Shown here: positions 1 through 64,000 of the stretch, piece by piece
Layout of the letters: the number at the start of each line of letters is the position of its first letter
How positions within the stretch are numbered: the stretch's first letter is position 1
Origin: Actinomycetes bacterium
GTDB taxonomy: Bacteria; Actinomycetota; Thermoleophilia; RBG-16-64-13
Direction: 5' to 3'
NCBI GenBank assembly: GCA_024637095.1
Contig: JAGXFV010000009.1
Coordinates: 7,549 to 71,548 of the forward strand
DNA: 64,000 nt
Position numbers and translations under genes: made by a program
The notes under the pieces: model-generated
What the model was told of the DNA's origin: nothing
Databases searched by the model: none
The model's input: the letters and a program-made list of their open reading frames with translations, nothing else

Positions 1-2
1 TC

Positions 3-491
3 AACCATGTCAACAACGCCTATCTCTACGATATCGACGACCTGCAGGAGGTCGTGGCTTCAAATCTGGATGAGCGCGAACAAGAGGCGGTGAGGGCGCG
101 CGAGATCATCGCCGAGGAGGTGGGTTCCTTCGAGGAATGGGCCCGCAGCTTGACCGTGCTGCCCACGCTGGTCGCCTTCCGGGAGTGGGCGTCCGCGATC
201 AAAGACGAAGAACTGACCAAGTTCCTGGGCCGCATGCCTGACCTCTCCGAAGAGGACCAGGAGAAGGTGCAGGCCCTGGCGCACTCCATCATCAACAAGA
301 TCCTGCATCCCCCCACCGTGGCGGTGAAAGAGAGAGCCGCGGCGGACGAGGGCTACCTCTATGCGGAGGCGCTGCGCACGCTTTTCCAGCTGAACGGCGC
401 CGGCCGGAGCGAGTCGGGAGCCTCAGAGAATGACCGGGCCTCGAGCGGGTTTGGGTCCGAGGACAAGACAAACTCAAACTCGAGGAGCTAG
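3..491 (+). CDS. hemA: glutamyl-tRNA reductase, C-terminal part (5' truncated by window)
   Basis: Frame open from base 3: NAYLYDIDDLQEVV...EAVRAREIIAEEV...IINKILHPPT, typical HemA NAD-binding end and dimerisation domain; upstream of hemC. Confidence 0.93.
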   Translation, partial: NHVNNAYLYDIDDLQEVVASNLDEREQEAVRAREIIAEEVGSFEEWARSLTVLPTLVAFREWASAIKDEELTKFLGRMPDLSEEDQEKVQALAHSIINKILHPPTVAVKERAAADEGYLYAEALRTLFQLNGAGRSESGASENDRASSGFGSEDKTNSNSRS

Positions 492-493
492 TC

Positions 494-1474
494 ATCAGCG
501 CGAAGACCGTCGTCATCGGCTCACGCAAGAGCACGCTGGCCCTGACCCAGTCCCGCTTGGTTCGCCAGATGTTGTTGGATCTGAACCCAAGCCTGGACGT
601 CCGAATCGAGAAGATCGTCACTTCCGGCGACCGCATCCTGGATTCCCCGCTGTCTCAGATCGGGGATCGGGGGCTCTTCGTCAAGGAGATCGAGGAGGCT
701 CTGTTGGGGGGCGATATCGATCTCGCGGTGCACAGCGCCAAAGACGTCCCCACAGCGCTGCCGGAGGGTCTGGGGCTTTTGGCCTTTCCTCCCAGGGAGG
801 ATCCGGCCGACGTCTTCGTCGGGGGGCTCAGCTCGGTGGATGAACTCGGACCCGGCAGGGTGATCGGCACTAGCAGTCTCCGTCGGCGCTCCCAGCTTCT
901 GGCGAACTATCCGGAACTGGAAGTGGTCGACATCCGGGGCAACGTCGAGACGCGGATCCGCAAGATCGAAGAGGAGAGGTTGGACGGCACCATCCTCGCC
1001 AAGGCCGGCCTCGAAAGGCTGGGGCGGCTGGAAGAAGCGGCCTTCGAGTTCCCGCTCGAGGTGATGGTGAGCGCCGTTGGGCAGGGATCGTTGGCGCTTG
1101 AAGGCCGAATCGGCGACGAGAAGCTCGCCCCCTACATCGAGCGGCTGGACCACGGGGCCACGCGCCAGGCGGTGCTCGCCGAACGTGCGCTGATGCGGAC
1201 CCTCGAGGGGGGTTGCCAGGTGCCCATAGGCGCACGCGGCGTTGTGCAGAATGGTGAGCTCCTTCTGGTTGCCTACGTGGGCAGCCTCGACGGGGAACGC
1301 CACCTGCGCCGGGAGGCGCGCGGTCCGGCCGAGCGACCCGAGGAACTGGGGACGCGAATGGCGCAGGAGTTGCTCGAGGCGGGCGCCGACGTCATTCTGG
1401 AGGAGATCCGCACCACCTGTGCCGCCCCTAACAGCCCGGACGCCTGTGAACCTCCGCCCCCGGCGGCGGGGTAG
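494..1474 (+). CDS. hemC: hydroxymethylbilane synthase (porphobilinogen deaminase); probable ATC start
   Basis: IGSRKSTLALTQ (upstream of the track start at 557), GLFVKEIEEAL, DLAVHSAKDVP, GTSSLRR, RGNVETR, LEGGCQVPIG; GAGGAG at 482-487 precedes ATC 494. Confidence 0.95.
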   Translation: MSAKTVVIGSRKSTLALTQSRLVRQMLLDLNPSLDVRIEKIVTSGDRILDSPLSQIGDRGLFVKEIEEALLGGDIDLAVHSAKDVPTALPEGLGLLAFPPREDPADVFVGGLSSVDELGPGRVIGTSSLRRRSQLLANYPELEVVDIRGNVETRIRKIEEERLDGTILAKAGLERLGRLEEAAFEFPLEVMVSAVGQGSLALEGRIGDEKLAPYIERLDHGATRQAVLAERALMRTLEGGCQVPIGARGVVQNGELLLVAYVGSLDGERHLRREARGPAERPEELGTRMAQELLEAGADVILEEIRTTCAAPNSPDACEPPPPAAG

Positions 1475-3034
1475 TTGTCTGTGGACGGAACTCCTCGTAG
1501 CAACGCTGCTGCCTGGCGCGAGCCACGCGTATTCTTGGTGGGCGCCGGTCCAGGCGACCCGGGTCTGATCACGATACGCGGTCTGCGGTTGCTCGAGCGG
1601 GCCGAAGTGGTTCTCTACGATCGTCTGGTGGACCCGGTACTGCTGGACGCAGCCCCTTCCAGCGCAGAGTTGATCTATGTGGGCAAGCGCACGGCCGCCC
1701 ACACCGTGCCGCAGGACGACATCAACCGCCTGCTGCTCGAGCACGGCCGCCGGGGAAGGCGGGTGGTGCGGCTCAAAGGGGGCGACCCCTTTATCTTCGG
1801 CCGTGGCGGAGAGGAAGCGATGACTCTGCACGAGGCCGGCATACCCTTCGAAGTGGTGCCGGGCATCTCCGCGGGCTACTCAGTTCCGGCCTACGCGGGC
1901 ATCCCCGTGACCTATCGCGGCCTGACTTCCCACGTCACCTTCGTTACCGGCCACGAGGACCCCACCAAGGACAGCGCGGCCCTCGATTGGGACAAGTTGG
2001 CTTCCGGTGTCGGCACCCTGGTCATCTTCATGGGAGTGAAGAACCTGCCGCAGGTCGTGCAGAAGCTCAAGGAGCGGGGTCGGCCGGGAGACACTCCCGT
2101 CGCCCTGATCCAGCAGGGCACCCTGCCCGGTCAGCGCACGGTGGTCGGTTGCCTGGACGACATCGTCGACAAGGTGAGGGAATCGGGGCTGCGCCCGCCC
2201 GCCATCACCGTCATTGGCGACGTCGTGAGCCTGCGGGAGCAACTTTCCTGGGTCGAGCAGCGCCCGCTCTTTGGCCGCCGCGTGGTGGTCACCCGGGCTC
2301 GAGCGCAGGCGCTAGGCCAGATCGACCGCCTCCGAGACCTGGGGGCGGAGGTGATCGCCTTTCCTACCATCCGCATCGAACCGGTGGAGCGCTCCCGCGA
2401 GATCAGCGCCATGCTGGAAGGCCTCAGTCGCTACCAGTACGTGATCTTCACCAGCGCGAACGCCGTCGCTTGTTTCTTCGAGAGAATAGGCGAGGCCGGC
2501 CTGGACGTTCGCCGACTGCACCAAGCAACGGTGGTGGCCGTCGGTCCCAAGACCGCAGCCGCCTGTCGCGCCGGAGGACTGCAGCCGGACCTTATCCCTG
2601 AGGACTTCGTCGGAGAGGGCATTCTCGAGATGCTGGGGGACAGTGAGGTAAAGGGCGCCCGGGTGCTCATCCCGCGGGCCCGGAAAGCCCGTGACCTCCT
2701 CCCCCGGGCTCTGAGCGCCGCCGGGGCGGTGGTCGAAGTGGTTCCGCTCTACGACACCCTGCCCACGGAGCCTGAGGAAAGGGCGGTCCGGCGGGTGCTC
2801 GAGGCGGACTACGTCACCTTCACCTCGAGTTCCACGGTCAAGAACTTCGCGGATCTGTTCCGTGCGCAGGGGCTCGAGGAACGGTTGGGCGAGATCAGGG
2901 CCGCCTCCATCGGGCCAATGACGTCTGAGACGGTGCGCAAAGAGGGTCTGCAACTGATTGTCGAGGCCCGGGAGTATACCGTCGAGGGGCTGGTGCAGGC
3001 TCTGGCGGCAATGGGCGGCGACTCGCCCAGATAA
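1475..3034 (+). CDS. cobA: uroporphyrinogen-III C-methyltransferase / uroporphyrinogen-III synthase fusion (CobA-HemD)
   Basis: VFLVGAGPGDPGLIT, VVRLKGGDPFIFGRGGEE, then HemD domain RPLFGRRVVVTR...FTSSSTV...ASIGPMTS. Confidence 0.95.
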   Translation: MSVDGTPRSNAAAWREPRVFLVGAGPGDPGLITIRGLRLLERAEVVLYDRLVDPVLLDAAPSSAELIYVGKRTAAHTVPQDDINRLLLEHGRRGRRVVRLKGGDPFIFGRGGEEAMTLHEAGIPFEVVPGISAGYSVPAYAGIPVTYRGLTSHVTFVTGHEDPTKDSAALDWDKLASGVGTLVIFMGVKNLPQVVQKLKERGRPGDTPVALIQQGTLPGQRTVVGCLDDIVDKVRESGLRPPAITVIGDVVSLREQLSWVEQRPLFGRRVVVTRARAQALGQIDRLRDLGAEVIAFPTIRIEPVERSREISAMLEGLSRYQYVIFTSANAVACFFERIGEAGLDVRRLHQATVVAVGPKTAAACRAGGLQPDLIPEDFVGEGILEMLGDSEVKGARVLIPRARKARDLLPRALSAAGAVVEVVPLYDTLPTEPEERAVRRVLEADYVTFTSSSTVKNFADLFRAQGLEERLGEIRAASIGPMTSETVRKEGLQLIVEAREYTVEGLVQALAAMGGDSPR

Positions 3035-3163
3035 TCCCGCTCGAAGTCCGGTGGAAGGCGCGACCGAGAGCCCGGCCGGAGTCGTTGCTATACTCTCTCG
3101 GTTGCGCCCAAGAGCGCTCCAATAGACCCGGTTTGTCCCTAGTTCCGGAGGTGCCCGCAGCAT

Positions 3164-4150
3164 ATGTACTTTCCCCAGTACCGGTCGCGCCGCATGCGGC
3201 AGAGTGAGACCCTCCGCGGGCTGGTCCGCGAAAACCGCCTGCATCCCGGCAGCTTCGTTTACCCCATGTTCGTCATCCACGGCGAGGATGTCCGCAATCC
3301 GGTGGCTTCCATGCCCGGCGTGTTCCAGTTCTCGATCAACCACCTGGTGGATGAAGCGCGAGAGGTGGCGGAACTGGGCGTCAAGAGCGTAATCCTCTTT
3401 GGAATCCCGGAGCAGAAGGACGAGGCTGCCTCCGGCGCCTACGACCCCGAAGGCGTAGTGCAGATGGCGACGCGGGCCCTCAAGCAGGAGGTGCCCGAGC
3501 TGACCGTGATGGCCGACGTCTGCCTTTGCGAATATATGAGCCACGGGCACTGCGGCGTGGTGCAGGAAGACCGGGTGCTCAACGATGTCTCGCTGGAACT
3601 TCTCGCGAACGCGGCCGTCAGTCTCGCCCACGCCGGGATCGACGTGGTCGCGCCCTCCGACATGATGGACGGCCGGGTGGGCGCCATCCGCTCGGCGCTC
3701 GACCAGGAAGGGCACACCGAGCTGCCGATCATGTCCTATAGCACCAAATACGCTTCGGCTTTCTACGGCCCATTTAGGGACGCTGCCGAATCGCCCCCGG
3801 CTTTCGGCGACCGCCGCTCCTATCAGATGGACCCGGCCAACTCGGACGAGGGAGTGCGGGAAGCCCTGATAGACATCGAGGAGGGGGCTGACGTCGTCAT
3901 GGTCAAGCCTGCTCTGCCCTACCTGGACCTGATCTATCGATTGAAGACGGAAACCCGCTACCCCGTCGCCGCTTACAATGTCAGCGGCGAGTACGCCATG
4001 GTCAAAGCGGCCGCCGAGAAGGGCTGGATCGACGAGAAGGCCGTGGTGCTCGAGACGCTGCTTGGGATCAAGCGCGCGGGGGCGGACATCATCATCACGT
4101 ATCACGCCAAGGACGCGGCCCGCTGGTTGGCCGAGGAGAGCAGTGCCTGA
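3164..4150 (+). CDS. hemB: porphobilinogen synthase
   Basis: DVCLCEYMSHGHCG, APSDMMDGRV, FYGPFRDAA, MVKPALPYLD, AYNVSGEYAM; RBS GGAGGT. Confidence 0.97.
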   Translation: MYFPQYRSRRMRQSETLRGLVRENRLHPGSFVYPMFVIHGEDVRNPVASMPGVFQFSINHLVDEAREVAELGVKSVILFGIPEQKDEAASGAYDPEGVVQMATRALKQEVPELTVMADVCLCEYMSHGHCGVVQEDRVLNDVSLELLANAAVSLAHAGIDVVAPSDMMDGRVGAIRSALDQEGHTELPIMSYSTKYASAFYGPFRDAAESPPAFGDRRSYQMDPANSDEGVREALIDIEEGADVVMVKPALPYLDLIYRLKTETRYPVAAYNVSGEYAMVKAAAEKGWIDEKAVVLETLLGIKRAGADIIITYHAKDAARWLAEESSA

Positions 4151-5301
4151 TGGAAGTAAGGGAGAAAACGCAGGAGCAGACCGAGGAGATCCAGTATCTG
4201 CCCAAGCTGATCGCTTGGGAGGTCACCCGCTCGTGCAACCTGTCCTGCAGGCATTGCCGGGCTTCGGCAGAGAAGGGTCCCTACCCCGGCGAGCTGACCA
4301 CCTCCCAGGGCAAGGCTTTGGTGGACGATATCGCCGCCTTCGCCAATCCGGTGCTCATCATGACCGGTGGCGATCCGCTGATGCGCGAGGACATCTGGGA
4401 ACTGGCCGAGTACGCTATTCATCAGGCCGGCCTGCGCGTGGTGATGTCTCCGAACGGCACGTTGGTGACGCCGGAAGCCGCGCGCAAAATGAAGGAGGTG
4501 GGAATCCCCCGGATCTCTATCTCGATTGACTTCCCCACCGCCGAGATGCACGATGAGTTCCGCGGCGTTACCGGCGCGTTCGAAGGCGCGGTACGTGGAG
4601 TTAAGACCGCTCTCGAGGCCGGCGTCCAGGTGCAGATCAACTCCACCATCACCAAGCTGAACGTGGACTTCCTGGACGATCTGCTCAACCTCTCCAAGGA
4701 ACTTGGGGCTGTAGCCTTTCATCCCTTCCTGCTGGTTCCCACCGGTCGCGGCAAACAGCTGGGACCGGAAGAGCTTCCCCCGGAGGACTACGAGCGCACG
4801 CTCAACTGGGTGTACGAGCGGCAGAAGACCTCGGACATCTTTTTCAAGCCCACCGACGCCCCGCACTATCACCGCATCATGCGCCAGCGGGCCAAAGAGG
4901 ACGGCACCGATCTGTCCGAACTCAAGATGCATCCTCATTCACACGCCATGATGGCCGGCGGGGTGGGCAAGTCCCGCGGACACGGCGATATGGATTCTCA
5001 CTCCAAAGGCTGTCTCGCCGGGACCGGCTTTTGCTTCATCAGCCACACCGGCAAGGTGCAGCCCTGCGGCTACTTCGACGTGGCGGCAGGCGACGTCAAA
5101 CAGCAGCCATTCAGCGAGATCTGGCGCACATCCGAACTCTTCCGCGATCTGCGGGACGTATCCAAGCTCAAGGGCAAGTGCGGCATCTGTGAGTACCGCC
5201 GGGTTTGCGGGGGCTGCCGGGCGCGGGCCTACGAGGTAACCGGGGACTACCTGGCCGAGGAGCCCTACTGCGTGTATGAGCCGGTTCGCCAGGGTTGCTG
5301 A
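4150..5301 (+). CDS. ahbD: radical SAM/SPASM heme b synthase of the siroheme-dependent (Ahb) pathway
   Basis: IAWEVTRSCNLSCRHCRASA (CX3CX2C), GCLAGTGFCFISH, SPASM KCGICEYRRVCGGCRARAY; in hem operon. AhbC not fully excluded. Confidence 0.8.
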   Translation: MEVREKTQEQTEEIQYLPKLIAWEVTRSCNLSCRHCRASAEKGPYPGELTTSQGKALVDDIAAFANPVLIMTGGDPLMREDIWELAEYAIHQAGLRVVMSPNGTLVTPEAARKMKEVGIPRISISIDFPTAEMHDEFRGVTGAFEGAVRGVKTALEAGVQVQINSTITKLNVDFLDDLLNLSKELGAVAFHPFLLVPTGRGKQLGPEELPPEDYERTLNWVYERQKTSDIFFKPTDAPHYHRIMRQRAKEDGTDLSELKMHPHSHAMMAGGVGKSRGHGDMDSHSKGCLAGTGFCFISHTGKVQPCGYFDVAAGDVKQQPFSEIWRTSELFRDLRDVSKLKGKCGICEYRRVCGGCRARAYEVTGDYLAEEPYCVYEPVRQGC

Positions 5302-5443
5302 GGTCCCTTCCCCAAGATGCGCTTTATTGCACTGGCAGCCGAGGGCGGATGACGCTACAGTCTAATCATGGAGAGTCACCGCTGGCGGTGGCCGATGCTG
5401 TGCGGAGTGGGATAGCTTCGCGCCGGGAGGGTAAGGAAGGAGG

Positions 5444-6877
5444 GTGGTCTCGCTGCCGAGCTTAGAGGATGGACGTCGCCGCATGATCCCCCACGCCGCC
5501 TTCCGCGTCGTGGGCCTTATGCTCCTTCTGGCGGCATTACTCACTCCCCTGCTTTCGGCATCGGTCCTGGCTGCTCCCGGCAGCACCAATGCGACCACGG
5601 GCACGACTCTCGCTCCCAACGATCCCGCGGCGGCAGGCGACCCGGCCAATGCCGACACCACCGTGATCACGGCCCCGCTATTCTCGGGTTCCGATGAGCA
5701 GCAGAAGGCTTTGGAAGAAGTGAAGCGGAAAGCCGAGGAAGCCCAGCGCCAGGCCCAGCAGATCGCTGAGCTTTCCGGGAGTATCCCCGGAGGTCTCTCT
5801 CAGGCGGACGAAGCGCAGCGCCGGGCCGCTGAAGTCCAGAGGCGGGTGGAGGAGATGGAGGCGCTTTCCTGGGAGATCACGGCCAAGCAGCAGGAGGTCA
5901 TCCGGGTCGCAGCCGAGATCCAGTTGATGGACGACGAACTGGCGGGTGTCGTCGAGGAGTACAACCGCCGCATGATCGAACTAGAAGAAGCCAAAACGGA
6001 GGCGGACAGCCTGCGCCGGGAACTGTCTCTGGCCGAGAAGCAACTGGAGACACTCGAGGCGATCCTGGAAGAGCGGGTGATTGGCGCATACAAGAGCGAT
6101 TCCTCCCCCCTGGAACTCCTCCTCGATACCACCGACGTTCAGGATCTGATCAAGCGCATGAGTTTCCTGATAACTCTTGCCCAGGACGACCAAGAGCGGG
6201 TGAGCGAAGCTTCATCGTTGCGTTCGCGAGTCGACCGCCTCCTCGACGACCTTTCGCGGAATATCTACGACGTGACTGTCGCCTCGGAGCGGCTCGACCA
6301 GCAGCGCCGCGTGATCGAGGGCAAGGTGGCCGAGCGCCAGGCCTATCTCGATACGCTAAACGCGGAGATCCGGGAGTTGGTTAACCAGCAACTGGACGTC
6401 GCCCGCAATGTCATGCCGGCCGACTTCAACCTGGCGGCCTTTCTCACGAGTGACGGCAACGCGGTGGTCAAGACGGCCCTCAAGTATCTCGGGGTGCCTT
6501 ATGTCTGGGGAGGCGAGACCCCCTCCGGCTTCGATTGCTCGGGCCTCACCCTCTACGTCTTCCGCCAGCATGGGGTCTACCTGCCGCACTACTCCGTTTA
6601 CCAGGCGATGATGGGCTATGGCGTTCCCCTGAACGCGCCCGAAGCGGGGGACCTGGTCTTCTTCGGCCGGCCGGTGCACCATGTCGGCATCTATATGGGC
6701 AATGACATGTACGTGCATGCCCCGCGCACGGGAGATGTGGTCAAGATCAGCCGGCTCTCAGCCCGCAGCGATCTGAGCCACGTCCGCCGCTTTACCTTCG
6801 CCCCGACCACCGACTCGTTGACCGCCGGCCTGGAGCAGGCGAGCACCGGAGCTCCCGCCCAAACGCAGGCTCCCTAG
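5444..6877 (+). CDS. secreted coiled-coil NlpC/P60 peptidoglycan endopeptidase (CwlO/RipA-like)
   Basis: Signal peptide, long coiled coil, LGVPYVWGG..GFDCSGL...HHVGIY; start uncertain (5444 or 5483). Confidence 0.88.
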   Translation: MVSLPSLEDGRRRMIPHAAFRVVGLMLLLAALLTPLLSASVLAAPGSTNATTGTTLAPNDPAAAGDPANADTTVITAPLFSGSDEQQKALEEVKRKAEEAQRQAQQIAELSGSIPGGLSQADEAQRRAAEVQRRVEEMEALSWEITAKQQEVIRVAAEIQLMDDELAGVVEEYNRRMIELEEAKTEADSLRRELSLAEKQLETLEAILEERVIGAYKSDSSPLELLLDTTDVQDLIKRMSFLITLAQDDQERVSEASSLRSRVDRLLDDLSRNIYDVTVASERLDQQRRVIEGKVAERQAYLDTLNAEIRELVNQQLDVARNVMPADFNLAAFLTSDGNAVVKTALKYLGVPYVWGGETPSGFDCSGLTLYVFRQHGVYLPHYSVYQAMMGYGVPLNAPEAGDLVFFGRPVHHVGIYMGNDMYVHAPRTGDVVKISRLSARSDLSHVRRFTFAPTTDSLTAGLEQASTGAPAQTQAP

Positions 6878-6956
6878 CCCCGTTCCGCCCTGGAGCTTCG
6901 CCGGAGAGCGAACAGGGCCTATCAGTGGTCCGGAGGGCGCGTGCTAACATCCTTCC

Positions 6957-8048
6957 GTGAACTCCGGCCGCGTCTACGTCGTCGACACCAACGCCCTCCT
7001 CAACGATCCGGAAGTGCTTTATTTCTTCTCTGGATCGGAGGTGGTGGTGCCCGCCGCCGTGCTCAAAGAACTGGATCACCTCAAGCGCCGCGGTAAAGAT
7101 CGACGCATCCGCTATCACGGACGCAAGGCCACCCGGCTGCTCTTCGAAGCCTCCCAGCATGGCCGCCTGGTCGATGGGGTTCCCCTCGGCAATGGTTCAA
7201 CTCTGCGCGTCGAGTCCAAAGGTGATTTCGAAGATGCCCCCGTGGACCTCGACCTGGAGCGCACGGACGACCTGATTCTCGCCCACGCCTGGGCGATCAA
7301 CCGGCGGCCCTTGGTGCGAGCGACCCTGGTCACCAACGACCTGAATATGCTGCTGCGTGCTGAGGCGATGGGGATCGATGCCTACCGGTTCGAGGGGAAG
7401 CTGGACCGGCTGCACCAGCAAGAGAGGGGGCTTCTCGAAAGGGCCCGCGAGCGCCGATGGACGCTGCTCTTCGCTTTTCTCGCGCTCCTCTTCCTGTCGT
7501 CGACCGCCTATCTGTACGTAACCCGGCCGGCCCAGGTGAATGTGGCCACCCTGCCTCAGGTGGACGACTCCTCACTGCTCCAGAGTCTTGGCATAGCTCC
7601 GTCGATACTGGAGGACTACTATCGCGGTCGGATTCGAGAGGACGAAGAGGATCTGGCCGCACACATCAACCTGGGGAACGTGCTCTTTGATCAGGGAGAG
7701 TTTCTGCAGGCGGTGGAGCACTATCGCACGGCTCTTCAGCAGGAACCGGACAACATGAGCGTGCTGACCGACACGGGGATCGCCCTCATGGAACTGGGCC
7801 ACAACCAGGAAGCCGTCGTCACCCTGAATAGGGCCGTGGGTCTCGCTCCCAGCGACAGCCTGATCAGCTACAATTTAGGGCTGGCCCATGCCTTGGGAGG
7901 CAACAGCGAAGAGGCGATCAGAAGTCTGGATAGGGCGGTCAGGCTCGCGGAAGAACAACAATTCGCCCGCTTTCCCCTGGAAGAGGCAAAACGGCTGATC
8001 GAGGACTTGCGGACCGGCAACAGCAACGCGGTCCGACGGGACTCTTAG
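6957..8048 (+). CDS. PIN domain - transmembrane helix - TPR protein
   Basis: YVVDTNALL, VLKELDHLK, DDLIL, LVTNDLNMLLRA (PhoH-associated PIN type); TM WTLLFAFLALLFLSSTAYLY; TPR repeats after it; TGcTAACAT 6 nt before GTG (leaderless-type). Confidence 0.8.
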   Translation: MNSGRVYVVDTNALLNDPEVLYFFSGSEVVVPAAVLKELDHLKRRGKDRRIRYHGRKATRLLFEASQHGRLVDGVPLGNGSTLRVESKGDFEDAPVDLDLERTDDLILAHAWAINRRPLVRATLVTNDLNMLLRAEAMGIDAYRFEGKLDRLHQQERGLLERARERRWTLLFAFLALLFLSSTAYLYVTRPAQVNVATLPQVDDSSLLQSLGIAPSILEDYYRGRIREDEEDLAAHINLGNVLFDQGEFLQAVEHYRTALQQEPDNMSVLTDTGIALMELGHNQEAVVTLNRAVGLAPSDSLISYNLGLAHALGGNSEEAIRSLDRAVRLAEEQQFARFPLEEAKRLIEDLRTGNSNAVRRDS

Positions 8049-8067
8049 ACGGGCCCCTCGGGGGCAT

Positions 8068-8712
8068 CTACTCAACCACGCTGAGAGTCAGCCGCTCTCT
8101 TCCGGGGTCGGCGGAACCCACTTCTAGCAGCGCCTCGAGCGGATCGGCTCGGAAGACCGCGGCATCGGCGCCGGTTTCTGCGCTTTCGGAAAGCCGCCAA
8201 CCACGCTCTTCCAAGAATGCGGCAAATTCCTGTTGTCCCTCCTCTTGGTCGAGCGAGGAACCCCCGCCCACCTCCGCCGTGCCCACCGCGACCAAGCGGG
8301 CGGCCTCCTCTTCCGTGAGCGCATCTCCCGCCCGCAGTGAGGGCAGCCCCCCTGACTGCCAGGCGTATCCGCGGTCGGCCAGCCAGTTCACCATCGCCGC
8401 GAGTTCCGTGGCCACCTCACGCAGCGGTTCCTCTTGGGCGGGCGGCACGGCGTCTATCCCCGCGACCTTGACGTTGTCGACATAGGTGACGTCGCGCGTG
8501 AACCACCAGAGCATCGCCAACGCCAGGAGCAGGGCGGCGAATACCCGGAAGTAGACCGTCCAGCGCCGCGGGAGACGAAGCCCAAAGATTCGCCAGGCCG
8601 TGGTGTCGAGCCGAGGATCGTCGTGGGCGTCGGTGCCGCCGTTCTCGGGTGGGAGCGGATCCGCGAGTTCGTCCCGCCCCGGCGGGCGCGACTGAGCCGG
8701 CGTTCGGCTCAA
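8068..8712 (-). CDS. hypothetical membrane-anchored protein
   Basis: One TM helix (VFAALLLALAMLWW); start reassigned to TTG 8712 overlapping the stop of the upstream small gene. Confidence 0.55.
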   Translation of the reverse strand: MSRTPAQSRPPGRDELADPLPPENGGTDAHDDPRLDTTAWRIFGLRLPRRWTVYFRVFAALLLALAMLWWFTRDVTYVDNVKVAGIDAVPPAQEEPLREVATELAAMVNWLADRGYAWQSGGLPSLRAGDALTEEEAARLVAVGTAEVGGGSSLDQEEGQQEFAAFLEERGWRLSESAETGADAAVFRADPLEALLEVGSADPGRERLTLSVVE

Positions 8713-8897
8713 CGGGCTCCCGGGGGTTTTAGCAGATAGCCGCCGGAGATCGCCATGATGAAGCCCAGGACGGTGAAAATCAGAAACTGGACGATGTCGA
8801 ACTCGAGGAACTGGAAAACGGCCAGGGTCCACAGAGTGACCCCCCCCACCAGAAAGAGCAGTCCGACAAAATTCGGAAAGTCGAATCGCGATCCCAA
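8709..8897 (-). CDS. small two-TM membrane protein
   Basis: 62 aa, two hydrophobic helices, RBS GGGGAG. Confidence 0.6.
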   Translation of the reverse strand: MGSRFDFPNFVGLLFLVGGVTLWTLAVFQFLEFDIVQFLIFTVLGFIMAISGGYLLKPPGAR

Positions 8898-8939
8898 CTG
8901 AGCTCCCCCTGAGTATCCTCGGGCCTCGAAGGCATGATC

Positions 8940-9001
8940 TGGACAGCGTGTAGACGGGTGCTATAGTAGCAGACTGCAGGGGCTTGTGAAATCTCTTGCT
9001 T
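8940..9001 (+). promoter_or_regulatory. sigma70-type promoter of cytochrome operon with downstream Rex-like operator
   Basis: TGGACA(8940)-16 nt-TATAGT(8962) with extended TG; TTGTGAAATCTCTTGCTT at 8984-9001. Confidence 0.5.
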
Positions 9002-9161
9002 TAGCCATTGTAGCGGCGGACTTCTTACAAAGCTCCAGCAAATCTGGCACAATCGGAGCAAGTGAGGAGTCTCTTGTAGTCCGTGAAAACCCCTTCGCCG
9101 GGGTGGGCTGTCGAGGCCTCGGGATGTTCGCCCATCTCGTTGCTTACAATAGAAGGAGCTG

Positions 9162-9956
9162 TTGTTGTCTGACGGTGGGAGGAACCCGTTCCGTTTTCGC
9201 ATCTATGATGCGGGTGGGCGGGCCGTTCGGATACGTCTACGCTACTTGATCCTCGTGGGGTTTGGCCTGGCGGCGGTTGCCGTGGCCTTCCTTTTCGTGC
9301 CTTTTTACGTGACCAGCACTCCTCAGTTCTGTTCGAATTGCCACATCATGGACCCCTTCATCGCCTCTTGGGAGCAGTCCACCCACTCCAAGTTCGGATG
9401 CGCGGAATGCCATGTGCGCCCAGGAATCCTGAACCACGTGGTGAACCAGGCACGGGTGACGCAAAACATCTACGCCAACCTGGTTGGCGGCGCGGAGATG
9501 CCTGCGACGATTGCTTCTGCCAGCAACGAGAACTGCCTGCAGGCGGGTTGTCACAGCCTGAACCGGACCGCCTCCACGTCCGGGGATCTGCTCATACCGC
9601 ACTACGATCACGTCACCCTGCGCGGCCTGGAGTGTAAGCACTGCCACTTCAACGTGGTCCATACTCGGGATGGCGGAACCCCGGTGCCGCCGATGGGGGT
9701 CTGCGCCATGTGCCACGACGGAACGCAGGCCCCGAACGAGTGCGAGACCTGCCATCAGCAACCCCCGGCCGCGGAAGACGCGCACCCAGCCCTCGCCCTG
9801 GAGCAGCACGCAGAGTTCGCGCGAGGACGCGAGCAGGAGTGCTTCGACTGCCACCACGCCGACCAGTCCTTCTGCTCGCAATCCGGATGCCACGCGGAGG
9901 GCGAGTTCCAATCTCTGACTGGGCGCGAGAGAATTGAAGAGAGGTTTAACGAGTAA
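9162..9956 (+). CDS. NapC/NrfH-like membrane-anchored multiheme cytochrome c (6 CXXCH + 2 CX4CH)
   Basis: N-terminal TM, TSTPQFCSNCHIM (CXXCHXM), W..S.H...C..CH pattern; CLQAGCH and CSQSGCH. Confidence 0.88.
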   Translation: MLSDGGRNPFRFRIYDAGGRAVRIRLRYLILVGFGLAAVAVAFLFVPFYVTSTPQFCSNCHIMDPFIASWEQSTHSKFGCAECHVRPGILNHVVNQARVTQNIYANLVGGAEMPATIASASNENCLQAGCHSLNRTASTSGDLLIPHYDHVTLRGLECKHCHFNVVHTRDGGTPVPPMGVCAMCHDGTQAPNECETCHQQPPAAEDAHPALALEQHAEFARGREQECFDCHHADQSFCSQSGCHAEGEFQSLTGRERIEERFNE

Positions 9957-10942
9957 TGCGCTGGCCGGGTTTTCTCCGAATCTATGATGAGAGCGGGCGA
10001 CCTGTTCGGCTGCGGGTGCCTTACCTGATCTTGATCGCGGCCGCCATCGTGTTTATCCTGATCGCCGCCGTCTACCTGCCGGTGGCGATGACCTCCACTC
10101 CCAGCTTCTGCGGGAACTGCCACCTGATGCAGGAGCCGGTGGAACTGTGGGAAAACTCGACTCATGCCAACGTCAACTGCATTCAGTGCCACATCGATCC
10201 CGGTTTCATCAATACGCTCGAACATAAGCTGATGTCCTACAAGGAGATCTACGGGCAGTTCCTCGGCGACGGAGAAATGCCCGACGAGATCCACCTGCCC
10301 TCCAACGCGGCCTGCCTTCAGTGCCACTCCCTCGACCGGAACGTCTCGCCCGGCGGGGACATCAAGATTCCGCACCGCGAGCACGTGGAGATGCGCAATC
10401 TGCTCTGCGCCGACTGTCACTTCAACGTCGTCCACACCCGCCGGGCCATCTCGGGCGGCAATCCGCCCATGGACGTTTGCTACATGTGCCACGACGGTGA
10501 ACAGGCGCCCAACGAGTGCGAGACTTGCCACACCACCCCGCGGGAGGCTTTTGTCGAACAGGGCCATCCGGAGGATGCCTTGGAAAACCACGGCGCCCTT
10601 GCCCGGGAGCGCGTCGAGGACTGCTATCGGTGCCACTCTCAGGAGTCCGGGTTCTGCGAGGATTGTCACAGCCAGCCGCCGGCCACGCATGCCCGCGACG
10701 ACTGGCGTTACACCCACAGCGTCGAGGTCAATCGGGACGGGCGCAGCTCCTGCCAGGGTTGTCACGAAGAAGAGTTCTGCGAGAAATGCCACAGCGTCCA
10801 GCACCCGCCCAACTGGGTGAACCAGCACGGAGACTTCGCGCAGGGCGGCGGTGAAGCGTGTCTCGTCTGCCATGCACCGGGATTCTGCAACGACTGCCAC
10901 GACACCGAGGGAGTCGACACGAGAATAGGCCAGGCTCAGTAG
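9956..10942 (+). CDS. NapC/NrfH-like membrane-anchored dodecaheme cytochrome c
   Basis: N-terminal TM, TSTPSFCGNCHLM, 12 CXXCH; paralog of the preceding gene. Confidence 0.9.
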   Translation: MRWPGFLRIYDESGRPVRLRVPYLILIAAAIVFILIAAVYLPVAMTSTPSFCGNCHLMQEPVELWENSTHANVNCIQCHIDPGFINTLEHKLMSYKEIYGQFLGDGEMPDEIHLPSNAACLQCHSLDRNVSPGGDIKIPHREHVEMRNLLCADCHFNVVHTRRAISGGNPPMDVCYMCHDGEQAPNECETCHTTPREAFVEQGHPEDALENHGALARERVEDCYRCHSQESGFCEDCHSQPPATHARDDWRYTHSVEVNRDGRSSCQGCHEEEFCEKCHSVQHPPNWVNQHGDFAQGGGEACLVCHAPGFCNDCHDTEGVDTRIGQAQ

Positions 10943-10956
10943 AGCAAGGTCGGTCA

Positions 10957-11904
10957 ATGAAGGAGGAGACTTTGAAGACGGTGGCTGGGGCTGCCGGGGG
11001 GTTCGCGAAAGAATTCACGTGTCTTCGCCGGGGGGCGGGGTTCGGGATTCTCGCATTTATCCTGCTCGTTCTCCTCACTGGGGAGGTCGCCTGGGCGCAG
11101 GAGAGTGCGCAGTCGGCCGAGGGCGACAACGGCTGTTTGGTGTGCCATGGGCAGGAGTACTTGGGATCCGTCGAGGTGGACGGAGCGGCGCAGGATCTCT
11201 TCGTCGGTCCAGAGGCCTACGAGGAATCGGCGCACGGACTGCTGCCGTGCGCGTCGTGCCATATCGGATTCACCCACGATAACCCGCATCAGATGGTGAC
11301 GAACGCGGAGTTCTTCGCCGAAACGGCGCGCGAGGCGTGCCGCAATTGCCATGCCGATCAGTTTGAGATGTATCAGCAGAGCTATCACGGCGAGTTGAGC
11401 CGGGGAGGCGTCGCCGGGGGGGTCCTGGCCCCCGGCTGCACCGACTGCCACGGCATGCATCAGGTGCAGCGCGTCGATACGCTGGAATACCGTCAAGACA
11501 TTCAGCAAATCTGCGGGCAGTGCCATGGCGGGCGCACGGACACCTTCCTCGACACCTATCACGGCAAGGCCATTACCCTTGGGCGAGAGGCTTCGGCCAC
11601 CTGCGTGGATTGTCACGGTTCGCACTTCATCCTGCCAACCACCAACCCGATGTCCACGCTTTCGGAGGCCAATCACCTAGATACCTGCCAGACCTGCCAT
11701 CCCGATGCCGATGAGGGCTTCACTTCCTTCTTGGTGCATATTCAGCCCACCTCCACCGATGCTCCTTTGATCGTCTTCGCGGTGGCGATCTTCTACATCT
11801 CGATGATCGTTGTGGTCTTTGCCTTCGGGGGGATCCACACGCTTCTGTACATCTACCGGGGGCTCAAGAACGGTCTCTACTTCGGTAAAGGAGGTCACCA
11901 CTGA
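10957..11904 (+). CDS. heptaheme cytochrome c with C-terminal TM (CbcL-like c domain), copy 1
   Basis: Signal peptide ending AWA-Q, 7 CXXCH, C-terminal TM; start 10957-10981 uncertain. Confidence 0.88.
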   Translation: MKEETLKTVAGAAGGFAKEFTCLRRGAGFGILAFILLVLLTGEVAWAQESAQSAEGDNGCLVCHGQEYLGSVEVDGAAQDLFVGPEAYEESAHGLLPCASCHIGFTHDNPHQMVTNAEFFAETAREACRNCHADQFEMYQQSYHGELSRGGVAGGVLAPGCTDCHGMHQVQRVDTLEYRQDIQQICGQCHGGRTDTFLDTYHGKAITLGREASATCVDCHGSHFILPTTNPMSTLSEANHLDTCQTCHPDADEGFTSFLVHIQPTSTDAPLIVFAVAIFYISMIVVVFAFGGIHTLLYIYRGLKNGLYFGKGGHH

Positions 11905-12755
11905 TGGCGGCCGGCACCGACGCGCTCGAAGGGGTGCGCCTCGTCTACAGAAGATTCAGCGCCTTCCACAGGTTCAACCACTACCTGGTGATGATCAGCT
12001 TCTTCGGTCTGGTCCTCACCGGGATTCCGCTCAAGTTCAAGGACAGCCTCTGGGCCGAGTTTTTCATGGGCCTTATCGGCGGTGTTGAAGGGGCGGGATT
12101 CATCCACCGCGTGATGGCTGTGTTCAATTTCACGTATTTCTTCTTGGAAATGGGCTATATGTCCTGGTACGTGGCCGCCCGCAAGGGCCCCATTTTTGGT
12201 CCTGACTCCATAGTCCCGAGCAAGAAGGACTGGCAGGACATCAAAGGCATGTTTCGTTGGTTCCTAGGCAGGGGCCCCAAGCCGCGGTTCAACCGCTTCA
12301 CCTACTGGGAGAAGTTCGACTTCTGGGCCCTCCTGGCGGGAACCTTTCTCATCGGTGGAACCGGCCTCATGATGTGGTTCCCGGAGTTCACCACTTCGTT
12401 CCTACCCGGGGTTTCACTCAACGTGGCGCTGGTGCTCCATTCCAACGAGGCCTTCCTGGCCACCGGGGTGATCTTCATCTTCGTGCACTTCTTCTCGGCG
12501 CACGGACGCCCCGAGTCCTTCCCCGCCGATGAGGTGATCTTTAGCGGCAGCCTGCCTCTCGATCACTACATCGCGGACCGGCCCGCCGAATACGAGAACC
12601 GTCTGCGGGCGGGGACTCTCGATCAGGTGGTGCGTCCCGCGCCGACGGGCCCCATGACTCGCGTGAACTCGTGGCTCATGGTCGTATTCAGCGCGGTTGC
12701 GCTGTTTGCCGCCACGTACACCATGTTGCTGGTGGTGTGGCCGCTTCTGTTCTAG
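11904..12755 (+). CDS. di-heme cytochrome b (FdnI/HydC/CbcL b-domain family), copy 1
   Basis: RFSAFHRFNH, IHRVMA, RFTYWEKFDFW, LHSNEAFLA...VHFF; four His ligands. Confidence 0.88.
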   Translation: MAAGTDALEGVRLVYRRFSAFHRFNHYLVMISFFGLVLTGIPLKFKDSLWAEFFMGLIGGVEGAGFIHRVMAVFNFTYFFLEMGYMSWYVAARKGPIFGPDSIVPSKKDWQDIKGMFRWFLGRGPKPRFNRFTYWEKFDFWALLAGTFLIGGTGLMMWFPEFTTSFLPGVSLNVALVLHSNEAFLATGVIFIFVHFFSAHGRPESFPADEVIFSGSLPLDHYIADRPAEYENRLRAGTLDQVVRPAPTGPMTRVNSWLMVVFSAVALFAATYTMLLVVWPLLF

Positions 12756-12780
12756 CTTTGCAATCCGCCTTTAGAAGGAT

Positions 12781-13839
12781 GTGAGTAGGATCTTGCAGTC
12801 GAATACGGGGGAGAAGATGAATATGACTGGGGTGGGCCTACCGCGGCCCCGGCGCCACGTTGGGAGGGCCGCGGCCTCGGCCACGCTCCTGGCCGCCTTG
12901 ATGCTTGGGCTTTTTGTCGGCGTGGCCTCGGCCCAAGATGTCGAGGGCTGCCTGATCTGCCACGGTGATCCGAATTTCACCGATCCCACGCCGGCCGAGA
13001 ATCAGGAGGGCGACGACCTCTCTCTCTATGTCGACTCGGAAGTCTTCTTGAGTTCCGTGCACAAAGAACTGAAGTGCTCCGATTGTCACGAGGGCTTCCT
13101 CCTGACCATCCCCAACCATCAATTGGATATGGACAAGGATTTCCGGCAGGTGGCAATCGAAGCCTGCGAGGGCTGCCATCAGGAAGCCTTCCAGGAGTAC
13201 CAGACCTCGGATCACGCCCAGCGCTTCTACGAGGACCAGGCGGGGCCGATCTGCATCAGTTGCCACGGCTCGCACGCCATTCGCCGGGTGAACCTGGGCG
13301 AGGAGTCGGCCGACTTCAAGATGAGCATGGCCCGTGACTCCTGCGGCCAATGCCACGCGGACAAGTTCGAGCAGGCGAGCCACGAGTTCCACTTCAAAGC
13401 ACTCTCGCTCGGGTACGAGCGGGCGGCGACCTGTTTCGACTGCCACGGCTTTCACGACAACCTGGCTCTGACCTCCGGCGAACCGGAGACGGTCGAGGCC
13501 TGCCGTCAGTGTCACCCCGGCGCGAACGAGGGCTTCACCTACTTCCAGATGCACCTGGAGGAGGGCTTCCAGAACGCCTGGTGGGGTGTGCGCGTCGTCT
13601 ACTACTTCTTCAGTACCTTGCTGGTGGTGGTGCTCGTAACCGGCATCGCCTACACCACGGTCCATTTCCAGAAGGAAACCCGGACCATCCTCGGCGTATT
13701 CGGTCGAGGCACGGGACGCCTCTTCGGCTTCATCCGTCAGCTCGAGGAAGAGTCCATGAGAGAGCGCGAGGGCCGGCCGAACGGCCCCGAGGACCAATCC
13801 AAAGATGAACCTGAGAACGACGACAGGGGGATGCTGTAA
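12781..13839 (+). CDS. heptaheme cytochrome c with C-terminal TM (CbcL-like c domain), copy 2
   Basis: Signal peptide ending ASA-Q, 7 CXXCH spaced as in copy 1, C-terminal TM; start may be ATG 12817. Confidence 0.88.
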   Translation: MSRILQSNTGEKMNMTGVGLPRPRRHVGRAAASATLLAALMLGLFVGVASAQDVEGCLICHGDPNFTDPTPAENQEGDDLSLYVDSEVFLSSVHKELKCSDCHEGFLLTIPNHQLDMDKDFRQVAIEACEGCHQEAFQEYQTSDHAQRFYEDQAGPICISCHGSHAIRRVNLGEESADFKMSMARDSCGQCHADKFEQASHEFHFKALSLGYERAATCFDCHGFHDNLALTSGEPETVEACRQCHPGANEGFTYFQMHLEEGFQNAWWGVRVVYYFFSTLLVVVLVTGIAYTTVHFQKETRTILGVFGRGTGRLFGFIRQLEEESMREREGRPNGPEDQSKDEPENDDRGML

Positions 13840-14609
13840 TGGCCGAGGCGACCTACCCGGCCACGGGTGAGGAACGGCTGGAGGGAGCGGCGGTTGCCGA
13901 GACGAATGTCGAGGGACGTGACTACTATGTCCGCTTCTCGCCCTACCACCGGTTGAGCCACTTCGTCATGATGACCACCTTCATCGGCTGCGCCCTCACC
14001 GGCCCGCCCCTGAAGTACAGCTATGACTTCTGGGCTCAGGCGATGATGGGCTTCTGGGGCGGGGTGGAGAACGCCGGCCTGATCCATCGCGTAATGGCCG
14101 GTTTCATGGTCGCCGACTTCGTCATCCACGTGCTCTACCTTGGCTACCACATCGGGCTCAAGAAGGCCAAGATCTTTGGGCCCGACTCGATCTTCTTCTG
14201 GAAGAAGGATCTGACCGACGCCCTGGGCATGGTCAAGTGGTTCTTCGACCGCGGCCCGCGACCGAGGTTCGAGCGCTTCACCTTTTGGGAGAAGTTCGAT
14301 TACTGGGCGGTCTTCTGGGGGATCGCGATGATCGGCACTTCGGGCTTCGCGCTCTGGTTTCCCACGGTGACCAGCACGCTCGTGTCTGGTATCTTCCTCA
14401 ACGTTGCGCGAATCATCCACGGCGACGAGGCCATCTTGGCCATTGGCTGGATCCTCTTCGTCCACCTTTACAACTCACACCTACGCATGAACGTCTTTCC
14501 GATGGACCCGGTCATCTTCACCGGGCGTATGCCCGTCGAGCACGTGAAGCACGACAAGGCGGCCTGGTACGACCGCCTGGTCCGGGAAGGAAAGATCAAG
14601 CCGGAATGA
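13839..14609 (+). CDS. di-heme cytochrome b (FdnI/HydC/CbcL b-domain family), copy 2
   Basis: RFSPYHRLSH, IHRVMA, RFTFWEKFDYWAVFWG, IHGDEAILA...VHLYNSH. Confidence 0.88.
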   Translation: MAEATYPATGEERLEGAAVAETNVEGRDYYVRFSPYHRLSHFVMMTTFIGCALTGPPLKYSYDFWAQAMMGFWGGVENAGLIHRVMAGFMVADFVIHVLYLGYHIGLKKAKIFGPDSIFFWKKDLTDALGMVKWFFDRGPRPRFERFTFWEKFDYWAVFWGIAMIGTSGFALWFPTVTSTLVSGIFLNVARIIHGDEAILAIGWILFVHLYNSHLRMNVFPMDPVIFTGRMPVEHVKHDKAAWYDRLVREGKIKPE

Positions 14610-15508
14610 TGGGGAGCATGCCGCAAAAAAATGGCCTCGCGCCCTCGGATGGGCGTGCGCAGACGGAGCGGTGGCGGGCTTTGCTTATGCTGGTGATCCT
14701 GGCGCTCGCGGTCGTCCTGCTGGCGGGCTGTGGGGAGGATGAACCCTCGAGCGCCGAGAGCTTTGGCGAGCGCCTGCTCGAAGCAGAGCAGGAGCCGGGG
14801 GTGGCGGCCGAGCCGGCCAGCTTCATCAGCCTCTGCGCTAACTGCCATGACCGGCTTGACCGGGAACTCGACTGGCGGCGGGAGCGCAAGTTGGTGTTCA
14901 GCCATCCCGCCCACTTCGCCCAGGGCATACGCTGCCAGGCGTGTCACGAAGAGTTCCCGCACAAGCCCGGGCTAACGCTGCACGTGGAAGTCGAAACCTG
15001 CTTCGTGTGTCACGGGACACTTCACGGGCAGGGAGGAGAGTTGGCTTCGACTGACTGCGATACCTGCCACACTCCCGACATCGCCCCGGTCACCGACGAC
15101 CACAGCCTGTCCAACTGGCGTCTGGCGGAAGGGCCGGAACGAGCCCTCCATGCGGAGAAGGCTACTCAGCAGCGCCTGTACTGCAAGATGTGTCACCAGG
15201 AAACATACTGCCAGGACTGCCATCAGGTGGAGATGCCGCATCCCGAGGACTGGCAGGCCGCGCACATGCCGGCTGCCCAGGAAAACGGGAGGGCTTGTGA
15301 CCAGTGCCATACGCCGGAGTACTGCAACGCTTGCCACCACGCTGCTTTCGAGCAGCCGCCGGACTGGCGCCGGCAGCATCGTACGGTGGTGGGTGATGTG
15401 GGAATCGATGCCTGTTTTGAATGTCATGACCCCACTTTCTGCTCGAACTGCCACGTTCGCGTCGGTCAGGACAGGGGTGTTCTAGGGGGGCCGGGAAACG
15501 GGGGCTAA
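14609..15508 (+). CDS. decaheme cytochrome c lipoprotein
   Basis: Lipobox LLAG-C, 10 CXXCH; start reassigned to ATG overlapping upstream TGA. Confidence 0.88.
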   Translation: MGSMPQKNGLAPSDGRAQTERWRALLMLVILALAVVLLAGCGEDEPSSAESFGERLLEAEQEPGVAAEPASFISLCANCHDRLDRELDWRRERKLVFSHPAHFAQGIRCQACHEEFPHKPGLTLHVEVETCFVCHGTLHGQGGELASTDCDTCHTPDIAPVTDDHSLSNWRLAEGPERALHAEKATQQRLYCKMCHQETYCQDCHQVEMPHPEDWQAAHMPAAQENGRACDQCHTPEYCNACHHAAFEQPPDWRRQHRTVVGDVGIDACFECHDPTFCSNCHVRVGQDRGVLGGPGNGG

Positions 15509-15526
15509 GTGAAAGAGGAGGACCCC

Positions 15527-16369
15527 ATGAAGACCCCTTGGCGTGGCCGCGGGGCAGAGCTCGTGCCGGGAGTCTTTCTCCTGGCGGCGTTGCTGGCCCT
15601 TGCCCTCTTCTCGCTCGGCTGCGGGGAAGATGTTGAGGCTCCGAGCAGCGCCACCGAGCAGGCGGAAACGGCCCTGGCGGTGCCGGTCCGGAGCGAGCAA
15701 TGCCTGTCCTGCCACACCGATTTTGCCGAGCGGATCTCAAACGAGAACCAGCGGGTCTTCTCTCACGAACTCCATCTGGAGCAGGAGATCGACTGCAGCG
15801 CCTGTCATTCGGACGTGGGGCACGACGGTGCCCCGATTCACCATCCGAGCTCCTGCCAGGATTGCCACGGAATCACCATGCCGCACCCCGGCGGTTACAT
15901 AAATGAGCACGGCGAGCAGGTGCTAGACGAGGGTACCGACGTCTGCACTCGTTGCCACAATGTCCATCTGCACTGTCAGGCATGCCACGGCATCGAGATG
16001 CCGCATCCTGCCGAATGGGAGCAGAAGCACGGTGAGTTGGCGGTGCCGGAGCTGGAATCCTGCCGGCAGTGCCACCAGTCGGACTACTGCCTGCAGTGCC
16101 ATCCGGTGGAGATGCCGCACCCCGGGGATTGGATCAAGACCCATGGCCTGCCCGTGGTGGACCAGGGATCCGCGACCTGCACTAGATGCCACGAGACCAA
16201 TCTTTGCGTCAGCTGTCACGGTATGCCCATGCCGCACCCGGAAGATTGGGGTACCGGTCACCCTGCCGTGGCGGCTGAGAAGCGGGCCGAATGCCTGCTT
16301 TGCCACACCGAGCAGGACTGCGCTGATTGTCACGATATCCATCAGACCCACGGGAAGGATGGTGTGTGA
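15527..16369 (+). CDS. undecaheme cytochrome c lipoprotein with MPHP repeats
   Basis: RBS AGGAGG, lipobox SLG-C, 11 CXXCH, four CXXCH-x3-MPHP units. Confidence 0.88.
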   Translation: MKTPWRGRGAELVPGVFLLAALLALALFSLGCGEDVEAPSSATEQAETALAVPVRSEQCLSCHTDFAERISNENQRVFSHELHLEQEIDCSACHSDVGHDGAPIHHPSSCQDCHGITMPHPGGYINEHGEQVLDEGTDVCTRCHNVHLHCQACHGIEMPHPAEWEQKHGELAVPELESCRQCHQSDYCLQCHPVEMPHPGDWIKTHGLPVVDQGSATCTRCHETNLCVSCHGMPMPHPEDWGTGHPAVAAEKRAECLLCHTEQDCADCHDIHQTHGKDGV

Positions 16370-17319
16370 TGCGCTCATCAATCAGTTCCCGCAAGATTCG
16401 CTTCGGGCTATTGCTGGTTGTTGGATTGCTCCTGGTCTTGGGGGGTGCCGTGCTTAGGGACTCTCCGGATACCATGGCGCAGGAGGAATCGGAACCCGAG
16501 CGCACCCGCACGGACCTTCGTGGACTCCCGGCGACCGGTGAGCCAACCGGCGCGAGCGGTGCGCCGCGAGAATCCGGGGGCGAGCCTTTCCGCACCTGCG
16601 AGGCGTGTCACCCCGACTTCCTGCAGATGCCCCCCCAATCAGCGGATCTGATCTTCTCCCACCAGACACATCTGGACGAAGACGTGGAATGCGCCACCTG
16701 CCACAACCCTCCTCTGGGTCACTTCGGCAAGCCGGCCGCCTTGATGAGCACCTGCCTCTCCTGCCACGAGGGGCAGACCGCCCCCAACGAGTGTGAGAAC
16801 TGCCATCGCAAGTTGGACGAGATCGCGCCTGACCTGGACGAACCCATCGTGCACCTCGACCCAGACGCTTCCAAGCGGCAGAGCTGCGACAAATGCCACG
16901 ACGTCGAAGTCTGGTGCGAGCGCTGTCACGGCGTGGACATGCCCCACCCCGACACCTGGACGGGCGCCCACGGAGAGGTCGCCTTGGCCGAGGCGCAGGT
17001 ATGCGAGAAGTGCCACCAATCCAGGGACCCCGCGTACTGTGTGGAGTGTCATGGGGTGGCCATGCCTCATCCGGCTTACTGGTATTCGGGCCATGGGGAC
17101 ATCGCCTCGGACAACCGGGATTCCTGTGGTCAGTGCCATCTGGAGGCGCCCCAGTACTGCAACGAGTGTCACCACGCGGGCTTCTCGCCTACCGAAGATT
17201 GGCTGCCAGAACAGCACGGTCAGGTCGTTGAGGATCGTGGGGAGGCCACCTGCCTTGTTTGCCATGAGGAGGAGTTCTGCGCGCAGTGCCACACTGCGGG
17301 ACGGTTTGTTAAGGGATGA
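16369..17319 (+). CDS. dodecaheme cytochrome c, N-terminal signal/anchor
   Basis: Hydrophobic N-terminus, 12 CXXCH; ATG overlaps upstream TGA. Confidence 0.88.
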   Translation: MRSSISSRKIRFGLLLVVGLLLVLGGAVLRDSPDTMAQEESEPERTRTDLRGLPATGEPTGASGAPRESGGEPFRTCEACHPDFLQMPPQSADLIFSHQTHLDEDVECATCHNPPLGHFGKPAALMSTCLSCHEGQTAPNECENCHRKLDEIAPDLDEPIVHLDPDASKRQSCDKCHDVEVWCERCHGVDMPHPDTWTGAHGEVALAEAQVCEKCHQSRDPAYCVECHGVAMPHPAYWYSGHGDIASDNRDSCGQCHLEAPQYCNECHHAGFSPTEDWLPEQHGQVVEDRGEATCLVCHEEEFCAQCHTAGRFVKG

Positions 17320-17402
17320 TCCTGGAGAGGCCGGCTTCGCCAGCCTCTCCAGAACCAATATGCCATTCAAGTTTCGCGGGACAGAATAAAGGAGGTGAAT
17401 GC

Positions 17403-18344
17403 ATGATTAAACTGCGAAATCAGAGCCTGCTGCTCGCATCCGCTCTGGTCCTTCTGCTGGCCGCACTGGTGTTCGTCGCCGGGTGCCAGGAAGCCGACGA
17501 TGAACCGGAAGCCACGGACACCGAGGCGACGGAGGCAACCGACACCGAGGCGACGGAAGGGACAGAGGACACAGAGGGTGAGGTAACCGACACCACCACG
17601 GCCGTTGCCGATTCGACGGAGACAACCGAGGCCGGTGAGTCTCTGGCCCCCGTCTCCGAATCGTTTCAGACCTGCGCCGACTGCCACTCGGACTTCAACC
17701 AGTTCCTGGCCGACAGTACTGTGCTCACCCCGAACTTCAGCCACGCTTTGCACCTGAATCAGGGGTTTGAGTGCGAGACCTGCCACGTCGTGCCGACGCA
17801 CGAGCCGGATATGATCAACCAACCGCCGATGCTCAAGTGCTTCTCCTGCCACGGTCAGGAGGCGGACGCCAGTGCGCCAGGCGAGTGTAGCGTCTGCCAT
17901 CCGGCGGACTTCCCACTGGTTCCGGCCAATCACACCGAACCCAACTGGTTGCCACCGGCAACTCCGGCCGAACTGATCGCGACGGTTGACTCACAGCACT
18001 CCGGCGTAGCCACACAGGACCGGGCTTACTGCGAGATGTGCCACGCTCAGCAGTTCTGCCAGGATTGCCATAACACCGAGATGCCACATGCGAGTGACTG
18101 GACACAGGTCCACTCCACGACGGTGCGCGACGCGGGCGATCCTCAGCAGTGTTTGCGCTGTCATCCGCAGGAGTTGCTATGCAACACCTGCCACCACCCC
18201 GGCTTCGAAGCGGGGGGCGGTGCGTGGACGCAACAACACCCGCCGATAGTGCGCAATGCCGGGGCGGAGGCCTGCTTCCAGTGCCACAATCCTTTGACTT
18301 GCGCGCGCTGCCACGTGACCGGCGAATATCAGTCCTTCGACTGA
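17403..18344 (+). CDS. decaheme cytochrome c lipoprotein with acidic T/E linker
   Basis: RBS GGAGGT, lipobox VAG-C, EATDTEATEATDTEATEGTEDTE linker, 10 CXXCH. Confidence 0.9.
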   Translation: MIKLRNQSLLLASALVLLLAALVFVAGCQEADDEPEATDTEATEATDTEATEGTEDTEGEVTDTTTAVADSTETTEAGESLAPVSESFQTCADCHSDFNQFLADSTVLTPNFSHALHLNQGFECETCHVVPTHEPDMINQPPMLKCFSCHGQEADASAPGECSVCHPADFPLVPANHTEPNWLPPATPAELIATVDSQHSGVATQDRAYCEMCHAQQFCQDCHNTEMPHASDWTQVHSTTVRDAGDPQQCLRCHPQELLCNTCHHPGFEAGGGAWTQQHPPIVRNAGAEACFQCHNPLTCARCHVTGEYQSFD

Positions 18345-18371
18345 TGGTGAGGTAAGGAGAGAGGGATGGAG

Positions 18372-18406
18372 TGGGGCGGCGCCACAAGGCGCCGCCCCAT
18401 TTCTTT
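18372..18406 (+). terminator. intrinsic terminator of cytochrome operon
   Basis: TGGGGCGGCGCC-ACAA-GGCGCCGCCCCA perfect 12-bp stem followed by TTTCTTT; lies between convergent genes. Confidence 0.85.
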
Positions 18407-18410
18407 GCGG

Positions 18411-19391
18411 TTAGCCCTGGCGCGCCTTCTGCTGCTTCATCTCATACAGGCTGGAATCAGCCTGCTGCAATAGTTCTTCCGTCTCCAGACCGTCCGAGGG
18501 GCATGACGCGGAGCCCTGGCTCACCTGGAGCGATATCAAGGTATGGTCGGTCTTCAACTTGGTCTTGCTCAGAGAGTCCGAAATGCGGTCGCTCACCAAG
18601 CGGACCACGTCCACCTCTGTTTCGGGCATCAGGATCATGAACTCGTCGCCCCCAAAGCGGAACGAGAGATCGACGTCGCGCACGTTGGAACGGATGACTG
18701 CGGCCACATTCGAGAGGGCGGCGTCACCGACGGCATGCCCGTAGGTGTCGTTGATCCACTTGAGGTTGTCTGCATCGAGCATCAGCAGCGAGAAGGGGTG
18801 GCGGTAGCGCTTATACATCTCAACCTGTAGCTCCAACTGCTGTACCAGGTATCTGCGATTGAAGAGCCCGGTCAGGGGATCCGTGTGCGCCAGCCGATTG
18901 AGTTCGGTGATAGAGAGGTCGTGGTAGCTCTCGGTGGCCGAGGCGGCAATGCCCTGCAAACAGGTCCGGAGTCTCAGCACCAGGGAGAGCAGTTCGTGAT
19001 CTTCCCGTCGGAGGGCCTGGGCCAGGAGCGACCAGATAGACTCCTCGAGCGCGAGGGTGTGGCGGACCAGCGCCTGCATCCCCTCCTTGCCCGAAGAGAC
19101 CGACGCCCCCAGAATCGCGGCGCGCTCGTAGTAGCGGCCCCCCGGGGAGAACTCCTGCATTGCCTCCTCGTCCTCGAGGGCTCGAGCCATACCTTCCACG
19201 AGTTCTACCGAGGCACTGATGCTTTCCTGCGTTGGGAAGTTCTCCAGGGTGGAAAGGTCGTCGACATCGCTGATGATCCGGCCAAGCCAACTCTTGGTCA
19301 GCTGGAGCTTGTTCTGATCGAGGAGCCGGCGGGTCTTGTCGAAGAGCGGGCGCGAGGGAGACTGATCGCTCTCCCTCAGCAACTCGTCCAT
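18411..19391 (-). CDS. diguanylate cyclase (GGDEF) with N-terminal helical domain
   Basis: AHTDPLTGLFNRR, LKWINDTYGHAVGD, RDVD I-site, RFGGDEF; start placed at ATG 19391. Confidence 0.9.
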   Translation of the reverse strand: MDELLRESDQSPSRPLFDKTRRLLDQNKLQLTKSWLGRIISDVDDLSTLENFPTQESISASVELVEGMARALEDEEAMQEFSPGGRYYERAAILGASVSSGKEGMQALVRHTLALEESIWSLLAQALRREDHELLSLVLRLRTCLQGIAASATESYHDLSITELNRLAHTDPLTGLFNRRYLVQQLELQVEMYKRYRHPFSLLMLDADNLKWINDTYGHAVGDAALSNVAAVIRSNVRDVDLSFRFGGDEFMILMPETEVDVVRLVSDRISDSLSKTKLKTDHTLISLQVSQGSASCPSDGLETEELLQQADSSLYEMKQQKARQG

Positions 19392-19585
19392 TTTCCCGAA
19401 ATCTTCTACCAAGACGAAACTCTTTTCTTCCAGGAGTACGATTAGGACTACTATAATCCAACCGGTCGCCAGAGTAAACTTCAGCACTACTCTTTCGCCG
19501 CTTGTTCGTTCGAGGGCTCCCTCAAGCCCTTCCTCCTTATTGCCGATGGCCTGTCATTAGAAGCCCTAAGGCGGAAAGTGAGGCC

Positions 19586-20419
19586 ATGTCGGCATCTGGC
19601 TCCTTGGCCACCATTGGTGTGGCGGAACTCCTGCAGATCGGTGCCCTTTTTCGAAAGATGGGCTCACTGGTATGCACCTTCAACGACGACCGCTCGATTG
19701 CCGTGTACCTGCAGGATGGATACTTGAGCGGGCTGACCGACACCGGCGCGGTGTGGCAGCTTGGCGATCTTTTGGAGTGCATGGGGCTGCTCACTGAGGC
19801 GGAGAAGTTCCGACTGCTGGCCGAAGCCCGGCTTCACGGCAAACGACTGGGTCAGTTGCTGCTGGAGGAGGGAGTCCTTTCTCGCGCCGAGATGGAAGGC
19901 CTGCTCCGGCGACTGATCATGCAGTCGCTCCTCTACGCGGTCGAGAACGAGGCCGATGGCTGGTTCGAACTGGAACTGGGCGCGGTGTCTCAGACCTCGG
20001 TGATGTTTCCGATCAACGATTTCTTGATCGAAATAACATCGGCCGTCGATGAACTGGAGCGTTTGCGGTCGGTGCTCGGGCCTGGGGGTGGCCGCGTCAG
20101 ATTGAGTTCGGTGGCGGACTTGACGGATCACGTGCACGCTCTGCCCTATCGGCTGGTCCAAGTGCTGGCTCACGTCGACGGAGACAAGACTCCCATGGAA
20201 GTGGCGGCGTCTTCGCCCTTCTCGCCGTCGGAAACGCTGAGGCTCCTGTCGGAGTTGGGCCGGCTGAGGCTGGTGGTCTGGGCGGCGGCGGTCGGCGAAC
20301 CGGAAGCCGAGGTCGTCTTCTTTCTCGAGCCCACCGGCGAAAAGCCGCCCGCGCGCCGCGCAAAAGATAGGTCTTCGCCGGTGAGCCCTCTGATAGAATT
20401 GCGCCGGCGGCTGCCGTAG
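19586..20419 (+). CDS. DUF4388/PATAN-like domain protein
   Basis: SGSLATIGVAELLQ..., QLGDLL, KRLGQLLLEEG, WFEL pattern typical of DUF4388. Confidence 0.7.
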   Translation: MSASGSLATIGVAELLQIGALFRKMGSLVCTFNDDRSIAVYLQDGYLSGLTDTGAVWQLGDLLECMGLLTEAEKFRLLAEARLHGKRLGQLLLEEGVLSRAEMEGLLRRLIMQSLLYAVENEADGWFELELGAVSQTSVMFPINDFLIEITSAVDELERLRSVLGPGGGRVRLSSVADLTDHVHALPYRLVQVLAHVDGDKTPMEVAASSPFSPSETLRLLSELGRLRLVVWAAAVGEPEAEVVFFLEPTGEKPPARRAKDRSSPVSPLIELRRRLP

Positions 20420-20460
20420 TATCGTCCGCCACTCTGTCCCGCCTCATTCCTGGGGGTCAC

Positions 20461-21558
20461 TTGAGGGTCGGATTCGACGCGCGCGCGATTGATACCAGCG
20501 GCATCGGCAGATACACGCGAGATCTGCTGCTTGGACTCGCCGAACTGGACGTCGACCTCGTAATCTTCTGCCAGGACGGCAACAAGGAACTCGTGCCCGA
20601 GGGCCGCCGCTTCAACCTGGTGTCCTCCAATGCCGATCCGGGTTCCTGGCTTGCCGGCTCCGCCTTCGCGCGCACCGTTAAGAGTTCAGCCGTCGACCTG
20701 CTCCATGTCCCTGGCCATCTCACCGTCCTCCCGGAAGGTGTTCCCACGGTGGTCACCATCCACGACGTGATCCCGCTGATCTATCCAAGGAGTATTCGCA
20801 GCCCCGTCGGCCGCATCCGTTATCGGCGCCTGTTGGAGCAGGCCCTGACGCGCTCGCGCCTCGTCATTACGGTCTCGCGCATTTCTCAGTCGTGCCTGAG
20901 CGCCTATGCGGCCATCGACCCCGCCAAGGTCAGGGTGATCTACAACGGGATTTCCGAGCACTTTCACCCAGTGGAGGACGCGGAGACGCTGGCGGACGTC
21001 CGGCGCCGCTACAGCCTGCCCGAGGTGTTCGCACTATGGCTGGGAGGATTCCGGCCGGAGAAGAATCTCGAATTCCTGGTGCAGGCGTGGGCGGGGGTGC
21101 TGGAGCAACACCCCGAATTGCAACTGGTTCTCGCGGGGGCGCAGACTGACGAGTATCTGAAGATTCGGCGCGAGGTCGGGAGGCGCGGGCTGGAGGAGTC
21201 GGTGCACTTCCCCGGCTTCATCCGGGAGTCAGATCTCGCCGCCCTCTACACCGCGGCCAAGCTCTTCGTCTTCCCGTCCCTCTATGAGGGCTTCGGCATG
21301 CCCCCGGTCGAGGCCATGGCGTGCGGCACGCCGTCCGTCGTCTCGAACTCTTCCTCACTGCCCGAGGTGACCGGACGCGCCGCTATGATGTTCAACCCCA
21401 CGGAGCACGAGCAACTGGTGTGGTGCGTCGACCGCCTTCTGAGGGATGATGATCTCTACGAAACGCTGCGCCGCGAGGGCTTCAAGCAGGCGGAGGGCTT
21501 CAGCTGGGGCAAGGCCGCGCGCGAGACCTTGAGGGTCTACCGCCAAGCGCTGGAGTAA
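20461..21558 (+). CDS. glycosyltransferase family 4
   Basis: GIGRYT, VVTIHDVIP, FVFPSLYEGFGMPPVEAMACG, FSW. Confidence 0.92.
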   Translation: MRVGFDARAIDTSGIGRYTRDLLLGLAELDVDLVIFCQDGNKELVPEGRRFNLVSSNADPGSWLAGSAFARTVKSSAVDLLHVPGHLTVLPEGVPTVVTIHDVIPLIYPRSIRSPVGRIRYRRLLEQALTRSRLVITVSRISQSCLSAYAAIDPAKVRVIYNGISEHFHPVEDAETLADVRRRYSLPEVFALWLGGFRPEKNLEFLVQAWAGVLEQHPELQLVLAGAQTDEYLKIRREVGRRGLEESVHFPGFIRESDLAALYTAAKLFVFPSLYEGFGMPPVEAMACGTPSVVSNSSSLPEVTGRAAMMFNPTEHEQLVWCVDRLLRDDDLYETLRREGFKQAEGFSWGKAARETLRVYRQALE

Positions 21559-21567
21559 CCGGTCGCC

Positions 21568-22524
21568 CTAGTCCACGTTCAGCGATAGGATCAGGAGCAG
21601 GTCTTGGCTCTTTGCCCGCTGGATCATCTCGTAATCCACGACGTCACCCTCGCTGGCGATGAGTTCTCCTGACGGTGACTCGATGCGGCGCAGCACCCGC
21701 TTGCCCATGAGAAAGTGGCGTTGCTGGGAGGCCAGATTGTCTTCCTCCGGCTCGGCACCGATCGAGGCCGGGGAAGTCTCCACCGGCGTCAACGCCTGTT
21801 CTGGTACCCGCGTCTGCTCGGCCTCCTCGGCGACAGGGGGCTCAGGTTCGAGTGCGGCGGCTTCGGCCGGGGATTCTTCAACGATCGACGAGGACTCGTT
21901 CGCCTGGGGCTGAGTGGCTGTGGACCCATACGCCTCGGGCTGCGGCGGGGTGGGTTCAGCAGTCTGCGGTAGGCCGGCGGCAGCCGTCCGATTGCCCCGG
22001 GCTTCGCGCCGCGTCAGCGCCTCGCCATCCGGCATGAAGTGCTGGTCGTAGTCGTTGGCCAGCACCACGATGTCCCGGCCGAGACGATGGACGACCGAGA
22101 TGGGCACGACCACCGTGTCGCGAGGGTAGACAGCTTCTTCGAGTGGGAGGAATTCAAAGCCCTCCAGATCTCCGCTCTGCGCATCGACGAAGAAGTCACC
22201 CACCGCCCCGACGTTCTTGCCCGCCAGGGTGATGGCCACCACCCCCGAAAGCGTGATCTCTCTCTCGGTCAAGTCCTCCAACTCCTGGTTCTCCGAGAGC
22301 CGGACGACCGAGGAGGCCCCCTCTATGATGATGGCATCCTCGCCGATAGCCTGAGCCTTCGCGAACGGGAGCACCATGGCTTCGTAGAGGCTCAGATCGA
22401 CGACGAACCCGGCGACGCGCAGAGTCTGCTCGTCGATTATCAGTCCGTCTACCTCGCCAACGATGGAGGCATCTTCCTTGCTCACAATCGGCAGTCCGAG
22501 AAGATCGGTGTCGAGTCGGGCCAT
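21568..22524 (-). CDS. tandem PRC-barrel protein with acidic Pro-rich linker and C-terminal domain
   Basis: DLLGLPIVS...GEVDGLIID...IGEDAIII; RBS AGGAGG before ATG 22524. Confidence 0.75.
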   Translation of the reverse strand: MARLDTDLLGLPIVSKEDASIVGEVDGLIIDEQTLRVAGFVVDLSLYEAMVLPFAKAQAIGEDAIIIEGASSVVRLSENQELEDLTEREITLSGVVAITLAGKNVGAVGDFFVDAQSGDLEGFEFLPLEEAVYPRDTVVVPISVVHRLGRDIVVLANDYDQHFMPDGEALTRREARGNRTAAAGLPQTAEPTPPQPEAYGSTATQPQANESSSIVEESPAEAAALEPEPPVAEEAEQTRVPEQALTPVETSPASIGAEPEEDNLASQQRHFLMGKRVLRRIESPSGELIASEGDVVDYEMIQRAKSQDLLLILSLNVD

Positions 22525-22567
22525 GGGAACATCCTCCTGTTGCGCTGTGGGCTGGTGCACGGCGGCG

Positions 22568-23257
22568 CTAGGCTCCATCGCCCATATCCTGCATCGTGCG
22601 TTCGAGTTGCTCGATGAGCAAGTGGTTGTCCGTGTAGACGGTGGCCTGAGTGTATGCGGCCGCCGCCTGCGTATACATGCGCTGCTTGCGGAATGCGCTG
22701 CCTATCTCCACGAATAGGGTCAGTTTGGCATCCAGGTCGTCGGTGTGTTCGGTAGCCCGCAGGAATTGGTCAGCGGCATCGGCGAGCAGGCCTGTTTCGA
22801 GCAGCCTGAAGCCAAGTGTCACCCGGAAATCGAAGTCGCGCACCCCGTCCCCAATGGCGTCAGGGGCGTCGTCGAGCGCGGCGGCCGCGCTCGCGATAGA
22901 CGAGGCGTCGGGCAACGAAGGCTCGCCCCCGCTCAACCCGGAAGGCTCGCCCGCGCTCAATCCGGAAAGCCATGTCTCCGCGGTCTGCGAAGGGGGGGCG
23001 AACTCCAGGGTGGGCTCATCTTGCACGTCAGGCTCGGCCACGTCAGTCTCGGCGCCGTCAGTCTCGGCCACGGGCGGTTTCCCGCCCAGTCCGTCCGCGA
23101 TATCTGTGGTCAGAGGGCGATCGAGGAAGTCGCCGCCCTCCTCTTCGATAGCGGTTTTTTGCCGGGTTTCCCGGCCCACGAGGAACGAAAGGACGATGAG
23201 CGACAGGCCGGCGACCACGAAGATCCCAGCGACAGCCAGCACCACGGGATTGCTCAT
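22568..23257 (-). CDS. membrane-anchored protein with acidic linker and C-terminal TPR-like helices
   Basis: N-terminal TM; LGFRLLETGLLADAADQFLRA and IGSAF...AAAAYTQA TPR-like helices. Confidence 0.6.
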   Translation of the reverse strand: MSNPVVLAVAGIFVVAGLSLIVLSFLVGRETRQKTAIEEEGGDFLDRPLTTDIADGLGGKPPVAETDGAETDVAEPDVQDEPTLEFAPPSQTAETWLSGLSAGEPSGLSGGEPSLPDASSIASAAAALDDAPDAIGDGVRDFDFRVTLGFRLLETGLLADAADQFLRATEHTDDLDAKLTLFVEIGSAFRKQRMYTQAAAAYTQATVYTDNHLLIEQLERTMQDMGDGA

Positions 23258-23310
23258 CGAGGCTTCCCGACCGAATTCAGGGGGCTCATGGAATTCACCC
23301 CAGACATCTC

Positions 23311-23817
23311 CTAGAGATCGTCGGGTCCTCCGACCACCATGGCCCTGTATTTCGAGGAGACCAGCACCAGATCGGTTCCAATGCTCACCACGGCCGAGAC
23401 GGGGATCACGTGGGTCTCTTCGCCGGTTTCGGTATCGAGGACGATCTCGATCCCCGCGAGGGAACCGTCACCGGGATTGACGAAGTAGTCGCCTACCATG
23501 CCGACCACGTCTCCGCCATCGGTAAGCACCAGCAATTCATCCAGCTGGATGGAGCGCTGAGCGATGGCTTCCAGTTCCGGTTCTTCGGAGAGGTGACGGA
23601 CGAGTTCGGCCGACCCGACCAGGACGGCATCTTCGCCGAGGGCGGTGATTCGGTCGAAAGGCAGAACGCGCGCCTCGTACAGGCCCATGTCGATGATCAG
23701 GCCGGCAACCCGTTTGGTGGTTTCATCCACGATCAGCCCGTCCACTTCGCCGAGAAGCGAAGCGTCGTCGAGTCCGATGACATCGAGCCCTAAGAAGTCC
23801 TTGTCGCTGCGAGCCAT
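23311..23817 (-). CDS. tandem PRC-barrel protein
   Basis: Paralog of 21568-22524: DFLGLDVIG...GEVDGLIVD...LGEDAVLV; RBS AGGAGG. Confidence 0.75.
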   Translation of the reverse strand: MARSDKDFLGLDVIGLDDASLLGEVDGLIVDETTKRVAGLIIDMGLYEARVLPFDRITALGEDAVLVGSAELVRHLSEEPELEAIAQRSIQLDELLVLTDGGDVVGMVGDYFVNPGDGSLAGIEIVLDTETGEETHVIPVSAVVSIGTDLVLVSSKYRAMVVGGPDDL

Positions 23818-23978
23818 GACGGGCGGTTCCTCCTGATTGTCACGAAGTAGGCGGGCGATTGCCCGGAGCGCCATGTTAACAGATCGCACTTCTGCCCTGT
23901 GCGATAATTCTGTGTCGCTCAGCGCTCTCCCAGAGATGGAGGAAAGGGATTCCCAGCATAGTTTCCAGCCGTCGTCTC

Positions 23979-24770
23979 TTGTTGCTTGCCGGCGTCCTGT
24001 TCATTGCCGGCGGGGTCGCGATCATGGTCTCGCTGCTGCTGCCCAACGAAGGGAGCGGCGGTCCGCCGTCGACAACGCCCCCACCGCCTTCCACGACGAC
24101 GACCGCGCTCGAACTGCCAGGCGCCGAGCAAATCCGCGCCGGAGACCTCAACGCGGCACGCGCGCAGATCACGGCATACCTGGAGCAGCATCCTTTGGAT
24201 GAACAGGCTCACTTCCTGCTCGCCCATACGTACGAGCGTGAGGGCGACTTCGCGGCCGCACTGGCGGCCTACCGGACCCTTCTCGAGGTCCAGTCGAACA
24301 ACTTCGAGGCCCACTACCGCATCGGCCTTCTGCAGGAGCGTCAGGAGCAGCTGGAAGAGGCCGCTGCTTCGTATACTGAATCGCTGGCCCTGAATTCGGA
24401 TTTCACGCCGGCGCGCCTCGCGCGGGCGGAGGTGCTGGTCCAGTTGGGACAAGCCGAAGAGGCGGCAGAGCTGTATTTCGAAGTGATCGACCGGCGGCCG
24501 ATGGGGGTTCACCTGGATGAGGTCAGGGTTGAGCTGGCCCGGCTGCTCCTCGAACTAGGTCAGACGGACAACGCGGTCATACAGTTGGAACGGGCGCTCA
24601 GCGAGAATCCCCAAAACGAGACTGCCGCGGAGCTCCTCGAGCAGGCGGAAGCCGCGGCGGCGACCACGACCACGGATGCGGAAGCCGCGCCTTCCGTGGG
24701 GGCGACGACCACCAGCGTGGGAACGGGCGCGACCATCGGATCGGCCACGACGACGGCGGAGGAGGGCTAG
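23979..24770 (+). CDS. membrane-anchored TPR protein with Thr-rich tails
   Basis: N-terminal TM, several TPRs (AHFLLAHTY, AHYRIGLL); start uncertain. Confidence 0.75.
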   Translation: MLLAGVLFIAGGVAIMVSLLLPNEGSGGPPSTTPPPPSTTTTALELPGAEQIRAGDLNAARAQITAYLEQHPLDEQAHFLLAHTYEREGDFAAALAAYRTLLEVQSNNFEAHYRIGLLQERQEQLEEAAASYTESLALNSDFTPARLARAEVLVQLGQAEEAAELYFEVIDRRPMGVHLDEVRVELARLLLELGQTDNAVIQLERALSENPQNETAAELLEQAEAAAATTTTDAEAAPSVGATTTSVGTGATIGSATTTAEEG

Positions 24771-25885
24771 TGGCTTCTCGAATCCCTTCCGCCCTCTGCC
24801 CTCGGTGCCGGCCGGTCGCCCTCCTCTGGTTGGTCGTGCTGTCGACGCTGTTGGCCCTGCTCGTCACCGCGGCGCCCGTTCTGGCCTTGGCCGACCCGGT
24901 CGGCCCCCCTGTGAAATCCGGGGCTCAGCCCGAGACGGAGCAGAGCACCGGTCCCTTGCCTAAGACCATGCTCTCGGTCTCCCCGGTTTCCCCGGACGGC
25001 GACGAAGACTGGTATCGCACTGTGCCCCAGATCACGCTGGTCGCGGAGTATCCCGGGCGTGCGTTTCCGACCACCTTTTATGCGTGGGGGGATGAATCAG
25101 GGGAGATCTATGCCGGGTCTTTCACCGCTCCCGCAGGGACGAACACTCTGAACTTCCATTCCGAGGCGGTAAGGGTGACGGAGGAAGAGCGCTCCTGGGT
25201 TTTCCGCGTCGACACCAATATCCTCGCGCCTGAGCTCACCGGCCCTCCCGTCCCGGAAGACCCCAATCTGCCCTACCTGCTGACGGGGACGGTGCCGGTA
25301 AGCGCCATGGCTTCCGACGACGTGTCGGGCATACGTCACGTGTCCTTCTTCTACTTCGCTTGGAGCGAAAGCAGTCAGAACTGGTCGGTCGGCGGTAGAC
25401 AAATCGGCATCAACCAGCCCGTGCCTCTGAGCGACAGGTCCTTCGGTGAAAGGTGGCAGACCTTTTCTGTCCCGGATGGCAGGTATCGGGTGCAGGCGCA
25501 GACACGTGATTACGCGGGGAACAGCGCTTGGTCTGAGCCCTCCTTCGTTGTGGTGGACAACACCCCTCCCGACGTGTCCTTCTCGCGTCCCGCGTTTGAC
25601 CAGGCCGTCACAGGCACCTGCGTCGTCGCCGGAGCGATGCTCGAGGAGAATCTCCTTTCCTGGGAGCTCGAGGTGGCACAGGAGTCGGGGGACAAGTGGG
25701 CGGTACTCGCTGCGGGCACGGCACCTGGCACCGGGGAACTACATTCCTTCGATACGCGCATCTACCCCGACGGTGAGTACCGCCTCCGCTTGACCGTGAC
25801 CGACCTCGTCGGTCTGACCCGCTCGGCGGAGACGACCATCCGGATCGTGAATCAGCCGGGAGCAAGCCCCTCGCAGTCGCCCTAG
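24770..25885 (+). CDS. secreted Ig-like/beta-sandwich repeat protein
   Basis: Signal peptide; GTNTLNFHS, ASDDVSGI, DGRYRV..RDYAGN..VDNTPP, DGEYRLRLTVTD motifs of bacterial Ig-like domains. Confidence 0.7.
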   Translation: MASRIPSALCPRCRPVALLWLVVLSTLLALLVTAAPVLALADPVGPPVKSGAQPETEQSTGPLPKTMLSVSPVSPDGDEDWYRTVPQITLVAEYPGRAFPTTFYAWGDESGEIYAGSFTAPAGTNTLNFHSEAVRVTEEERSWVFRVDTNILAPELTGPPVPEDPNLPYLLTGTVPVSAMASDDVSGIRHVSFFYFAWSESSQNWSVGGRQIGINQPVPLSDRSFGERWQTFSVPDGRYRVQAQTRDYAGNSAWSEPSFVVVDNTPPDVSFSRPAFDQAVTGTCVVAGAMLEENLLSWELEVAQESGDKWAVLAAGTAPGTGELHSFDTRIYPDGEYRLRLTVTDLVGLTRSAETTIRIVNQPGASPSQSP

Positions 25886-25947
25886 GAGGCCACTCCAGCC
25901 CCTGTTCTTCCCGCAAACGTCGGGCCGGCAGGTGCCGCCTTCGCACT

Positions 25948-25977
25948 TTGCTTCTGTTTTCACAAATATGGTAGATT
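25948..25977 (+). promoter_or_regulatory. promoter of hemL-rex-mqn operon overlapped by Rex-like operator
   Basis: TTGCTTCTGTTTTCACAA (reverse complement TTGTGAAAACAGAAGCAA) overlaps the -35 TTGCTT; extended -10 TGgTAGATT. Confidence 0.55.
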
Positions 25978-26037
25978 CACCCGTACGGCACGCTCAGGGC
26001 CGGCGCTCGTCATGGTTACGGATACACGGGGGGAGCC

Positions 26038-27324
26038 TTGAAAGATCAGAGGAGCTCCGAGCTCTACCGCGAAGCCCAGCGGCTCATGCCCGGCGGGGTC
26101 AACAGCCCGGTCCGGGCGATGCGCTCGGTAGGCCGGGAGCCTTTGTTCATAGAGCGAGCCGACGGGTCACGCATGTGGGACGCGGACGGCAACGAATACA
26201 TCGACTTCGTGGGTTCCTGGGGCCCCATGATCCTGGGCCATCGCCATCCTCGAGTGATCGAGGCGCTGGAGCGGGCCCTCGAAAAGGGCACGAGTTTCGG
26301 GGCTCCCTCGGCGCTCGAGATAGAGCTCGCCCGCCGGGTGGTCGAAGCCGTTCCCTCGGTTGAGATGGTGCGCATGACCAGCTCGGGGACCGAAGCCACC
26401 ATGAGCGCCCTTCGCGTTGCCCGCGGTTACACGGGGCGTGAAAAGATCGTGAAGTTCATCGGCGGATATCACGGACACGCCGACTTCCTGCTCGTGCACG
26501 CCGGATCGGGCGTCGCGACGTTCGGACTGCCGGATAGCCCCGGCGTCACCAAGGGTACTGCCGGTGACACCCTCAGTCTGCCCTACAACGACTTGGAAGC
26601 CGTGCGCCGGGCATTCGCCGACTCGGGTGAACAGATCGCGGCGGTGATTGTCGAACCGGTGGCTGGGAACATGGGCTGCGTCCCTCCGGTCGAGGGTTTC
26701 CTGGAGGGCCTGCGCGAGATCACCGCCGCGCAGGGCAGCGTGCTGATCTTCGATGAAGTGATGACCGGCTTCCGGCTCGCCTACGGAGGGGCGCAGGAGC
26801 GCTTCGGCATCAGGCCGGACATGACTACGCTCGGGAAGATCATCGGCGGCGGCCTGCCGGTGGGGGCCTTCGGTGGCCGAGCCGAGATCATGGAGCGGGT
26901 GGCGCCCGCCGGGGACATCTACCAGGCCGGAACGCTCTCCGGTAATCCGCTTGCCATGGCTGCCGGCATCGCCACGCTGGACGTGCTCAACCAGCCGGGT
27001 AGCTATGAGTATTTGGAGCAGCGGGGAGCCCAGCTAGAAGAGGGGATGCGTAAGGTGTCCGGGGAGACCGGGATCCCGGCGACGGTCCAGCGGGTGGGAG
27101 CCATGCTGACCGCTTTCTTCACCGACCATCCGGTGACCGATTTCGACAGCGCCAAGAAGAGTGACGCCGAGCGGTTTGCCCGCTTCTTCCGCGGCATGCT
27201 GGAGCGGGGAATCTATCTGGCTCCCAGCCAGTTCGAAGCGACCTTTTTATCCCTGGCCCACTCCGAGGAGGATGTGGTCAGGACCGTCGAGGCGGCCCGG
27301 ACGGTGTTGGGAGAGTTGTCATAG
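26038..27324 (+). CDS. hemL: glutamate-1-semialdehyde 2,1-aminomutase
   Basis: [53 protein letters not shown]. Confidence 0.97.
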
Positions 27325-27360
27325 ACGGTTGCGGTTCGACCTTGACTGGGGGAGGAAGCG

Positions 27361-28014
27361 TTGGCGCCAGGTCCGATCGATAAGTCTCAGGTCCCGCAGG
27401 CGACTGTGCCGCGGCTGGCCCGTTATCTGCGAGTTTTGCACCGGCTGGAGAGCGAAGGCGTGCCCAAGGTCTCGTCCAAGGAGCTTGCCGAACGCCTGGA
27501 CGCGAACGCCGCCCAGATCCGCAAGGACTTCAGCTACTTCGGGGAATTCGGCGTGCGCGGCGTCGGTTACGAGGTCGAGTACCTAATCGACCAGCTCTCC
27601 CGCTGCCTGGGCGTGAGCGAGAAGTGGAAGGTGATCATCCTCGGGGCCGGCAAGCTGGGAAGCGCGCTTGCGCGCTACCGCGGCTTTCAGGAGGAGGGCT
27701 TCGACCTGGTCGGCGTGTTCGACAGCTCGCAACGGGTGGTGGGCCTCGACATCGATGGAGTGACCGTGCGGCCGGAGCGCGAACTGGCGGAATTCTTGAA
27801 GGACAACCCCGTGGACATCGCCATTCTGACGGTTCCCGGAGAGGTGGCCCAACTGGTGGCCGACAAGGTCATAGCCGGCGGCGTCAAGGGCATAGTCAAT
27901 TTCGCCCCTGCCCGTCTCGCTTCGGTGGACGGCGTCTTCATCCGCCAGGTGGATCTCTCCACCGAATTGATGGTGGTTTCGTTCTACCTCTCGAAGGAGT
28001 GCAGCCCCCGCTGA
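27361..28014 (+). CDS. rex: redox-sensing transcriptional repressor Rex
   Basis: RLARYLR, QIRKDFSYFGEFGVRGVGY, GAGKLGSAL, IVNFAP. Confidence 0.95.
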   Translation: MAPGPIDKSQVPQATVPRLARYLRVLHRLESEGVPKVSSKELAERLDANAAQIRKDFSYFGEFGVRGVGYEVEYLIDQLSRCLGVSEKWKVIILGAGKLGSALARYRGFQEEGFDLVGVFDSSQRVVGLDIDGVTVRPERELAEFLKDNPVDIAILTVPGEVAQLVADKVIAGGVKGIVNFAPARLASVDGVFIRQVDLSTELMVVSFYLSKECSPR

Positions 28015-29567
28015 ACGACCTGCATGACTTCATAGAGCTCCTCCGCAGGCGGAAGGAGTTGGCCGAGATCGAGACCCCGGTCGATCCCGAACTGGAGATC
28101 ACGGAGATAGCAGACCGGGTCGTGAAGGCCGGAGGACCTGCGCTCCTGTTCACAGCCGTCAAGGGCAGCGACCTGCCCGTGCTTATTGGGCAGTTCGGCA
28201 CGCATGGGCGCATGCTGGCGGCCCTGCGGGCGGATTCCTATGAATCCCTCTCCCGTCGGGTGCGCGAACTTGTGGCCATGGATGTGCCCGGCGGCTTCGT
28301 CGAGAAACTCAAGGCCCTGGGACGGCTGCGAGACATCGCCGGTTACGGGCCCAAGTTGGTCAAGGAAGGCGTGTGCCAGGAAGTGATCTACCGCGGCGAC
28401 GAGGTGGACCTCGGTCGCCTGCCGGTGCTCACCACCTGGCCCCTGGACGGGGGGCCATTCATCACGCTCCCCGTGGTCTTTACCCGCGACCCCCGCAGCG
28501 GGCGACGCAATGCCGGGATGTACCGGTTGCAGGTCTATGACCGAAACACCACGGGCATGCATTGGCACCTGCACAAGGACGCAGCCGAGAACTACCGGCA
28601 GGCCGGCGGCCGCCTGGAAATCGCCGTCGCGATCGGCACCGACCCGGCCGTCACCTACTCCGCCACCGCACCGCTGCCCAAGATGTTGGACGAGATGATG
28701 TTCGCCGGCTTCCTCCGGGGGCAGGCGGTGGAGATGGTTCCCTGCGTGAGCGTCGATCTCGAGGTCCCGGCGCACTCGGAGATCGTGCTCGAGGGCTATG
28801 TCGACGTCGGGGAGCGCCGCACCGAAGGGCCGTTTGGCGATCACACCGGCTACTACTCCCTGGCCGACGAGTATCCGGTCTTCCACGTGACCGCCCTCAC
28901 CCATCGCCGGGACGCGGTGTATTCGACCACCATTGTGGGCGTTCCCCCCATGGAGGACACCTACCTGGGCAAGGCCACCGAGCGGCTCTTCCTCCCCCTG
29001 CTCCAGCTAACCATGCCCGAAGTGGTGGATATGGACCTGCCTGATGAAGGTGGATTCCACAATTGCGCTATCCTTTCCATCCGGAAGTCCTATCCTCTCC
29101 ATGCACGTAAAGTGATGCACGCGGTCTGGGGCATGGGGCAGATGCAGTTCACCAAGAACGTGATCGTGGTGGACGAGGATGTGAACGTGCACGACTATGC
29201 CGAGGTGGCCTGGCGGGTGTTGAACAACGTGGATCCCAGGCGAGATACGATCATCACGGAGGGACCGCTCGATGCCCTCGACCACTCGTCGCCCAACCCC
29301 CACTGGGGCGCAAAGATGGGAATCGATGGGACCAGGAAGTGGCCCGAGGAGGGTCACCCGCGCGAGTGGCCCCCGGATATCGTCATGGACCCTGAGGTCA
29401 AGAGGCGAGTCGACGGGCTCTGGGCCGATCTGGGTCTGGAGAAATGGGGACTGGGAGACCTGGGCGGTGCCGGGGATGGCGGTTCCCAGGCGGAGGCAAG
29501 CCTGGCCCGACGTGCCGGAGGGCGGCTGCTGCGCCGGCGTGGGCGTCGAGGCGAGGACGGTCGCTAG
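27999..29567 (+). CDS. ubiD: UbiD-family menaquinone biosynthesis decarboxylase (MqnL)
   Basis: DLHDFIELL, ELEITEI, NAGMYRLQ, EGPFGDHTGYY, LDHSS; start GTG 27999 or CTG 28011. Confidence 0.92.
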   Translation: MQPPLNDLHDFIELLRRRKELAEIETPVDPELEITEIADRVVKAGGPALLFTAVKGSDLPVLIGQFGTHGRMLAALRADSYESLSRRVRELVAMDVPGGFVEKLKALGRLRDIAGYGPKLVKEGVCQEVIYRGDEVDLGRLPVLTTWPLDGGPFITLPVVFTRDPRSGRRNAGMYRLQVYDRNTTGMHWHLHKDAAENYRQAGGRLEIAVAIGTDPAVTYSATAPLPKMLDEMMFAGFLRGQAVEMVPCVSVDLEVPAHSEIVLEGYVDVGERRTEGPFGDHTGYYSLADEYPVFHVTALTHRRDAVYSTTIVGVPPMEDTYLGKATERLFLPLLQLTMPEVVDMDLPDEGGFHNCAILSIRKSYPLHARKVMHAVWGMGQMQFTKNVIVVDEDVNVHDYAEVAWRVLNNVDPRRDTIITEGPLDALDHSSPNPHWGAKMGIDGTRKWPEEGHPREWPPDIVMDPEVKRRVDGLWADLGLEKWGLGDLGGAGDGGSQAEASLARRAGGRLLRRRGRRGEDGR

Positions 29568-29568
29568 G

Positions 29569-30483
29569 ATGGCCGGTTCCAGCCGCCTGAGTCAGCGGGG
29601 CAGCGTGGCCGAGAGCGGTCTTGGGGCGCTGTCCTACCTGGGGCTCTACATCAACCTGGTCAAGTTCGAGCACACCATCTTCGCCCTGCCCTTCGCCTAC
29701 GTGGGCGCCTTCCTGGCAGAGGGAGCCATTCCCAGCTTCTGGCGGATGTTATGGATTACGGTGGCCATGGTGGGCGCCCGCAGCCTGGCGATGGCGCTCA
29801 ACCGCCTGCTGGACGCGGAGATCGATGCCCTGAACCCCCGCACCGCTGTGCGCGAACTGCCGGCGGGGAGACTCTCGCGGCTGGAAGGCTGGGTTTTCTC
29901 GCTGGTCAGCCTGGCCGTGCTCATCATCGCTACCCTCAACCTGCCCGAGATCACCCGCTATCTCTGGCCCCTGGTCGTGCTTCCCTTCCTGATCTACCCT
30001 TTGACCAAGCGCTGGACCTGGCTCTGTCACCTCTTTCTGGGGGCCACCATCGGCCTGGGACCGGTGGGCGCCTGGGTCGCGGTCACGGGAGAAGTCACCT
30101 GGGAGCCCTTCCTGTTGGGCGGAGCGGTGGCCTTGTGGATCGCGGGATTCGACATCATCTACTCCTTCATGGATGTTCCCTTCGACCGGTCGCACGGAAT
30201 CCACTCGGTACCCGCAGATCTCGGTTATCAGGCGGGCGTCTGGCTCCCCCGCGTCTTTCACACCGCCTCGATCGGACTGCTGGTACTAACCGGTCTGGTC
30301 ACCGGGGTGGGCTGGCTCTTCTTCGCGGGAGTCCTCGTCAGTGCGGGTCTCTTGGCTTACGAGAACTGGCTGGTTCGCGAGGTCGACCTGGCCAAGACGG
30401 GCATCGCCTTTATGACCATGAACAGCATAATCAGCGTCGTGTTCTTCGTGTTCGCCACGGGCGCGGTCTTGTTGCAGGGTTGA
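29569..30483 (+). CDS. mqnP: UbiA-family prenyltransferase (MqnP)
   Basis: KFEHTIFALPFAY, NRLLDAEIDALNPRT, GFDIIY; multi-TM. Confidence 0.9.
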   Translation: MAGSSRLSQRGSVAESGLGALSYLGLYINLVKFEHTIFALPFAYVGAFLAEGAIPSFWRMLWITVAMVGARSLAMALNRLLDAEIDALNPRTAVRELPAGRLSRLEGWVFSLVSLAVLIIATLNLPEITRYLWPLVVLPFLIYPLTKRWTWLCHLFLGATIGLGPVGAWVAVTGEVTWEPFLLGGAVALWIAGFDIIYSFMDVPFDRSHGIHSVPADLGYQAGVWLPRVFHTASIGLLVLTGLVTGVGWLFFAGVLVSAGLLAYENWLVREVDLAKTGIAFMTMNSIISVVFFVFATGAVLLQG

Positions 30484-30493
30484 GGGGCGTTCG

Positions 30494-31219
30494 ATGAAGG
30501 CCCCGCTGCTCAAGCGCGTAGACGCGGCTCCCGAACCCAGTAAGGTACGGGCGATGTTCGACACTATCGCCGGTTCGTATGATCTGCTCAACACCCTGAT
30601 GAGTGCCGGTCTTCACCATCGCTGGCGCGAACTCGGAGTGCTCTTGACTCGGGTGGGACCCGGCGATTCGGCGCTCGACGTGGCTACCGGAACGGGCGAC
30701 TTTGCCTTCGCCCTGCGGCGGGTCGTGGGCCCCCAGGGAAGAGTGGTGGGCCTCGACTTCTCCGAGGAGATGCTCGCCGTCGCCCGGGAGAAGAGCGGGC
30801 GCAACCAGCACTGGGTAGATTTCGTTCAGGGCGACGCACTCAGCCTGCCCTTCGCCGACGATATCTTCGACGCTTCGACGGTTGGCTTTGGCATCCGAAA
30901 CGTGCCGGACATCGAGCGGGCTTTTGCCGAGATGCGCCGGGTGGTGCGTCCGGGGGGCCGGGTCGTCTGCTTGGAAATCACTCAGCCGCAGATCATCGGC
31001 TTCAAGCAGTTCTTCGGGCTGTGGTTCGATCTGGGCGCGCCGGTGCTGGGCCGGCTGGCCGGGAGCAACGGCTCGGCCTATGAGTACCTTCCCGCCTCGG
31101 TGCGCCGCTTCCCCGATCCCGAAGCCCTGCGGGAGATCATGCGTTCCGCGGGCATGCAGAATCCACGCTACGAGATCCTGGCCGGGGGCATCATCGCCCT
31201 TCACCACGCCTCGGCCTAG
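30494..31219 (+). CDS. menG: demethylmenaquinone methyltransferase
   Basis: MFDTIAGSYDLLNTLMS, LDVATGTGD, GFGIRNV, AYEYLPASV. Confidence 0.93.
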   Translation: MKAPLLKRVDAAPEPSKVRAMFDTIAGSYDLLNTLMSAGLHHRWRELGVLLTRVGPGDSALDVATGTGDFAFALRRVVGPQGRVVGLDFSEEMLAVAREKSGRNQHWVDFVQGDALSLPFADDIFDASTVGFGIRNVPDIERAFAEMRRVVRPGGRVVCLEITQPQIIGFKQFFGLWFDLGAPVLGRLAGSNGSAYEYLPASVRRFPDPEALREIMRSAGMQNPRYEILAGGIIALHHASA

Positions 31220-31233
31220 ACTTTGAGGAGCAA

Positions 31234-32466
31234 ATGAGTACTGGCGAATACGAAAACAAGAACCCGCGTGCCTCCGTTGCGAACGGCGCGAACGGGGCCG
31301 GCGCCCGCCTGCGCGCGTCTCTTGATCTGGTCGAAGAGAAGGTGCGCGCCGGTGAGCGGCTCGGCCGCGACGACGGCCTCGCTCTGTTGAGCAGCCCCGA
31401 TCTGCTTCGTGTGGGCCGCTTGGCCGACCTGGCCCGCAGGCGCAAGGCGGCCGAGACCGGAGCAGGCGAAACCGTCTACTTCATCAACAATCGGCACATC
31501 AACCACACCAACATCTGCAAGAACATGTGCCGTTTCTGCGCCTTCTCGCGGGCGGCGGGCGCAGAGGGAGCCTACGCACTTACGCTCGACGAGATCCTGG
31601 CCAAAGCCCGGGAGGCAGCGGCACTGGGGGCGACCGAACTGCATATCGTCGGCGGCGAGCACCCGCAGATGAGCTACGCCGAGGTGCGGGAGATGATGGT
31701 CCGCCTGCACGAGACCGTACCGGACATCACGCTGACGGCCTTCACTGCCTCGGAGATCGTCCACTTCGCCGACAATGCGGAGATGAGCGAGGAAGAGATA
31801 CTTCTGGATCTGAAAGACGTGGGGCTGGGCAGCCTTCCCGGGGGCGGCGCCGAGATCTTCTCTCCGCGGGTGCGCGGGCTGGTCTGCGAACGCAAGATCT
31901 CTGGAGAACGTTGGCTCGAGGTGCACAAGACGGCCCACCGCGCCGGCCTGCCGACCAACGCCACCATGCTCTACGGGCATGTCGAGAGCTTGGAGGAGCG
32001 GGTCGACCACCTGCTGGCGTTGCGTGAGGCTCAGGACGAAACCGGTGGCTTTCTGGCCTTTATCCCGCTGGCCTTCCACCCGCAGAACACCGAACTCTCT
32101 CATCTGCCCGGGTCAACCGGAGTCGAGGACCTGAAGGTTCTGGCAGCGGCGCGCCTGTTACTCGACAACTTCCCGCACATCAAAGCCTACTGGGTGATGA
32201 TCGGGCTCAAACTGGCGCAGGTCAGTCTCTTCTTCGGAGTGGATGACGTGGACGGCACGATCGTCGAGGAAACCATCACCAAAGCGGCGGGATCCCAGGC
32301 GGGGCAGGCCGTGGCCCGCGCCGAACTGGAACGCATCATCGCAGACGCCGGGCGGGTTCCCGTCGAACGCGACACTTTCTACCATCCTGTGGCGGGGCAG
32401 GCGCCCGCAGATCCCGCGGATGCCATCACTGCGCCGGTGTCCGGGAGCCGGGGAGTCTCTGCTTGA
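31234..32466 (+). CDS. mqnE: aminofutalosine synthase (radical SAM)
   Basis: NRHINHTNICKNMCRFCAF, PGGGAEIF, NATMLYGH, HIKAYW. Confidence 0.9.
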   Translation: MSTGEYENKNPRASVANGANGAGARLRASLDLVEEKVRAGERLGRDDGLALLSSPDLLRVGRLADLARRRKAAETGAGETVYFINNRHINHTNICKNMCRFCAFSRAAGAEGAYALTLDEILAKAREAAALGATELHIVGGEHPQMSYAEVREMMVRLHETVPDITLTAFTASEIVHFADNAEMSEEEILLDLKDVGLGSLPGGGAEIFSPRVRGLVCERKISGERWLEVHKTAHRAGLPTNATMLYGHVESLEERVDHLLALREAQDETGGFLAFIPLAFHPQNTELSHLPGSTGVEDLKVLAAARLLLDNFPHIKAYWVMIGLKLAQVSLFFGVDDVDGTIVEETITKAAGSQAGQAVARAELERIIADAGRVPVERDTFYHPVAGQAPADPADAITAPVSGSRGVSA

Positions 32467-33335
32467 GGGTTCGCGTCGGGCATATCGAGTTTCTCAACTG
32501 CTATCCCCTCTACCACGGGCTTCGGCGGCGGGCGGAGGCTGGGCTGGTGAAGGCCGCCGACTTCGAGCTGATCTCGGGAGTGCCCACCGATTTGAACCGC
32601 ATGCTGGTTTCCGGCACCATCGACTTCGGCCCGATCAGTTCCATCGCCTACGCCCGCAACCATCGCCAACTGGCTCTCTCCCCCCGGCTCTCCATCTCGT
32701 CCAGGGGCGCGGTGGACAGCATCCAACTGGTGACGCGGACTCCGATCAAGCACATCTCCGCGGTGGCGCTAACCCCCAAGAGCGCGACTTCGGTGGCCCT
32801 GCTCAAGACGATTCTCAAGCTGCGATACGGCAGCGACGTCGAGTACGTGGAACTCCAGGTGCCTCCTGAGCAGGCGCTGGACGAGGTGGGTGCGGTCCTG
32901 CTAATTGGGGACGAGGGACTCGAAGCGATGTACTTCCCCTTCTCGGAGGCGGGGCGCTACGACCTGGGACAGGTCTGGCAGGACTGGACGGGCCTGCCGA
33001 TGGTCTACGCGGTCTGGGCCGCTCGGCGCGAGTTCGTCCACGACCATACATGGGCCCTCCTCTTGGTGGAGGAGGAGCTGGTGAGCTCCATGGGCGTGGG
33101 CCGCGAGCGGGCGGACGAGGTGGTGGACGCTGCGGCGGGGATCTCCCGTTTTGGGCGGGACTGCCTGCAACGCTACTTCCGCATGCTTCATTACGGCTTC
33201 GAGCCGGAATATCGGATGGGTCTGCGCCGCTACTACGAGCTTGCGCACGAGGCGGGCGAACTGGTCGAGCTCCCCGAGTTGCGCTTTCTGCACGAGTTCG
33301 GCGCACCCGAAGAATCGCTGGAGGCGCCGGCGTGA
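32463..33335 (+). CDS. mqnA: chorismate dehydratase
   Basis: VGHIEFLNCYPLYHG, GPISSIAY, SATSVALL, LLIGD, DLGQVW..WTGLPMVYAVW. Confidence 0.92.
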   Translation: MRVRVGHIEFLNCYPLYHGLRRRAEAGLVKAADFELISGVPTDLNRMLVSGTIDFGPISSIAYARNHRQLALSPRLSISSRGAVDSIQLVTRTPIKHISAVALTPKSATSVALLKTILKLRYGSDVEYVELQVPPEQALDEVGAVLLIGDEGLEAMYFPFSEAGRYDLGQVWQDWTGLPMVYAVWAARREFVHDHTWALLLVEEELVSSMGVGRERADEVVDAAAGISRFGRDCLQRYFRMLHYGFEPEYRMGLRRYYELAHEAGELVELPELRFLHEFGAPEESLEAPA

Positions 33336-34432
33336 CGGACCCCGCCACCGCCGAATTCCCCGCCGGGGTCGCCGGTAGAGTCCGGGCCGGAGAGCGCCTC
33401 TCCGACGAGGAGGCGGTTGCCCTGCTGCGCTCGCGTGACCTTCTGCGCCTGGGTGAGCTGGCCTCCGAGCGTCGGGCCCAGACGGTTCCCGGGGACCGCG
33501 TCACCTACGTGGTCGACCGCAACATCAATTACTCCAACGTTTGCATCACCCAGTGCGACTTCTGCGCTTTTTACTGCGCTCCCGGCCAGGAGGGAGCCTA
33601 CGTGCTCACCCAGGAGGAGATCTTCGAGAAGATCGAGGAGACCATCGAGTTGGGTGGCACCGCCGTGATGATGCAGGGCGGTCATCACCCCGATCTGGGC
33701 GTGGAGTACTACGAGGAGCTCTTCCGGGCGATCAAGCAGCGCTTCGAGATCACGATTCACTCGCTCTCTCCTCCGGAGATCCTGCATATCGCCAAGGTCA
33801 GCGGCCTCGAGACCACGCAGGTGCTTGACCGGCTGCGCGCGGCGGGCCTGGACTCGCTTCCGGGTGGCGGCGCCGAAATCCTGGTGGACTCCGTGCGCGA
33901 ACGCATCGCTCCCCGCAAGGCGCGGACCGAACCGTGGCTGCGGGTCATGCGCGAGGCGCACAGGATCGGGATGAAGAGCACGGCCACGATGATGTTCGGC
34001 AGTATGGAGAGCCTGGAGGATCGGGTCGAGCACATGCGCCGCATCCGAGAGGTGCAGGACGACACGGGAGGCTTTCGCGCCTTCATTCCCTGGACCTTTC
34101 AGCCGGGGAACACCGAACTGGAGGGAGAAGCCGAATCAGCCACCGCCGTCGATTACCTGGCCACTCTGGCGGTTTCGCGACTTTATCTGGACAACGTCCC
34201 CAACATCCAGGCCTCCTGGGTCACTCAGGGACTCAAGGTGGGCCAGGTGGCTCTGCACTTCGGGGCCAACGACCTGGGCAGCACCATGATCGAGGAAAAT
34301 GTGGTGGCCGCCGCCGGGGTGACCTTCAGCGTTTCTGCCGCGGACCTCAAGCACGCCATCCGCCAGGCCGGGTTCGTGCCCGCGCAACGGCGGACCGATT
34401 ACAGTCTGGTCGAGGGGGCTCTGGACCAGTAG
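33332..34432 (+). CDS. mqnC: cyclic dehypoxanthinyl futalosine synthase (radical SAM)
   Basis: VDRNINYSNVCITQCDFCAF, TATMMFG, QASWVTQG, GANDLGSTMIEENVV; GTG start overlapping mqnA stop. Confidence 0.92.
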   Translation: MTDPATAEFPAGVAGRVRAGERLSDEEAVALLRSRDLLRLGELASERRAQTVPGDRVTYVVDRNINYSNVCITQCDFCAFYCAPGQEGAYVLTQEEIFEKIEETIELGGTAVMMQGGHHPDLGVEYYEELFRAIKQRFEITIHSLSPPEILHIAKVSGLETTQVLDRLRAAGLDSLPGGGAEILVDSVRERIAPRKARTEPWLRVMREAHRIGMKSTATMMFGSMESLEDRVEHMRRIREVQDDTGGFRAFIPWTFQPGNTELEGEAESATAVDYLATLAVSRLYLDNVPNIQASWVTQGLKVGQVALHFGANDLGSTMIEENVVAAAGVTFSVSAADLKHAIRQAGFVPAQRRTDYSLVEGALDQ

Positions 34433-34685
34433 GGTGCGCTTGTCGGAGCGGGGGCCCCGGGGTGCCGGGCGGTCGGTGGTCAGACCAGTTTCTTTCACAT
34501 AGCAAAATTACCTGCAAAAATGGGACTTTCTTGGGCAGCTTCTGGCGGTTTCTGGCTTGTGGAGAGCAAGTCGGCAATGTTATACTGCCCGGCGCTGCCT
34601 CTTGTGGAGGCCTGCACATTCTCTTTTGAGCAACAGCCCAGGCGTCAGCCCTGTTCCGTAGCCCCGCCAACCTCAGGAGGTCGGC

Positions 34686-35246
34686 TTGATCAGATACAAC
34701 CCTGAGCAGGCCCGCGAGTACCGCGAGAAGCTAATCGAAGAGGTGCAGGCCGACGTGGCCGAGTGCTACCAGTGTGGCAACTGCTCCGCCGGCTGCCCGG
34801 CCAACTTCACCTTCGATTACCCGCCTAACCAGATGATGCGCATGCTCCAGGTGGGGTTGGTAGACGAGTTGCTTCGCTCGAAGAGCGTGCAGAACTGCAT
34901 TCAATGCCTCACGTGCTCGGCGCGCTGCCCCCGCACCATCGACGTGGCCGGGATCATAGAGGATCTCAAGACCATCGCCGCCGCGCGCGGCATCGCCGTC
35001 CCGGAGCACGTGGAGACCTTCAACCACGCCTTCCTCAAGAACATCGCCCGCTTCGGACAGCTCAACGAGGCGCTCTTCCTGGTGCGTTTCAATCTGGAAT
35101 CGGGCCAACCATTCAACGACGCCAGCCTGGGCACGCCGATGCTGACCCGGGGCAAGCTGGACCCCATCCCTCGGCGGGCGGCGGGTGCCGGCGAAGTCGG
35201 ACGCATCTACGAGAAAGCGATGGAGAAGGCCAGATGGCAGGCGTAG
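34686..35246 (+). CDS. hdrC: heterodisulfide reductase subunit C
   Basis: CYQCGNCSAGCP and CIQCLTCSARCP. Confidence 0.9.
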   Translation: MIRYNPEQAREYREKLIEEVQADVAECYQCGNCSAGCPANFTFDYPPNQMMRMLQVGLVDELLRSKSVQNCIQCLTCSARCPRTIDVAGIIEDLKTIAAARGIAVPEHVETFNHAFLKNIARFGQLNEALFLVRFNLESGQPFNDASLGTPMLTRGKLDPIPRRAAGAGEVGRIYEKAMEKARWQA

Positions 35247-36244
35247 CCTACTACCCGGGGTGCTCGCTGCGGCACTCCGCGATCGAGTTCGACCGCTCCA
35301 CCCGCATAGTGCTCGAGTCGCTGGGGATCGACTACGAGATCGTCAAGGATTGGACCTGCTGTGGGGCGTCTCCCGCGCACATGACCAACCACCTGCTGGC
35401 GCAGGCGCTCGCGACGCGCAACCTGCGTCAGGCTGCCAAGATCGGCGAGGAACTGCTGGCTCCCTGTCCGGCCTGCTATCAGCGGGAGAAGAACGCCGAG
35501 GTCGAGGTCCATGCCGACGCCGACTTCCGGGCTGAGGTCAACGAGATCATGGATGAGCCCTACACCGGCGAGGTCCGGGTGTGGAGCCTGCCTGAGTTTC
35601 TCAAAGAGAAGGTGGGCCTGACGACGCTGGCCAAGCTGCCCACCACCGACCTCTCTCAGCTGAAGGTGGTGCCCTACTACGGTTGCCTGCTGGCCCGGCC
35701 CGCGGAACTGACCGGCGAGTGTGACACCGAGCAGCCCATGGTCATGGACCAGTTGCTGGCCGCCGCCGGAGCCGACGTGGTCTGGTGGAACTACAAGACC
35801 GAGTGCTGCGGCGCCAGCGTGGGCGTACCCAACAAGATCATTCAGCAGCGCCTTTCGGAGAAGATCCTTTCCCAGGCGGAAGAGGCCGGAGCGGACGCCA
35901 TCGTGACCGCCTGTCCCCTCTGCCACCAGAACCTGGACATGCGCCAACACCAGCTGAACGACGCCATGGGCACCAGCCACCGTATGCCGGTGCTCTACCT
36001 GACCCAGGTTATGGGCTTGGGCCTGGGCTTCACGCCAAAAGAGATGATGCTGGACAAGCACCTGATCGACCCCACCCCGGTGGTGGAGCGGGCAATCGCC
36101 AAGGCCGCGGAGGTGCGGGCCGAAGCCGAGCTCAAGGCGCAGGAGGCTGCGGAGAAGGCACGCAAGAAGGCCGAGCGCAAGAAGAAGGAAGCGGAGGCCA
36201 AGCCGACCGGCGACGAAGATGCGAACGTGGAGGAACGCGAATGA
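35234..36244 (+). CDS. hdrB: heterodisulfide reductase subunit B
   Basis: YYPGC, WTCCG, PCPAC, YYGC, ECCG, ACPLCHQNLD (two CCG domains); ATG 35234. Confidence 0.92.
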   Translation: MAGVAYYPGCSLRHSAIEFDRSTRIVLESLGIDYEIVKDWTCCGASPAHMTNHLLAQALATRNLRQAAKIGEELLAPCPACYQREKNAEVEVHADADFRAEVNEIMDEPYTGEVRVWSLPEFLKEKVGLTTLAKLPTTDLSQLKVVPYYGCLLARPAELTGECDTEQPMVMDQLLAAAGADVVWWNYKTECCGASVGVPNKIIQQRLSEKILSQAEEAGADAIVTACPLCHQNLDMRQHQLNDAMGTSHRMPVLYLTQVMGLGLGFTPKEMMLDKHLIDPTPVVERAIAKAAEVRAEAELKAQEAAEKARKKAERKKKEAEAKPTGDEDANVEERE

Positions 36245-38226
36245 GGATCGGAGTCTTCGTCTGCCACTGCGGCACGAACATAGCGGCGACCGTCGATTCC
36301 GAGGGCATCGCGGCCCGCGCCGGGGAGCTCAAGGGCGTCGTCCACACCGAGGACATCATCTACACTTGCTCGGAGCCCGGGCAGCATGCCATCCAGCGGG
36401 CGATCCGGGAGAAAGACCTGGACCGCGTGGTAGTGGCCGCCTGTTCCCCGCACATGCACGAGGTCACTTTCCGGCGCACCGTGGAAGGCGCGGGGCTCAA
36501 CCCCTACCTCTTCGAGATGGCCAATATTCGCGAGCACTGCTCCTGGATCCACGCCGACAAGCCCGAGGGCAGCGAGAAGGCCTACGACCTCATCAAGATG
36601 GCGGTCGCCAAGGTGCGCGATCTGGAGCCGCTCTACGCCAACGAGGTCGAGGTGAACAAGGACGTGCTGGTGATCGGCGGCGGCGTGGCCGGCATCCAGG
36701 CGGCGCTCGACCTGGCTGAGGCGGGCCTCAAGGTGACCGTGGTGGAGAAGGAGACCACCATCGGCGGCACCATGGCCCAGCTGGATAAGACCTTTCCCAC
36801 CATCGACTGTTCCGCCTGCATTCTCACTCCCCGCATGGTGGACTGCTCTCAGCACGAGAACATCGAGATCATGGCCTATTCCGAGATCGATCGGGTGCAG
36901 GGCTACGTGGGCAACTTCACCGTCGACATCCGCAAGAAGGCGTCGATGGTCGACTGGGACAAGTGCATCGGCTGCGAGCTCTGCCAGCAGAAGTGCCCGG
37001 CCAAGGCGCCGGATGCTTTCAATGAGGGGATCGCCACCACCAAGGCAATCTACATCCCCTTCCCGCAGGCGGTACCCAAACGGGCGGCCATCCAGGTGGA
37101 TTACTGCCGCTGGTTCCAGGAGGGCAAGTGCCGGGTCTGCGAGCGGGTTTGTCCTGCCGACGCCATAGACTATAAGCAGCAGGACGAGTACGTGCAGAAG
37201 GAGTTCGGAGCCATCGTGGTGGCCACCGGCCAGGACGTCTTCCCCTGGGAGGAGTACTACCACGAGTACGGCTCGGGGCGGATTCCCGATGTAATCTCGG
37301 GCCTGCAGTACGAGCGCATGCTGAACGCCTCGGGCCCCACTCACGGCCACGTGCTGCGGCCCTCCACCATGGGCCAAAAGGACGTGGAGCCGGAGGAGCC
37401 GCAGACCGTGGTATTCATCCAGTGCATCGGCTCGCGTGACGAGTCGGTGGGCCGGCCCTACTGCTCGAACGTTTGCTGCATGTACACGGCCAAGCAGGCG
37501 ATCCTGACCAAGGATCACGTGGGCATGGAGACCGAGGTCTATGTCTTCTACATCGACATCCGGGCCTTTGGCAAGGGCTACGAGGAGTTCGTCAAGCGGG
37601 CTCAGACGGAGTTCGGGGTCAAGTACGTGCGCGGCCGCGTGTCCAAGCTCTACGAGGAGCGGGGCAAGGTCAAGGTGCGGGGCATGGATACCCTGCTGGG
37701 CAAGCAGGTGGAGATCGACGCCGACCTCGTGGTCCTGGCTTCGGGCATCACCGCGGCCGACGGTGCCTCCGAACTGGCCCAGCGCCTCAACATCAGCTAC
37801 GACCAGTATGGCTTCTTCAAAGAGTCTCACCCCAAGCTGCGGCCGCTGGAGACCAACACCGCCGGCATCTTCCTGGCGGGAGCCTGCCAGGCGCCCAAGG
37901 ACATCCCGACCACCGTGGCTCAAGCTTCGGGCACCGCGGCCAAGGTGCTGGGACTGCTGGCCAAGGACAAGCTGAAGACTTCACCGATGATCGCGCGGGT
38001 CGACCAGAACCGCTGCGTCTCCTGCTGGAAGTGCATCGAGGTCTGCCCCTTTGGCGCTCCCGAGAAGGAGGAGCTCCGCGACGGCAGCTACAAGAGCCAT
38101 ATCATCGAGACCGTCTGCCAGGGTTGCGGCATCTGCGTGGCCACCTGCCCGGTCAACTGCATCGACCTCAAGGGCTTCGGCACTCAGTCGGTTCTCGATC
38201 AGATCGAAGAAGTCCTCCTAACCTAG
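36241..38226 (+). CDS. hdrA: heterodisulfide reductase subunit A (flavin-bifurcating)
   Basis: MRIGVFVCHCGTNIA, NIREHCSW, GGGVAG, LDKTFPTIDCSACIL, YCSNVCCMY, C-terminal ferredoxin. Confidence 0.95.
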   Translation: MRIGVFVCHCGTNIAATVDSEGIAARAGELKGVVHTEDIIYTCSEPGQHAIQRAIREKDLDRVVVAACSPHMHEVTFRRTVEGAGLNPYLFEMANIREHCSWIHADKPEGSEKAYDLIKMAVAKVRDLEPLYANEVEVNKDVLVIGGGVAGIQAALDLAEAGLKVTVVEKETTIGGTMAQLDKTFPTIDCSACILTPRMVDCSQHENIEIMAYSEIDRVQGYVGNFTVDIRKKASMVDWDKCIGCELCQQKCPAKAPDAFNEGIATTKAIYIPFPQAVPKRAAIQVDYCRWFQEGKCRVCERVCPADAIDYKQQDEYVQKEFGAIVVATGQDVFPWEEYYHEYGSGRIPDVISGLQYERMLNASGPTHGHVLRPSTMGQKDVEPEEPQTVVFIQCIGSRDESVGRPYCSNVCCMYTAKQAILTKDHVGMETEVYVFYIDIRAFGKGYEEFVKRAQTEFGVKYVRGRVSKLYEERGKVKVRGMDTLLGKQVEIDADLVVLASGITAADGASELAQRLNISYDQYGFFKESHPKLRPLETNTAGIFLAGACQAPKDIPTTVAQASGTAAKVLGLLAKDKLKTSPMIARVDQNRCVSCWKCIEVCPFGAPEKEELRDGSYKSHIIETVCQGCGICVATCPVNCIDLKGFGTQSVLDQIEEVLLT

Positions 38227-38233
38227 AAAGGCG

Positions 38234-38698
38234 GTGACGATGGCACAGGCAACGGATATAACGACCGGCACCACCGCCTCCTGGGACGGGGAGGGACGCG
38301 TCAAAGTGGTCGGCATCCTCTGCAACTGGTGCAGCTACGCGGGCGCCGACGGCGCGGGCACTGCCCGGTTGCGCCAACCCTTCGACTTTCGCATCGTGCG
38401 GGTTCCCTGCACGGGCCGCATCGATCCTCTGCATATCCTAAAGGCCTTCGAGAAGGGCGCGGACGGGGTGCTGGTCAGCGGCTGCCATCCCGGCGACTGC
38501 CACTATGCGGAGGGCAACTACTACGCCCGGCGCAAGTTGGAATTGCTCGAACGCATGCTGCCGCAACTGGGCTTCGAGGCCGAGCGCTTCAAGTACACCT
38601 GGGTCTCTGCCTCGGAAGCCCAGCGCTGGCAACAGGTCGTCACCGAGTTCATTAAGGGCGTGGAGAAGCTCGGGCCGCGTGAGGGGAGGGCCCTGTGA
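38234..38698 (+). CDS. flxD: MvhD-like [2Fe-2S] subunit (FlxD)
   Basis: CNWCSYAGAD, VPCTGRIDP, SGCHPGDCHY, WVSASE. Confidence 0.92.
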   Translation: MTMAQATDITTGTTASWDGEGRVKVVGILCNWCSYAGADGAGTARLRQPFDFRIVRVPCTGRIDPLHILKAFEKGADGVLVSGCHPGDCHYAEGNYYARRKLELLERMLPQLGFEAERFKYTWVSASEAQRWQQVVTEFIKGVEKLGPREGRAL

Positions 38699-39684
38699 GC
38701 CCCGCCAACGGCAACTACGAAGCAGTAGAGCAGCGCATCCGCGAACTGGCGCGCGCGGCGCTCGAAGAGGGTCGCGTGGATTACTTCATCGGCTGGACCA
38801 CCGGCTACAACGAATCCGAGGTCATCCCCGGATTTGTGCGCAGCGCCGACAAGGTCGACGACCTGGTTTGGAATCCCCTGGCGGCCTACAACCTGACCAC
38901 CTTCCTCAAGCGCAAGATGCCCGACCCGCCCCAGGCCAAGATCGGCGTGGCGGTCAAGGGCTGCGACAGCCGCACCCTGGTCTCCCTTCTTCAGGAGAAC
39001 CTGGTCGATCGTGAACGCTTGTACGTGGTGGGCGTGCCCTGCGAAGGCATCGTCAACCGGCGGGCGGTCTCGAAAGTCTTCGCCAACGAGGTGGTCAAGA
39101 TCGAGGTCGCGGGCGATCAGATCAACGTCACCAACCAGGACGGCGAGACGAAGCAGTTGGCGCGCGAAGATTACCTACTGGACCACTGCCGCAGCTGCAA
39201 CTATCCCAATCCGCGCTACTTCGACGACCTGGCCGGCGAGGCCGTGCCTGAGCCCGAGGACCAGACCCCCATGTGGCGGGAGATCGAGGAGTTCGAGGCG
39301 CTGCCCGAGAAGGAGAAGGACCGGCTGATGGCCGAGGCCTTCGAGAAGTGCATCCGCTGCTACGCCTGCATCAACGCCTGTCCGGTCTGTTACTGCTGGG
39401 ACAACTGCGTCTGCCGTTCGCGTCAGCCCAAGCTGGTTGGCCAGAAGGTGAACGCGCAGGAGAACCTCATGTTCCAGATGGTGCACATGTTCCACGTGGC
39501 CGGGCGCTGCCCCAGTTGCGGCAATTGCGATCGGGCCTGCCCGGTGGAGATCCCGCTCTATCTGCTTCACCGCAAGATGAACAAGGAACTAAAGGAGATG
39601 CTGGACTTCGAGCCGGGAATCGACCTCGAGCAGAAGCCGGTCTTCCAGACATTTGACGTGAACGACCCCTTCGGCCAACACTAG
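38695..39684 (+). CDS. flxC: FlxC iron-sulfur subunit
   Basis: VKGCDSR, CIRCYACINACPVCYC, AGRCPSCGNCDRACP; position in hdr-flx cluster. Confidence 0.85.
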   Translation: MSPANGNYEAVEQRIRELARAALEEGRVDYFIGWTTGYNESEVIPGFVRSADKVDDLVWNPLAAYNLTTFLKRKMPDPPQAKIGVAVKGCDSRTLVSLLQENLVDRERLYVVGVPCEGIVNRRAVSKVFANEVVKIEVAGDQINVTNQDGETKQLAREDYLLDHCRSCNYPNPRYFDDLAGEAVPEPEDQTPMWREIEEFEALPEKEKDRLMAEAFEKCIRCYACINACPVCYCWDNCVCRSRQPKLVGQKVNAQENLMFQMVHMFHVAGRCPSCGNCDRACPVEIPLYLLHRKMNKELKEMLDFEPGIDLEQKPVFQTFDVNDPFGQH

Positions 39685-39697
39685 AAAGGAGGGCGGC

Positions 39698-40894
39698 GTG
39701 AAGTTCCTACCTCAGGATCAACTCGAGGCCTTCCTGTCGCACCTGGCGGAGTCGGCCATTGTGGTGGCCCCTCAGCGAGATCAGGACGGGGTGCTCTTCT
39801 TCCAGCCTTGGGAGGCGGGCGCCGAGGTGGAGTTCGAGCAGCTGCTCACTCGGCAGTCGCCCAAGGACTACGTCTTCCGGCAGACCGAGACCTACCTCAA
39901 GTTCGGCTACGAGATGAAGGGCAAGGCGGCGGCCGAAGAGGAAGAGGTCGGCAAGAAGTCCAAAGAGGGGGAGTTGGCGGCGGCCGAAGAGGCCCCCCCC
40001 GAAGGCGAAGAGCCGGCCCACGAGGTGCTCCAGGTGGAGGCCGTGGAAGATGCCCCCGAACAGGTGATCTTCGGTCTGCGCCCCTGTGACGCCCGCGGCT
40101 ACTACCAGATGGATCAGGTATTCGGTGGCTACGGCGGCTTCTACTACGACCCCTACTACATGGCGAAGCGCGAGGCTACCACCCTGGTGGCACTGACCTG
40201 CGCCCAGCCTTGGTCCACCTGCTTTTGCACGGCGGTCTACGGCAGCCCCAGCGGCACCGACGGGGTGGACCTGCTGCTGACCGGGATCGAGGGTGGCTTC
40301 ACCGCCGAAGCCGTGACCGAGCGCGGCGAAATGCTCCTGGGCTTTGGCGGTTTTACTGAGGTCGGGGACGGCCAGGCCGACGCGGCGCAAACCGTCAAGG
40401 ACGAGGCGTTCACCGCCATCGATCCGCCCTTTGAGATCGAAGGCGTGCCCCAGGGCCTGCGCGACAATTTCGAGGATCCCGCTTGGCACGACCTGCACAT
40501 GCGCTGCATCTCTTGCGGCACCTGCACCTACGTCTGTCCCAACTGCTACTGCTTCAACATCACCGACGAGATGGTGGAGAAGTCGGGCGAACGGGTGCGC
40601 ACTTGGGATAACTGCTTCAACCCGGGCTATACGCTCGAAACCTCGGGTCACAACCCGCGCGAGCAGAAGTTTGCCCGCTTCCGCAACCGCTTCAGCCACA
40701 AGTTCTCGTATTACCCCGAGAAGTACGACAGCCTGCTGTGCTCGGGCTGCGGTCGCTGCATCCGCTACTGCCCCACGAAGATCGATTTGCGCGAGGTGAT
40801 TCGCACACTGGGTCAGCCGCACCCGGACCAGGCGGCGCCCGCAGAGGACGGCGAGGCAGCTGGGGTCCACGCCCAGACTGGGGAGGACCTGTAG
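39698..40894 (+). CDS. flxB: FlxB (AsrA-like) iron-sulfur subunit
   Basis: FGLRPCD, CISCGTCTYVCPNCYCF, RTWDNC, CSGCGRCIRYCP. Confidence 0.87.
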   Translation: MKFLPQDQLEAFLSHLAESAIVVAPQRDQDGVLFFQPWEAGAEVEFEQLLTRQSPKDYVFRQTETYLKFGYEMKGKAAAEEEEVGKKSKEGELAAAEEAPPEGEEPAHEVLQVEAVEDAPEQVIFGLRPCDARGYYQMDQVFGGYGGFYYDPYYMAKREATTLVALTCAQPWSTCFCTAVYGSPSGTDGVDLLLTGIEGGFTAEAVTERGEMLLGFGGFTEVGDGQADAAQTVKDEAFTAIDPPFEIEGVPQGLRDNFEDPAWHDLHMRCISCGTCTYVCPNCYCFNITDEMVEKSGERVRTWDNCFNPGYTLETSGHNPREQKFARFRNRFSHKFSYYPEKYDSLLCSGCGRCIRYCPTKIDLREVIRTLGQPHPDQAAPAEDGEAAGVHAQTGEDL

Positions 40895-41968
40895 ATGGCG
40901 AAGAAACGCGACAAAACCCGGCCGACGAAGGACCAAGCGGCCCCGGCGGAAACCCAGAAGAAGGCTCGCACCCAGGACGCCACGGACCAGCCCGCCGGTA
41001 ACGGCGGCAATCACGTCGGCCGCCAGGCGCCGGAGATCCATAATCCGGTCAAGACGGGCGGCGTCCAGAGCGGCGGCCGCCAACGACTCACCCGCGACGA
41101 CATCAAGCCCGGTGCCACCATCGCCGCCGCGCGTAACGCGGCCGGCAATCCCTACTTGCCCGAGCCGGCCACCATCGTCGAGATCGTGCCGGAGACGCAC
41201 AACATCAAGTCATTCCGGGTGCGTTTCGACGATGACCAGGTGATGGAAAACTTCTCCTTCGCCCCGGGCCAGGTAGGCCAGTTGGGCATTTTCGGCGTAG
41301 GGGAGTCCACCTTCGCCATCAACTCCAGTCCCTCGAACAAGGACTACCTGCAATTCTCGGTGATGCGCACCGGCGAGGTGACCACCGCCCTGCACAATCT
41401 GAGCGTGGGCGACAAGGTGGGGGTGCGGGCCCCCATGGGCTGCGGCTTCCCCGTGGATGAGTGGAAGGGCAAGAAGATCTTCTACATCATGGGCGGGATC
41501 GGCTCCGCTGCCCTGCGCGCCACGATCCACTACACTTTGGAGCACCGCGCCGACTACGACGACATCACCATCCTCTACGGCGCCCGTTCCCCCGACGACC
41601 TCACCTATAAGTACGACATCGACGACTGGATGGCCCGCGACGACCTCAACGCGGTGATCACTATCGACCGCGAGGTGCCTGGCTGGGACAAGCGGGTGGG
41701 CTTTGTGCCCGCCGTGCTCGAAGAGGAGCAGCCGCGGCCCAAGGACACTATCGCCATCACGTGCGGCCCTCCCATCATGATCAAGTTCGTGCTGCAGAGC
41801 TTGGAGAAACTCCAGTTCACCGATGACCAGATCTACACGACGCTCGAGAAGCGGATGAAGTGCGGCATCGGCATCTGCGGCCGCTGCAACATGGGCCCCA
41901 GGTACGTCTGCGTGGACGGCCCGGTCTTCTCGATGGCCGAACTGCGGGAACTGCCCGACGAGATGTAA
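40895..41968 (+). CDS. flxA: FlxA (AsrB/PyrK-like) FAD/NAD-binding subunit
   Basis: GVGESTF, VRAPMG, GGIG, CGPPIM, EKRMKCGIGICGRC...CVDGPVF. Confidence 0.88.
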   Translation: MAKKRDKTRPTKDQAAPAETQKKARTQDATDQPAGNGGNHVGRQAPEIHNPVKTGGVQSGGRQRLTRDDIKPGATIAAARNAAGNPYLPEPATIVEIVPETHNIKSFRVRFDDDQVMENFSFAPGQVGQLGIFGVGESTFAINSSPSNKDYLQFSVMRTGEVTTALHNLSVGDKVGVRAPMGCGFPVDEWKGKKIFYIMGGIGSAALRATIHYTLEHRADYDDITILYGARSPDDLTYKYDIDDWMARDDLNAVITIDREVPGWDKRVGFVPAVLEEEQPRPKDTIAITCGPPIMIKFVLQSLEKLQFTDDQIYTTLEKRMKCGIGICGRCNMGPRYVCVDGPVFSMAELRELPDEM

Positions 41969-42115
41969 CAACGAGGCGGAGCCCGCGGTGACGGCTAAGA
42001 GGCCACATTGTTGGTAGAATGGCTACATCGACGATGGCGATCCACGATGGCGGGAAGCAGCAAAGCCGAGTGGCCCCTACGTCGCTCCGCCGGAGAAGGA
42101 TGAAAGCGGGATACC

Positions 42116-42397
42116 GTGCTCCAAGTCGGGATCAGGGAACTGAAGAACAACCTCAGCCGGCTTCTCGTCCGCGTGAAGGCCGGAGAGGAGATCTTGGTTA
42201 CGGATAGAGGACGGCCTGTCGCCCGGATCATCAGTGAACCCCAAGCGGAGAACTCCCTTCGCCGCGCACTGGCGCCTCTCGTCGAACGGGGCCTTGTCGT
42301 GCTTCCCGTAAAGACCGCCCCACAGGAGGAAGTGACGGCTCTGGACGCCCCCGGCGGCAGGCCGGTTTCGGAGATAGTTCTCGAGGCACGCCGGTAG
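42116..42397 (+). CDS. Phd/YefM-family antitoxin
   Basis: VGIRELKNNLSRLL..VKAGEEILVTDRGRPVARI. Confidence 0.9.
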   Translation: MLQVGIRELKNNLSRLLVRVKAGEEILVTDRGRPVARIISEPQAENSLRRALAPLVERGLVVLPVKTAPQEEVTALDAPGGRPVSEIVLEARR

Positions 42398-42412
42398 GGA
42401 GGCAATCCCGAT

Positions 42413-42853
42413 TTGATCCTCTACCTCGATACGAGTGCCTTGGTAAAGCGCTACGTGCGGGAGGATTACTCGGACGAAATCATCTCCATGTGGAAGACGG
42501 CCGACTACCTCGCCACCTCCTTCGTCGCACATGCGGAAGCCCTGGCCGCCTTTCATCGAAAGCGACGCGAGGACGATTTGCCGGGGGCCCTTTTCGACCG
42601 CCTCATCGGTCGCTTTCGGGAGGAGTGGGAGTCTCTCGTCCGAGTCGAGGTAAATGCCGGTCTCGAACCGTACGTTCTCGAGCTTAGCGAACGGCATAGC
42701 CTGAGGGGCTTCGATCTCATCCACCTGGCTTCGGCCGTCGTGCTTCACGAGAGGGTATGTCGAGAGGCCAATGACACCCTCGTGTTCGCCTGCTTAGACC
42801 AGACTCTCGCCGGTGCCGCGCGGGCGGAAGGCATGGCGGTCTTTCCGGGTTGA
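42413..42853 (+). CDS. vapC: VapC/PIN toxin
   Basis: LYLDTSALVKRY, LRGFDLIHLASA, D..L..AA..EG. Confidence 0.9.
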   Translation: MILYLDTSALVKRYVREDYSDEIISMWKTADYLATSFVAHAEALAAFHRKRREDDLPGALFDRLIGRFREEWESLVRVEVNAGLEPYVLELSERHSLRGFDLIHLASAVVLHERVCREANDTLVFACLDQTLAGAARAEGMAVFPG

Positions 42854-42867
42854 GCGAGGATATGGCC

Positions 42868-44292
42868 CTACCGCCCCGCGTAGGTCTGGGCCAGCACCCG
42901 CTCCACGAGCACCCGCTCGAGTTCTTCCGGTTGCTCGGTGACGACGTTGTGGCCGCTTTGCTCGAACCAGTGGAACTCCTTGTGGGGAGCTTCTAGGCCC
43001 TCGTAGTAGTCCTCGGTCAGCGTCTGGAAGGCGTTCAGATCGTGGCGGCCGGCCAGGAAGTAGGCGGGGACCTCGAGGTCGGTGACATCCTCGCGGAAGT
43101 CGACCTCGTAGAGCTGGGGATAGACCTCGTTGAAGGTCGAGTAGAGTGCCCAGGCCTGTCCGACGGTGTCGATGAAGCCGTACTCCGGGGCGAGCGGGTT
43201 GTCGATCGCCATGTTATGCCCCCGGACGTCCCAGGGTCCCATGGCCTCGGTGGCCTCCATGGACATGGGCATCATTTGCAGGGTGGGATCGTCGTGGTAG
43301 GGCGGAGGGCCGTTCTTCTCGAGCTTGGCAGCGGTCGCGGTGTCACCCGTATCCCGGGCATGGTCGAGCACCGCTTGGTACATCATCAGATCGTTCTCCA
43401 CAAAAGCCACCATCTGGTCCGCCCCGATGTAGGCGTGGAAGAGCTCGGGATGCTCATCGACCAGCCAGAGACCGAGGGCACTGCCCCAGGAATCGCCCAG
43501 CACGTAGATCTTCTCCTCATCGAAGCGGGCGCGCAGCTCGTTGGTCAGTTCGAGGGCGTGCTCTCGATAGACCTCGGGGGTGAGGTCGTCGGTGTCCATG
43601 GCGTTCCAGGACTTGCCCGCACCGGGTTGGTCCCAATTGATGACGACGAAATGCTCCTCCAGGGCGCGGCCGGTGTCTTCGTATCGGGTCTTGACCAGCT
43701 CGCTGCCCCCTGGGCCTCCCGCCAGAAAGAGGAGCACGGGATTGTCCGGGCTCTGGCCGCGGATGGTGAGGTATTGGGTCGTGCCGCCAAGCTCGATCTT
43801 CTCCAGGGAGGCAATGCCGTCGGCGATTTCGTCGCCGGTGGCGTCTCGGACCGAGGGCGCGTAGGTCAGCTGGTCGTTGGCGAGGGCCGCGATGATGAAC
43901 CCGGCCAGGAGGAAGAGGGCAGTGAATGCCACCCTGTTCGCCCGGGCGTGCCAGCGGCGGCGGCTGGGTCGGGCGGCGGGGATGGCTGCGACCGCACCCG
44001 TGACGGCCGCCAGACCGAGTGTCGCGAGTGTGGTTACCAGGAATCCGGCGAGCAGCGCGACTATGACGCCGAGCTCCACGTAGACCGTCGCGCCTGTAGG
44101 CATCAGGAGCGGGCGCAGCACGACGAGGTAGAGCAGGCCAAGGCCGGCTCCTGCCCCAGCCGTTGCGAAGTACGGACGGCGGAGCCAGGATCGCAGCCGG
44201 TCAACGGTCGTCTTGGTAGTGGCAGCCTCGTCGCCGGTTTGTGTGGCCCGTTCCATGGGTCCTCCCGTCCTGGTTACCGTCTCTGGGTCCAT
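42868..44292 (-). CDS. membrane-anchored alpha/beta hydrolase (proline iminopeptidase-like)
   Basis: Three N-terminal TMs, LFLAGGPGGS, WDQPGAGKS, GDSWG, GRHD, SGH. Confidence 0.85.
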   Translation of the reverse strand: MDPETVTRTGGPMERATQTGDEAATTKTTVDRLRSWLRRPYFATAGAGAGLGLLYLVVLRPLLMPTGATVYVELGVIVALLAGFLVTTLATLGLAAVTGAVAAIPAARPSRRRWHARANRVAFTALFLLAGFIIAALANDQLTYAPSVRDATGDEIADGIASLEKIELGGTTQYLTIRGQSPDNPVLLFLAGGPGGSELVKTRYEDTGRALEEHFVVINWDQPGAGKSWNAMDTDDLTPEVYREHALELTNELRARFDEEKIYVLGDSWGSALGLWLVDEHPELFHAYIGADQMVAFVENDLMMYQAVLDHARDTGDTATAAKLEKNGPPPYHDDPTLQMMPMSMEATEAMGPWDVRGHNMAIDNPLAPEYGFIDTVGQAWALYSTFNEVYPQLYEVDFREDVTDLEVPAYFLAGRHDLNAFQTLTEDYYEGLEAPHKEFHWFEQSGHNVVTEQPEELERVLVERVLAQTYAGR

Positions 44293-44527
44293 GGTAGGGA
44301 ACCGAAGTCGCTGTGGAATCAGGCAGACGCAGGGTCTCGGGACTGGTGTGGCGCACAGTTCCCACCTGGTCAGTTGCAGAGGGTCAAAGCTGGGCGCGCC
44401 GGTATTTCACGTTTACGGTGACGAGAAAATCGTCGCCACCAAGCAAGTCGGATTGGAATTGCATAGCATGAGACCGGCGTTCATCCGGAGATGAAGGGCT
44501 AGCGGCAACCGGTGGAGGACCTACGAC

Positions 44528-45268
44528 GTGACGCTCCCAAACAAACAGTCTGCGCAGATCTCCGGTTCGACCATCGAGTACGTCCGTGGGGGCAGCGGGA
44601 CTCCCCCGATCGTGCTACTGAATGGGGCGGGCACACCGGTCGAGGGATGGGCCAGGGTCTGGGATCCCCTCGTGGAGTTGAGCACGGTTTTCGCCTACAA
44701 CCGGTTCGGGGTGGGCGGGAGCGGGAAGCCGCCCGAGCCGCAAACCGGGGAGGCGGTCGTCGCGGGCCTGCGAGAGTTGTTGGCTGTTGCGCACGTCCCG
44801 TCGCCTTGCGTGCTCGTGGGACACTCGCTCGGAGGTCTGTTGGCCAACCTATTTGCGCGCCTCCATCCCGCAGAGGTGGCGGGCGTTGTGTTAGTGGAGG
44901 CCACCTCCCCCATGGACATCTCCCTCGTGGAGGATTACGGCTCGGCGACCCACCGGTTTCTCCAAAGAGCGGTGGATCTCTTGCCCGGTCCGGGAGAGCA
45001 GTCCGCCGTGGCGCACATGGCGGATACCGCAAAGAGCATCACCGAGGCGGGAGGGTTCCCGGCCGTCCCCCTGGCGGTAGTCAGCGGGGGGAAGCATTCG
45101 CCGATGATGCCCCGGGCTTTTCGGAATGTGTGGGCCTATCGCCAGTCCCAACTGGTAGCCCTCTCACCGCAAGGGAGGCACATCGTCGCCCGGCGAAGCG
45201 GGCATTTTCCTCAAGTCACCGAGCCTGAGCTCGTTGTCGACGCGATCCGCTTGGTATGCGAAGGATGA
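44528..45268 (+). CDS. alpha/beta hydrolase
   Basis: YNRFGVGGS, GHSLGG, SGHF. Confidence 0.85.
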   Translation: MTLPNKQSAQISGSTIEYVRGGSGTPPIVLLNGAGTPVEGWARVWDPLVELSTVFAYNRFGVGGSGKPPEPQTGEAVVAGLRELLAVAHVPSPCVLVGHSLGGLLANLFARLHPAEVAGVVLVEATSPMDISLVEDYGSATHRFLQRAVDLLPGPGEQSAVAHMADTAKSITEAGGFPAVPLAVVSGGKHSPMMPRAFRNVWAYRQSQLVALSPQGRHIVARRSGHFPQVTEPELVVDAIRLVCEG

Positions 45269-45751
45269 CCGGTTCCGACTCGATGCGGGTTCACCGCTTG
45301 CGCTCGGCGGATGCGCGGGCGCTACGACAGCTTCTCGCCGTCTTTGCCGCGGCGTTCGAGGACGAGGCGACCTACCGCGACGCCCAGCCAAGCGCGGCCT
45401 ATCTAACGCGCCTGCTTGCCGGCGACTGCTTCATCGCCTTCGTGGCCGAAGATGCCGGACGGGTGGTCGGGGGTCTCACGGCCTACGTTCTTCAAAAGCC
45501 CGAGCAGGAGCGCAGCGAGGTCTATCTCTACGACCTGGCGGTCGACTTCTCGGCACCGGCGTCGGGGTATCGCCACGGCTCTTATCGAGGCGCTCCGTCT
45601 TCTCGCTGAGGAACGGGGAGCCTGGGCGGTGTTCGTGCAGGCCGATTGGGGTGATGAGCCCGCGATCGCGCTGTACTCCAAGCTCGGCGTGCGGGAGGAT
45701 GTACACCACTTCGACATTCCCCTCGGGAGGAGTAACCGCCACTGGGGTTGA
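45265..45751 (+). pseudogene. frameshifted AAC(3)-I-family aminoglycoside N-acetyltransferase
   Basis: Frame A ends ...[12 protein letters not shown], frame B continues [14 protein letters not shown]...[30 protein letters not shown]; one extra base near 45547. Confidence 0.8.
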
Positions 45752-45981
45752 TCACCAAACCGCGAAGAAAAGTACGGTTCCTCCTGTTATTCGATCGACA
45801 TCACCGTCGCGGGTTTCGACAGGCGTCCGTTGGCCGGAGCGCACAGGAATGCCAGGGCACGTATCTGGCTGATCGATGATAGCGGCGCCGTTACGGTGAC
45901 CACCCTCGGCAGGCTGTTGGAAGCTGACAGGAAGCAGGCAATCGGTTGGCTCGAAGGCAAAAGAACGGTGGGCCCTCGTCC

Positions 45982-46269
45982 CTAGCCGGTCAGGTCGCTC
46001 TTTCTATCCAGGAACTCCTGGCGGTCTATCTCCCCACGCGCGTATCGTTCTTCTAGGACATCGAGCGCGCTCGCCTGACGCTCAGAAGGTGGCCGGTCTT
46101 CGCCCTCCCGATAGCGGGTCGCTTCGCTCCCGCGGTTCTGGTTGCTCAGCGAACGCACGACCAGAACTACCCCGACGACGATGATCACCCCGAAGAGCAC
46201 CATGACGAGAAGACCGACCCAGCCAAAACCCGAACCAAAGCCGTTGTCCCAGTGCCATCCGCCCATCAT
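45982..46269 (-). CDS. SHOCT-domain membrane protein
   Basis: MMGGWHW..G, TM helix, ALDVLEERYARGEIDRQEF; RBS GGAGG. Confidence 0.85.
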   Translation of the reverse strand: MMGGWHWDNGFGSGFGWVGLLVMVLFGVIIVVGVVLVVRSLSNQNRGSEATRYREGEDRPPSERQASALDVLEERYARGEIDRQEFLDRKSDLTG

Positions 46270-46279
46270 AGTCTGCCTC

Positions 46280-46846
46280 CTATTCGGAGAGTTGCTGTAA
46301 GTAGTCAACGAGCTCGTCGACCTCGTCGGCGGAAACGTCCCAACGGGGCATGACGCGTTCGAGTTCCTCGCCCCCGGGGGTCTCGCCCTCGCGAAGCGCC
46401 GTAGAGAAGCTCTCGCGGTCGTAGGGCTCGTGGGGGTGTGCCTCGGTGGCGCTGGAACTCCCCGTTCCCGTACCCTCTTCCTCGGGCTCGGCCAAGGTGC
46501 TCCAGCGGATGTCGGGCGCATCGATATCGAACATCATCATCCGGATTTCGCGGCCTTGACCGTCCTTGCCGTGACAGTCGACGCAGGCGACGACCCCCAT
46601 CATGCCGCCGAAGCCGCCCGAACGGGCAATGAGGCGCCCGTCGGCGGCCCGGCCGGTCAAGAAGATCTGCTCGCCGAGGGATGCGAAGTCGCCCTCGCGC
46701 ACGTCTGCATCGCGGTCGAAGAACGACGAGGAGTCGAAAGAGCCGTCGGAACCGGCCAGCCCCAGAAAGACGAAAAACCCGAGGAATCCGACGACGATTA
46801 GGCTGATGCCCCACCAGAGCGCCGGACTTGTCTTGCCTTGAGCCAT
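46280..46846 (-). CDS. membrane-anchored monoheme cytochrome c
   Basis: N-terminal TM, GEQIF, CVDCHG.DG.G, distal Met in VMPRW. Confidence 0.82.
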   Translation of the reverse strand: MAQGKTSPALWWGISLIVVGFLGFFVFLGLAGSDGSFDSSSFFDRDADVREGDFASLGEQIFLTGRAADGRLIARSGGFGGMMGVVACVDCHGKDGQGREIRMMMFDIDAPDIRWSTLAEPEEEGTGTGSSSATEAHPHEPYDRESFSTALREGETPGGEELERVMPRWDVSADEVDELVDYLQQLSE

Positions 46847-46920
46847 GGGGAGAGCTTACCCGCCGTCATTGCGGCGAAACAGAAGGGCAAGGCAGGTGGT
46901 GTGGCACTCTTCCCCACGCC

Positions 46921-46977
46921 TTTCGCAGGCCGGCGCACCCCGGCGACTATTTCGCAGGCCGGCGCACCGCGGCGACT
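46921..46977. repeat. tandem 28-bp direct repeat, 2 copies
   Basis: TTTCGCAGGCCGGCGCACC(C/G)CGGCGACT at 46921 and 46950. Confidence 0.9.
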
Positions 46978-46996
46978 GACTTGTAGACTGACTGTT

Positions 46997-47212
46997 TTAG
47001 CGCTCGAGGTCGGCGCGGTGCTCACGGTACTGCTCTGCGTCGATTACACCGCGGGCGTACCGCTCATCGAGCAGGGCCCTGGCGTCCGGCCGGGTCGCCG
47101 CGGATGCGTGGGATTGCTGGGTACTATCGTCCCGATCGCGCTGCGACTGAACGAACCACCAGACGAGTCCGATGATGAGCAACGGCCAGAGAAGCATTCC
47201 ACCAAACATCAT
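46997..47212 (-). CDS. SHOCT-domain small membrane protein
   Basis: TM then ARALLDERYARGVIDAEQY; RBS AGGAGG. Confidence 0.82.
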   Translation of the reverse strand: MMFGGMLLWPLLIIGLVWWFVQSQRDRDDSTQQSHASAATRPDARALLDERYARGVIDAEQYREHRADLER

Positions 47213-47315
47213 GCTGTCGATACCTCCTACTACCCTCGGCGCCGTAAGGCTCCGGCGGGTTATATGCTAAAGAACTGCTGTTTGCTTAGTCTATTCCCCC
47301 TATACAAAGTTGAAG

Positions 47316-47365
47316 TAAAGGTGGGGTGGGATTCGAGACCCTTTAAAGGTGGGGTAGGATTCGAG
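47316..47365. repeat. 22-bp direct repeat, 2 copies, 28-bp period
   Basis: TAAAGGTGGGGT(G/A)GGATTCGAG at 47316 and 47344 in the divergent intergenic region. Confidence 0.9.
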
Positions 47366-47436
47366 TCTCGCGGACCTGGACATCGACCCGGGTGAGCGGG
47401 GCCGGCGGCCGGCCGTCGCGGTGGTACCCTGGAGGG

Positions 47437-47913
47437 GTGGACACGTCGGTTGCCAGGGAGTCCTTTATCGAGGGCCTCGAGCGTTTCTTCGCCGAGCGCT
47501 CGGACGTCGCTGCGGCCTACCTCTTCGGGTCGGCGGTGGGCGACCGGTTTGGCCCCATGAGCGACGTTGACATCGCGGTGCTCGCGACAGGCGACATAGC
47601 GGGCGCTGAGTCACCGGACTCACCCGACCCGGTTCCGCCTGAACTGACCGACCTGCAGTTGGAGCTCGCCGGGCGGCTGCCGAGCCTCGTCGGAGGCCGG
47701 TGCGTGGACGTCTTGATGCTCAACCGCGCTCCCGTCCGGGTTGCCTTCCCCGCGGTGCACGAAGGGCGCTTGTTGAGTGGGTCCGACCGCCCAGAAAGGG
47801 TGCTCTTCGAGGTCGACCTGCTGCGTCGGTACACCGACTATCGGCCGGTGATTCGCGAGTATCAGTCAGCACTTCGGGCACGCATCAAACGGGGCGAGTT
47901 CTTTGGTCGCTGA
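47437..47913 (+). CDS. MNT nucleotidyltransferase antitoxin (MntA-like)
   Basis: AYLFGS-x10-DVDIAV (GSX10DXD), VDVLMLN. Confidence 0.88.
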   Translation: MDTSVARESFIEGLERFFAERSDVAAAYLFGSAVGDRFGPMSDVDIAVLATGDIAGAESPDSPDPVPPELTDLQLELAGRLPSLVGGRCVDVLMLNRAPVRVAFPAVHEGRLLSGSDRPERVLFEVDLLRRYTDYRPVIREYQSALRARIKRGEFFGR

Positions 47914-48328
47914 GCAGGTCATCCTCGGTCGGCTGGGTCATCTCCGCACCGTGGTGGAAGAACTGCGCCGGGTGCGTCCGCGGGACCTCGATGCGATGCT
48001 CCGTCCTGAGCAGACCGCAGCCCGCCGTGCGACAGAGCGTTGTCTCTATCTCGCGATCCAAGACGTCCTCGATATCGCAAATCACATAGTCTCCGCCGAG
48101 GGGTGGGGATATCCGGAAACCTATCGTGAAGCGGTGCAGGCCTTGGCGGAGCGTGGAGTCGTCCCGCCGGATTTCGGAACCACGCTGGTGGCGATGGCCG
48201 GGTTTCGCAACATCCTCGAGCACGAGTACGTCCGCTTGGACGCCGAGCGTCTGTTTGCTTACTCGCGCAGCGAGGCGGACTTCGAGCAGTTCGCTGGGTA
48301 CGTGCTCGCGTTCCTCGAGAGCGAGTAG
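47903..48328 (+). CDS. HEPN (DUF86/HepT-like) RNase toxin
   Basis: ER.LYLAIQ, MAGFRNILEHEY (RX4HXY); coupled to MNT. Confidence 0.88.
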   Translation: MVAEQVILGRLGHLRTVVEELRRVRPRDLDAMLRPEQTAARRATERCLYLAIQDVLDIANHIVSAEGWGYPETYREAVQALAERGVVPPDFGTTLVAMAGFRNILEHEYVRLDAERLFAYSRSEADFEQFAGYVLAFLESE

Positions 48329-48389
48329 GGCTCCGTCGACCCGGATCGAGCGTGTTTGCCGGCCGACGCGCTGGTAGACTCGATGCGTT

Positions 48390-48905
48390 ATGAAGCTGAG
48401 CAGCCTTGAAGTCATTCTCTCGGCACTTAATGAGGCAGGTGTTGAGTACCTCGTTGCGGGTGGAGTCGCCGTCAATGCCTATGGCTATCAGCGGCTGACC
48501 CAGGATCTCGATCTGGTGGTCGGTCTTGCCCAGGACAACACCCGGCGGGCCCTCGACGTTCTGTCGGCCCTCGGCTACCGACCGATGGTGCCGGTCGACA
48601 TTCACGACTTCGAGGACGCGGCCCATCGTCAACGGTGGATTACAGAGAGGAACATGGAGGTTTTCTCTCTGGCGAGCGACCGGTACCCCGAGACGGAAGT
48701 CGATCTGTTCGCATCCGAGCCCTTCGATTTCGCGGAGGAACTCAAAGCGGCGGAAGTCTACGAAATCGGCCGGGGCATTCGCCTGCCGCTCGTCCGGCTT
48801 ACCAGCCTCATTTCGATGAAGGAGCGAACCGGTCGTTCTTCAGATGCGGATGACGTGCGCCACCTGCGTTGGGTCCTCGAGGAACGCGGAGGTCCGGACC
48901 AATGA
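48390..48905 (+). CDS. nucleotidyltransferase-fold protein (AbiEii/DUF6036-like)
   Basis: YLVAGGVAVNAYGYQRLTQDLDL, LISMK...GR..D..D. Confidence 0.75.
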   Translation: MKLSSLEVILSALNEAGVEYLVAGGVAVNAYGYQRLTQDLDLVVGLAQDNTRRALDVLSALGYRPMVPVDIHDFEDAAHRQRWITERNMEVFSLASDRYPETEVDLFASEPFDFAEELKAAEVYEIGRGIRLPLVRLTSLISMKERTGRSSDADDVRHLRWVLEERGGPDQ

Positions 48906-49129
48906 AGCACGGTGAAGCCCGGGAAGGTTCCAGCTGGGAAGCCGCCACCTGGGAAGGGGCTCGACGGGCGCGGCTACGGCGGGCCCTTGAATTGACCGTT
49001 GGCGAGCGGTTGGAAAGCCTCGAGCATCTGGCGGAGGTCAGCAACGCGCTCTACGAGGCGGGTAAGAAACCCGTTGTCGAGCGTCGGTCGGAGGAGCCGC
49101 GAGAGGGGGATCGCAAGGCCGAGGAGTAA
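48902..49129 (+). CDS. small partner protein of nucleotidyltransferase
   Basis: ATGA overlap; W...TWEG.RR.RL....LT..ERL..LE. Confidence 0.55.
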   Translation: MKHGEAREGSSWEAATWEGARRARLRRALELTVGERLESLEHLAEVSNALYEAGKKPVVERRSEEPREGDRKAEE

Positions 49130-49279
49130 CCCGGGGGTTCTCGCTCGTCAGGAGATCACTCGGAGCGTAGCGAGATCTATATCTAGTGCCTTTCTCCAGA
49201 TTCCGACCCGGCCGGCCACCGGGAGCCGCCCCGGACAGCGCGTGGCCGTGTGGGCTTTGCTCAAAAAGAGGAGGTGCGC

Positions 49280-49867
49280 GTGATTCCTCTTTCAGTGACT
49301 CCGCTTAGAATCGTGGTCGCTCCCCGTTGGGGGGCAAGTTCCAGCGACGACTGGTATCCCTGGCTGCGGGCGGAACTCGCGGCCTCACAGAAGTTCGGCG
49401 AGGTATTGGTGGCGGACATGCCCGATCCGGACGAGCCCCGCATTGGTCCGTGGACCGAGCGCTTGGCCGAACTTACGGGGAGCGATCAGGACCAGCTGGA
49501 GGGCACGCTGCTCGTGGGGCATAGCGTAGGGTGCCGGGCGATCCTCAACTTCCTCGGCGAGCTACCCGCGGGCACGCAGGTTCTGGGCACGATCTGTGTG
49601 GCCGGATGGTGGACGGTAGACGAGCCCTGGGACAGCCTGCTGCCCTGGATTGAGCACCCGCTCGATCTCGACCGAGTGCGGAAGGCGGGAGGGGAGTTCG
49701 AGGTGTTGCTTTCGGACAACGACCCCTTCACTGCCGACGCTCAGGCAAATGCACGGCTATGGCGGAAGCGTCTCGGAGCCGAGGTTCGTATGGTGCCGGG
49801 GGCCGAGCACTTTAACCGCGCAAAGGAGCCGCAGGTGCTCGCGGCAATTCGGCGATGGCGGATATGA
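49280..49867 (+). CDS. RBBP9/YdeN-family serine hydrolase
   Basis: WYPWL, MPDPDEP, VGHSVGC, SDNDP, HF; RBS GAGGAGG. Confidence 0.87.
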   Translation: MIPLSVTPLRIVVAPRWGASSSDDWYPWLRAELAASQKFGEVLVADMPDPDEPRIGPWTERLAELTGSDQDQLEGTLLVGHSVGCRAILNFLGELPAGTQVLGTICVAGWWTVDEPWDSLLPWIEHPLDLDRVRKAGGEFEVLLSDNDPFTADAQANARLWRKRLGAEVRMVPGAEHFNRAKEPQVLAAIRRWRI

Positions 49868-49968
49868 CTCCGCTGCGCATGGCCTCGTTTCTTTCCCCGG
49901 AGCGCCGAGCCGACCTATCGTTAAATAGCAGGGCTCCCTCGAGGCCGCCCTCGGCCGGCTGGATGAGT
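49864..49968 (+). pseudogene. degraded 5' fragment paralogous to the downstream PhnD-like gene
   Basis: MTPLRMASFLSP resembles MRELRIANFLSP, then frameshifts/stop. Confidence 0.5.
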
Positions 49969-49971
49969 GGT

Positions 49972-50004
49972 CTCGCTCCTAACTCGCTCCTAACTCGCTC
50001 CTAA
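49972..50004. repeat. 11-bp tandem repeat x3
   Basis: (CTCGCTCCTAA)3. Confidence 0.95.
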
Positions 50005-50099
50005 CCGTCGTACTCGTCGCTCGGGCCGATTGGGCTTTGCCCCCCGGGCGGGGGCGTGAATGTTAGCTACCGCCTCTCTTTTTCGGGTAGAAGCCCCGT

Positions 50100-50900
50100 A
50101 TGCGTGAGTTGCGGATAGCCAACTTTCTTTCGCCGCTCCTGGAGCCGGTGTACCGACTCGTCGCCGAGGAAGTGGGCCGAGAGTTCGACGTGCCCGTGGA
50201 ATTCGTAAACGGCCGATCCTTTTCGCAGTTTGCTTCGGGCGAGGTCGACGCGGGCTTCATCTGAGGCCTGCCCTACGTGCTCCTGCGGCGGGAGGATCCT
50301 CCACCGGTGGAGCTGCTGGCCGCTCCCGTGTTGGAGGGCGAGCGCTATCAGAATCGTCCGATCTACTTCTCCGACGTAATCGTTCGCCGGGGTAGCGACA
50401 TGGTTGGGGGCTTCGAGGCGCTGCGCGGCCGTTCGTGGGCTTATAACGACCCGTTTTCCCACTCGGGTTACAACCTCACCCGTTACGAGTTGATCCGCCG
50501 CGGCGAGACCGGAGGCTTTTTTGGCAGGGTAGTCGAGGCCGGTTCCCACCTCAACGCTCTGGGCTTGGTGGCGGCGGGAACGGTAGATGCTGCCGCCATC
50601 GATTCGCAGATTCTCGCCGTCGTGTTTCGCGATTCGCCGGAACTGGCGGAATCGCTGCGAGTGATCGATGTATTCGGTCCCTCGACTATCCAACCGATGG
50701 TGGCGGCATCGCGGCTGCCGCAGGGTATCAAGGAGCGCCTGCGCGCGCTGCTGCTCGATTTGCCCGGGGGTGAACGCTCGCGCTCGGCGCTCGGCTACGG
50801 TTTCGTGCGCCGCTTCGCCCCGGTGACCGACGCGGATTACGACGATATCCGCGACATGCTCGGTGCGGCCGAGGATCTCGGGTTCATGTCCTTGCGCTGA
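50100..50900 (+). CDS. PhnD-like binding-fold protein, probable selenoprotein (TGA codon 55)
   Basis: ATG 50100 in frame with ORF 50277-50900; VDAGFI-TGA-GLPYV; Y.SDVIVR, AYNDPFSHSGY, GSH..AL..V..G.VDAAAIDS; hairpin 15 nt after TGA. Confidence 0.75.
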
Positions 50901-51092
50901 AGCCGGTTCATCCGTGGCGCTTTCCGACAACCTCACCCATCAAACGGGATCATGAATTTGATCGCCATCTAGAGACGTCTTCCTGCGTGAGCGGGATTTA
51001 TTGCCCTTCAGGCGGACTGAGCGCTACCCCACCCGGGGGGGCTGTAGTACAGTTCACCACTCGGGTACTTAATATGCAGGGGGATCGCACAG

Positions 51093-52394
51093 TTGTGCAA
51101 GATTTTGGTGGCCGGTGGCGGTTGGGCGGGAGTGGCTGCGGCCTACGCTGCCAGGCTCGCCGGCGCCGAAGTCCAACTGCTCGAGCGGACCGACATGCTG
51201 CTCGGAACCGGCCTCGTGGGCGGGATCCTACGTAACAACGGGCGCTTCACCGCCACCGAAGAGCACATCGCTCTGGGCATGGACGGGCTCTGGTCGGTGA
51301 TCGACGAGAATCTGCGCCACCGTGACGTGCGCTTTCCCGGCCATGAGCACGCCGATCTCTACGATGTCACTACCATCGAGCCGGCCGTGCGCCGTTTTCT
51401 CGAAGTGCAGGGAGTTGAGCTTCACATGCGCACTCGGGTGAGCCGGTCCGCGCACGACGGCGCCCGGCTCACGGCTGTGGCGGCCGCCGATGTGTGGTTC
51501 GAGGCGGACGCCTTCGTCGATGCCACCGGCTCCTTCGGGCCGCAGGGCAACTGCACCCGGCATGGAAACGGATGCGCGATGTGCATCCTTCGCTGCCCCA
51601 GTTTTGGCGGCCGGGTGAGCCTGGCGCAGGAGGCGGGCATCGCCGAATTGCGGGCAACGCGCATGGACGGCACTGTCGGGGTGATGAGTGGCTCCTGCAA
51701 GCTCCATTCCGACTCGGTCTCGCCGGAATTGCGGGCTCAGCTTGCCGATACCGGCGTCGCCGTGGTTCCGTTGCCGGCGGAACTGCGAGAGGGCAAGGAC
51801 GAGTTACTGGGGGCAAAAGCCTGCCAGCAGTATGCGCTACCCGAGTTCGCCGAGAATCTGGTGCTGCTCGACACCGGCCACGTCAAGCTGATGACTCCCT
51901 TCTTCCCTCTGGATCAGTTGCGGCGCGTACCCGGGTTGGAGAATGCCCGCTACGAAGACCCCTATGCCGGAGGGATCGGCAACTCCATCCGCTACCTCGC
52001 GATGACTCCTCATCGGGAGGATCTGCGCTGCGAGACCATCGACAATCTCTTCGTCGGCGGAGAGAAGACGGGGCCTTTTGTGGGGCACACGGAGGCGATG
52101 GTGAGCGGCTCGCTCGCCGGGCTGAACGCCGCACTCGGGGCGGATGGGCGTGAGCCCTTGATTCTGCCGCCGACTCTCGCGGTCGGCGATGCATTGGCCG
52201 CCGTGGGCGAGGTGATGCACGCGGGACTTCTCAGCCGCAAGCTCACCTTCTCCGGCTCCTGGTACTTCGAGCGAATGAAGGACAAGGGGCTCTACAGCAC
52301 CGATCGGGACGAGATCGGGCGGCGGGTGCAGGAGGCGAGGTTGACCGGAGTCTTCAAGAAGGCAGGAAGGGCCCAAGGCGCTTCCGTCGCCTAA
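51093..52394 (+). CDS. FAD-dependent oxidoreductase, GidA/MnmG-like short family
   Basis: VAGGGWAG, LLERTDMLLGTG, Cys motif GNCTRHGNGCAMCILRC, NLFVGGEK..FVGHTEA. Confidence 0.75.
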   Translation: MCKILVAGGGWAGVAAAYAARLAGAEVQLLERTDMLLGTGLVGGILRNNGRFTATEEHIALGMDGLWSVIDENLRHRDVRFPGHEHADLYDVTTIEPAVRRFLEVQGVELHMRTRVSRSAHDGARLTAVAAADVWFEADAFVDATGSFGPQGNCTRHGNGCAMCILRCPSFGGRVSLAQEAGIAELRATRMDGTVGVMSGSCKLHSDSVSPELRAQLADTGVAVVPLPAELREGKDELLGAKACQQYALPEFAENLVLLDTGHVKLMTPFFPLDQLRRVPGLENARYEDPYAGGIGNSIRYLAMTPHREDLRCETIDNLFVGGEKTGPFVGHTEAMVSGSLAGLNAALGADGREPLILPPTLAVGDALAAVGEVMHAGLLSRKLTFSGSWYFERMKDKGLYSTDRDEIGRRVQEARLTGVFKKAGRAQGASVA

Positions 52395-52433
52395 CCCTGG
52401 GAAAAACACGAGCTATCGGAGGACAGGACGAGG

Positions 52434-53576
52434 ATGAAGCGCATCGGGATTTTGGGCTGGGCGGCGCTGCTATTGCTGCTGGGGCTGGCGGTTATCGTCG
52501 GCTGCGGCGACGACGAACCGGCGGTCGACACCACTGAGGGCACGGAAGTCACCGAGGCGGGGGCCGGGGAGACCCAGGCCGGCGAAGGCACGGCCGATTT
52601 CCAGCCGCTTGATCCCCGGGTAGAGGTCAACGTGGCCTTTGACGATGCTCCCGGCACGGCCGGCATCATCCTGGCCGACAAGTTCGGCTTCTTCGACGAG
52701 GTCGGCATCGATATCAAATACACCAAATTCAATACCGGCGCCGACATGTATACGTCACTGGCCGCCGACCAGGTGGACGTGGGGCGCGGCATCATCACGG
52801 CCTCTCTCTTCAACGGGGCCGCTCGGGACATCGCCGTGCGCGTGGTCGCCGACAGTGGGACCAACGTGGAAGGCGCGGGCAATTACTTCGGCCTCGTGCT
52901 GCGCAAAGAGATCGCCGACGAGATTCAGGACTACAGCGATCTCGAGGGCCGCAAGATCCTGATCGTCTCCCGAGGGAGCATCAACGAACTCTTTCTTGAG
53001 CTTGCCTTGGCCAAGGGCGGCCTGACCATCGAGGACGTCGACGCGACGGTCATTGATTCCTTTTCCGACCTCAACATTGCTCTGGCCAACGGGGCCGCCG
53101 ATGCAGCGGTTCAGATCGAGCCCCTGATCACGCGCGGCGAACAGGAGGACATCCTGGTGGCCTTCGGGGACGCCTCGGAATACGCGCCCGACGAGCAGGT
53201 GGCCGCTCTCCTCTACGCACCATCCTTCGCCGAGAAGACCGATGTGGCCCAGGCTTTCATGATCGCCTATCTGAAAGGCGTACGCATGTACAACGACGCC
53301 ATCGTCATGGGCGACAAGGACCGGGAGGAGGTCGTCCGGGTGCTCAGCGAGAACACCTTCGTGGACGACCCTGAGCTCTGGACCATCATGCGTCCCACGG
53401 GACTCAACCCGGACGGCGAGGTCAACGCCGAAGCGGTTTCCCGCGATCAGCGCTTCTACGTGGAGAAGGGACTGGTCGAAGAACCGGCGCCGATCGAGGA
53501 AGTGGTCGACAACTCGTTCGCGGAGTTCGCTGTCGATTATCTGGGGCCGTACGAGCCGCCGGCCGAGGGGCAGTAA
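52434..53576 (+). CDS. NitT/TauT/SsuA-type ABC transporter substrate-binding lipoprotein
   Basis: Lipobox IVG-C, A..FGFF.E.G.D, DLEGRKI, DAAVQIEP. Confidence 0.85.
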   Translation: MKRIGILGWAALLLLLGLAVIVGCGDDEPAVDTTEGTEVTEAGAGETQAGEGTADFQPLDPRVEVNVAFDDAPGTAGIILADKFGFFDEVGIDIKYTKFNTGADMYTSLAADQVDVGRGIITASLFNGAARDIAVRVVADSGTNVEGAGNYFGLVLRKEIADEIQDYSDLEGRKILIVSRGSINELFLELALAKGGLTIEDVDATVIDSFSDLNIALANGAADAAVQIEPLITRGEQEDILVAFGDASEYAPDEQVAALLYAPSFAEKTDVAQAFMIAYLKGVRMYNDAIVMGDKDREEVVRVLSENTFVDDPELWTIMRPTGLNPDGEVNAEAVSRDQRFYVEKGLVEEPAPIEEVVDNSFAEFAVDYLGPYEPPAEGQ

Positions 53577-53582
53577 GAAGAA

Positions 53583-54449
53583 GTGGGCAGCACAACGGAG
53601 GACTACGGCGTGGTGGCGAATCAGAGTACAGCGGTTTCGGAAGAGACGGTTCCGCGGGAGCAGCCGGAGTGGCGCCGTCTGCGGCCTTCCTCGGACAGGC
53701 TGAGGAGCCTCCTCGGCCTGCTGTCGCCGTTGGCCCTCTTGCTGCTCTGGGAAGCGGGCGTGCATCTGGGATTCGTGGACTACCGCTTCTTCCCGGCGCC
53801 GACAAGCATCCTGATGGAGACCTGGGACATGCTGCTTTCGGGCGAATTGGTCAGGGACATGGGTTGGAGTCTGTCCCGGATCTTTGTCGGCTTCTTCGGA
53901 GGCGGTTTTCTCGGCCTGATCGTGGGCCTCTCCATGGGGTTGTTCAGACCGGTGCGTTTGTTGCTTCGGCCGATCGTGTCCGCCATCTATCCGATCCCCA
54001 AGCTGGCGCTCTATCCTCTGATCTTGCTGGTATTCGGCATCTCCGAGACGGCCATGTACTTCACCATCGGGCTCGGGACCTTCTTCATGGTGCTGATCAA
54101 CACCCAAGCGGGAGTGCTCAACCTGGACAAGATCTACCTGGATGTGGCCAAGAACTACGGTGCCAGTCGCAAGGATTACTACCTGAAGATCGCCTTGCCT
54201 GGAGCCCTACCCTTGATCTTCACCGGTATCGAACTGGGTATGGGCATGGCGCTCCTGCTGATCGTGGCCGCGGAAATGGTAGGCGCGGACGCCGGAATTG
54301 GCCAGAACATATGGACGGCCAGAGACACCTTCCAGATCGAGAAGATGTTCGTCTCGTTCTTTCTGATCGCCCTGCTGGGGTATCTGTTCGCCGAACTGCT
54401 CGCTGCGATTGAGCGCCGAATCGTCCCCTGGAAGCGCCAGGAGGGTTGA
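53583..54449 (+). CDS. NitT/TauT ABC transporter permease
   Basis: FFPAP, SLSRI, IPKLALYPL, LPGALP, AAEM. Confidence 0.9.
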   Translation: MGSTTEDYGVVANQSTAVSEETVPREQPEWRRLRPSSDRLRSLLGLLSPLALLLLWEAGVHLGFVDYRFFPAPTSILMETWDMLLSGELVRDMGWSLSRIFVGFFGGGFLGLIVGLSMGLFRPVRLLLRPIVSAIYPIPKLALYPLILLVFGISETAMYFTIGLGTFFMVLINTQAGVLNLDKIYLDVAKNYGASRKDYYLKIALPGALPLIFTGIELGMGMALLLIVAAEMVGADAGIGQNIWTARDTFQIEKMFVSFFLIALLGYLFAELLAAIERRIVPWKRQEG

Positions 54450-55291
54450 TGGCCGACAGCAAGATCGTCCTGCAGGAGCTGACCAAAGAGTTCAAGGTGA
54501 AGAACGGCGTGCTCACCGCCGTGGATCATGTGAACCTGCGCGTACGCGAGGGCGAGTTTCTGTGCATCGTGGGACCGAGCGGCTGCGGGAAGACCACGCT
54601 GCTGCGCATCCTGGCGGGTCTGGAGACCGCAACCTCCGGCCAAATGCGAATCGCCCAGCGCAATCCTGACAAGCCGCTGAACTCGATGGTGTTTCAGGAC
54701 CAGTCGATCTTTCCCTGGATGAGCGTGCGCAAGAACATTTCCTTCGGTCTCGAGTGCCGAGGCGTGGACCGCCGGACCACGCGTGCCGTCGCCGATCGCT
54801 ACATCGAGATGGTGGGCTTGACCAAGTTCGCCGACGCCTATCCCTTCCAGCTGTCGGGGGGCATGAAGCAGCGGGTGAGCGTGGCCCGCGCCTTCGCCAA
54901 CGACCCCGAGATCCTCCTGATGGACGAGCCCTTCGCCGCGCTCGACGAGCAAAACAAGTTGCTGCTCCAGGAAGAACTGTTGCGCATCTGGGAGGGCTCG
55001 AACAAGACGGTGGTCTTCATCACCCACTCGATCGACGAAGCCCTGGTGTTGGCCGACCGGGTCATCGTGATGACCGCTCACCCCGGCACCTTCAAGGAGG
55101 AGGTCGAGATCAACCTGCCCCGGCCTCGCCATATCGCCGAGTTGCGACAGGATCCCTACTTCAACGAGCTCTTTGCCCAGGTTTGGGAGATCCTCAAGGA
55201 CGAGGTCGCCAAGGCCAAGGAGCGAGAGGGCTACTCCTTCCACCGCCGGGAGCGCAGCGCACTCGACGACGAATCGCATATGGTGATGTAG
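54449..55291 (+). CDS. NitT/TauT ABC transporter ATP-binding protein
   Basis: GPSGCGKTT, LSGGMKQR, LLMDEPF, ITHSIDEA. Confidence 0.95.
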   Translation: MADSKIVLQELTKEFKVKNGVLTAVDHVNLRVREGEFLCIVGPSGCGKTTLLRILAGLETATSGQMRIAQRNPDKPLNSMVFQDQSIFPWMSVRKNISFGLECRGVDRRTTRAVADRYIEMVGLTKFADAYPFQLSGGMKQRVSVARAFANDPEILLMDEPFAALDEQNKLLLQEELLRIWEGSNKTVVFITHSIDEALVLADRVIVMTAHPGTFKEEVEINLPRPRHIAELRQDPYFNELFAQVWEILKDEVAKAKEREGYSFHRRERSALDDESHMVM

Positions 55292-55453
55292 ACCGCTTCG
55301 AACGAGGTCGATCATCCAGGTATGGAGCGCTTCGATCAGTTGATCGCCCAGGGAGCCCGGCGAATCGGGACCTCAAGGCGTTGCTCGACTCGGGTCTACC
55401 GATGATCGAGGCCCGGGGGCCAAAGGCGGTCTGATCGGGTAGAATCGCCGCTC

Positions 55454-56455
55454 ATGGCGGACAATGTCATTCTACTTCTGGTCAGTCTCGTGATTATACT
55501 TGCCGGCTGCGAGCTGTTTGTTAACGGCGTCGAGTGGTTCGGGCGGCATCTCGAACTCGGCGAAGGCGCGGTGGGCAGCGTGCTTGCGGCGGTCGGCACC
55601 GCGCTCCCCGAGACTCTCATCCCCATCATCGCGATATTCTTCGGGAGCGACGAGAGCGGTCACGAGATCGGTATCGGCGCCATATTGGGTGCGCCCTTCA
55701 TGCTCGTGACCCTGGCCATGTTCGTCAACGGCGTGGCCATCGTCATCTTCGCCGCGCGGGGGAGACGGACCCGGGAGGTCCGCATCAACCGCACGATCCT
55801 CTCCCGCGACCTGGCCTACTTCCTAGCCACCTACAGCCTCGCGGTCCTCGTCGGCATCGTCGACCCCGGCTCCACCATAAAGTTGCTGGTGGCGATCCTG
55901 CTGCTGGTCGGGTACGGGCTCTATGTCTACCGCACTATGCGCGCCGAAGGCGATCTGGAAGGTGAGACCCGCGCCCTTTACTTTCATTACACCACCGGGG
56001 CCCCGGACTTCCGGCGGATCTTGCTGCAATTACTGGTCGCCCTTAGCGCGATCGTCTTCGGAGCCGAGCTCTTCGTGGGCGAGCTCACCGTGCTGGCGGA
56101 AGGGCTGGGGGTCCCGGCTCTGGTGATCTCGTTGTTGCTGACGCCGGTTGCCACCGAACTGCCGGAGAAGTTCAACAGCGTCTTCTGGATGCGGGAGCGC
56201 AAGGATACCCTTGCCATGGGCAACATCACCGGGGCGATGGTGTTCCAGAGCGCCATCCCCGTGTCCGTGGGGCTGCTCTTCACCGATTGGAATCTGGAGA
56301 GCTCCGCCCTATTGGCGGCAGGGCTGGCGCTATTATCGGGTTCGCTTCTCTGGTTGCGAATTCGGGCGACCGGGACTCTTGGGGTGAACTCGCTCCTGTT
56401 TGGCGGGCTTCTGTACGGCGTCTTCCTGACGATCACTCTGGTCCGTGTCCTCTAA
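55454..56455 (+). CDS. sodium:calcium antiporter (YrbG/CaCA family)
   Basis: Two alpha repeats GTALPE and ATELPE, about 10 TMs; TAGAAT 8 nt before ATG. Confidence 0.85.
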   Translation: MADNVILLLVSLVIILAGCELFVNGVEWFGRHLELGEGAVGSVLAAVGTALPETLIPIIAIFFGSDESGHEIGIGAILGAPFMLVTLAMFVNGVAIVIFAARGRRTREVRINRTILSRDLAYFLATYSLAVLVGIVDPGSTIKLLVAILLLVGYGLYVYRTMRAEGDLEGETRALYFHYTTGAPDFRRILLQLLVALSAIVFGAELFVGELTVLAEGLGVPALVISLLLTPVATELPEKFNSVFWMRERKDTLAMGNITGAMVFQSAIPVSVGLLFTDWNLESSALLAAGLALLSGSLLWLRIRATGTLGVNSLLFGGLLYGVFLTITLVRVL

Positions 56456-56512
56456 CCGGCCCACCGCCCCGCCCGCCGGAGCCGGCCGTGGAGCGCCACG
56501 GGGCAGGCTCTG

Positions 56513-58237
56513 ATGGGGGTTTTCGGCTTCGAAATCCCCTTCGATTTCTTCATCCGCGTCCTGTCGGAGTGGGGCTACCTGATCGTGTTCACACTTGCCT
56601 TCCTGGAGACCTCGGCTTTCATCGGCCTGCTGGTTCCGGGCGAGACGACGGTACTGCTGGCCGGGGCGGCCGCCGCTGAGGGTTACCTGGACCCTTGGAC
56701 GCTAGGCGGGGTCGTGATATCGGCGGCGATTCTGGGCGATACCGCGGGTTACCTGCTGGGTCGTCACTTTGGCCGCGATTTCCTGCTGCGGCACCAGCGG
56801 TTGTTCCGCCTGAGCCGCGAGCGACTCGAACAGGCCGACCGCTACTTCGCGCGCCACGGGGGTAAGACCATCTTCGTGGGCCGGTGGGTGGGATTCCTGC
56901 GCTCTCTCGCCCCCTTCCTGGCCGGCTCTTCTCACATGCCCTACCCTCGGTTTCTCGTGTATGACGTGCTTGGGGCCGCCAGCTGGGGAGCTGTTCTGAC
57001 CCTGCTCGGCTACCTCGCCGGTCGGAGCTATCGCTTGGTGGAGCAATGGCTGGGGCGGATCAGTCTCTTTCTGGTCCTCTTCGTTCTCGCAGCCGGCCTC
57101 TTTTGGCTGCTCGGCCGCTACCTCTGGCGGCGCCGCGAGCTGCTGGGTGCACTGGCGGGCTCGGTCACCGACGGGGCTCTGGGCCACTCCGTGAGCCGGC
57201 GCACATACTCGAGATTCGGGCCGCAGATCGACTGGGTTCTTCGCCGCTTCTCGCCGCGGGAGGCGTACGGTCTCACCCTCACCCTGGGCCTCGCCGCAGC
57301 CGCACTTCTTGCCTGGAGCTTCAGTGTACTGACCGATGCCGTGCTCAGCCGCGGTCCCTTTGACATCCCCGACAGAAGGGTGGCCACCCTGCTTCATGAG
57401 CACGCCGTTCCCGAGCTCACCTCGGTGATGACCGTGCTGACCCAACTGGGGAGCGGCTGGCTGTTGATCCCGGTCTCGGTCGTCCTGGGCCTCGTGCTGA
57501 TCTATCGCGGGCGGCGCTATGAGGCGCTCATCCTCTTGACCACAGCACCGGGCGCCGCTCTCATCGCCCAAGGAATCAAACTGATAATTCACCGGGAACG
57601 TCCCGACTTCATCGAGCCTCTGGTGTCGGCCGAGGGTTACGCATTTCCCAGCGGTCACGCCACCAATGCCATGGCCTTCTATCTGGTGTTGGCCATCCTG
57701 CTCTCCGGCTGGGTGACCCGCTGGGAAACCCGGGTCTACGTGCTGCTCGGGGCGCTTGCCGCGACACTGCTGGTGGGCTTCAGCCGGCTCTATCTCGGAG
57801 TCCACTTCATCAGCGACGTGCTCGCGGGCTACGTCGTGGGGGCACTCTGGGCAACGCTCGCCATCACGGCCGCTACCGTGCTCGAGCGGGCTCGGGGGGG
57901 AGGCGGGGAGGATGAGCAATACCCCCAAGGGCATGTTACGATGGCGCCGCCTACCCGCTCCGCCGAAGCCGGGCAAGAGACCGCGAACACGACTGACAGA
58001 GAGGGAAATGTCTTGGCCGAGAGACGCGATCCTCAGCAGATGAGCGAGTCCGAGCTCCAGGAAGAGCTCTCGAGTCTCGAGGAAGAGCTGGAGGAGTTGG
58101 CGCACGAGCGGCAACTTACTCTGGGCGGCACGGGTGTGCACATCGGTGGCAAGGAGGTTGAGCGGCTGCGCTCCGAATTCGAACGCGAAGAGCGCCGGGT
58201 GCTCAGCCGGATCGAGGAGCTCCGCGGCGCACTGTAG
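56513..58237 (+). CDS. DedA/PAP2 fusion membrane protein with C-terminal coiled extension
   Basis: LET..FIGLLVPGE, GD..GY, GRWVGFLR (DedA); K....RERP, FPSGHA, SRLYLGVHFISDV (PAP2). Confidence 0.88.
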   Translation: MGVFGFEIPFDFFIRVLSEWGYLIVFTLAFLETSAFIGLLVPGETTVLLAGAAAAEGYLDPWTLGGVVISAAILGDTAGYLLGRHFGRDFLLRHQRLFRLSRERLEQADRYFARHGGKTIFVGRWVGFLRSLAPFLAGSSHMPYPRFLVYDVLGAASWGAVLTLLGYLAGRSYRLVEQWLGRISLFLVLFVLAAGLFWLLGRYLWRRRELLGALAGSVTDGALGHSVSRRTYSRFGPQIDWVLRRFSPREAYGLTLTLGLAAAALLAWSFSVLTDAVLSRGPFDIPDRRVATLLHEHAVPELTSVMTVLTQLGSGWLLIPVSVVLGLVLIYRGRRYEALILLTTAPGAALIAQGIKLIIHRERPDFIEPLVSAEGYAFPSGHATNAMAFYLVLAILLSGWVTRWETRVYVLLGALAATLLVGFSRLYLGVHFISDVLAGYVVGALWATLAITAATVLERARGGGGEDEQYPQGHVTMAPPTRSAEAGQETANTTDREGNVLAERRDPQQMSESELQEELSSLEEELEELAHERQLTLGGTGVHIGGKEVERLRSEFEREERRVLSRIEELRGAL

Positions 58238-58738
58238 CTAGCGCCGCCGCGCCTCGACGCCCAGCCGGGCGAGTTCCTCGAGCACCACTTCGGCGATTAC
58301 CGGCAGCCGCGCCTCGATGGCGGAGGTGACGCCTACTCGGGGCGTGCTGATGTCCTGGGGCTCCACTCCCACCACCACCATGCGCGCCTCATAGCCCAAC
58401 AGCTGCGCGTACTGCCAGGCGTCCACGATGCTGATGTTGTGCGCCGAAACTCTCAACTCGGCGCCCAGCGGGAGCTCCTCCGGGGTAAAGCGGTACACGT
58501 CTCCCGGGGTGCCTCCGCCGCGGACTGTGTCCACGACCACGATATCCTCGAACTCACGGAAGTGACCGACCATCCCCAGACCGGGCGTTCCCACGTCACG
58601 AAGGTATACCTGTTCGGGGAATTCCCACCTATCGAGCAAGAACTCCACCGTCGCCGGCCCAACGCCCTCGTCGGAGAGCAGGAGGTTCCCGACACCCAAG
58701 ACCGCGATGTGGGGGGAAGCCGAAGCCCCGGCGCTCAC
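58238..58738 (-). CDS. hydrogenase maturation protease (HyaD/HybD family)
   Basis: VLGVGNLLLSDEGVG, DVGT, VVVDTV, SAH. Confidence 0.9.
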   Translation of the reverse strand: MSAGASASPHIAVLGVGNLLLSDEGVGPATVEFLLDRWEFPEQVYLRDVGTPGLGMVGHFREFEDIVVVDTVRGGGTPGDVYRFTPEELPLGAELRVSAHNISIVDAWQYAQLLGYEARMVVVGVEPQDISTPRVGVTSAIEARLPVIAEVVLEELARLGVEARRR

Positions 58739-58801
58739 GGCCGCGCCCGCCTCTGTCCCGTCGGTCTCACCGGCGGCGCGGGCCGATTCGCCACCTAGGA
58801 C

Positions 58802-59602
58802 TCAAGAGTTTGTCCCGCGCTCCCGCGCCTTGCGCTCCCGGCGCAGGCGGCGGCGGTCCATCCCGCGGATCAGCAGGATTCCGAGTTCGTAGAGTGCGTA
58901 GAGCGGCGCCATCATCAGCAGCATGCTGAAAGGATCGCCCCCCGGGGTCAGGAGCATGCCCAGAATGGCGATGCCGAAGAGGGCGTACTTGCGGATGCGG
59001 CCCAGGATGACCGAGTTGACGAGGCCGGCCGAAGACAGCAGCAGCATCAGCGCGGGCATCTCGAAAACCACGCCAAAGGCCAGCAGAAACATGGTCACGA
59101 AGCTGATGTACTCGCTCGCCCGCAGTTGCTGTTGAAAGATGTCGCCGCCGTAGCCAACCAAGAAGGTCAGGGCGACCGGCAACACCACGAAGTAGCCGAA
59201 GGCGACTCCGGCCAAGAAGAGAATGGTGGTGAAGAGCGCGTACGGCACGATCGACTTGCGCTCTTTCTCGTAGAGGGCGGGCATCAGGAAGGCCCAGAAC
59301 TGCCAGGCAAGGATTGGTAGCGAGAGCAGGAAGCCCGCCACGATCGAGGTCTTGAAGGCGGTCATAAAGGGCTCTGAGGGGCTGAGGGTGACCAGATCCG
59401 CTTCGACCGGTGCCCGGTTCAACGGCTGCTTGACGATCTCGAAGACCGTTTCCTGAAAGACGAAGGCGAGGATCACGCCGATCACCAGAGCGGCGAGCGC
59501 GACGATCAAACGCTTGCGAAGCTCGGTCAGATGCTCGATCACGCTCATGCGTTGCTCTTCGGCCTGCACCAGTCCTCCGGTTTGGGTCTGGAAGTGGATC
59601 AC
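58802..59602 (-). CDS. tatC: twin-arginine translocase subunit TatC
   Basis: MSVIEHLTELRKRL, SPSEPF, W.FL.PALY..E, FEMP, TPGGDPFS; start uncertain. Confidence 0.93.
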   Translation of the reverse strand: MIHFQTQTGGLVQAEEQRMSVIEHLTELRKRLIVALAALVIGVILAFVFQETVFEIVKQPLNRAPVEADLVTLSPSEPFMTAFKTSIVAGFLLSLPILAWQFWAFLMPALYEKERKSIVPYALFTTILFLAGVAFGYFVVLPVALTFLVGYGGDIFQQQLRASEYISFVTMFLLAFGVVFEMPALMLLLSSAGLVNSVILGRIRKYALFGIAILGMLLTPGGDPFSMLLMMAPLYALYELGILLIRGMDRRRLRRERKARERGTNS

Positions 59603-59748
59603 GGGCGGTCCCAGCGTCGCAGGTTAGTATAAGCCAGGCGGCACCACCATGCCCCCAGGAACGGGTTTACGGCCGGCGCGGTTTTCTTCAGACGGTCCTC
59701 TTCCACGACAAAAGGCGCGAATAGCAGGATAAAGGGCCGTTTTCGAGC

Positions 59749-59813
59749 ATGTGAAGTCTGTTGCATCCTCGGAAGCGGTTTGCTATTGTGACGCGTCGTG
59801 AGACCGCTCACAA
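59749..59813 (+). promoter_or_regulatory. two Rex-like operators upstream of nuoA
   Basis: ATGTGAAGTCTGTTGCAT (59749-66) and TCGTGAGACCGCTCACAA (59796-813; 11 of 14 defined positions of TTGTGAA-N4-TTCACAA). Confidence 0.55.
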
Positions 59814-59846
59814 CAAACCCCAGCACCTGATCACGTAGGGGGATCA

Positions 59847-60215
59847 ATGGTAAATCCAACCGTCGATCTACTGATTCAGTTCGGGCTCATGGCGTTCATA
59901 GGGGCGGCGGTGGCGTTTGCGCTCATCACCATGTCCCACATGATGTCGCCCACGAGCAAGAACCCGAACAAGGCCATTTCGTATGAGTGCGGAGTCCTGC
60001 CTTGCGCCGAAGCCCGGGTGCCGTACAACGTCCACTTCTACCTGGTGGCCGTTCTCTTCGTGCTCTTTGACCTCGAGGCCGTCTTCCTCTATCCGTGGGC
60101 CGTGGCCTACCGGACCCTGGGAGTGGTGGGCCTGGTCGAGATGTTCATCTTCATCGGCATTCTCCTGGTCGGATATTTCTACGCCTGGAAGAAGGGAGTC
60201 CTCGATTGGGAATGA
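59847..60215 (+). CDS. nuoA: complex I subunit A
   Basis: [36 protein letters not shown]. Confidence 0.95.
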
Positions 60216-60826
60216 CAAGCCCCCAGGACCCGCGACATCCCCACATCAACGGCGAAATGGTCCGGGAGGCCTCCGAACGGGAGGTGCGGATGCTTGCCGA
60301 AGGCAACGTGGATCGGCCGGAGGAGCATGTTCCCGGCGTCGCCATTCCCGCTCAACTCGAGAAACTGCTCGGCTTTGGCCGCAGCTTTTCCTGGTGGCCT
60401 CTGCTTTTCGGCCTTGCCTGTTGCGCCATTGAGATGATGGCCACCGCGGGCCCGCGTTATGACATGTCCCGCTTCGGCATGGAGGCGATGCGCGCCTCAC
60501 CCCGGCAGGCGGACGGCATGATCGTGGCCGGATGGTGCTCGATCAAGATGGCCCCCCGCGTGGTTCGTCTCTACGAGCAGATCCCCGACCCCAAGTGGGT
60601 GCTGGCGATGGGGTCCTGCGCCATCTCCGGCAATGTCTGGGACACCTACAACGTGGTTCAAGGCATCGACAGCCTGATCCCCGTCGATGTCTACGTTCCC
60701 GGCTGCCCCCCGCGCCCCGAGGCTCTCTGGCAGGGCCTGGAGATGCTGCGCGACAAGGTCAAGCAGAGCGACCACGCCTACGACAGAGTACGGGTCATCC
60801 CCGCCCGCGCCGCCATCGGTGAGTAG
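60212..60826 (+). CDS. nuoB: complex I subunit B
   Basis: [33 protein letters not shown]. Confidence 0.95.
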
Positions 60827-60863
60827 CGCGTTGGGCGAGGAAGGCTCGTTGGAGAGGGGAGGC

Positions 60864-61388
60864 ATGGATTCCACAGTTGAGCAGATAAGCGATGCGCTCA
60901 AGTCCGTCTTCGGCAAGCTCGAGGAGAAGTTCGGCGCCCGATTGCTGGGCAGCAGCGTCTTCCGCGGGGAATTGACCTTTCTGGTAGCCCCGGAGGATTT
61001 GGTCGAGGTGGCCACCTATTGCAAGGCACCGGAGGGCCTGGGTTTCGACCGGCTGGAGTTCCTGACCGGCAACCACTACCCGGAGCGGATCGAGCAGCCA
61101 TTCGAGGTCGCCGTCCAACTGACCTCGATGGCCACCAACGATCGGCTCCGTCTCAAGGTACCGCTCAAAGAGGGCCAGAAGATGCCGACCCTGAGCTCCC
61201 TATGGCCTGCGGCCAACTGGTGCGAGCGCGAGACCTGGGAGATGTACGGGATCGAGTTCGAAGGGCATCCAAACCTCATTCGCCTCCTGACGGACGCGGA
61301 TTTTGAGGGTCACCCGTTGCGCAAGGACTTCCCGGTGCGGGGTCTGGTGGGCGGACGGATCAGAACCGACCTGAAAGGAAAGATCTGA
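60864..61388 (+). CDS. nuoC: complex I subunit C
   Basis: ANWCERETWEMYGIEFEGHP, GHPLRKDFP. Confidence 0.93.
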   Translation: MDSTVEQISDALKSVFGKLEEKFGARLLGSSVFRGELTFLVAPEDLVEVATYCKAPEGLGFDRLEFLTGNHYPERIEQPFEVAVQLTSMATNDRLRLKVPLKEGQKMPTLSSLWPAANWCERETWEMYGIEFEGHPNLIRLLTDADFEGHPLRKDFPVRGLVGGRIRTDLKGKI

Positions 61389-62659
61389 TGGCCGGCCACG
61401 AGTCGCATCCCACGGCCCCTCCCAAGCCGCGGGCAACGCCGGAGGAGATGCGCGAGCGCAAAAGGCTTTCGCGCCAGCGGGTCTCCGACGACAGCGAGTT
61501 CATCACCGTGTCGATGGGCCCTCAGCACCCCTCGACGCACGGGGTGTATCAGGCGGTCGTCGACCTCGACGGCGAAATCGTGGTCAACACGAGGCCCAAC
61601 ATCGGCAACCTGCACCGCGGGGTGGAGAAACTCGCCGAGGTCAAGAGCTACCATCGCTTCCTGCCGCTGACCGACCGGCTGGACTACATCTCCTCCTTCG
61701 CCATGAACCACGCGTACGCCGAGGCCGTGGAGAAGCTGATGGACATCGAGGTCCCTCGGCGGGCGCGCTACATAAGGACCATCGGGGACGAGCTCTGCCG
61801 TCTGTCCAACCACCTTCTCTGGTTGGGCGTTCACGTCATGGACTTCGGCGCGCAGACCTTCTTCCTAATCTGCTTCCGCGACCGCGAGTACGTCATGGAT
61901 CTCTGGGAGATGCTTTGCGGTGCCCGGCTGACCCACAGCTACGCGCGCATCGGCGGGGTGGCCGCGGACCTGCCCGACGGATGGGTCGAGAAGTGTCGGG
62001 CGGCAATGGAGTTCATGCCGCGGCGACTGGCGGAGTATCAGCGGCTGGTCGAGAAGAATCGCATCTTCCTCAAGCGTACCGTGGGCATCGGGATCTTCAC
62101 CCGGGAAGACTGCGTGGCCTGGCGGGTCACCGGGCCCAGCCTGAGAGCGACGGGCATGGAGCGCGACCTGCGCAAGACCGAGCCCTACGCCGCCTACGAT
62201 GAAGTGGACTTCGACGTGGCGGTCGAGTACGACGCCGACGTCTACTCGCGCTACCTGGTCCGGATGAAGGAGATGTACGAGTCCTGCCGGATCATCCTCC
62301 AGTGCCTCGATCAGCTCCCCGAAGGCGACTACATCAACCAGGATGCGCCTTCGCAGACCTTTCCCCGCAAGAAGCAGGTCATGCGCGACTCTGCGGCCAT
62401 GGTCCAAGACTTCATGCAGACCTTCCGCGGACCCAAGGTGCCGAAAGGCGAGGTGTACAAGGCCATCGAGGTGCCGAAAGGCGAGATGGGCGTCTACATC
62501 GTGTCCGACGGCAGTTCCATTCCTCAGCGGCTGCACCTGGTGACGCCCACCTTCTATCACTGCCAAGCAACGCCCGCGTTATTCGAGGGCGAGATGATCT
62601 CCGACGTGGTCGGCATCTTCGGGAGTGTAGACATCGTACTGGGGGACAGCGACCGATGA
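61388..62659 (+). CDS. nuoD: complex I subunit D
   Basis: MGPQHPSTHG, LHRGVEKL, DRLDY, EVPKGE, SVDIVLGDSDR; no NiFe CXXC motifs. Confidence 0.95.
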   Translation: MAGHESHPTAPPKPRATPEEMRERKRLSRQRVSDDSEFITVSMGPQHPSTHGVYQAVVDLDGEIVVNTRPNIGNLHRGVEKLAEVKSYHRFLPLTDRLDYISSFAMNHAYAEAVEKLMDIEVPRRARYIRTIGDELCRLSNHLLWLGVHVMDFGAQTFFLICFRDREYVMDLWEMLCGARLTHSYARIGGVAADLPDGWVEKCRAAMEFMPRRLAEYQRLVEKNRIFLKRTVGIGIFTREDCVAWRVTGPSLRATGMERDLRKTEPYAAYDEVDFDVAVEYDADVYSRYLVRMKEMYESCRIILQCLDQLPEGDYINQDAPSQTFPRKKQVMRDSAAMVQDFMQTFRGPKVPKGEVYKAIEVPKGEMGVYIVSDGSSIPQRLHLVTPTFYHCQATPALFEGEMISDVVGIFGSVDIVLGDSDR

Positions 62660-63660
62660 CGGAATTCATCATCCTGATAATCAAGCTGGTCCTCATCATC
62701 GCCGTTGCGGTGGGGATGGTTCCCTTCCTGATCTTCTTCGAGCGCAAGTTCGCCGGGTTCTTTCAGAGCCGCATGGGCCCCACCTACGCCGGTCCCTGGG
62801 GCAGTCTGCAGTCGTTCGGCGACATGGCGAAACTCATGTCAAAAGAGGACCTGGTTCCCGCCGCGGCGGACGGCCCGGTGTTCCGCATAGCTCCCTACAT
62901 ACTCTTCGTTCCCGCCTTCGTCAGCATGACTCTGATTCCCTTCGGTCCCATGGACGTGGACATCTTCGGCTACAACGTGGACCTGGTGGTCTCCAGCTTC
63001 GACGCCGGGGTCATCATGTTCCTTGCCCTGGGGTCGCTCGCGGTCTACGGGCCGGTCCTTGGGGGCTGGGCCTCCAACAACAACTGGGCGCTCCTTGGTG
63101 CGCTGCGCTCGGGCGCGCAGATGGTCAGCTACGAGATCTCCATGGGCCTTGCGGTTGTCGGAGTGATCGTCATGGCCAACACTCTGAACTTCGTCGACAT
63201 CGTCGACGCTCAGGCCGGCGGTTTTTGGAATTGGTTCTTCATACCTCAGCTCGTCGGCTTCGTCATCTTCTTCGTAGCCTCGATCGCGGAACTCAACCGG
63301 GATCCCTTCAACCTGGCCGAAGCGGAGCAGGAACTCGTCGCCGGCTACATGACCGAGTACTCGGGCATGCGGTGGGGGATTTTCATGTTCGGCGAGTACG
63401 TCAACATGGTGGTGATGTCCGCCGTCATCTCCACGATCTTTCTGGGTGGCTGGAGAGCGCCTTTCGAGTTTCTCGACGTTATCCCCGGGTTCATTTGGCT
63501 CGTGAGCAAGATGCTCTTCTTCATCTTCCTCTATATGTGGATACGCTGGACGTTGCCCCGTTACCGCTACAACCAGCTCATGGATATCGGCTGGAAGATC
63601 TTCCTGCCGCTGGCGATTGCCAACCTGGCCGTTACGGCCCTGATCATCTCAGTGGTGTAG
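62656..63660 (+). CDS. nuoH: complex I subunit H
   Basis: ERK...QSRMGP, KLMSKED, AQMVSYE, PFNLAEAEQELVAG.MTEYSG, PRYRY. Confidence 0.95.
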   Translation: MTEFIILIIKLVLIIAVAVGMVPFLIFFERKFAGFFQSRMGPTYAGPWGSLQSFGDMAKLMSKEDLVPAAADGPVFRIAPYILFVPAFVSMTLIPFGPMDVDIFGYNVDLVVSSFDAGVIMFLALGSLAVYGPVLGGWASNNNWALLGALRSGAQMVSYEISMGLAVVGVIVMANTLNFVDIVDAQAGGFWNWFFIPQLVGFVIFFVASIAELNRDPFNLAEAEQELVAGYMTEYSGMRWGIFMFGEYVNMVVMSAVISTIFLGGWRAPFEFLDVIPGFIWLVSKMLFFIFLYMWIRWTLPRYRYNQLMDIGWKIFLPLAIANLAVTALIISVV

Positions 63661-63664
63661 CCCT

Positions 63665-64000
63665 ATGGGATTGAAAGACATACTAAAGAGTTCGACCTTC
63701 TACGAGATCCTGCAGGGGATGTCGGTGACCGGCTCCTACTTTGTGGGGGAGAAGGTCACCGTTGAATACCCCAAGGAGCAGATCCCGCCATTTGAGCGGT
63801 TTCGCGGAGTGCAGTGCCTGATCAGCGATCCGGAAACCGGCGAGCTCAACTGCGACGCCTGCCACATCTGCGCCACCATCTGCCCCTCCAACTGCATCTT
63901 CATCGAGAGCTCTGAGGGGCCGGACGGAGCTAAGCAGCTCGACTCCTTCGTCATCGATCTGACCCGCTGCATCTTCTGCGGGTTCTGCGAAGAGGCCTGC
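63665..64000 (+). CDS. nuoI: complex I subunit I (3' truncated by window)
   Basis: Not in ORF track; translated by hand: VTVEYPKE...RFRG...CDACHICATICPSNCI...RCIFCGFCEEAC. Confidence 0.92.
   Translation, partial: MGLKDILKSSTFYEILQGMSVTGSYFVGEKVTVEYPKEQIPPFERFRGVQCLISDPETGELNCDACHICATICPSNCIFIESSEGPDGAKQLDSFVIDLTRCIFCGFCEEAC

Follow-up and report, generated by a model that had tools for sequence, protein, structure and literature searches.

A ten-gene multiheme cytochrome operon with split CbcL-type modules as a candidate membrane half of a Gram-positive-type extracellular electron transfer chain

What a bacterium apparently devoid of an outer membrane would do with a cytochrome operon of about 77 hemes, and in which direction electrons would run through it, are the questions raised by ten abutting genes, g1 to g10, which lie in the same direction on the + strand at positions 9162-18344 of the 64-kb window (the whole stretch of DNA analysed). 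The cassette totals 75 CXXCH and 2 CX4CH motifs and its ten genes contain no CXXCK, a recount in agreement with the initial annotation, as is the inventory proposed there: two NapC/NrfH-like proteins, two pairs of a heptaheme c and a cytochrome b subunit, and four exported multihemes. Over the six frames of the window, 75 of the 78 CXXCH fall in the cassette reading frames and only 3 elsewhere, a concentration far beyond chance. The genes overlap by 1-4 nt or are 14-83 nt apart when starts with an upstream Shine-Dalgarno-like GGAGG or GAAGGAG are used; such stretches revise the starts of g3 (10957), g5 (12817), g8 (ATG at 15527, preceded by AGAGGAGG) and g10 (ATG at 17403, preceded by AAGGAGGTGA). 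As for the single promoter and single terminator claimed earlier, folding bears out the terminator, and the promoter is a consensus match only: a sigma-70-like candidate is found at 8940-8967 on the + strand (16-nt spacer, TG extension, 10/12 matches), such sites numbering 4 in positions 8000-19600 against 1.7 expected. The consensus scan 3' of g10 returned no terminator. Folding of positions 18335-18420 yields a dG of −43.1 kcal/mol (z −4.1, 0/200 shuffles folding equally well) and identifies an intrinsic terminator at 18373-18406 on the + strand, made of a perfect 11-bp stem of G+C (18373-18398; the MFE structure has 16 pairs), a 4-nt loop and a U-rich tail extending to 18406. Neither the ten genes nor the ten scanned genes flanking them match the molybdopterin, NiFe or NrfA families, and, as had been stated, the operon and its neighbourhood encode no porin and no catalytic subunit. 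Immediately 5' of the operon are heme biosynthesis genes, a GGDEF signalling gene adjoins it, and the flanking genes scanned comprise no adjacent sigma-54 regulator.

The first two genes encode NrfH/NapC-type anchored cytochromes sharing 47% identity: g1 (9162-9956, + strand, 264 aa), with 6 CXXCH and both CX4CH, and g2 (9956-10942, + strand, 328 aa), with 12 CXXCH and a C-terminal extension. The g1 start is a TTG with GAAGGAG 5 nt upstream. Both proteins match PF03264, the NapC/NirT N-terminal region (49.2 bits for g1 and 63.5 for g2, cut-off 24.1), and g1 reaches 60.4 bits with TIGR03153 NrfH, under its cut-off of 134.2. A single N-terminal hydrophobic helix covers residues 28-46 of g1, and the N-terminal helix of g2 covers residues 21-39. 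Residues 16-163 of g2 align to NrfH 2j7a_C (E 7.5e-9), in register at each of the four NrfH heme motifs and at the CXXCHXM motif, and CXXCHXM is also the motif of heme 1 in g1. In the alignment of g1 with its paralog g2, both CX4CH face a canonical CXXCH across a 2-residue gap; the C-terminal half of g2 is ~30% identical to g7-g10.

The four ensuing genes form two modules, A and B, each comprising a heptaheme c subunit and a cytochrome b subunit. The c subunits g3 (10957-11904, + strand) and g5 (12817-13839, + strand) contain 7 CXXCH each, and both are predicted to possess a signal peptide and a C-terminal transmembrane helix, which correspond in g3 to hydrophobic segments at the N- and C-termini. 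The b subunits, the FdnI/HydC-like g4 (11904-12755, + strand, 283 aa) and g6 (13839-14609, + strand, 256 aa), are devoid of CXXCH and match the cytochrome b561 family PF01292 (32.4 and 32.6 bits, cut-off 30.1). The 7 motifs, distal His residues and C-terminal-helix His of g3 are all kept in 15 homologs, and His22, 26, 68, 179, 195 and 200 of g4 are invariant in 20 sequences. The modules are related to each other (34% identity between g3 and g5, 45% between g4 and g6), g4 and g6 falling into separate clades; g6 and its copies in two further Actinomycetota MAGs, L001 and L002, form a clade of their own (support 100), and the g5 orthologs of these MAGs are 72% and 69% identical, respectively. Both b subunits are 40-50% identical to the b-domains of their relatives; of the 80 loci retrieved, 78 have a multiheme c directly upstream of the b-domain or fused to it. 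In particular, g4 shares 44-45% identity over 275-289 aa with the b-domain of Geomonas/Trichlorobacter fusion proteins with 9 hemes, and 19 of the 22 copies in the Geobacteraceae/Desulfuromonadales clade are 9-heme fusions 612-661 aa long, the form described as the CbcL architecture in the published accounts. A fused 7-heme form also exists in three Thermoleophilia MAGs (L004, L007 and L013). By homology, g3+g4 and g5+g6 are thus assigned as split 7-heme members of the CbcL/MtoC/MtrH quinol oxidoreductase family. Complex prediction of g4 with g3 residues 48-315 and two hemes returns ipSAE values of 0.80, 0.82 and 0.80, the best of 3 controls being 0.00, and the runs share at least 90% of contacts (partner pLDDT 80-81). 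The ipSAE mark is reached by 58/80 solved complexes and 2/110 mismatched pairs, a calibration only rough for g3-g4, which was run with its own alignments and ligand. Hence, g3 is predicted to dock on g4, its C-terminal helix (residues 270-308) packing on g4 helices 157-206.

The last four genes encode the exported cytochromes g7 (14606-15508, 10 CXXCH), g8 (15527-16369, 11 CXXCH), g9 (16369-17319, 12 CXXCH) and g10 (17403-18344, 10 CXXCH), all on the + strand. Judged from sequence, they are four paralogs with signal peptides and 10-12 hemes each, 43 hemes together; g7 shares 30-33% identity with g8-g10 as well as with the C-terminal part of g2, and in g8 a di-heme unit occurs in four copies, with an MPHP..W motif after each. 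Among the three lipoboxes reported earlier, those of the predicted lipoproteins g7 (LAGC) and g10 (VAGC) are canonical, and that of g8 (SLGC), a probable lipoprotein, is atypical at position -3 and backed by the LAGC of its L001 ortholog. These three carriers would therefore be tethered to the cytoplasmic membrane. The lipobox precedes a 34-aa acidic stretch ahead of the first heme in g7, and a low-complexity, acidic, Thr/Glu-rich tether of 62 aa in g10. Neither g9 nor its L001 and L002 orthologs contain a lipobox, and g9 is predicted to be secreted or signal-anchored. Its AF2 model, with an N-terminal helix (residues 8-29) followed by a ~45-aa low-confidence stretch, is poor (pLDDT 61.3, pTM 0.38) and thus lends no structural weight to a linear wire of hemes. 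The ~10 conserved non-motif His for the 12 hemes of g9 are consistent with bis-His hemes for electron transfer, and less so with a catalytic site. As domain profile searches identify no SLH, sortase or other wall-anchoring domain in the ten proteins, only the length of the tethers points to surface exposure of g7-g10.

The host is an uncultured Actinomycetota MAG associated with soil and spring (completeness 96.55%, contamination 0.21%), assembled from a cold-spring metagenome. Omp85, LpxC, TolC/OEP and LptD return 0 matches each in this genome, while control diderm genomes gave scores in the outer-membrane marker searches (Omp85, LpxC, OEP, LptD). These gene absences, rather than microscopy, support the earlier claim that the host lacks an outer membrane and is probably monoderm; a preprint terms the class Thermoleophilia Gram-negative from staining. 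The genome further encodes CcmF/CcmC-like cytochrome c maturation proteins, 2 copies of Lgt, 2 PF02621 proteins of the futalosine menaquinone pathway (1 of them within the window), 2 pyruvyl transferases and 42 SLH domain matches. It also contains 2 heme-copper oxidase genes and an ACIII-like locus, indicating that the host is no strict anaerobe.

The recognisable surface proteins map to contigs other than that of the cassette. An 857-aa, 9-heme protein of contig C45 matches OcwA over residues 36-570 (6i5b_A, E 7.8e-62) and also carries Big_1 and three SLH domains. Two further SLH cytochromes, with 6 and 3 hemes, are found on other contigs, the 6-heme one returning no OmcS/CwcA-like match at E<=0.01. 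The claim of a complete quinol-to-cell-surface wire is not supported for this cassette: its lack of wall anchors, together with surface parts lying elsewhere, indicates that it is probably a membrane half and not a self-contained wire. All ten genes are kept in the same order in L001 and L002 (41-87% identity). Homologs of g9 number 69, ~48 of them at >=50% identity, and all named ones come from Actinobacteria/Thermoleophilia MAGs. Orthologs of g9, taken as marking the cassette, occur in 12 of the 61 genomes of the host family, and OcwA-like genes in five, all among these 12 (5/12 against 0/49 of the others, the genomes being kin and not independent). The seven remaining cassette-bearing genomes, including G463 (100% complete) and G532 (99%), have no OcwA homolog at E<=1e-20, and OcwA is therefore no obligatory partner.

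Taken together, these features make it somewhat probable that the operon accounts for one half, that at the cytoplasmic membrane, of an extracellular electron transfer chain of the Gram-positive type, and quinol-linked electron export, as first suggested, is plausible. Up to four modules would oxidise menaquinol on the external side of the membrane; they belong to two unrelated kinds, namely the NrfH/NapC-type g1 (8 hemes) and g2 (12 hemes), with one N-terminal helix each, and the four-helix diheme cytochromes b g4 and g6, on which the C-terminal helices of the heptaheme g3 and g5 would pack. Electrons would then pass to g7-g10, three of them lipid-anchored through the lipobox cysteine on acidic tethers of 34-62 residues, which might reach the wall zone, and onward to the SLH wall cytochromes encoded elsewhere, notably the OcwA homolog. 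The end acceptor would be extracellular or poorly soluble: Fe(III)/Mn(IV) minerals, humics or a partner cell. We infer each of these elements: quinol oxidation, order of transfer, outward direction and acceptor.

Electrons might instead run inward, with extracellular Fe(II), a mineral acting like a cathode or a syntrophic partner as donor to the wall cytochromes and g7-g10, the CbcL- and NrfH-type modules then reducing menaquinone or feeding oxidases in support of a lithotrophic or acetogenic metabolism. In the published accounts, Fe(III) reducers and Fe(II) oxidisers both contain members of the CbcL/MtoC/MtrH family, no sequence feature setting the two apart, and the family thus does not fix the direction of flow; a biocathode-dominating actinobacterium with multiheme cytochromes has also been proposed to take up electrons. 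The cold-spring origin is compatible with such a metabolism, as are an acetyl-CoA synthase (CdhC family), two molybdopterin enzymes with in-frame TGA that resemble selenocysteine formate dehydrogenases, and the two heme-copper oxidases. Nevertheless, menaquinone reduction by Fe(II) is energetically uphill, and RuBisCO is found in 0/2 genomes of the host genus. Furthermore, OcwA, the sole characterised relative in the genome, is described as a cell-surface terminal reductase of Thermincola potens, and we consider inward flow unlikely.

A rather improbable alternative is that the cassette would be an outer-face electron hub, serving not insoluble acceptors but soluble ones (nitrite, hydroxylamine, sulfur or metalloid oxyanions, or oxygen via oxidases) through reductases encoded elsewhere. 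NrfH/NapC-type proteins classically supply periplasmic reductases, g1 and g2 have NCBIfam matches to NrfH, TorC and NapC, the lipobox proteins would be membrane-tethered, and the genome holds 4 molybdopterin enzymes, all away from the operon, besides the 2 oxidases. OcwA itself is reported to reduce nitrite and hydroxylamine in vitro and to be structurally related to NrfA-type enzymes. Against such a hub, the operon and its surroundings lack a catalytic subunit, the ten genes lack CXXCK, a distal His is conserved for most hemes, and the ~43 hemes of the four carriers seem far above the needs of known soluble-reductase feeders. Moreover, the nearest characterised relatives, CbcL and OcwA, serve extracellular electron transfer according to the published accounts. 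Lastly, it is very improbable that the ~77 hemes mainly form a membrane electron store or capacitor, or a redox buffer against oxidative stress with no through-conduit, in a facultative organism at an oxic-anoxic interface, as the 43 hemes on tethered carriers, the oxidases alongside anaerobic pathways and the adjoining GGDEF gene might suggest, since four quinol-interacting modules and a conserved ten-gene order suggest throughput.

The membrane half of an export chain, as favoured here, differs from known systems in several aspects, although its architecture, at first not recognised as a described system, has recognisable precedents. Like MtrCAB/Pcc conduits, it comprises decaheme-class carriers, with sub-threshold matches to MtrC/MtrF domains II/IV (19.7-28 bits, cut-off 30); however, MtrCAB/Pcc use a beta-barrel, of which the cassette is devoid, in a genome devoid of Omp85, LptD, TolC and LpxC. 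With NrfH/NapC/CymA, g1 and g2 share the single N-terminal helix, PF03264 above cut-off and the tetraheme core of NrfH 2j7a_C, matched heme for heme including CXXCHXM at heme 1. In contrast, they bear 8 and 12 hemes instead of 4-5, have no NrfA, NapAB or Tor partner, and score far under the equivalog cut-offs (NrfH 60 vs 134 bits, NapC 24-34 vs 311, TorC 26-34 vs 478). The CbcBA complex of Geobacter sulfurreducens resembles the bc pairs in that its 4-helix diheme b and its 7-heme c are separate subunits, the latter held by a C-terminal helix from which a heme-b ligand may come. Yet g4 and g6 are homologous to CbcL-type fused proteins, the b-domains of CbcB and CbcL have no sequence homology according to the CbcBA paper, CbcB is set apart here by description, and no sigma-54 regulator is adjacent.

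The closest counterpart of these pairs is CbcL (GSU0274) of G. sulfurreducens, likened here through family relatives and published descriptions: in both, an outer multiheme c combines with a diheme cytochrome b resembling HydC/FdnI, and FeS, flavin, Mo and NiFe partners are absent. CbcL is fused with 9 hemes, whereas the cassette modules are split with 7, within the published family range of 3-23; the module is also duplicated in one operon, its copies belonging to separate clades, in a host without outer-membrane markers. Table 1 of Zhong and Shi 2018 lists 0 CbcL homologs in Actinobacteria. A preprint already reports CbcL homologues, together with surface multihemes, in 8/19 Thermoleophilia MAGs. 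The overall logic fits the published Gram-positive model of Thermincola and Carboxydothermus. In the ImdcA-PdcA-CwcA-OcwA chain described for the wall-bearing monoderms Thermincola potens and T. ferriacetica, an anchored decaheme oxidises quinol, a 'periplasmic' decaheme relays the electrons, and wall and surface cytochromes end the chain. The host shares this logic, including a clear OcwA homolog, ImdcA and PdcA being likened by description. Differently from Thermincola, its OcwA homolog is fused to Big_1 and three SLH domains on another contig; two bc modules of the CbcL type come in addition in the cassette, where the carriers number four and include three lipoproteins. Carboxydothermus ferrireducens (OmhA, SmhA-C) and the actinobacterium Parvivirga hydrogeniphila, both reported to reduce Fe(III) in culture, are likewise Gram-positive and possess a terminal cytochrome related to OcwA as well as multihemes that putatively oxidise quinol; they are placed in another class or phylum, with genes either dispersed or clustered in other ways, and their main-text accounts report no split CbcL pair. 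The novelty of the cassette therefore lies in its particular gene combination and the split CbcL form, the principle being known from other Gram-positive bacteria.

The cassette comprises ten open reading frames (g1 to g10) on the forward strand of the window (positions 9162-18344), the junctions of which are either overlaps of 1-4 nt or gaps of 14-83 nt. From g1 to g10, the encoded proteins carry 6 (plus two CX4CH), 12, 7, 0, 7, 0, 10, 11, 12, and 10 heme motifs. The resulting count over the ten proteins, 75 CXXCH and two CX4CH, together with this layout, confirms the ten-gene, ~77-heme operon reported in the initial annotation, and a motif scan of the same proteins returned no CXXCK. Six-frame translation of the whole 64 kb window assigns 75 of its 78 CXXCH to the reading frames of the cassette. 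The starts of g3 (10957), g5 (12817), g8 (15527), and g10 (17403) were chosen by a Shine-Dalgarno-like stretch upstream. A promoter-like site, which is a consensus match only, is located at 8940-8967, and a strong hairpin followed by a U-rich tail (18373-18406; dG -43.1 kcal/mol, z -4.1), missed by the terminator scan, was found by direct folding. Directly upstream of the operon, a heme biosynthesis cluster (1475-5301) encodes a uroporphyrinogen methylase/HemD fusion, HemB, and a radical-SAM/SPASM protein that we would guess to be AhbD-like, while the window is immediately preceded by a HemX/CcsA-like gene of family PF01578 (G000:C25:5091-5921, G000 being the host genome and C25 the contig that bears the window). 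On the other side, a GGDEF diguanylate cyclase gene converges on the operon terminator and is followed by a DUF4388 gene (18411-20419 for both); the two are possible regulators.

The ten-gene unit is borne out by a synteny check across genomes: L001 and L002, two other Actinomycetota MAGs, share all ten genes and their order (41-87% identity), and L001 has an extra 15-heme gene downstream of the cassette. Related clusters, totaling 57-74 hemes, occur in Thermoleophilia-labelled MAGs (L003-L008, L011, and L013) and combine an NrfH-like gene with a 7-heme CbcL-type module, either split or fused, and 3-4 more multihemes. Relatives of g9 were searched at E<=1e-20 in phylum and class samples of 401 genomes. 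They were found in 11 genomes of the phylum sample and in 56 of the class sample, the latter being 12 of 60 genomes of the same family, the host genome itself, and 43 of 79 genomes of a second family, whose relatives share only 35-40% identity; none was found in the other ten families of the class sample (261 genomes in all).

The host genome (2.47 Mb in 49 contigs, 96.55% complete, 0.21% contamination) has no 16S rRNA gene in its assembly, and its taxonomic placement therefore rests on the labels of related MAGs, the named relatives of its proteins being MAGs labelled Thermoleophilia, Actinobacteria, Actinomycetes, or Actinomycetota. Searches of this genome for Omp85 (PF01103), LpxC (PF03331), OEP/TolC (PF02321), and LptD (PF04453) returned no match, the same families being positive in 7, 4, 7, and 2 of 14 named control genomes, respectively, among which diderms scored. 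Judged by its genome, the host would be a monoderm that anchors proteins to its wall through SLH domains; in one preprint the class Thermoleophilia is called Gram-negative on old staining data. The genome encodes 42 SLH domain matches, two polysaccharide pyruvyl transferases, two Lgt, and CcmF/CcmC-like (PF01578) proteins, and ResB (system II) was not found in it. Two futalosine-pathway menaquinone genes are present in the genome, and a PF02621 gene of this pathway lies at window positions ~32463-33335 (G000:C25:40020-40799; E 3.5e-62).

The genome also carries two heme-copper oxidase genes, four molybdopterin enzymes, two of them with an in-frame TGA, and an acetyl-CoA synthase, and no RuBisCO was found. 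The two molybdopterin enzymes with one in-frame TGA each and the acetyl-CoA synthase gene, of the CdhC family, map to G000:C15:19959-21233, C14:5049-6647, and C15:31683-32141. The former are possibly selenocysteine formate dehydrogenases, and these candidates together with the acetyl-CoA synthase suggest a Wood-Ljungdahl pathway. On contig C4, a 759-residue protein comprising four cbb3-type monoheme domains and a c7 part (G000:C4:61924-65744) adjoins a 1024-residue ORF with a weak molybdopterin match, and the two may form a locus akin to alternative complex III, with CcmF/CcmC-like genes and Lgt in the vicinity (C4:36630-45720). As for the environment, two cold-spring metagenomes are near-complete carriers of the stretch and may be its source, and a soil metagenome contains a relative at ~95% identity; carriers of small shares of the stretch were left aside. 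None of the listed data sets that carry the stretch is recorded as RNA. The metatranscriptome of the same study (10 million letters) gave no match to the stretch, and a soil run guessed to be RNA, which may be DNA, yields small contigs that cover 22 of 30 bins at >=99% identity and do not by themselves show transcription.

The first two genes encode related proteins (47% identity) with a lone hydrophobic N-terminal segment (residues 28-46 in g1 and 21-39 in g2), which points to a single membrane helix. Both match PF03264, the NapC/NirT N-terminal family (49.2 and 63.5 bits; cut-off 24.1), and alignment with the solved NrfH chain 2j7a_C (E 7.5e-9) places all four NrfH heme motifs in register. 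The first motif reads C-x-x-C-H-x-M in g1, g2, and 2j7a_C, and CXXCHXM at heme 1 is the NrfH-defining motif. The two CX4CH of g1 align with canonical motifs of g2. Both proteins fall far under the NrfH, NapC, and TorC equivalog cut-offs (for the NrfH equivalog TIGR03153, 60.4 and 55.1 bits against 134.2), and no cassette protein matches the NrfA family PF02335. Since they carry 8 and 12 hemes, g1 and g2 are classed from their sequences as extended members of the NapC/NirT/NrfH superfamily rather than as NrfH proper. NapC/NirT clusters from Bacillota (383-386 residues; scores 0.92-0.94) are among the Atlas look-alikes of g2, and are the one lead toward a possible homology of the anchored and carrier decahemes to ImdcA and PdcA of Thermincola.

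The next four genes form two modules, g3+g4 and g5+g6, in each of which the c gene comes first and overlaps the b gene by 1 nt. The g3 and g5 proteins (34% identity) are heptahemes (7 CXXCH each) with a signal peptide and a C-terminal helix, and the g4 and g6 proteins (45% identity) are PF01292 cytochromes b (32.4 and 32.6 bits; cut-off 30.1) that also show a weak similarity, below cut-off, to the formate dehydrogenase gamma family TIGR01583 (36.8 and 39.1 bits). Six histidines are invariant across 20 sequences of the cytochrome b subunits. Hydropathy analysis reports one helix in g3 and three in g4, a crude scan that under-calls. Among solved structures, PDB chain 28pb_A (278 residues, titled 'Cytochrome c'; E 4.6e-22) best matches the profile of the g3 family, the match covering the first four hemes.

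A scan with an alignment of g4 homologs, taking one genome per species, reported 80 loci, in 78 of which the b domain is immediately preceded by a multiheme c gene or domain. Among the 95 b-domain copies of these loci, 69 are fused (>=3 CXXCH in frame ahead) and 26 are not; in most non-actinobacterial loci the c and b parts are one ORF, and 9-heme fusions of 612-661 residues account for 19 of the 22 copies in the Geobacteraceae/Desulfuromonadales clade. The g4 protein shares 44-45% identity over 275-289 residues with the b part of 9-heme fusions encoded by Geomonas (L009, L018) and Trichlorobacter thiogenes (L026), and the c parts share 28-30% over ~284 residues; it is these ORFs, called CbcL by architecture only, that stand here for GSU0274, the CbcL of Geobacter sulfurreducens. 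The published CbcL architecture consists of a nine-heme c part, a HydC/FdnI b part, and six helices, and in the CbcL/MtoC/MtrH family as described, the b domain follows a multiheme c domain of 3-23 CXXCH. The CbcBA complex (GSU0593/0594), which has the same subunit plan, was also considered as the identity of the c7+b pairs and was dropped, the Geobacteraceae homologs being fused 9-heme proteins of CbcL architecture; no sigma-54 activator was detected among the ten flanking genes scanned, CbcBA being encoded by a sigma-54-regulated operon. Because CbcB and CbcL are reported in the CbcBA paper to have non-homologous b domains, both pairs are filed, on sequence, as putative split members of the CbcL/MtoC/MtrH family.

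In a quick IQ-TREE search of the b domains, in which rows are the best non-overlapping HSPs of >=200 residues, shorter ones being dropped, g4 groups with Actinomycetota sequences only, in a clade (15 rows, support 99) that mixes split and fused 7-heme forms, and g6 branches apart from it together with the g6 orthologs of L001 and L002. The grouping of L044 and L058 with the latter branch was not used, as it is possibly a long-branch artefact. Fused 7-heme CbcL-type ORFs of 583-635 residues are found in Thermoleophilia-labelled MAGs (L004:2347-4146, L007:8933-10837, and L013:5847-7595) with split copies alongside; fusion or fission therefore happened within the Actinomycetota clade. Complex prediction with g4, mature g3, and two hemes gave ipSAE values of 0.80, 0.82, and 0.80, the best of three controls being 0.00; the mark applied, which 58 of 80 solved complexes but also 2 of 110 mismatched pairs attain, is a calibration only roughly valid here. 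Contacts agree at >=90% between runs (partner pLDDT 80-81) and set the C-terminal helix of g3 against helices of g4, and the model supports g3-g4 binding without establishing it.

The last four proteins, g7 to g10, share 30-34% identity with one another and ~30% with the C-terminal part of g2, and are built of repeated di-heme units, often followed by an MPHP..W motif. Their lipobox is canonical in g7 and g10, atypical in g8 (canonical in its ortholog), and absent from g9, and an acidic, low-complexity spacer of 34-62 residues separates the anchor from the first heme. The AlphaFold2 model of g9, from a 46-row alignment, is poor (pLDDT 61.3, pTM 0.38). A profile of the g7-g10 family matches 4874 representatives at E<=0.001, a number that falls to 2126 at E<=1e-10 and to 222 at E<=1e-30; many of the matched proteins, which reach 3949 residues, contain several such stretches. 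These repeated matches across many long proteins indicate that the di-heme repeat is a widespread building block of giant multihemes. As an illustration of its range, 28 matched stretches are found in a single protein of 3949 residues.

None of the ten cassette proteins possesses an SLH or other wall-anchoring domain, and such domains are found on cytochromes encoded elsewhere in the genome. An 857-residue protein with 9 CXXCH (G000:C45:45837-48410, or L105:5838-8411) matches the solved OcwA chain 6i5b_A of Thermincola potens over 535 residues (36-570; E 7.8e-62) and ends with a Big_1 and three SLH domains. OcwA is described as the characterized cell-surface terminal reductase of this bacterium, and the C45 protein is, as judged from its domain content, a natural wall-anchored form of it. 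Contig C21 encodes a 6-heme SLH protein, which was compared with the OmcS-like hexaheme wall cytochrome CwcA of the Thermincola-type pathway and for which a PDB sequence search at E<=0.01 gave a single match, to an SLH protein and not to OmcS. Contig C49 encodes a 3-heme ORF overlapping an SLH match, and C5 an additional NapC-like 7-heme protein. On C16, a 712-residue ORF with 27 CXXCH adjoins a gene encoding a 310-residue, 7-heme lipoprotein-like product (C16:4060-7042); the same contig also holds a pyruvyl transferase and several SLH-domain ORFs (C16:15582-20455). Orthologs of g9 are found in 12 of the 61 family genomes, across 5 of 19 genera. OcwA-like genes are found in five of these 61 genomes, all five among the 12 g9 carriers and none among the 49 others, a count in which kin are not independent. 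Seven cassette-bearing family genomes, two of them 99-100% complete, yielded no OcwA homolog at E<=1e-20. The link between cassette and OcwA is suggestive, not obligatory.

Taken together, the best-supported reading is that the cassette constitutes the membrane half of a Gram-positive-type extracellular electron transfer (EET) chain. The NrfH-type proteins and the split CbcL-type modules would oxidize menaquinol, a menaquinol:cytochrome c oxidoreductase role for low-potential acceptors being backed by published genetic and electrochemical evidence in Geobacter only. Electrons would then pass to the four tethered 10-12 heme carriers, and from these probably to SLH-anchored cytochromes, including the OcwA homolog, and to an external acceptor. 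The published Thermincola and Carboxydothermus models offer parallels, as do the multiheme clusters of Parvivirga, an actinobacterium that reduces Fe(III). Quinol oxidation, this order, the outward direction, and the acceptor are all inferred, and the same chain run in the opposite direction, for inward electron uptake, is the first rival explanation. In a second, the quinol modules and carriers would serve as a hub for soluble-acceptor reductases. A third rival, that the hemes act as an electron store, is likewise less well supported than the membrane half of an EET chain.

A bolder version of the EET reading, which we regard as improbable, makes the operon a self-assembling, potential-tuned wire across the wall. 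Its four quinol modules (two NrfH-type and two split CbcL-type, from separate clades) would be alternative, co-transcribed entry points at different acceptor potentials, and its four tethered 10-12 heme paralogs, stacked end to end with ~43 hemes, would bridge the peptidoglycan to the SLH-anchored OcwA without porin, pilus, or polymerizing OmcS-type filament. Such an arrangement would resemble that of Geobacter, in which ImcH, CbcL, and CbcBA serve different acceptor potentials, except that the entry points of the cassette are co-transcribed.

Only a few Firmicutes and one cultured actinobacterial order have provided an outline of how electrons reach minerals from thick-walled cells devoid of an outer membrane, and the cassette, a compact and conserved gene set from soil and spring Actinomycetota, has a moderate bearing on the open question of how electrons cross the Gram-positive wall. 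The natural OcwA-SLH fusion shows how the terminal reductase would be fixed to the wall. The split, two-subunit CbcL-type quinol oxidoreductase would be the first that we found described, and may lend itself better to expression and structure determination than the fused protein of Geobacter. If functional, the system would mark an Actinomycetota lineage as taking part in iron and humic cycling, and would provide EET markers of a kind that current gene catalogues are reported to under-detect in Gram-positive bacteria.

The initial annotation did not recognize the architecture as a described system. This stands for the arrangement, as the literature search found no description of the ten-gene order, of a split CbcL, or of an OcwA-SLH fusion, supplementary tables that could list homologs (PMC6295460, 10.1101/2022.03.26.485925, PMC9686372, PMC7829351) lying outside its scope; it does not extend to the principle or to the protein families of the cassette, every one of which is already known. 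Indeed, 8 of 19 Thermoleophilia MAGs are noted in a preprint to have CbcL homologues and surface multihemes. Compared with the Mtr/Pcc porin-cytochrome conduit, the present system differs in belonging to a genome without outer-membrane markers (no match in four families). With the CbcL family, the cassette modules share a HydC/FdnI-like diheme b domain and a multiheme c part upstream, but each is encoded by two genes instead of one fused six-helix polypeptide. A feature shared with the Thermincola-type pathway, an OcwA-type nonaheme cytochrome that in this genome carries SLH domains, is encoded outside the cassette.

What the first reader, a model, noticed from the sequence alone, without database searches (positions are those of the whole stretch)
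50100..50900. Hidden probable selenoprotein: signal-less PhnD-like fold with FI-U-GLPY and SECIS-like hairpin
Seen: the track ORF (50277) lacks an N-terminus. ATG 50100 (TAGAAG 6 nt upstream, leaderless-type) opens the same frame, MRELRIANFLSP...GEVDAGFI-[TGA 50262-64]-GLPYVLL, with TGA as the only interruption in 266 codons. A hairpin CUCCUG-CGG-CGGGAG (50280-94) starts 15 nt after the UGA and has a G-containing apical loop, the geometry of bacterial SECIS elements. From memory of this family, the position is usually Cys (F-x-C-G-L-P-Y), the classic Sec/Cys signature. The protein has no signal peptide and no adjacent permease. Inference: a cytoplasmic binding-fold protein using Sec as a catalytic or metal/metalloid-binding residue, as MqnA and HemC are enzymes on a binding-protein fold. 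This may be a poorly described or new selenoprotein family.
Basis: partly seen in the sequence, partly recalled or inferred. Interest (0 to 1): 0.85.

Follow-up and report, generated by a model that had tools for sequence, protein, structure and literature searches.

The report
Uncatalogued cytoplasmic AioX-like selenoprotein
This gene almost certainly encodes a previously uncatalogued selenoprotein: a signal-less relative of the bacterial arsenic-sensing binding proteins in which the arsenite-holding cysteine is replaced by selenocysteine.

Summary
ATG 50100 to TGA 50898-900 is one 266-codon frame broken only by TGA 50262-64. The frame is a PF12974 PhnD-type fold.

Evidence that the TGA codes for selenocysteine:
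- The same TGA sits in the same column, GF[IL]-TGA-GLPYV, in 8 distinct genomes at 52-88% protein identity.
- Every full-length homologue examined has Cys there: 116 of 116, 78 of 78 and 142 of 150.
- The genome has selA, selB, tRNA-Sec and a selD that itself contains a TGA.
- A hairpin at +17..+34 after the UGA covaries. It matches the geometry of the genome's own selD SECIS and is weak or missing in Cys forms.

The protein has no signal peptide and no conserved neighbour gene.

Its closest solved relatives, by sequence and by fold, are the arsenite sensor AioX and the arsenate sensor ArrX. Sec55 aligns with AioX Cys106, the residue that bonds arsenite. Six of the seven AioX pocket residues are kept.

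A 2026 inventory of 119 prokaryotic selenoprotein families lists nothing like it. The ligand and reaction are inferred, not shown.

The parts
50086..50093 (+). Shine-Dalgarno-like GGTAGAAG, 6 nt before the ATG. The in-frame TAG 50088-90 inside it closes the frame upstream.
   Evidence: the same-genus relative has GGTAGGAG at the same spacing. In both, a stop lies 3 codons before the ATG.
50100..50900 (+). Full coding sequence of the selenoprotein: 266 residues, U at 55, terminator TGA 50898-900. PhnD/AioX-type two-lobe binding fold, no signal peptide.
   Evidence: AF2 model with pLDDT 94.7 and pTM 0.90. Top 10 Foldseek PDB hits are all ArrX or AioX.
50262..50264 (+). In-frame UGA read as selenocysteine (residue 55). 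It lies between strand 51-53 and helix 56-63 and aligns with AioX Cys106.
50278..50295 (+). SECIS-like hairpin zone, positions +17..+34 counted from the U of the UGA. In this genome the stem is CUCCUG/CGGGAG at 50280-50294, with loop CGG or, if the inner pairs open, UGCGGCG.
   Evidence: The outer bounds match the selD SECIS of the same genome.
50981..50996 (+). Terminator-like hairpin followed by a T-rich tail, 80 nt after the stop. Weak evidence: the region holds no more such sites than its shuffles.
   Evidence: 1 found, shuffles give a mean of 1.8.

Best explanation
Window 50100-50900 (+) is one gene for a 266-residue cytoplasmic selenoprotein. UGA 50262-64 is decoded as selenocysteine by the genome's SelA/SelB/SelD/tRNA-Sec system, helped by a SECIS-type hairpin about 15 nt downstream. 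This part is shown by comparative evidence.

The protein is a signal-less member of the Cys-bearing AioX/ArxX/ArrX branch of the PhnD (PF12974) binding-protein fold. Sec55 sits at the N-terminal end of a helix in the cleft between the two lobes, where AioX Cys106 bonds arsenite. It is surrounded by the same oxyanion pocket: Y89, S120, S122, H150 and D168, with F41 in place of AioX Tyr88. This part is shown by alignment and a confident model.

Inferred mechanism: the cleft closes on a small oxyanion or metalloid hydroxide, and the selenolate binds it covalently. The most likely candidates are As(III) or As(V), or chemically similar species such as Sb(III) or selenite. The protein would then either hold the ligand as a chaperone or buffer, or start its reduction with an external thiol, as single-Cys arsenate reductases do. 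The gene acts alone, without an ABC transporter or a sensor kinase.
For: Reading frame and Sec decoding:
- There is a single in-frame TGA in 266 codons.
- The TGA is at the identical column in G000, G001, G004, G006, G008, G019 and G022, each flagged '1 TGA' among the 9 of 41 relatives with a match. It is also there in the Anaerolineae MAG locus L067.
- Cys occupies the column in 116 of 116 full-length hits. The 4 remaining hits are truncated calls that start after the codon.
- The codon is TGC or TGT in 78 of 78 other loci, and Cys in 142 of 150 representatives down to about 35% identity.
- selA scores 555 bits, selB 325 bits, selD 397 bits with its own TGA, and tRNA-Sec 74.9 bits. selA is over its cut-off in 6 of the 7 related carriers.
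- selA and selB have no internal stops, so TGA is not generally reassigned.

SECIS:
- For the hairpin 17-22/29-34, 81% of cells pair against 65% in shuffles (0 of 500 reach it). Three pairs change on both sides. Slid controls give 25-65%.
- In the fixed register, the Sec forms pair 6, 6, 6, 6, 5, 4, 4 and 2 of 6. Among 78 Cys forms the maximum is 5, reached by 2.
- Mean folding energy is -9.7 for Sec forms against -5.8 for Cys forms.
- The genome's selD SECIS spans the same +17..+34.

Fold and pocket:
- The PDB profile search ranks ArrX first (E 3e-32) and AioX next (E 5e-32), ahead of PtxB (E 5.5e-18) and E. coli PhnD (E 6e-10).
- Foldseek ranks 1-10 are all ArrX or AioX, with TM 0.76-0.84.
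- Badilla 2018 (PMC5908839, passages read) gives the pocket as Y88, C106, Y131, S161, S163, H192 and D210, with arsenite linked to the Cys106 sulphur.
- My hand count on the alignment maps these to F41, U55, Y89, S120, S122, H150 and D168. All are invariant in alignment A1.

Cytoplasmic location:
- A stop lies 3 codons before the ATG.
- 97 of the 124 representatives that include the first strand have fewer than 15 residues before it.
Against: - No biochemical data exist. Selenium incorporation, the ligand and any reaction are all inferred.
- Identity to AioX and ArrX is only 27-30%. ArrX and AioX differ in ligand despite the same pocket, so pocket identity does not fix the ligand.
- No arsenic gene, sensor kinase or regulator is a conserved neighbour. 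Of 149 flanking ORFs, the commonest family is MFS_1 with 9, and Response_reg has 2. Only the 25 commonest of 132 families were shown.
- There is no complementary pattern with known arsenate reductases. Carriers G006 and G019 also have an LMWPc gene beside Acr3. Nine Acr3-bearing genomes of the same family have neither LMWPc, ArsC nor this gene.
- The family keeps extra invariant residues (R82, Y83, W113, N116, R128, Q170, Q198). These hint at a ligand larger than a bare oxyanion.
- In the window and in G001 the hairpin uses a shifted register with a 3-nt loop. L067 fits the common register poorly, at 2 of 6 pairs.
- The Sec forms are related to one another, so the covariation counts are not independent events.
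Confidence: 0.68

Rival explanations
1. The Sec/Cys protein is an enzyme or carrier of methyl-group (one-carbon) catabolism rather than of metalloid handling. It might trap or transfer a C1 unit, or bind a carboxylate substrate such as glycine betaine or dimethylglycine.
For: - In G006 the Sec gene lies beside a corrinoid methyltransferase set: B12-binding protein, two URO-D-type methyltransferases, CobW and Pterin_bind.
- In six Acidimicrobiia loci (L099, L105, L107, L108, L109, L111) the Cys form follows DMGDH-like, ETF beta and ETF alpha genes on the same strand. It lies near formate-THF ligase, with Pterin_bind in three of the six loci and an MttB-family methyltransferase seen in L109 only.
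- ArrX crystals hold acetate or malonate in the pocket (entry titles).
Against: - Only 7 of 86 loci, from two lineages, show this context. None of these genes is in the window.
- The other loci have unrelated neighbours.
- The pocket residues are those of oxyanion binders, and no known C1 enzyme has this fold and motif.
Confidence: 0.12
2. It is specifically a new kind of cytoplasmic arsenate reductase. The oxyanion pocket holds As(V), Sec55 attacks it, and an external thiol releases As(III) for export by Acr3.
For: - G000 has Acr3 and an ArsP_1 permease. No LMWPc (PF01451, TIGR02691) or ArsC (PF03960, TIGR00014) was found in its 96.55%-complete assembly.
- Sec-containing arsenate reductases of other folds are listed selenoproteins (review Table 1).
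- ArrX binds arsenate with the same pocket.
Against: - The phyletic pattern is not complementary. G006 and G019 have both this gene and an LMWPc gene next to Acr3. Nine Acr3-bearing genomes of the family have neither.
- The gene is never next to ars genes in the loci examined (top 25 families only).
- Only one Cys/Sec is conserved, so a partner thiol would be needed and is unknown.
Confidence: 0.13
3. The TGA is a true stop. The locus would then be a pseudogene, a sequencing or assembly error, or two separate genes of 54 and 207 aa.
For: - Gene callers produce the 207-aa form (P0002-P0005).
- Two relatives' copies (G008, G019) carry additional frameshifts in the C-terminal half.
Against: - The same TGA at the same column occurs in 8 distinct genomes at 52-88% protein identity, with the N-terminal 54 codons conserved as protein.
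- A positioned, covarying hairpin is present, and the full Sec machinery is encoded.
- A 207-aa product would lack strands 1-3 of lobe 1 and the pocket residue.
- Contigs from two other studies cover the codon with no change listed there, though 59 difference rows were hidden.
Confidence: 0.04
4. The protein is an ordinary substrate-binding protein of the ABC transporter at 52434-55291, or TGA is read as Trp or Gly under an altered genetic code.
For: - An ABC permease and ATPase lie 2.7 kb downstream on the same strand.
- PF12974 is named for transporter binding proteins.
Against: - There is no signal peptide or lipobox, and no room for one.
- The transporter has its own NMT1-type binding protein and recurs only in the same-genus relative.
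- Homologues have Cys, not Trp or Gly, at the column.
- selA and selB have no in-frame TGA, and the gene itself ends in TGA.
Confidence: 0.02

Closest known systems
AioX, the periplasmic arsenite-binding sensor protein of the AioXSR system (PDB 6esk, 6esv, 6eu7, 8ed5; Badilla et al. 2018, PMC5908839)
   Same: - Same PhnD-type two-lobe fold: TM 0.81-0.84, 27-30% identity, profile E 5e-32.
- Cys106, which bonds arsenite, aligns with Sec55.
- Y131, S161, S163, H192 and D210 are kept as Y89, S120, S122, H150 and D168.
   Different: - No signal peptide, so cytoplasmic rather than periplasmic.
- No neighbouring sensor kinase or response regulator.
- Tyr88 is Phe41.
- Sec instead of Cys in 8 genomes.
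- Extra invariant residues are present.
- The ligand is untested.
ArrX, the periplasmic arsenate-binding sensor protein of Chrysiogenes arsenatis (PDB 6x6b, 6xl2, 6x8w and others)
   Same: - Best sequence hit (E 3.3e-32) and best Foldseek hits (ranks 1-3).
- Carries Cys at the same column (printed alignment).
   Different: - ArrX is exported and works with a two-component system.
- It binds arsenate and phosphate non-covalently (Kd 1 and 150 uM).
- No Sec form has been described. One literature search for AioX together with selenocysteine found nothing relevant, and ArrX was not among its terms.
PhnD / PtxB / HtxB, the phosphonate, phosphite and hypophosphite ABC-transporter binding proteins (PF12974, TIGR01098, TIGR03431)
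   Same: - The Pfam family is matched above its cut-off: 118 bits against 27.
- Same fold.
- The Ser-x-Ser, His and Tyr side of the pocket is shared.
   Different: - NCBIfam scores are far under the cut-offs: 78.8 against 112 and 78.3 against 261.
- PhnD has Gly where this family has Cys/Sec.
- No signal peptide and no cognate permease.
SaoB, SaoX and BtuF, the only binding-protein-fold selenoproteins in the 2026 inventory (Haft & Gwadz 2022 preprint; review PMC13188914)
   Same: - Sec on a periplasmic-binding-protein-type fold.
- Sec is proposed to ligate a metal or metalloid rather than act in thiol-disulfide redox.
   Different: - Different families: SaoB is related to amino-acid binders 3VVE and 4ZV2, SaoX to 4NMY and 2X26.
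- Their NCBIfam models did not match this protein.
- They are exported transporter subunits with CU or UxP motifs in a nine-gene locus. This protein is cytoplasmic, stands alone, and has the motif GF(I/L)UGLPY.

Membership tests
Bacterial selenoprotein (UGA-Sec decoding) | In-frame UGA with conserved coding sequence on both sides | tested here: met
   one TGA in 266 codons. tblastn alignments run through it in 7 genomes.
Bacterial selenoprotein (UGA-Sec decoding) | Cys-containing homologues aligned to the UGA | tested here: met
   116 of 116, 78 of 78 and 142 of 150.
Bacterial selenoprotein (UGA-Sec decoding) | SECIS stem-loop shortly downstream of the UGA, with G in the apical loop | tested here: met
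   - Hairpin at +17..+34 with covariation.
- Stronger than in Cys forms.
- Same bounds as the genome's selD SECIS.
- The loops (UGAUGC, UGGUGC, UGAUAC, CGG) all contain G.
- bSECISearch itself was not run.
- No Rfam model matched, as expected for a generic bacterial SECIS.
Bacterial selenoprotein (UGA-Sec decoding) | selA, selB, selD and tRNA-Sec in the genome | tested here: met
   all are over their curated cut-offs.
Bacterial selenoprotein (UGA-Sec decoding) | Selenium shown in the protein (75Se labelling or mass spectrometry) | not testable with these tools
   No RNA or protein data. No RNA run holds the stretch.
PF12974 PhnD-type ABC-transporter substrate-binding protein | Match to the family model above its cut-off | tested here: met
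   118.3 bits against a cut-off of 27, covering 16-242 of 242 model positions.
PF12974 PhnD-type ABC-transporter substrate-binding protein | Export signal and a cognate permease/ATPase operon | tested here: not met
   No room for a signal peptide. No conserved ABC partner in 86 loci. The equivalog models fall far under their cut-offs.
AioX/ArxX/ArrX arsenic-oxyanion sensor binding proteins | Pocket residues Y88, C106, Y131, S161, S163, H192 and D210 (Badilla 2018) | tested here: met
   Six of 7 are identical (Sec for Cys counted as kept), and Y88 is F41 (hand count). In the wider family, position 41 is W, Y or F.
AioX/ArxX/ArrX arsenic-oxyanion sensor binding proteins | Periplasmic location and adjacency to a sensor kinase and response regulator | tested here: not met
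   Response_reg occurs in 2 of 149 flanking ORFs, and no kinase family is among the 25 shown.
AioX/ArxX/ArrX arsenic-oxyanion sensor binding proteins | Binds arsenite or arsenate | not testable with these tools
   Needs ITC or crystallography.
TIGR04553 putative selenate ABC transporter binding protein | Score over the curated cut-off | tested here: not met
   38.4 bits against a cut-off of 250.
SaoB / SaoX selenoprotein binding proteins | Match to NF040727 or NF040735 | tested here: not met
   The NCBIfam release 20.0 scan at E up to 0.01 lists neither model.

The most novel reading that the evidence does not exclude
A cytoplasmic branch of the arsenic-sensor binding-protein fold has become a stand-alone selenoenzyme or seleno-chaperone. 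Its selenolate captures or reduces a metalloid oxyanion such as arsenate, arsenite, antimonite or selenite. This would be the first Sec protein of the PhnD/AioX family, and a third, structurally unrelated solution to cytoplasmic arsenic handling. It is widespread, as Cys forms, in soil Chloroflexota and Actinomycetota.
Probability: 0.25. Interest if true: 0.8.

Novelty: new member of a known kind. Interest (0 to 1): 0.63.

Why it matters
- The finding adds a selenoprotein family that automatic annotation truncates to 207 aa (P0002-P0005) and that the 2026 inventory of 119 families does not list.
- It places selenium exactly where a solved relative bonds arsenite. That gives a directly testable hypothesis for Sec as a metalloid ligand or nucleophile outside the usual thioredoxin-fold redox proteins.
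- The Cys forms make up a sizeable uncharacterised cytoplasmic family. It has 282 representatives at 50% identity with E up to 1e-30, in Chloroflexota, Actinomycetota and Gemmataceae MAGs. One experiment on any member would annotate many genes.
- It is a clean case of a transporter or sensor binding fold recruited into the cytoplasm.

Tried and rejected
Conserved gene neighbourhood
- All-against-all clustering of ORFs in 81 loci, plus a Pfam tally of 149 flanking ORFs, found no shared partner. I dropped 4 of the 153 flanking ORFs, all under 95 aa, to fit the 150-sequence limit. Only the 25 commonest of 132 families are shown.
- An MFS gene lies directly upstream in 8 actinomycete loci. It matches only generic MFS models.

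Fused forms
- The 'longer' search gave 3 proteins. All look like miscalled merges or wrong-frame N-termini, not fusions.

Arsenate-reductase replacement
- Tested by presence and absence in 41 genomes. There is no complementary pattern.

Origin of the Sec forms
- The careful tree search did not finish in 300 s. The quick tree is poorly resolved: the Sec label needs 4 changes, and the well-supported branches force only 1. Neither one origin nor several is shown.

Rfam
- Nothing relevant was found in 50000-51000 at E up to 10.

Sequencing runs
- No RNA holder is listed.
- Contigs of X3, X4 and X5, from two other studies, cover 50108-50896 at about 89-98% identity. No difference is listed at 50262-64, but 59 difference rows were not shown, so this is not proof. 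X1 and X2 may be the source of the window.

Promoter and terminator scan
- No promoter-like site was found. One terminator-like site was found, which is no more than in shuffles.

Literature
- Searches: 'selenoprotein' + 'PhnD'; 'selenocysteine', 'phosphonate', 'substrate-binding protein', 'new selenoprotein'; 'selenocysteine' + 'AioX'; 'novel selenoprotein', 'bacterial selenoproteome', 'ABC transporter', 'binding protein'. None found a description of this family.
- Review PMC13188914: Table 1 read in full.
- BSepDB paper PMC13326102: passages only. Its family list is in a supplement that I could not see.
- Haft & Gwadz preprint: outline and passages.
- Badilla 2018: passages.
- Supplements of the deep-learning and BSepDB papers might list this family as a candidate. 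I could not check.

Full report
OBSERVATION

Table-11 ORF listing gives 50100..50264 (ATG, 54 aa) and 50277..50900 (GTG, 207 aa) in one frame. With TGA read as U, 50100-50900 translates to 266 residues. U55 (TGA 50262-64) is the only interruption, and a second TGA at 50898-900 is the terminator. An in-frame TAG three codons before the ATG closes the frame upstream, both here and in the same-genus relative. The read-through protein matches PF12974 (Phosphonate-bd) end to end: E 4.5e-34, 118 bits against a cut-off of 27. It stays far below the cut-offs of the transporter equivalogs: TIGR01098 at 78.8 against 112, TIGR03431 at 78.3 against 261, and TIGR04553 at 38.4 against 250.

IS THE UGA A SEC CODON?

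Four independent lines say yes.

(i) Machinery. The 96.55%-complete genome has selA (555 bits), selB (325 bits), selD (397 bits, itself with one in-frame TGA) and tRNA-Sec (74.9 bits against a gathering score of 47). selA and selB have no internal stops, so TGA is not generally reassigned.

(ii) Conservation of the codon. Of 41 related genomes, 9 matched the protein. The 7 strong matches (G000, G001, G004, G006, G008, G019, G022; 53-100% identity) are each flagged '1 TGA'. tblastn shows the stop in the same column, GF[I/L]*GLPYV, with conserved protein on both sides. A scan of species genomes added an Anaerolineae MAG (L067) with TGA at that column. L078 carries the same sequence as L025 (G022) and is counted once, so there are 8 distinct TGA forms. 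selA is over its cut-off in 6 of the 7 related carriers. It was not found in G022, which is 76% complete.

(iii) Sec/Cys pairing. Of 120 database hits, 116 are full length and all 116 have Cys at the column. The other 4 (P0002-P0005, 197-207 aa) are calls that start just after the codon. In 78 of 78 further genomic loci the codon is TGC (62) or TGT (16). Among 150 representatives at 50% identity clustering, down to about 35% identity, 142 have Cys, 6 are truncated and 2 are other residues in poorly aligned rows.

(iv) SECIS.
- Six of the 8 TGA forms have a perfect or near-perfect 6-bp stem at +17..+22/+29..+34, counted from the U of the UGA, with a 6-nt loop (UGAUGC, UGGUGC or UGAUAC).
- On the 8-row alignment, 81% of cells pair against 65% in column shuffles (0 of 500 reach it). 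Three of the six pairs change on both sides. Sliding the partner by 1-3 columns gives 25-65%.
- In that fixed register the Sec forms pair 6, 6, 6, 6, 5, 4, 4 and 2 of 6. No Cys form pairs all six, and only 2 of 78 reach five.
- Mean folding energy of +13..+42 is -9.7 kcal/mol for the 8 Sec forms and -5.8 for the 78 Cys forms.
- The genome's own selD has its SECIS hairpin at +17..+23/+28..+34 with loop GGAC, so its outer bounds are the same.
- Caveats: the Sec forms are relatives, so these counts are not independent events. L067 fits the common register badly.

WHAT THE PROTEIN IS

The AlphaFold2 model built on a 40-sequence alignment is confident: pLDDT 94.7, pTM 0.90. It shows the two-lobe binding-protein fold, with residue 55 between strand 51-53 and helix 56-63, the classic anion-binding position at a helix N-terminus.

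A profile search of PDB sequences ranks ArrX (6x6b, E 3.3e-32) and AioX (6esk, 6esv, 8ed5; E about 5e-32) far ahead of PtxB (5.5e-18) and E. coli PhnD (6e-10). Foldseek ranks 1-10 are all ArrX or AioX entries, with TM 0.76-0.84 and 27-30% identity.

In passages I read, Badilla et al. 2018 (PMC5908839) define the AioX pocket as Tyr88, Cys106, Tyr131, Ser161, Ser163, His192 and Asp210. They show arsenite linked to the sulphur of Cys106, and note that PhnD has Gly at that place. I counted along the alignment printed, where chain numbering plus 38 gives the paper's numbering (checked on Tyr88 and Cys106). The equivalents here are Phe41, Sec55, Tyr89, Ser120, Ser122, His150 and Asp168. All seven are invariant in the 40-sequence family alignment. 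In the 150 representatives they stand at 142-148 of 150, except position 41, which is W, Y or F. ArrX also has Cys at the column. So the Sec replaces the residue that marks the arsenic-oxyanion branch of the fold, the one that bonds arsenite in AioX.

LOCATION AND CONTEXT

There is no room for a signal peptide. Of 124 representatives that include the first strand, 97 have fewer than 15 residues before it. The roughly five with plausible signal peptides have a different first-strand motif and are the most distant.

The octamer GGTAGAAG, 6 nt before the ATG, matches GGTAGGAG in G001. The start therefore looks Shine-Dalgarno-led, not leaderless.

Window neighbours are a Ser_hydrolase (49250-49867), a GIDA/FAD protein (51093-52394) and an NMT1-type ABC transporter (52434-55291). 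Only G001 shares these. Across 86 loci nothing is conserved. Of 149 flanking ORFs, the commonest Pfam families are MFS_1 (9), Sugar_tr (6), then TauE, ETF, Virulence_fact and sigma-70 at 3 each. No ars, kinase or ABC partner is among the 25 families shown. The 'longer' homologues are miscalled merges, not fusions.

Two lineages place the gene in methyl-group catabolic clusters.
- In G006 it lies beside a B12-binding protein, two URO-D genes, CobW and Pterin_bind.
- In six Acidimicrobiia loci it lies with DMGDH-like, ETF and formate-THF ligase genes, with Pterin_bind in three of the six loci and an MttB-family gene seen in L109 only.
- This amounts to 7 of 86 loci.

MECHANISM

Shown: a cytoplasmic AioX/ArrX-like cleft with a selenol in the ligand-bonding position.

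Inferred: the cleft closes on a small oxyanion or metalloid hydroxide, and the selenolate forms a covalent Se-ligand bond. The selenolate should be fully ionised at cell pH; that rests on general chemistry, not on a call. The outcome would be tight capture (a chaperone or buffer) or the first step of a reduction completed by an external thiol.

I tested the specific idea that it replaces a missing arsenate reductase.
- G000 has Acr3 plus an ArsP_1 permease. No LMWPc or ArsC-family gene was found in it.
- Within the 25 genomes of its family, Acr3 is present in 19, LMWPc in 6 and ArsC in 0.
- Carriers G006 and G019 have LMWPc next to Acr3. Nine Acr3-bearing genomes have neither LMWPc, ArsC nor this gene.
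- The pattern is therefore not complementary, and the idea stays a minority reading.

Extra invariant residues (R82, Y83, W113, N116, R128, Q170, Q198) allow a larger ligand.

COMPARISON AND NOVELTY

The protein works like AioX and ArrX in fold and pocket. It fails their membership test on location and signalling partners, and it fails the transporter-binding-protein test on export signal and permease.

As a selenoprotein it meets every computational criterion. The May 2026 review of the prokaryotic selenoproteome lists 119 families and subfamilies in its Table 1, which I read in full. It has no PF12974, PhnD or AioX-like entry. Its only binding-protein-fold entries are SaoB, SaoX and BtuF, which are different families. 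Haft & Gwadz wrote in 2022 that they knew of no earlier ABC substrate-binding protein with Sec. Four literature searches found no description of this family. Supplementary lists of the BSepDB and deep-learning papers could not be seen.

The family is sizeable: 282 representatives at E up to 1e-30, 1420 at up to 1e-10 and 3604 at up to 1e-3. The named carriers are mostly Chloroflexota, Actinomycetota and Gemmataceae MAGs. A quick, poorly resolved tree neither shows nor excludes a single origin of the Sec forms.

VERDICT

This is a real but uncatalogued selenoprotein family, so a new member of a known kind. It has an unusually informative structural analogy: Sec sits at the arsenite-bonding position of AioX. 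The ligand and reaction remain open. My confidence is about 0.9 that it is a selenoprotein, and about 0.68 for the whole statement including the pocket reading. Interest is 0.63.

Noticed in passing
window 49972-50005: A perfect 11-nt tandem repeat, CTCGCTCCTAA x 3.1, lies in the 230-nt intergenic region upstream of the gene. It is followed by a G+C-rich inverted repeat around 50041-50057 (seen).
   Followed up: partly
window 52434-55291: A complete NitT/TauT-type ABC transporter: an NMT1-family binding protein (380 aa), a BPD_transp_1 permease (288 aa) and an ATPase (281 aa). A Na_Ca_ex protein follows at 55454-56455.
   Followed up: partly
window 51093-52394: A 433-aa GIDA/FAD protein. It resembles TrmFO and MnmG only weakly (28-31 bits against cut-offs of 262-525), so it is probably a different flavoenzyme. 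It is conserved next to the selenoprotein gene only in G001.
   Followed up: partly
window 47392-47913 and 48390-48905: Two small nucleotidyltransferase-type ORFs (Polbeta/NTP_transf_2, and DUF2204/NTP_transf_5) lie close together. They may be a toxin-antitoxin-like pair.
   Followed up: no
L010 (G000:C40:12598-13521, minus strand): The genome's SelD is itself a selenoprotein, with local sequence ...SHGSG-U-ACKLG.... Its SECIS hairpin is at +17..+34 after the UGA, with loop GGAC.
   Followed up: yes
L116 (G006:C1:1705382-1722155) 2981-7909: A corrinoid-dependent methyltransferase cluster lies directly beside the Sec-form gene. It comprises a B12-binding protein, two URO-D-type proteins, CobW and Pterin_bind.
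   Followed up: partly
L099, L105, L107, L108, L109, L111 (Acidimicrobiia MAG loci): The Cys form is embedded in a glycine-betaine or dimethylglycine-type catabolic cluster. The cluster has two DMGDH-like genes of about 800-835 aa, ETF beta and alpha, a PF13769 protein and formate-THF ligase. Pterin_bind occurs in three of the six loci, and an MttB-family methyltransferase was seen in L109 only.
   Followed up: partly
L120 (G000:C35:18126-22115): An arsenic efflux locus with Acr3 and an ArsP_1-family permease. No LMWPc or ArsC-family arsenate reductase was found anywhere in the 96.55%-complete assembly.
   Followed up: yes
L024 (G008) and L027 (G019): These two Sec-form copies also show frameshifts in the C-terminal half of the gene. 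The cause could be assembly errors or decay, and I could not tell which.
   Followed up: no
window 39698-41968: An adjacent pair: a Fer4_22 4Fe-4S dicluster protein (398 aa) and a NAD_binding_1 plus DHODB_Fe-S_bind protein (357 aa). They resemble an electron-transfer module.
   Followed up: no
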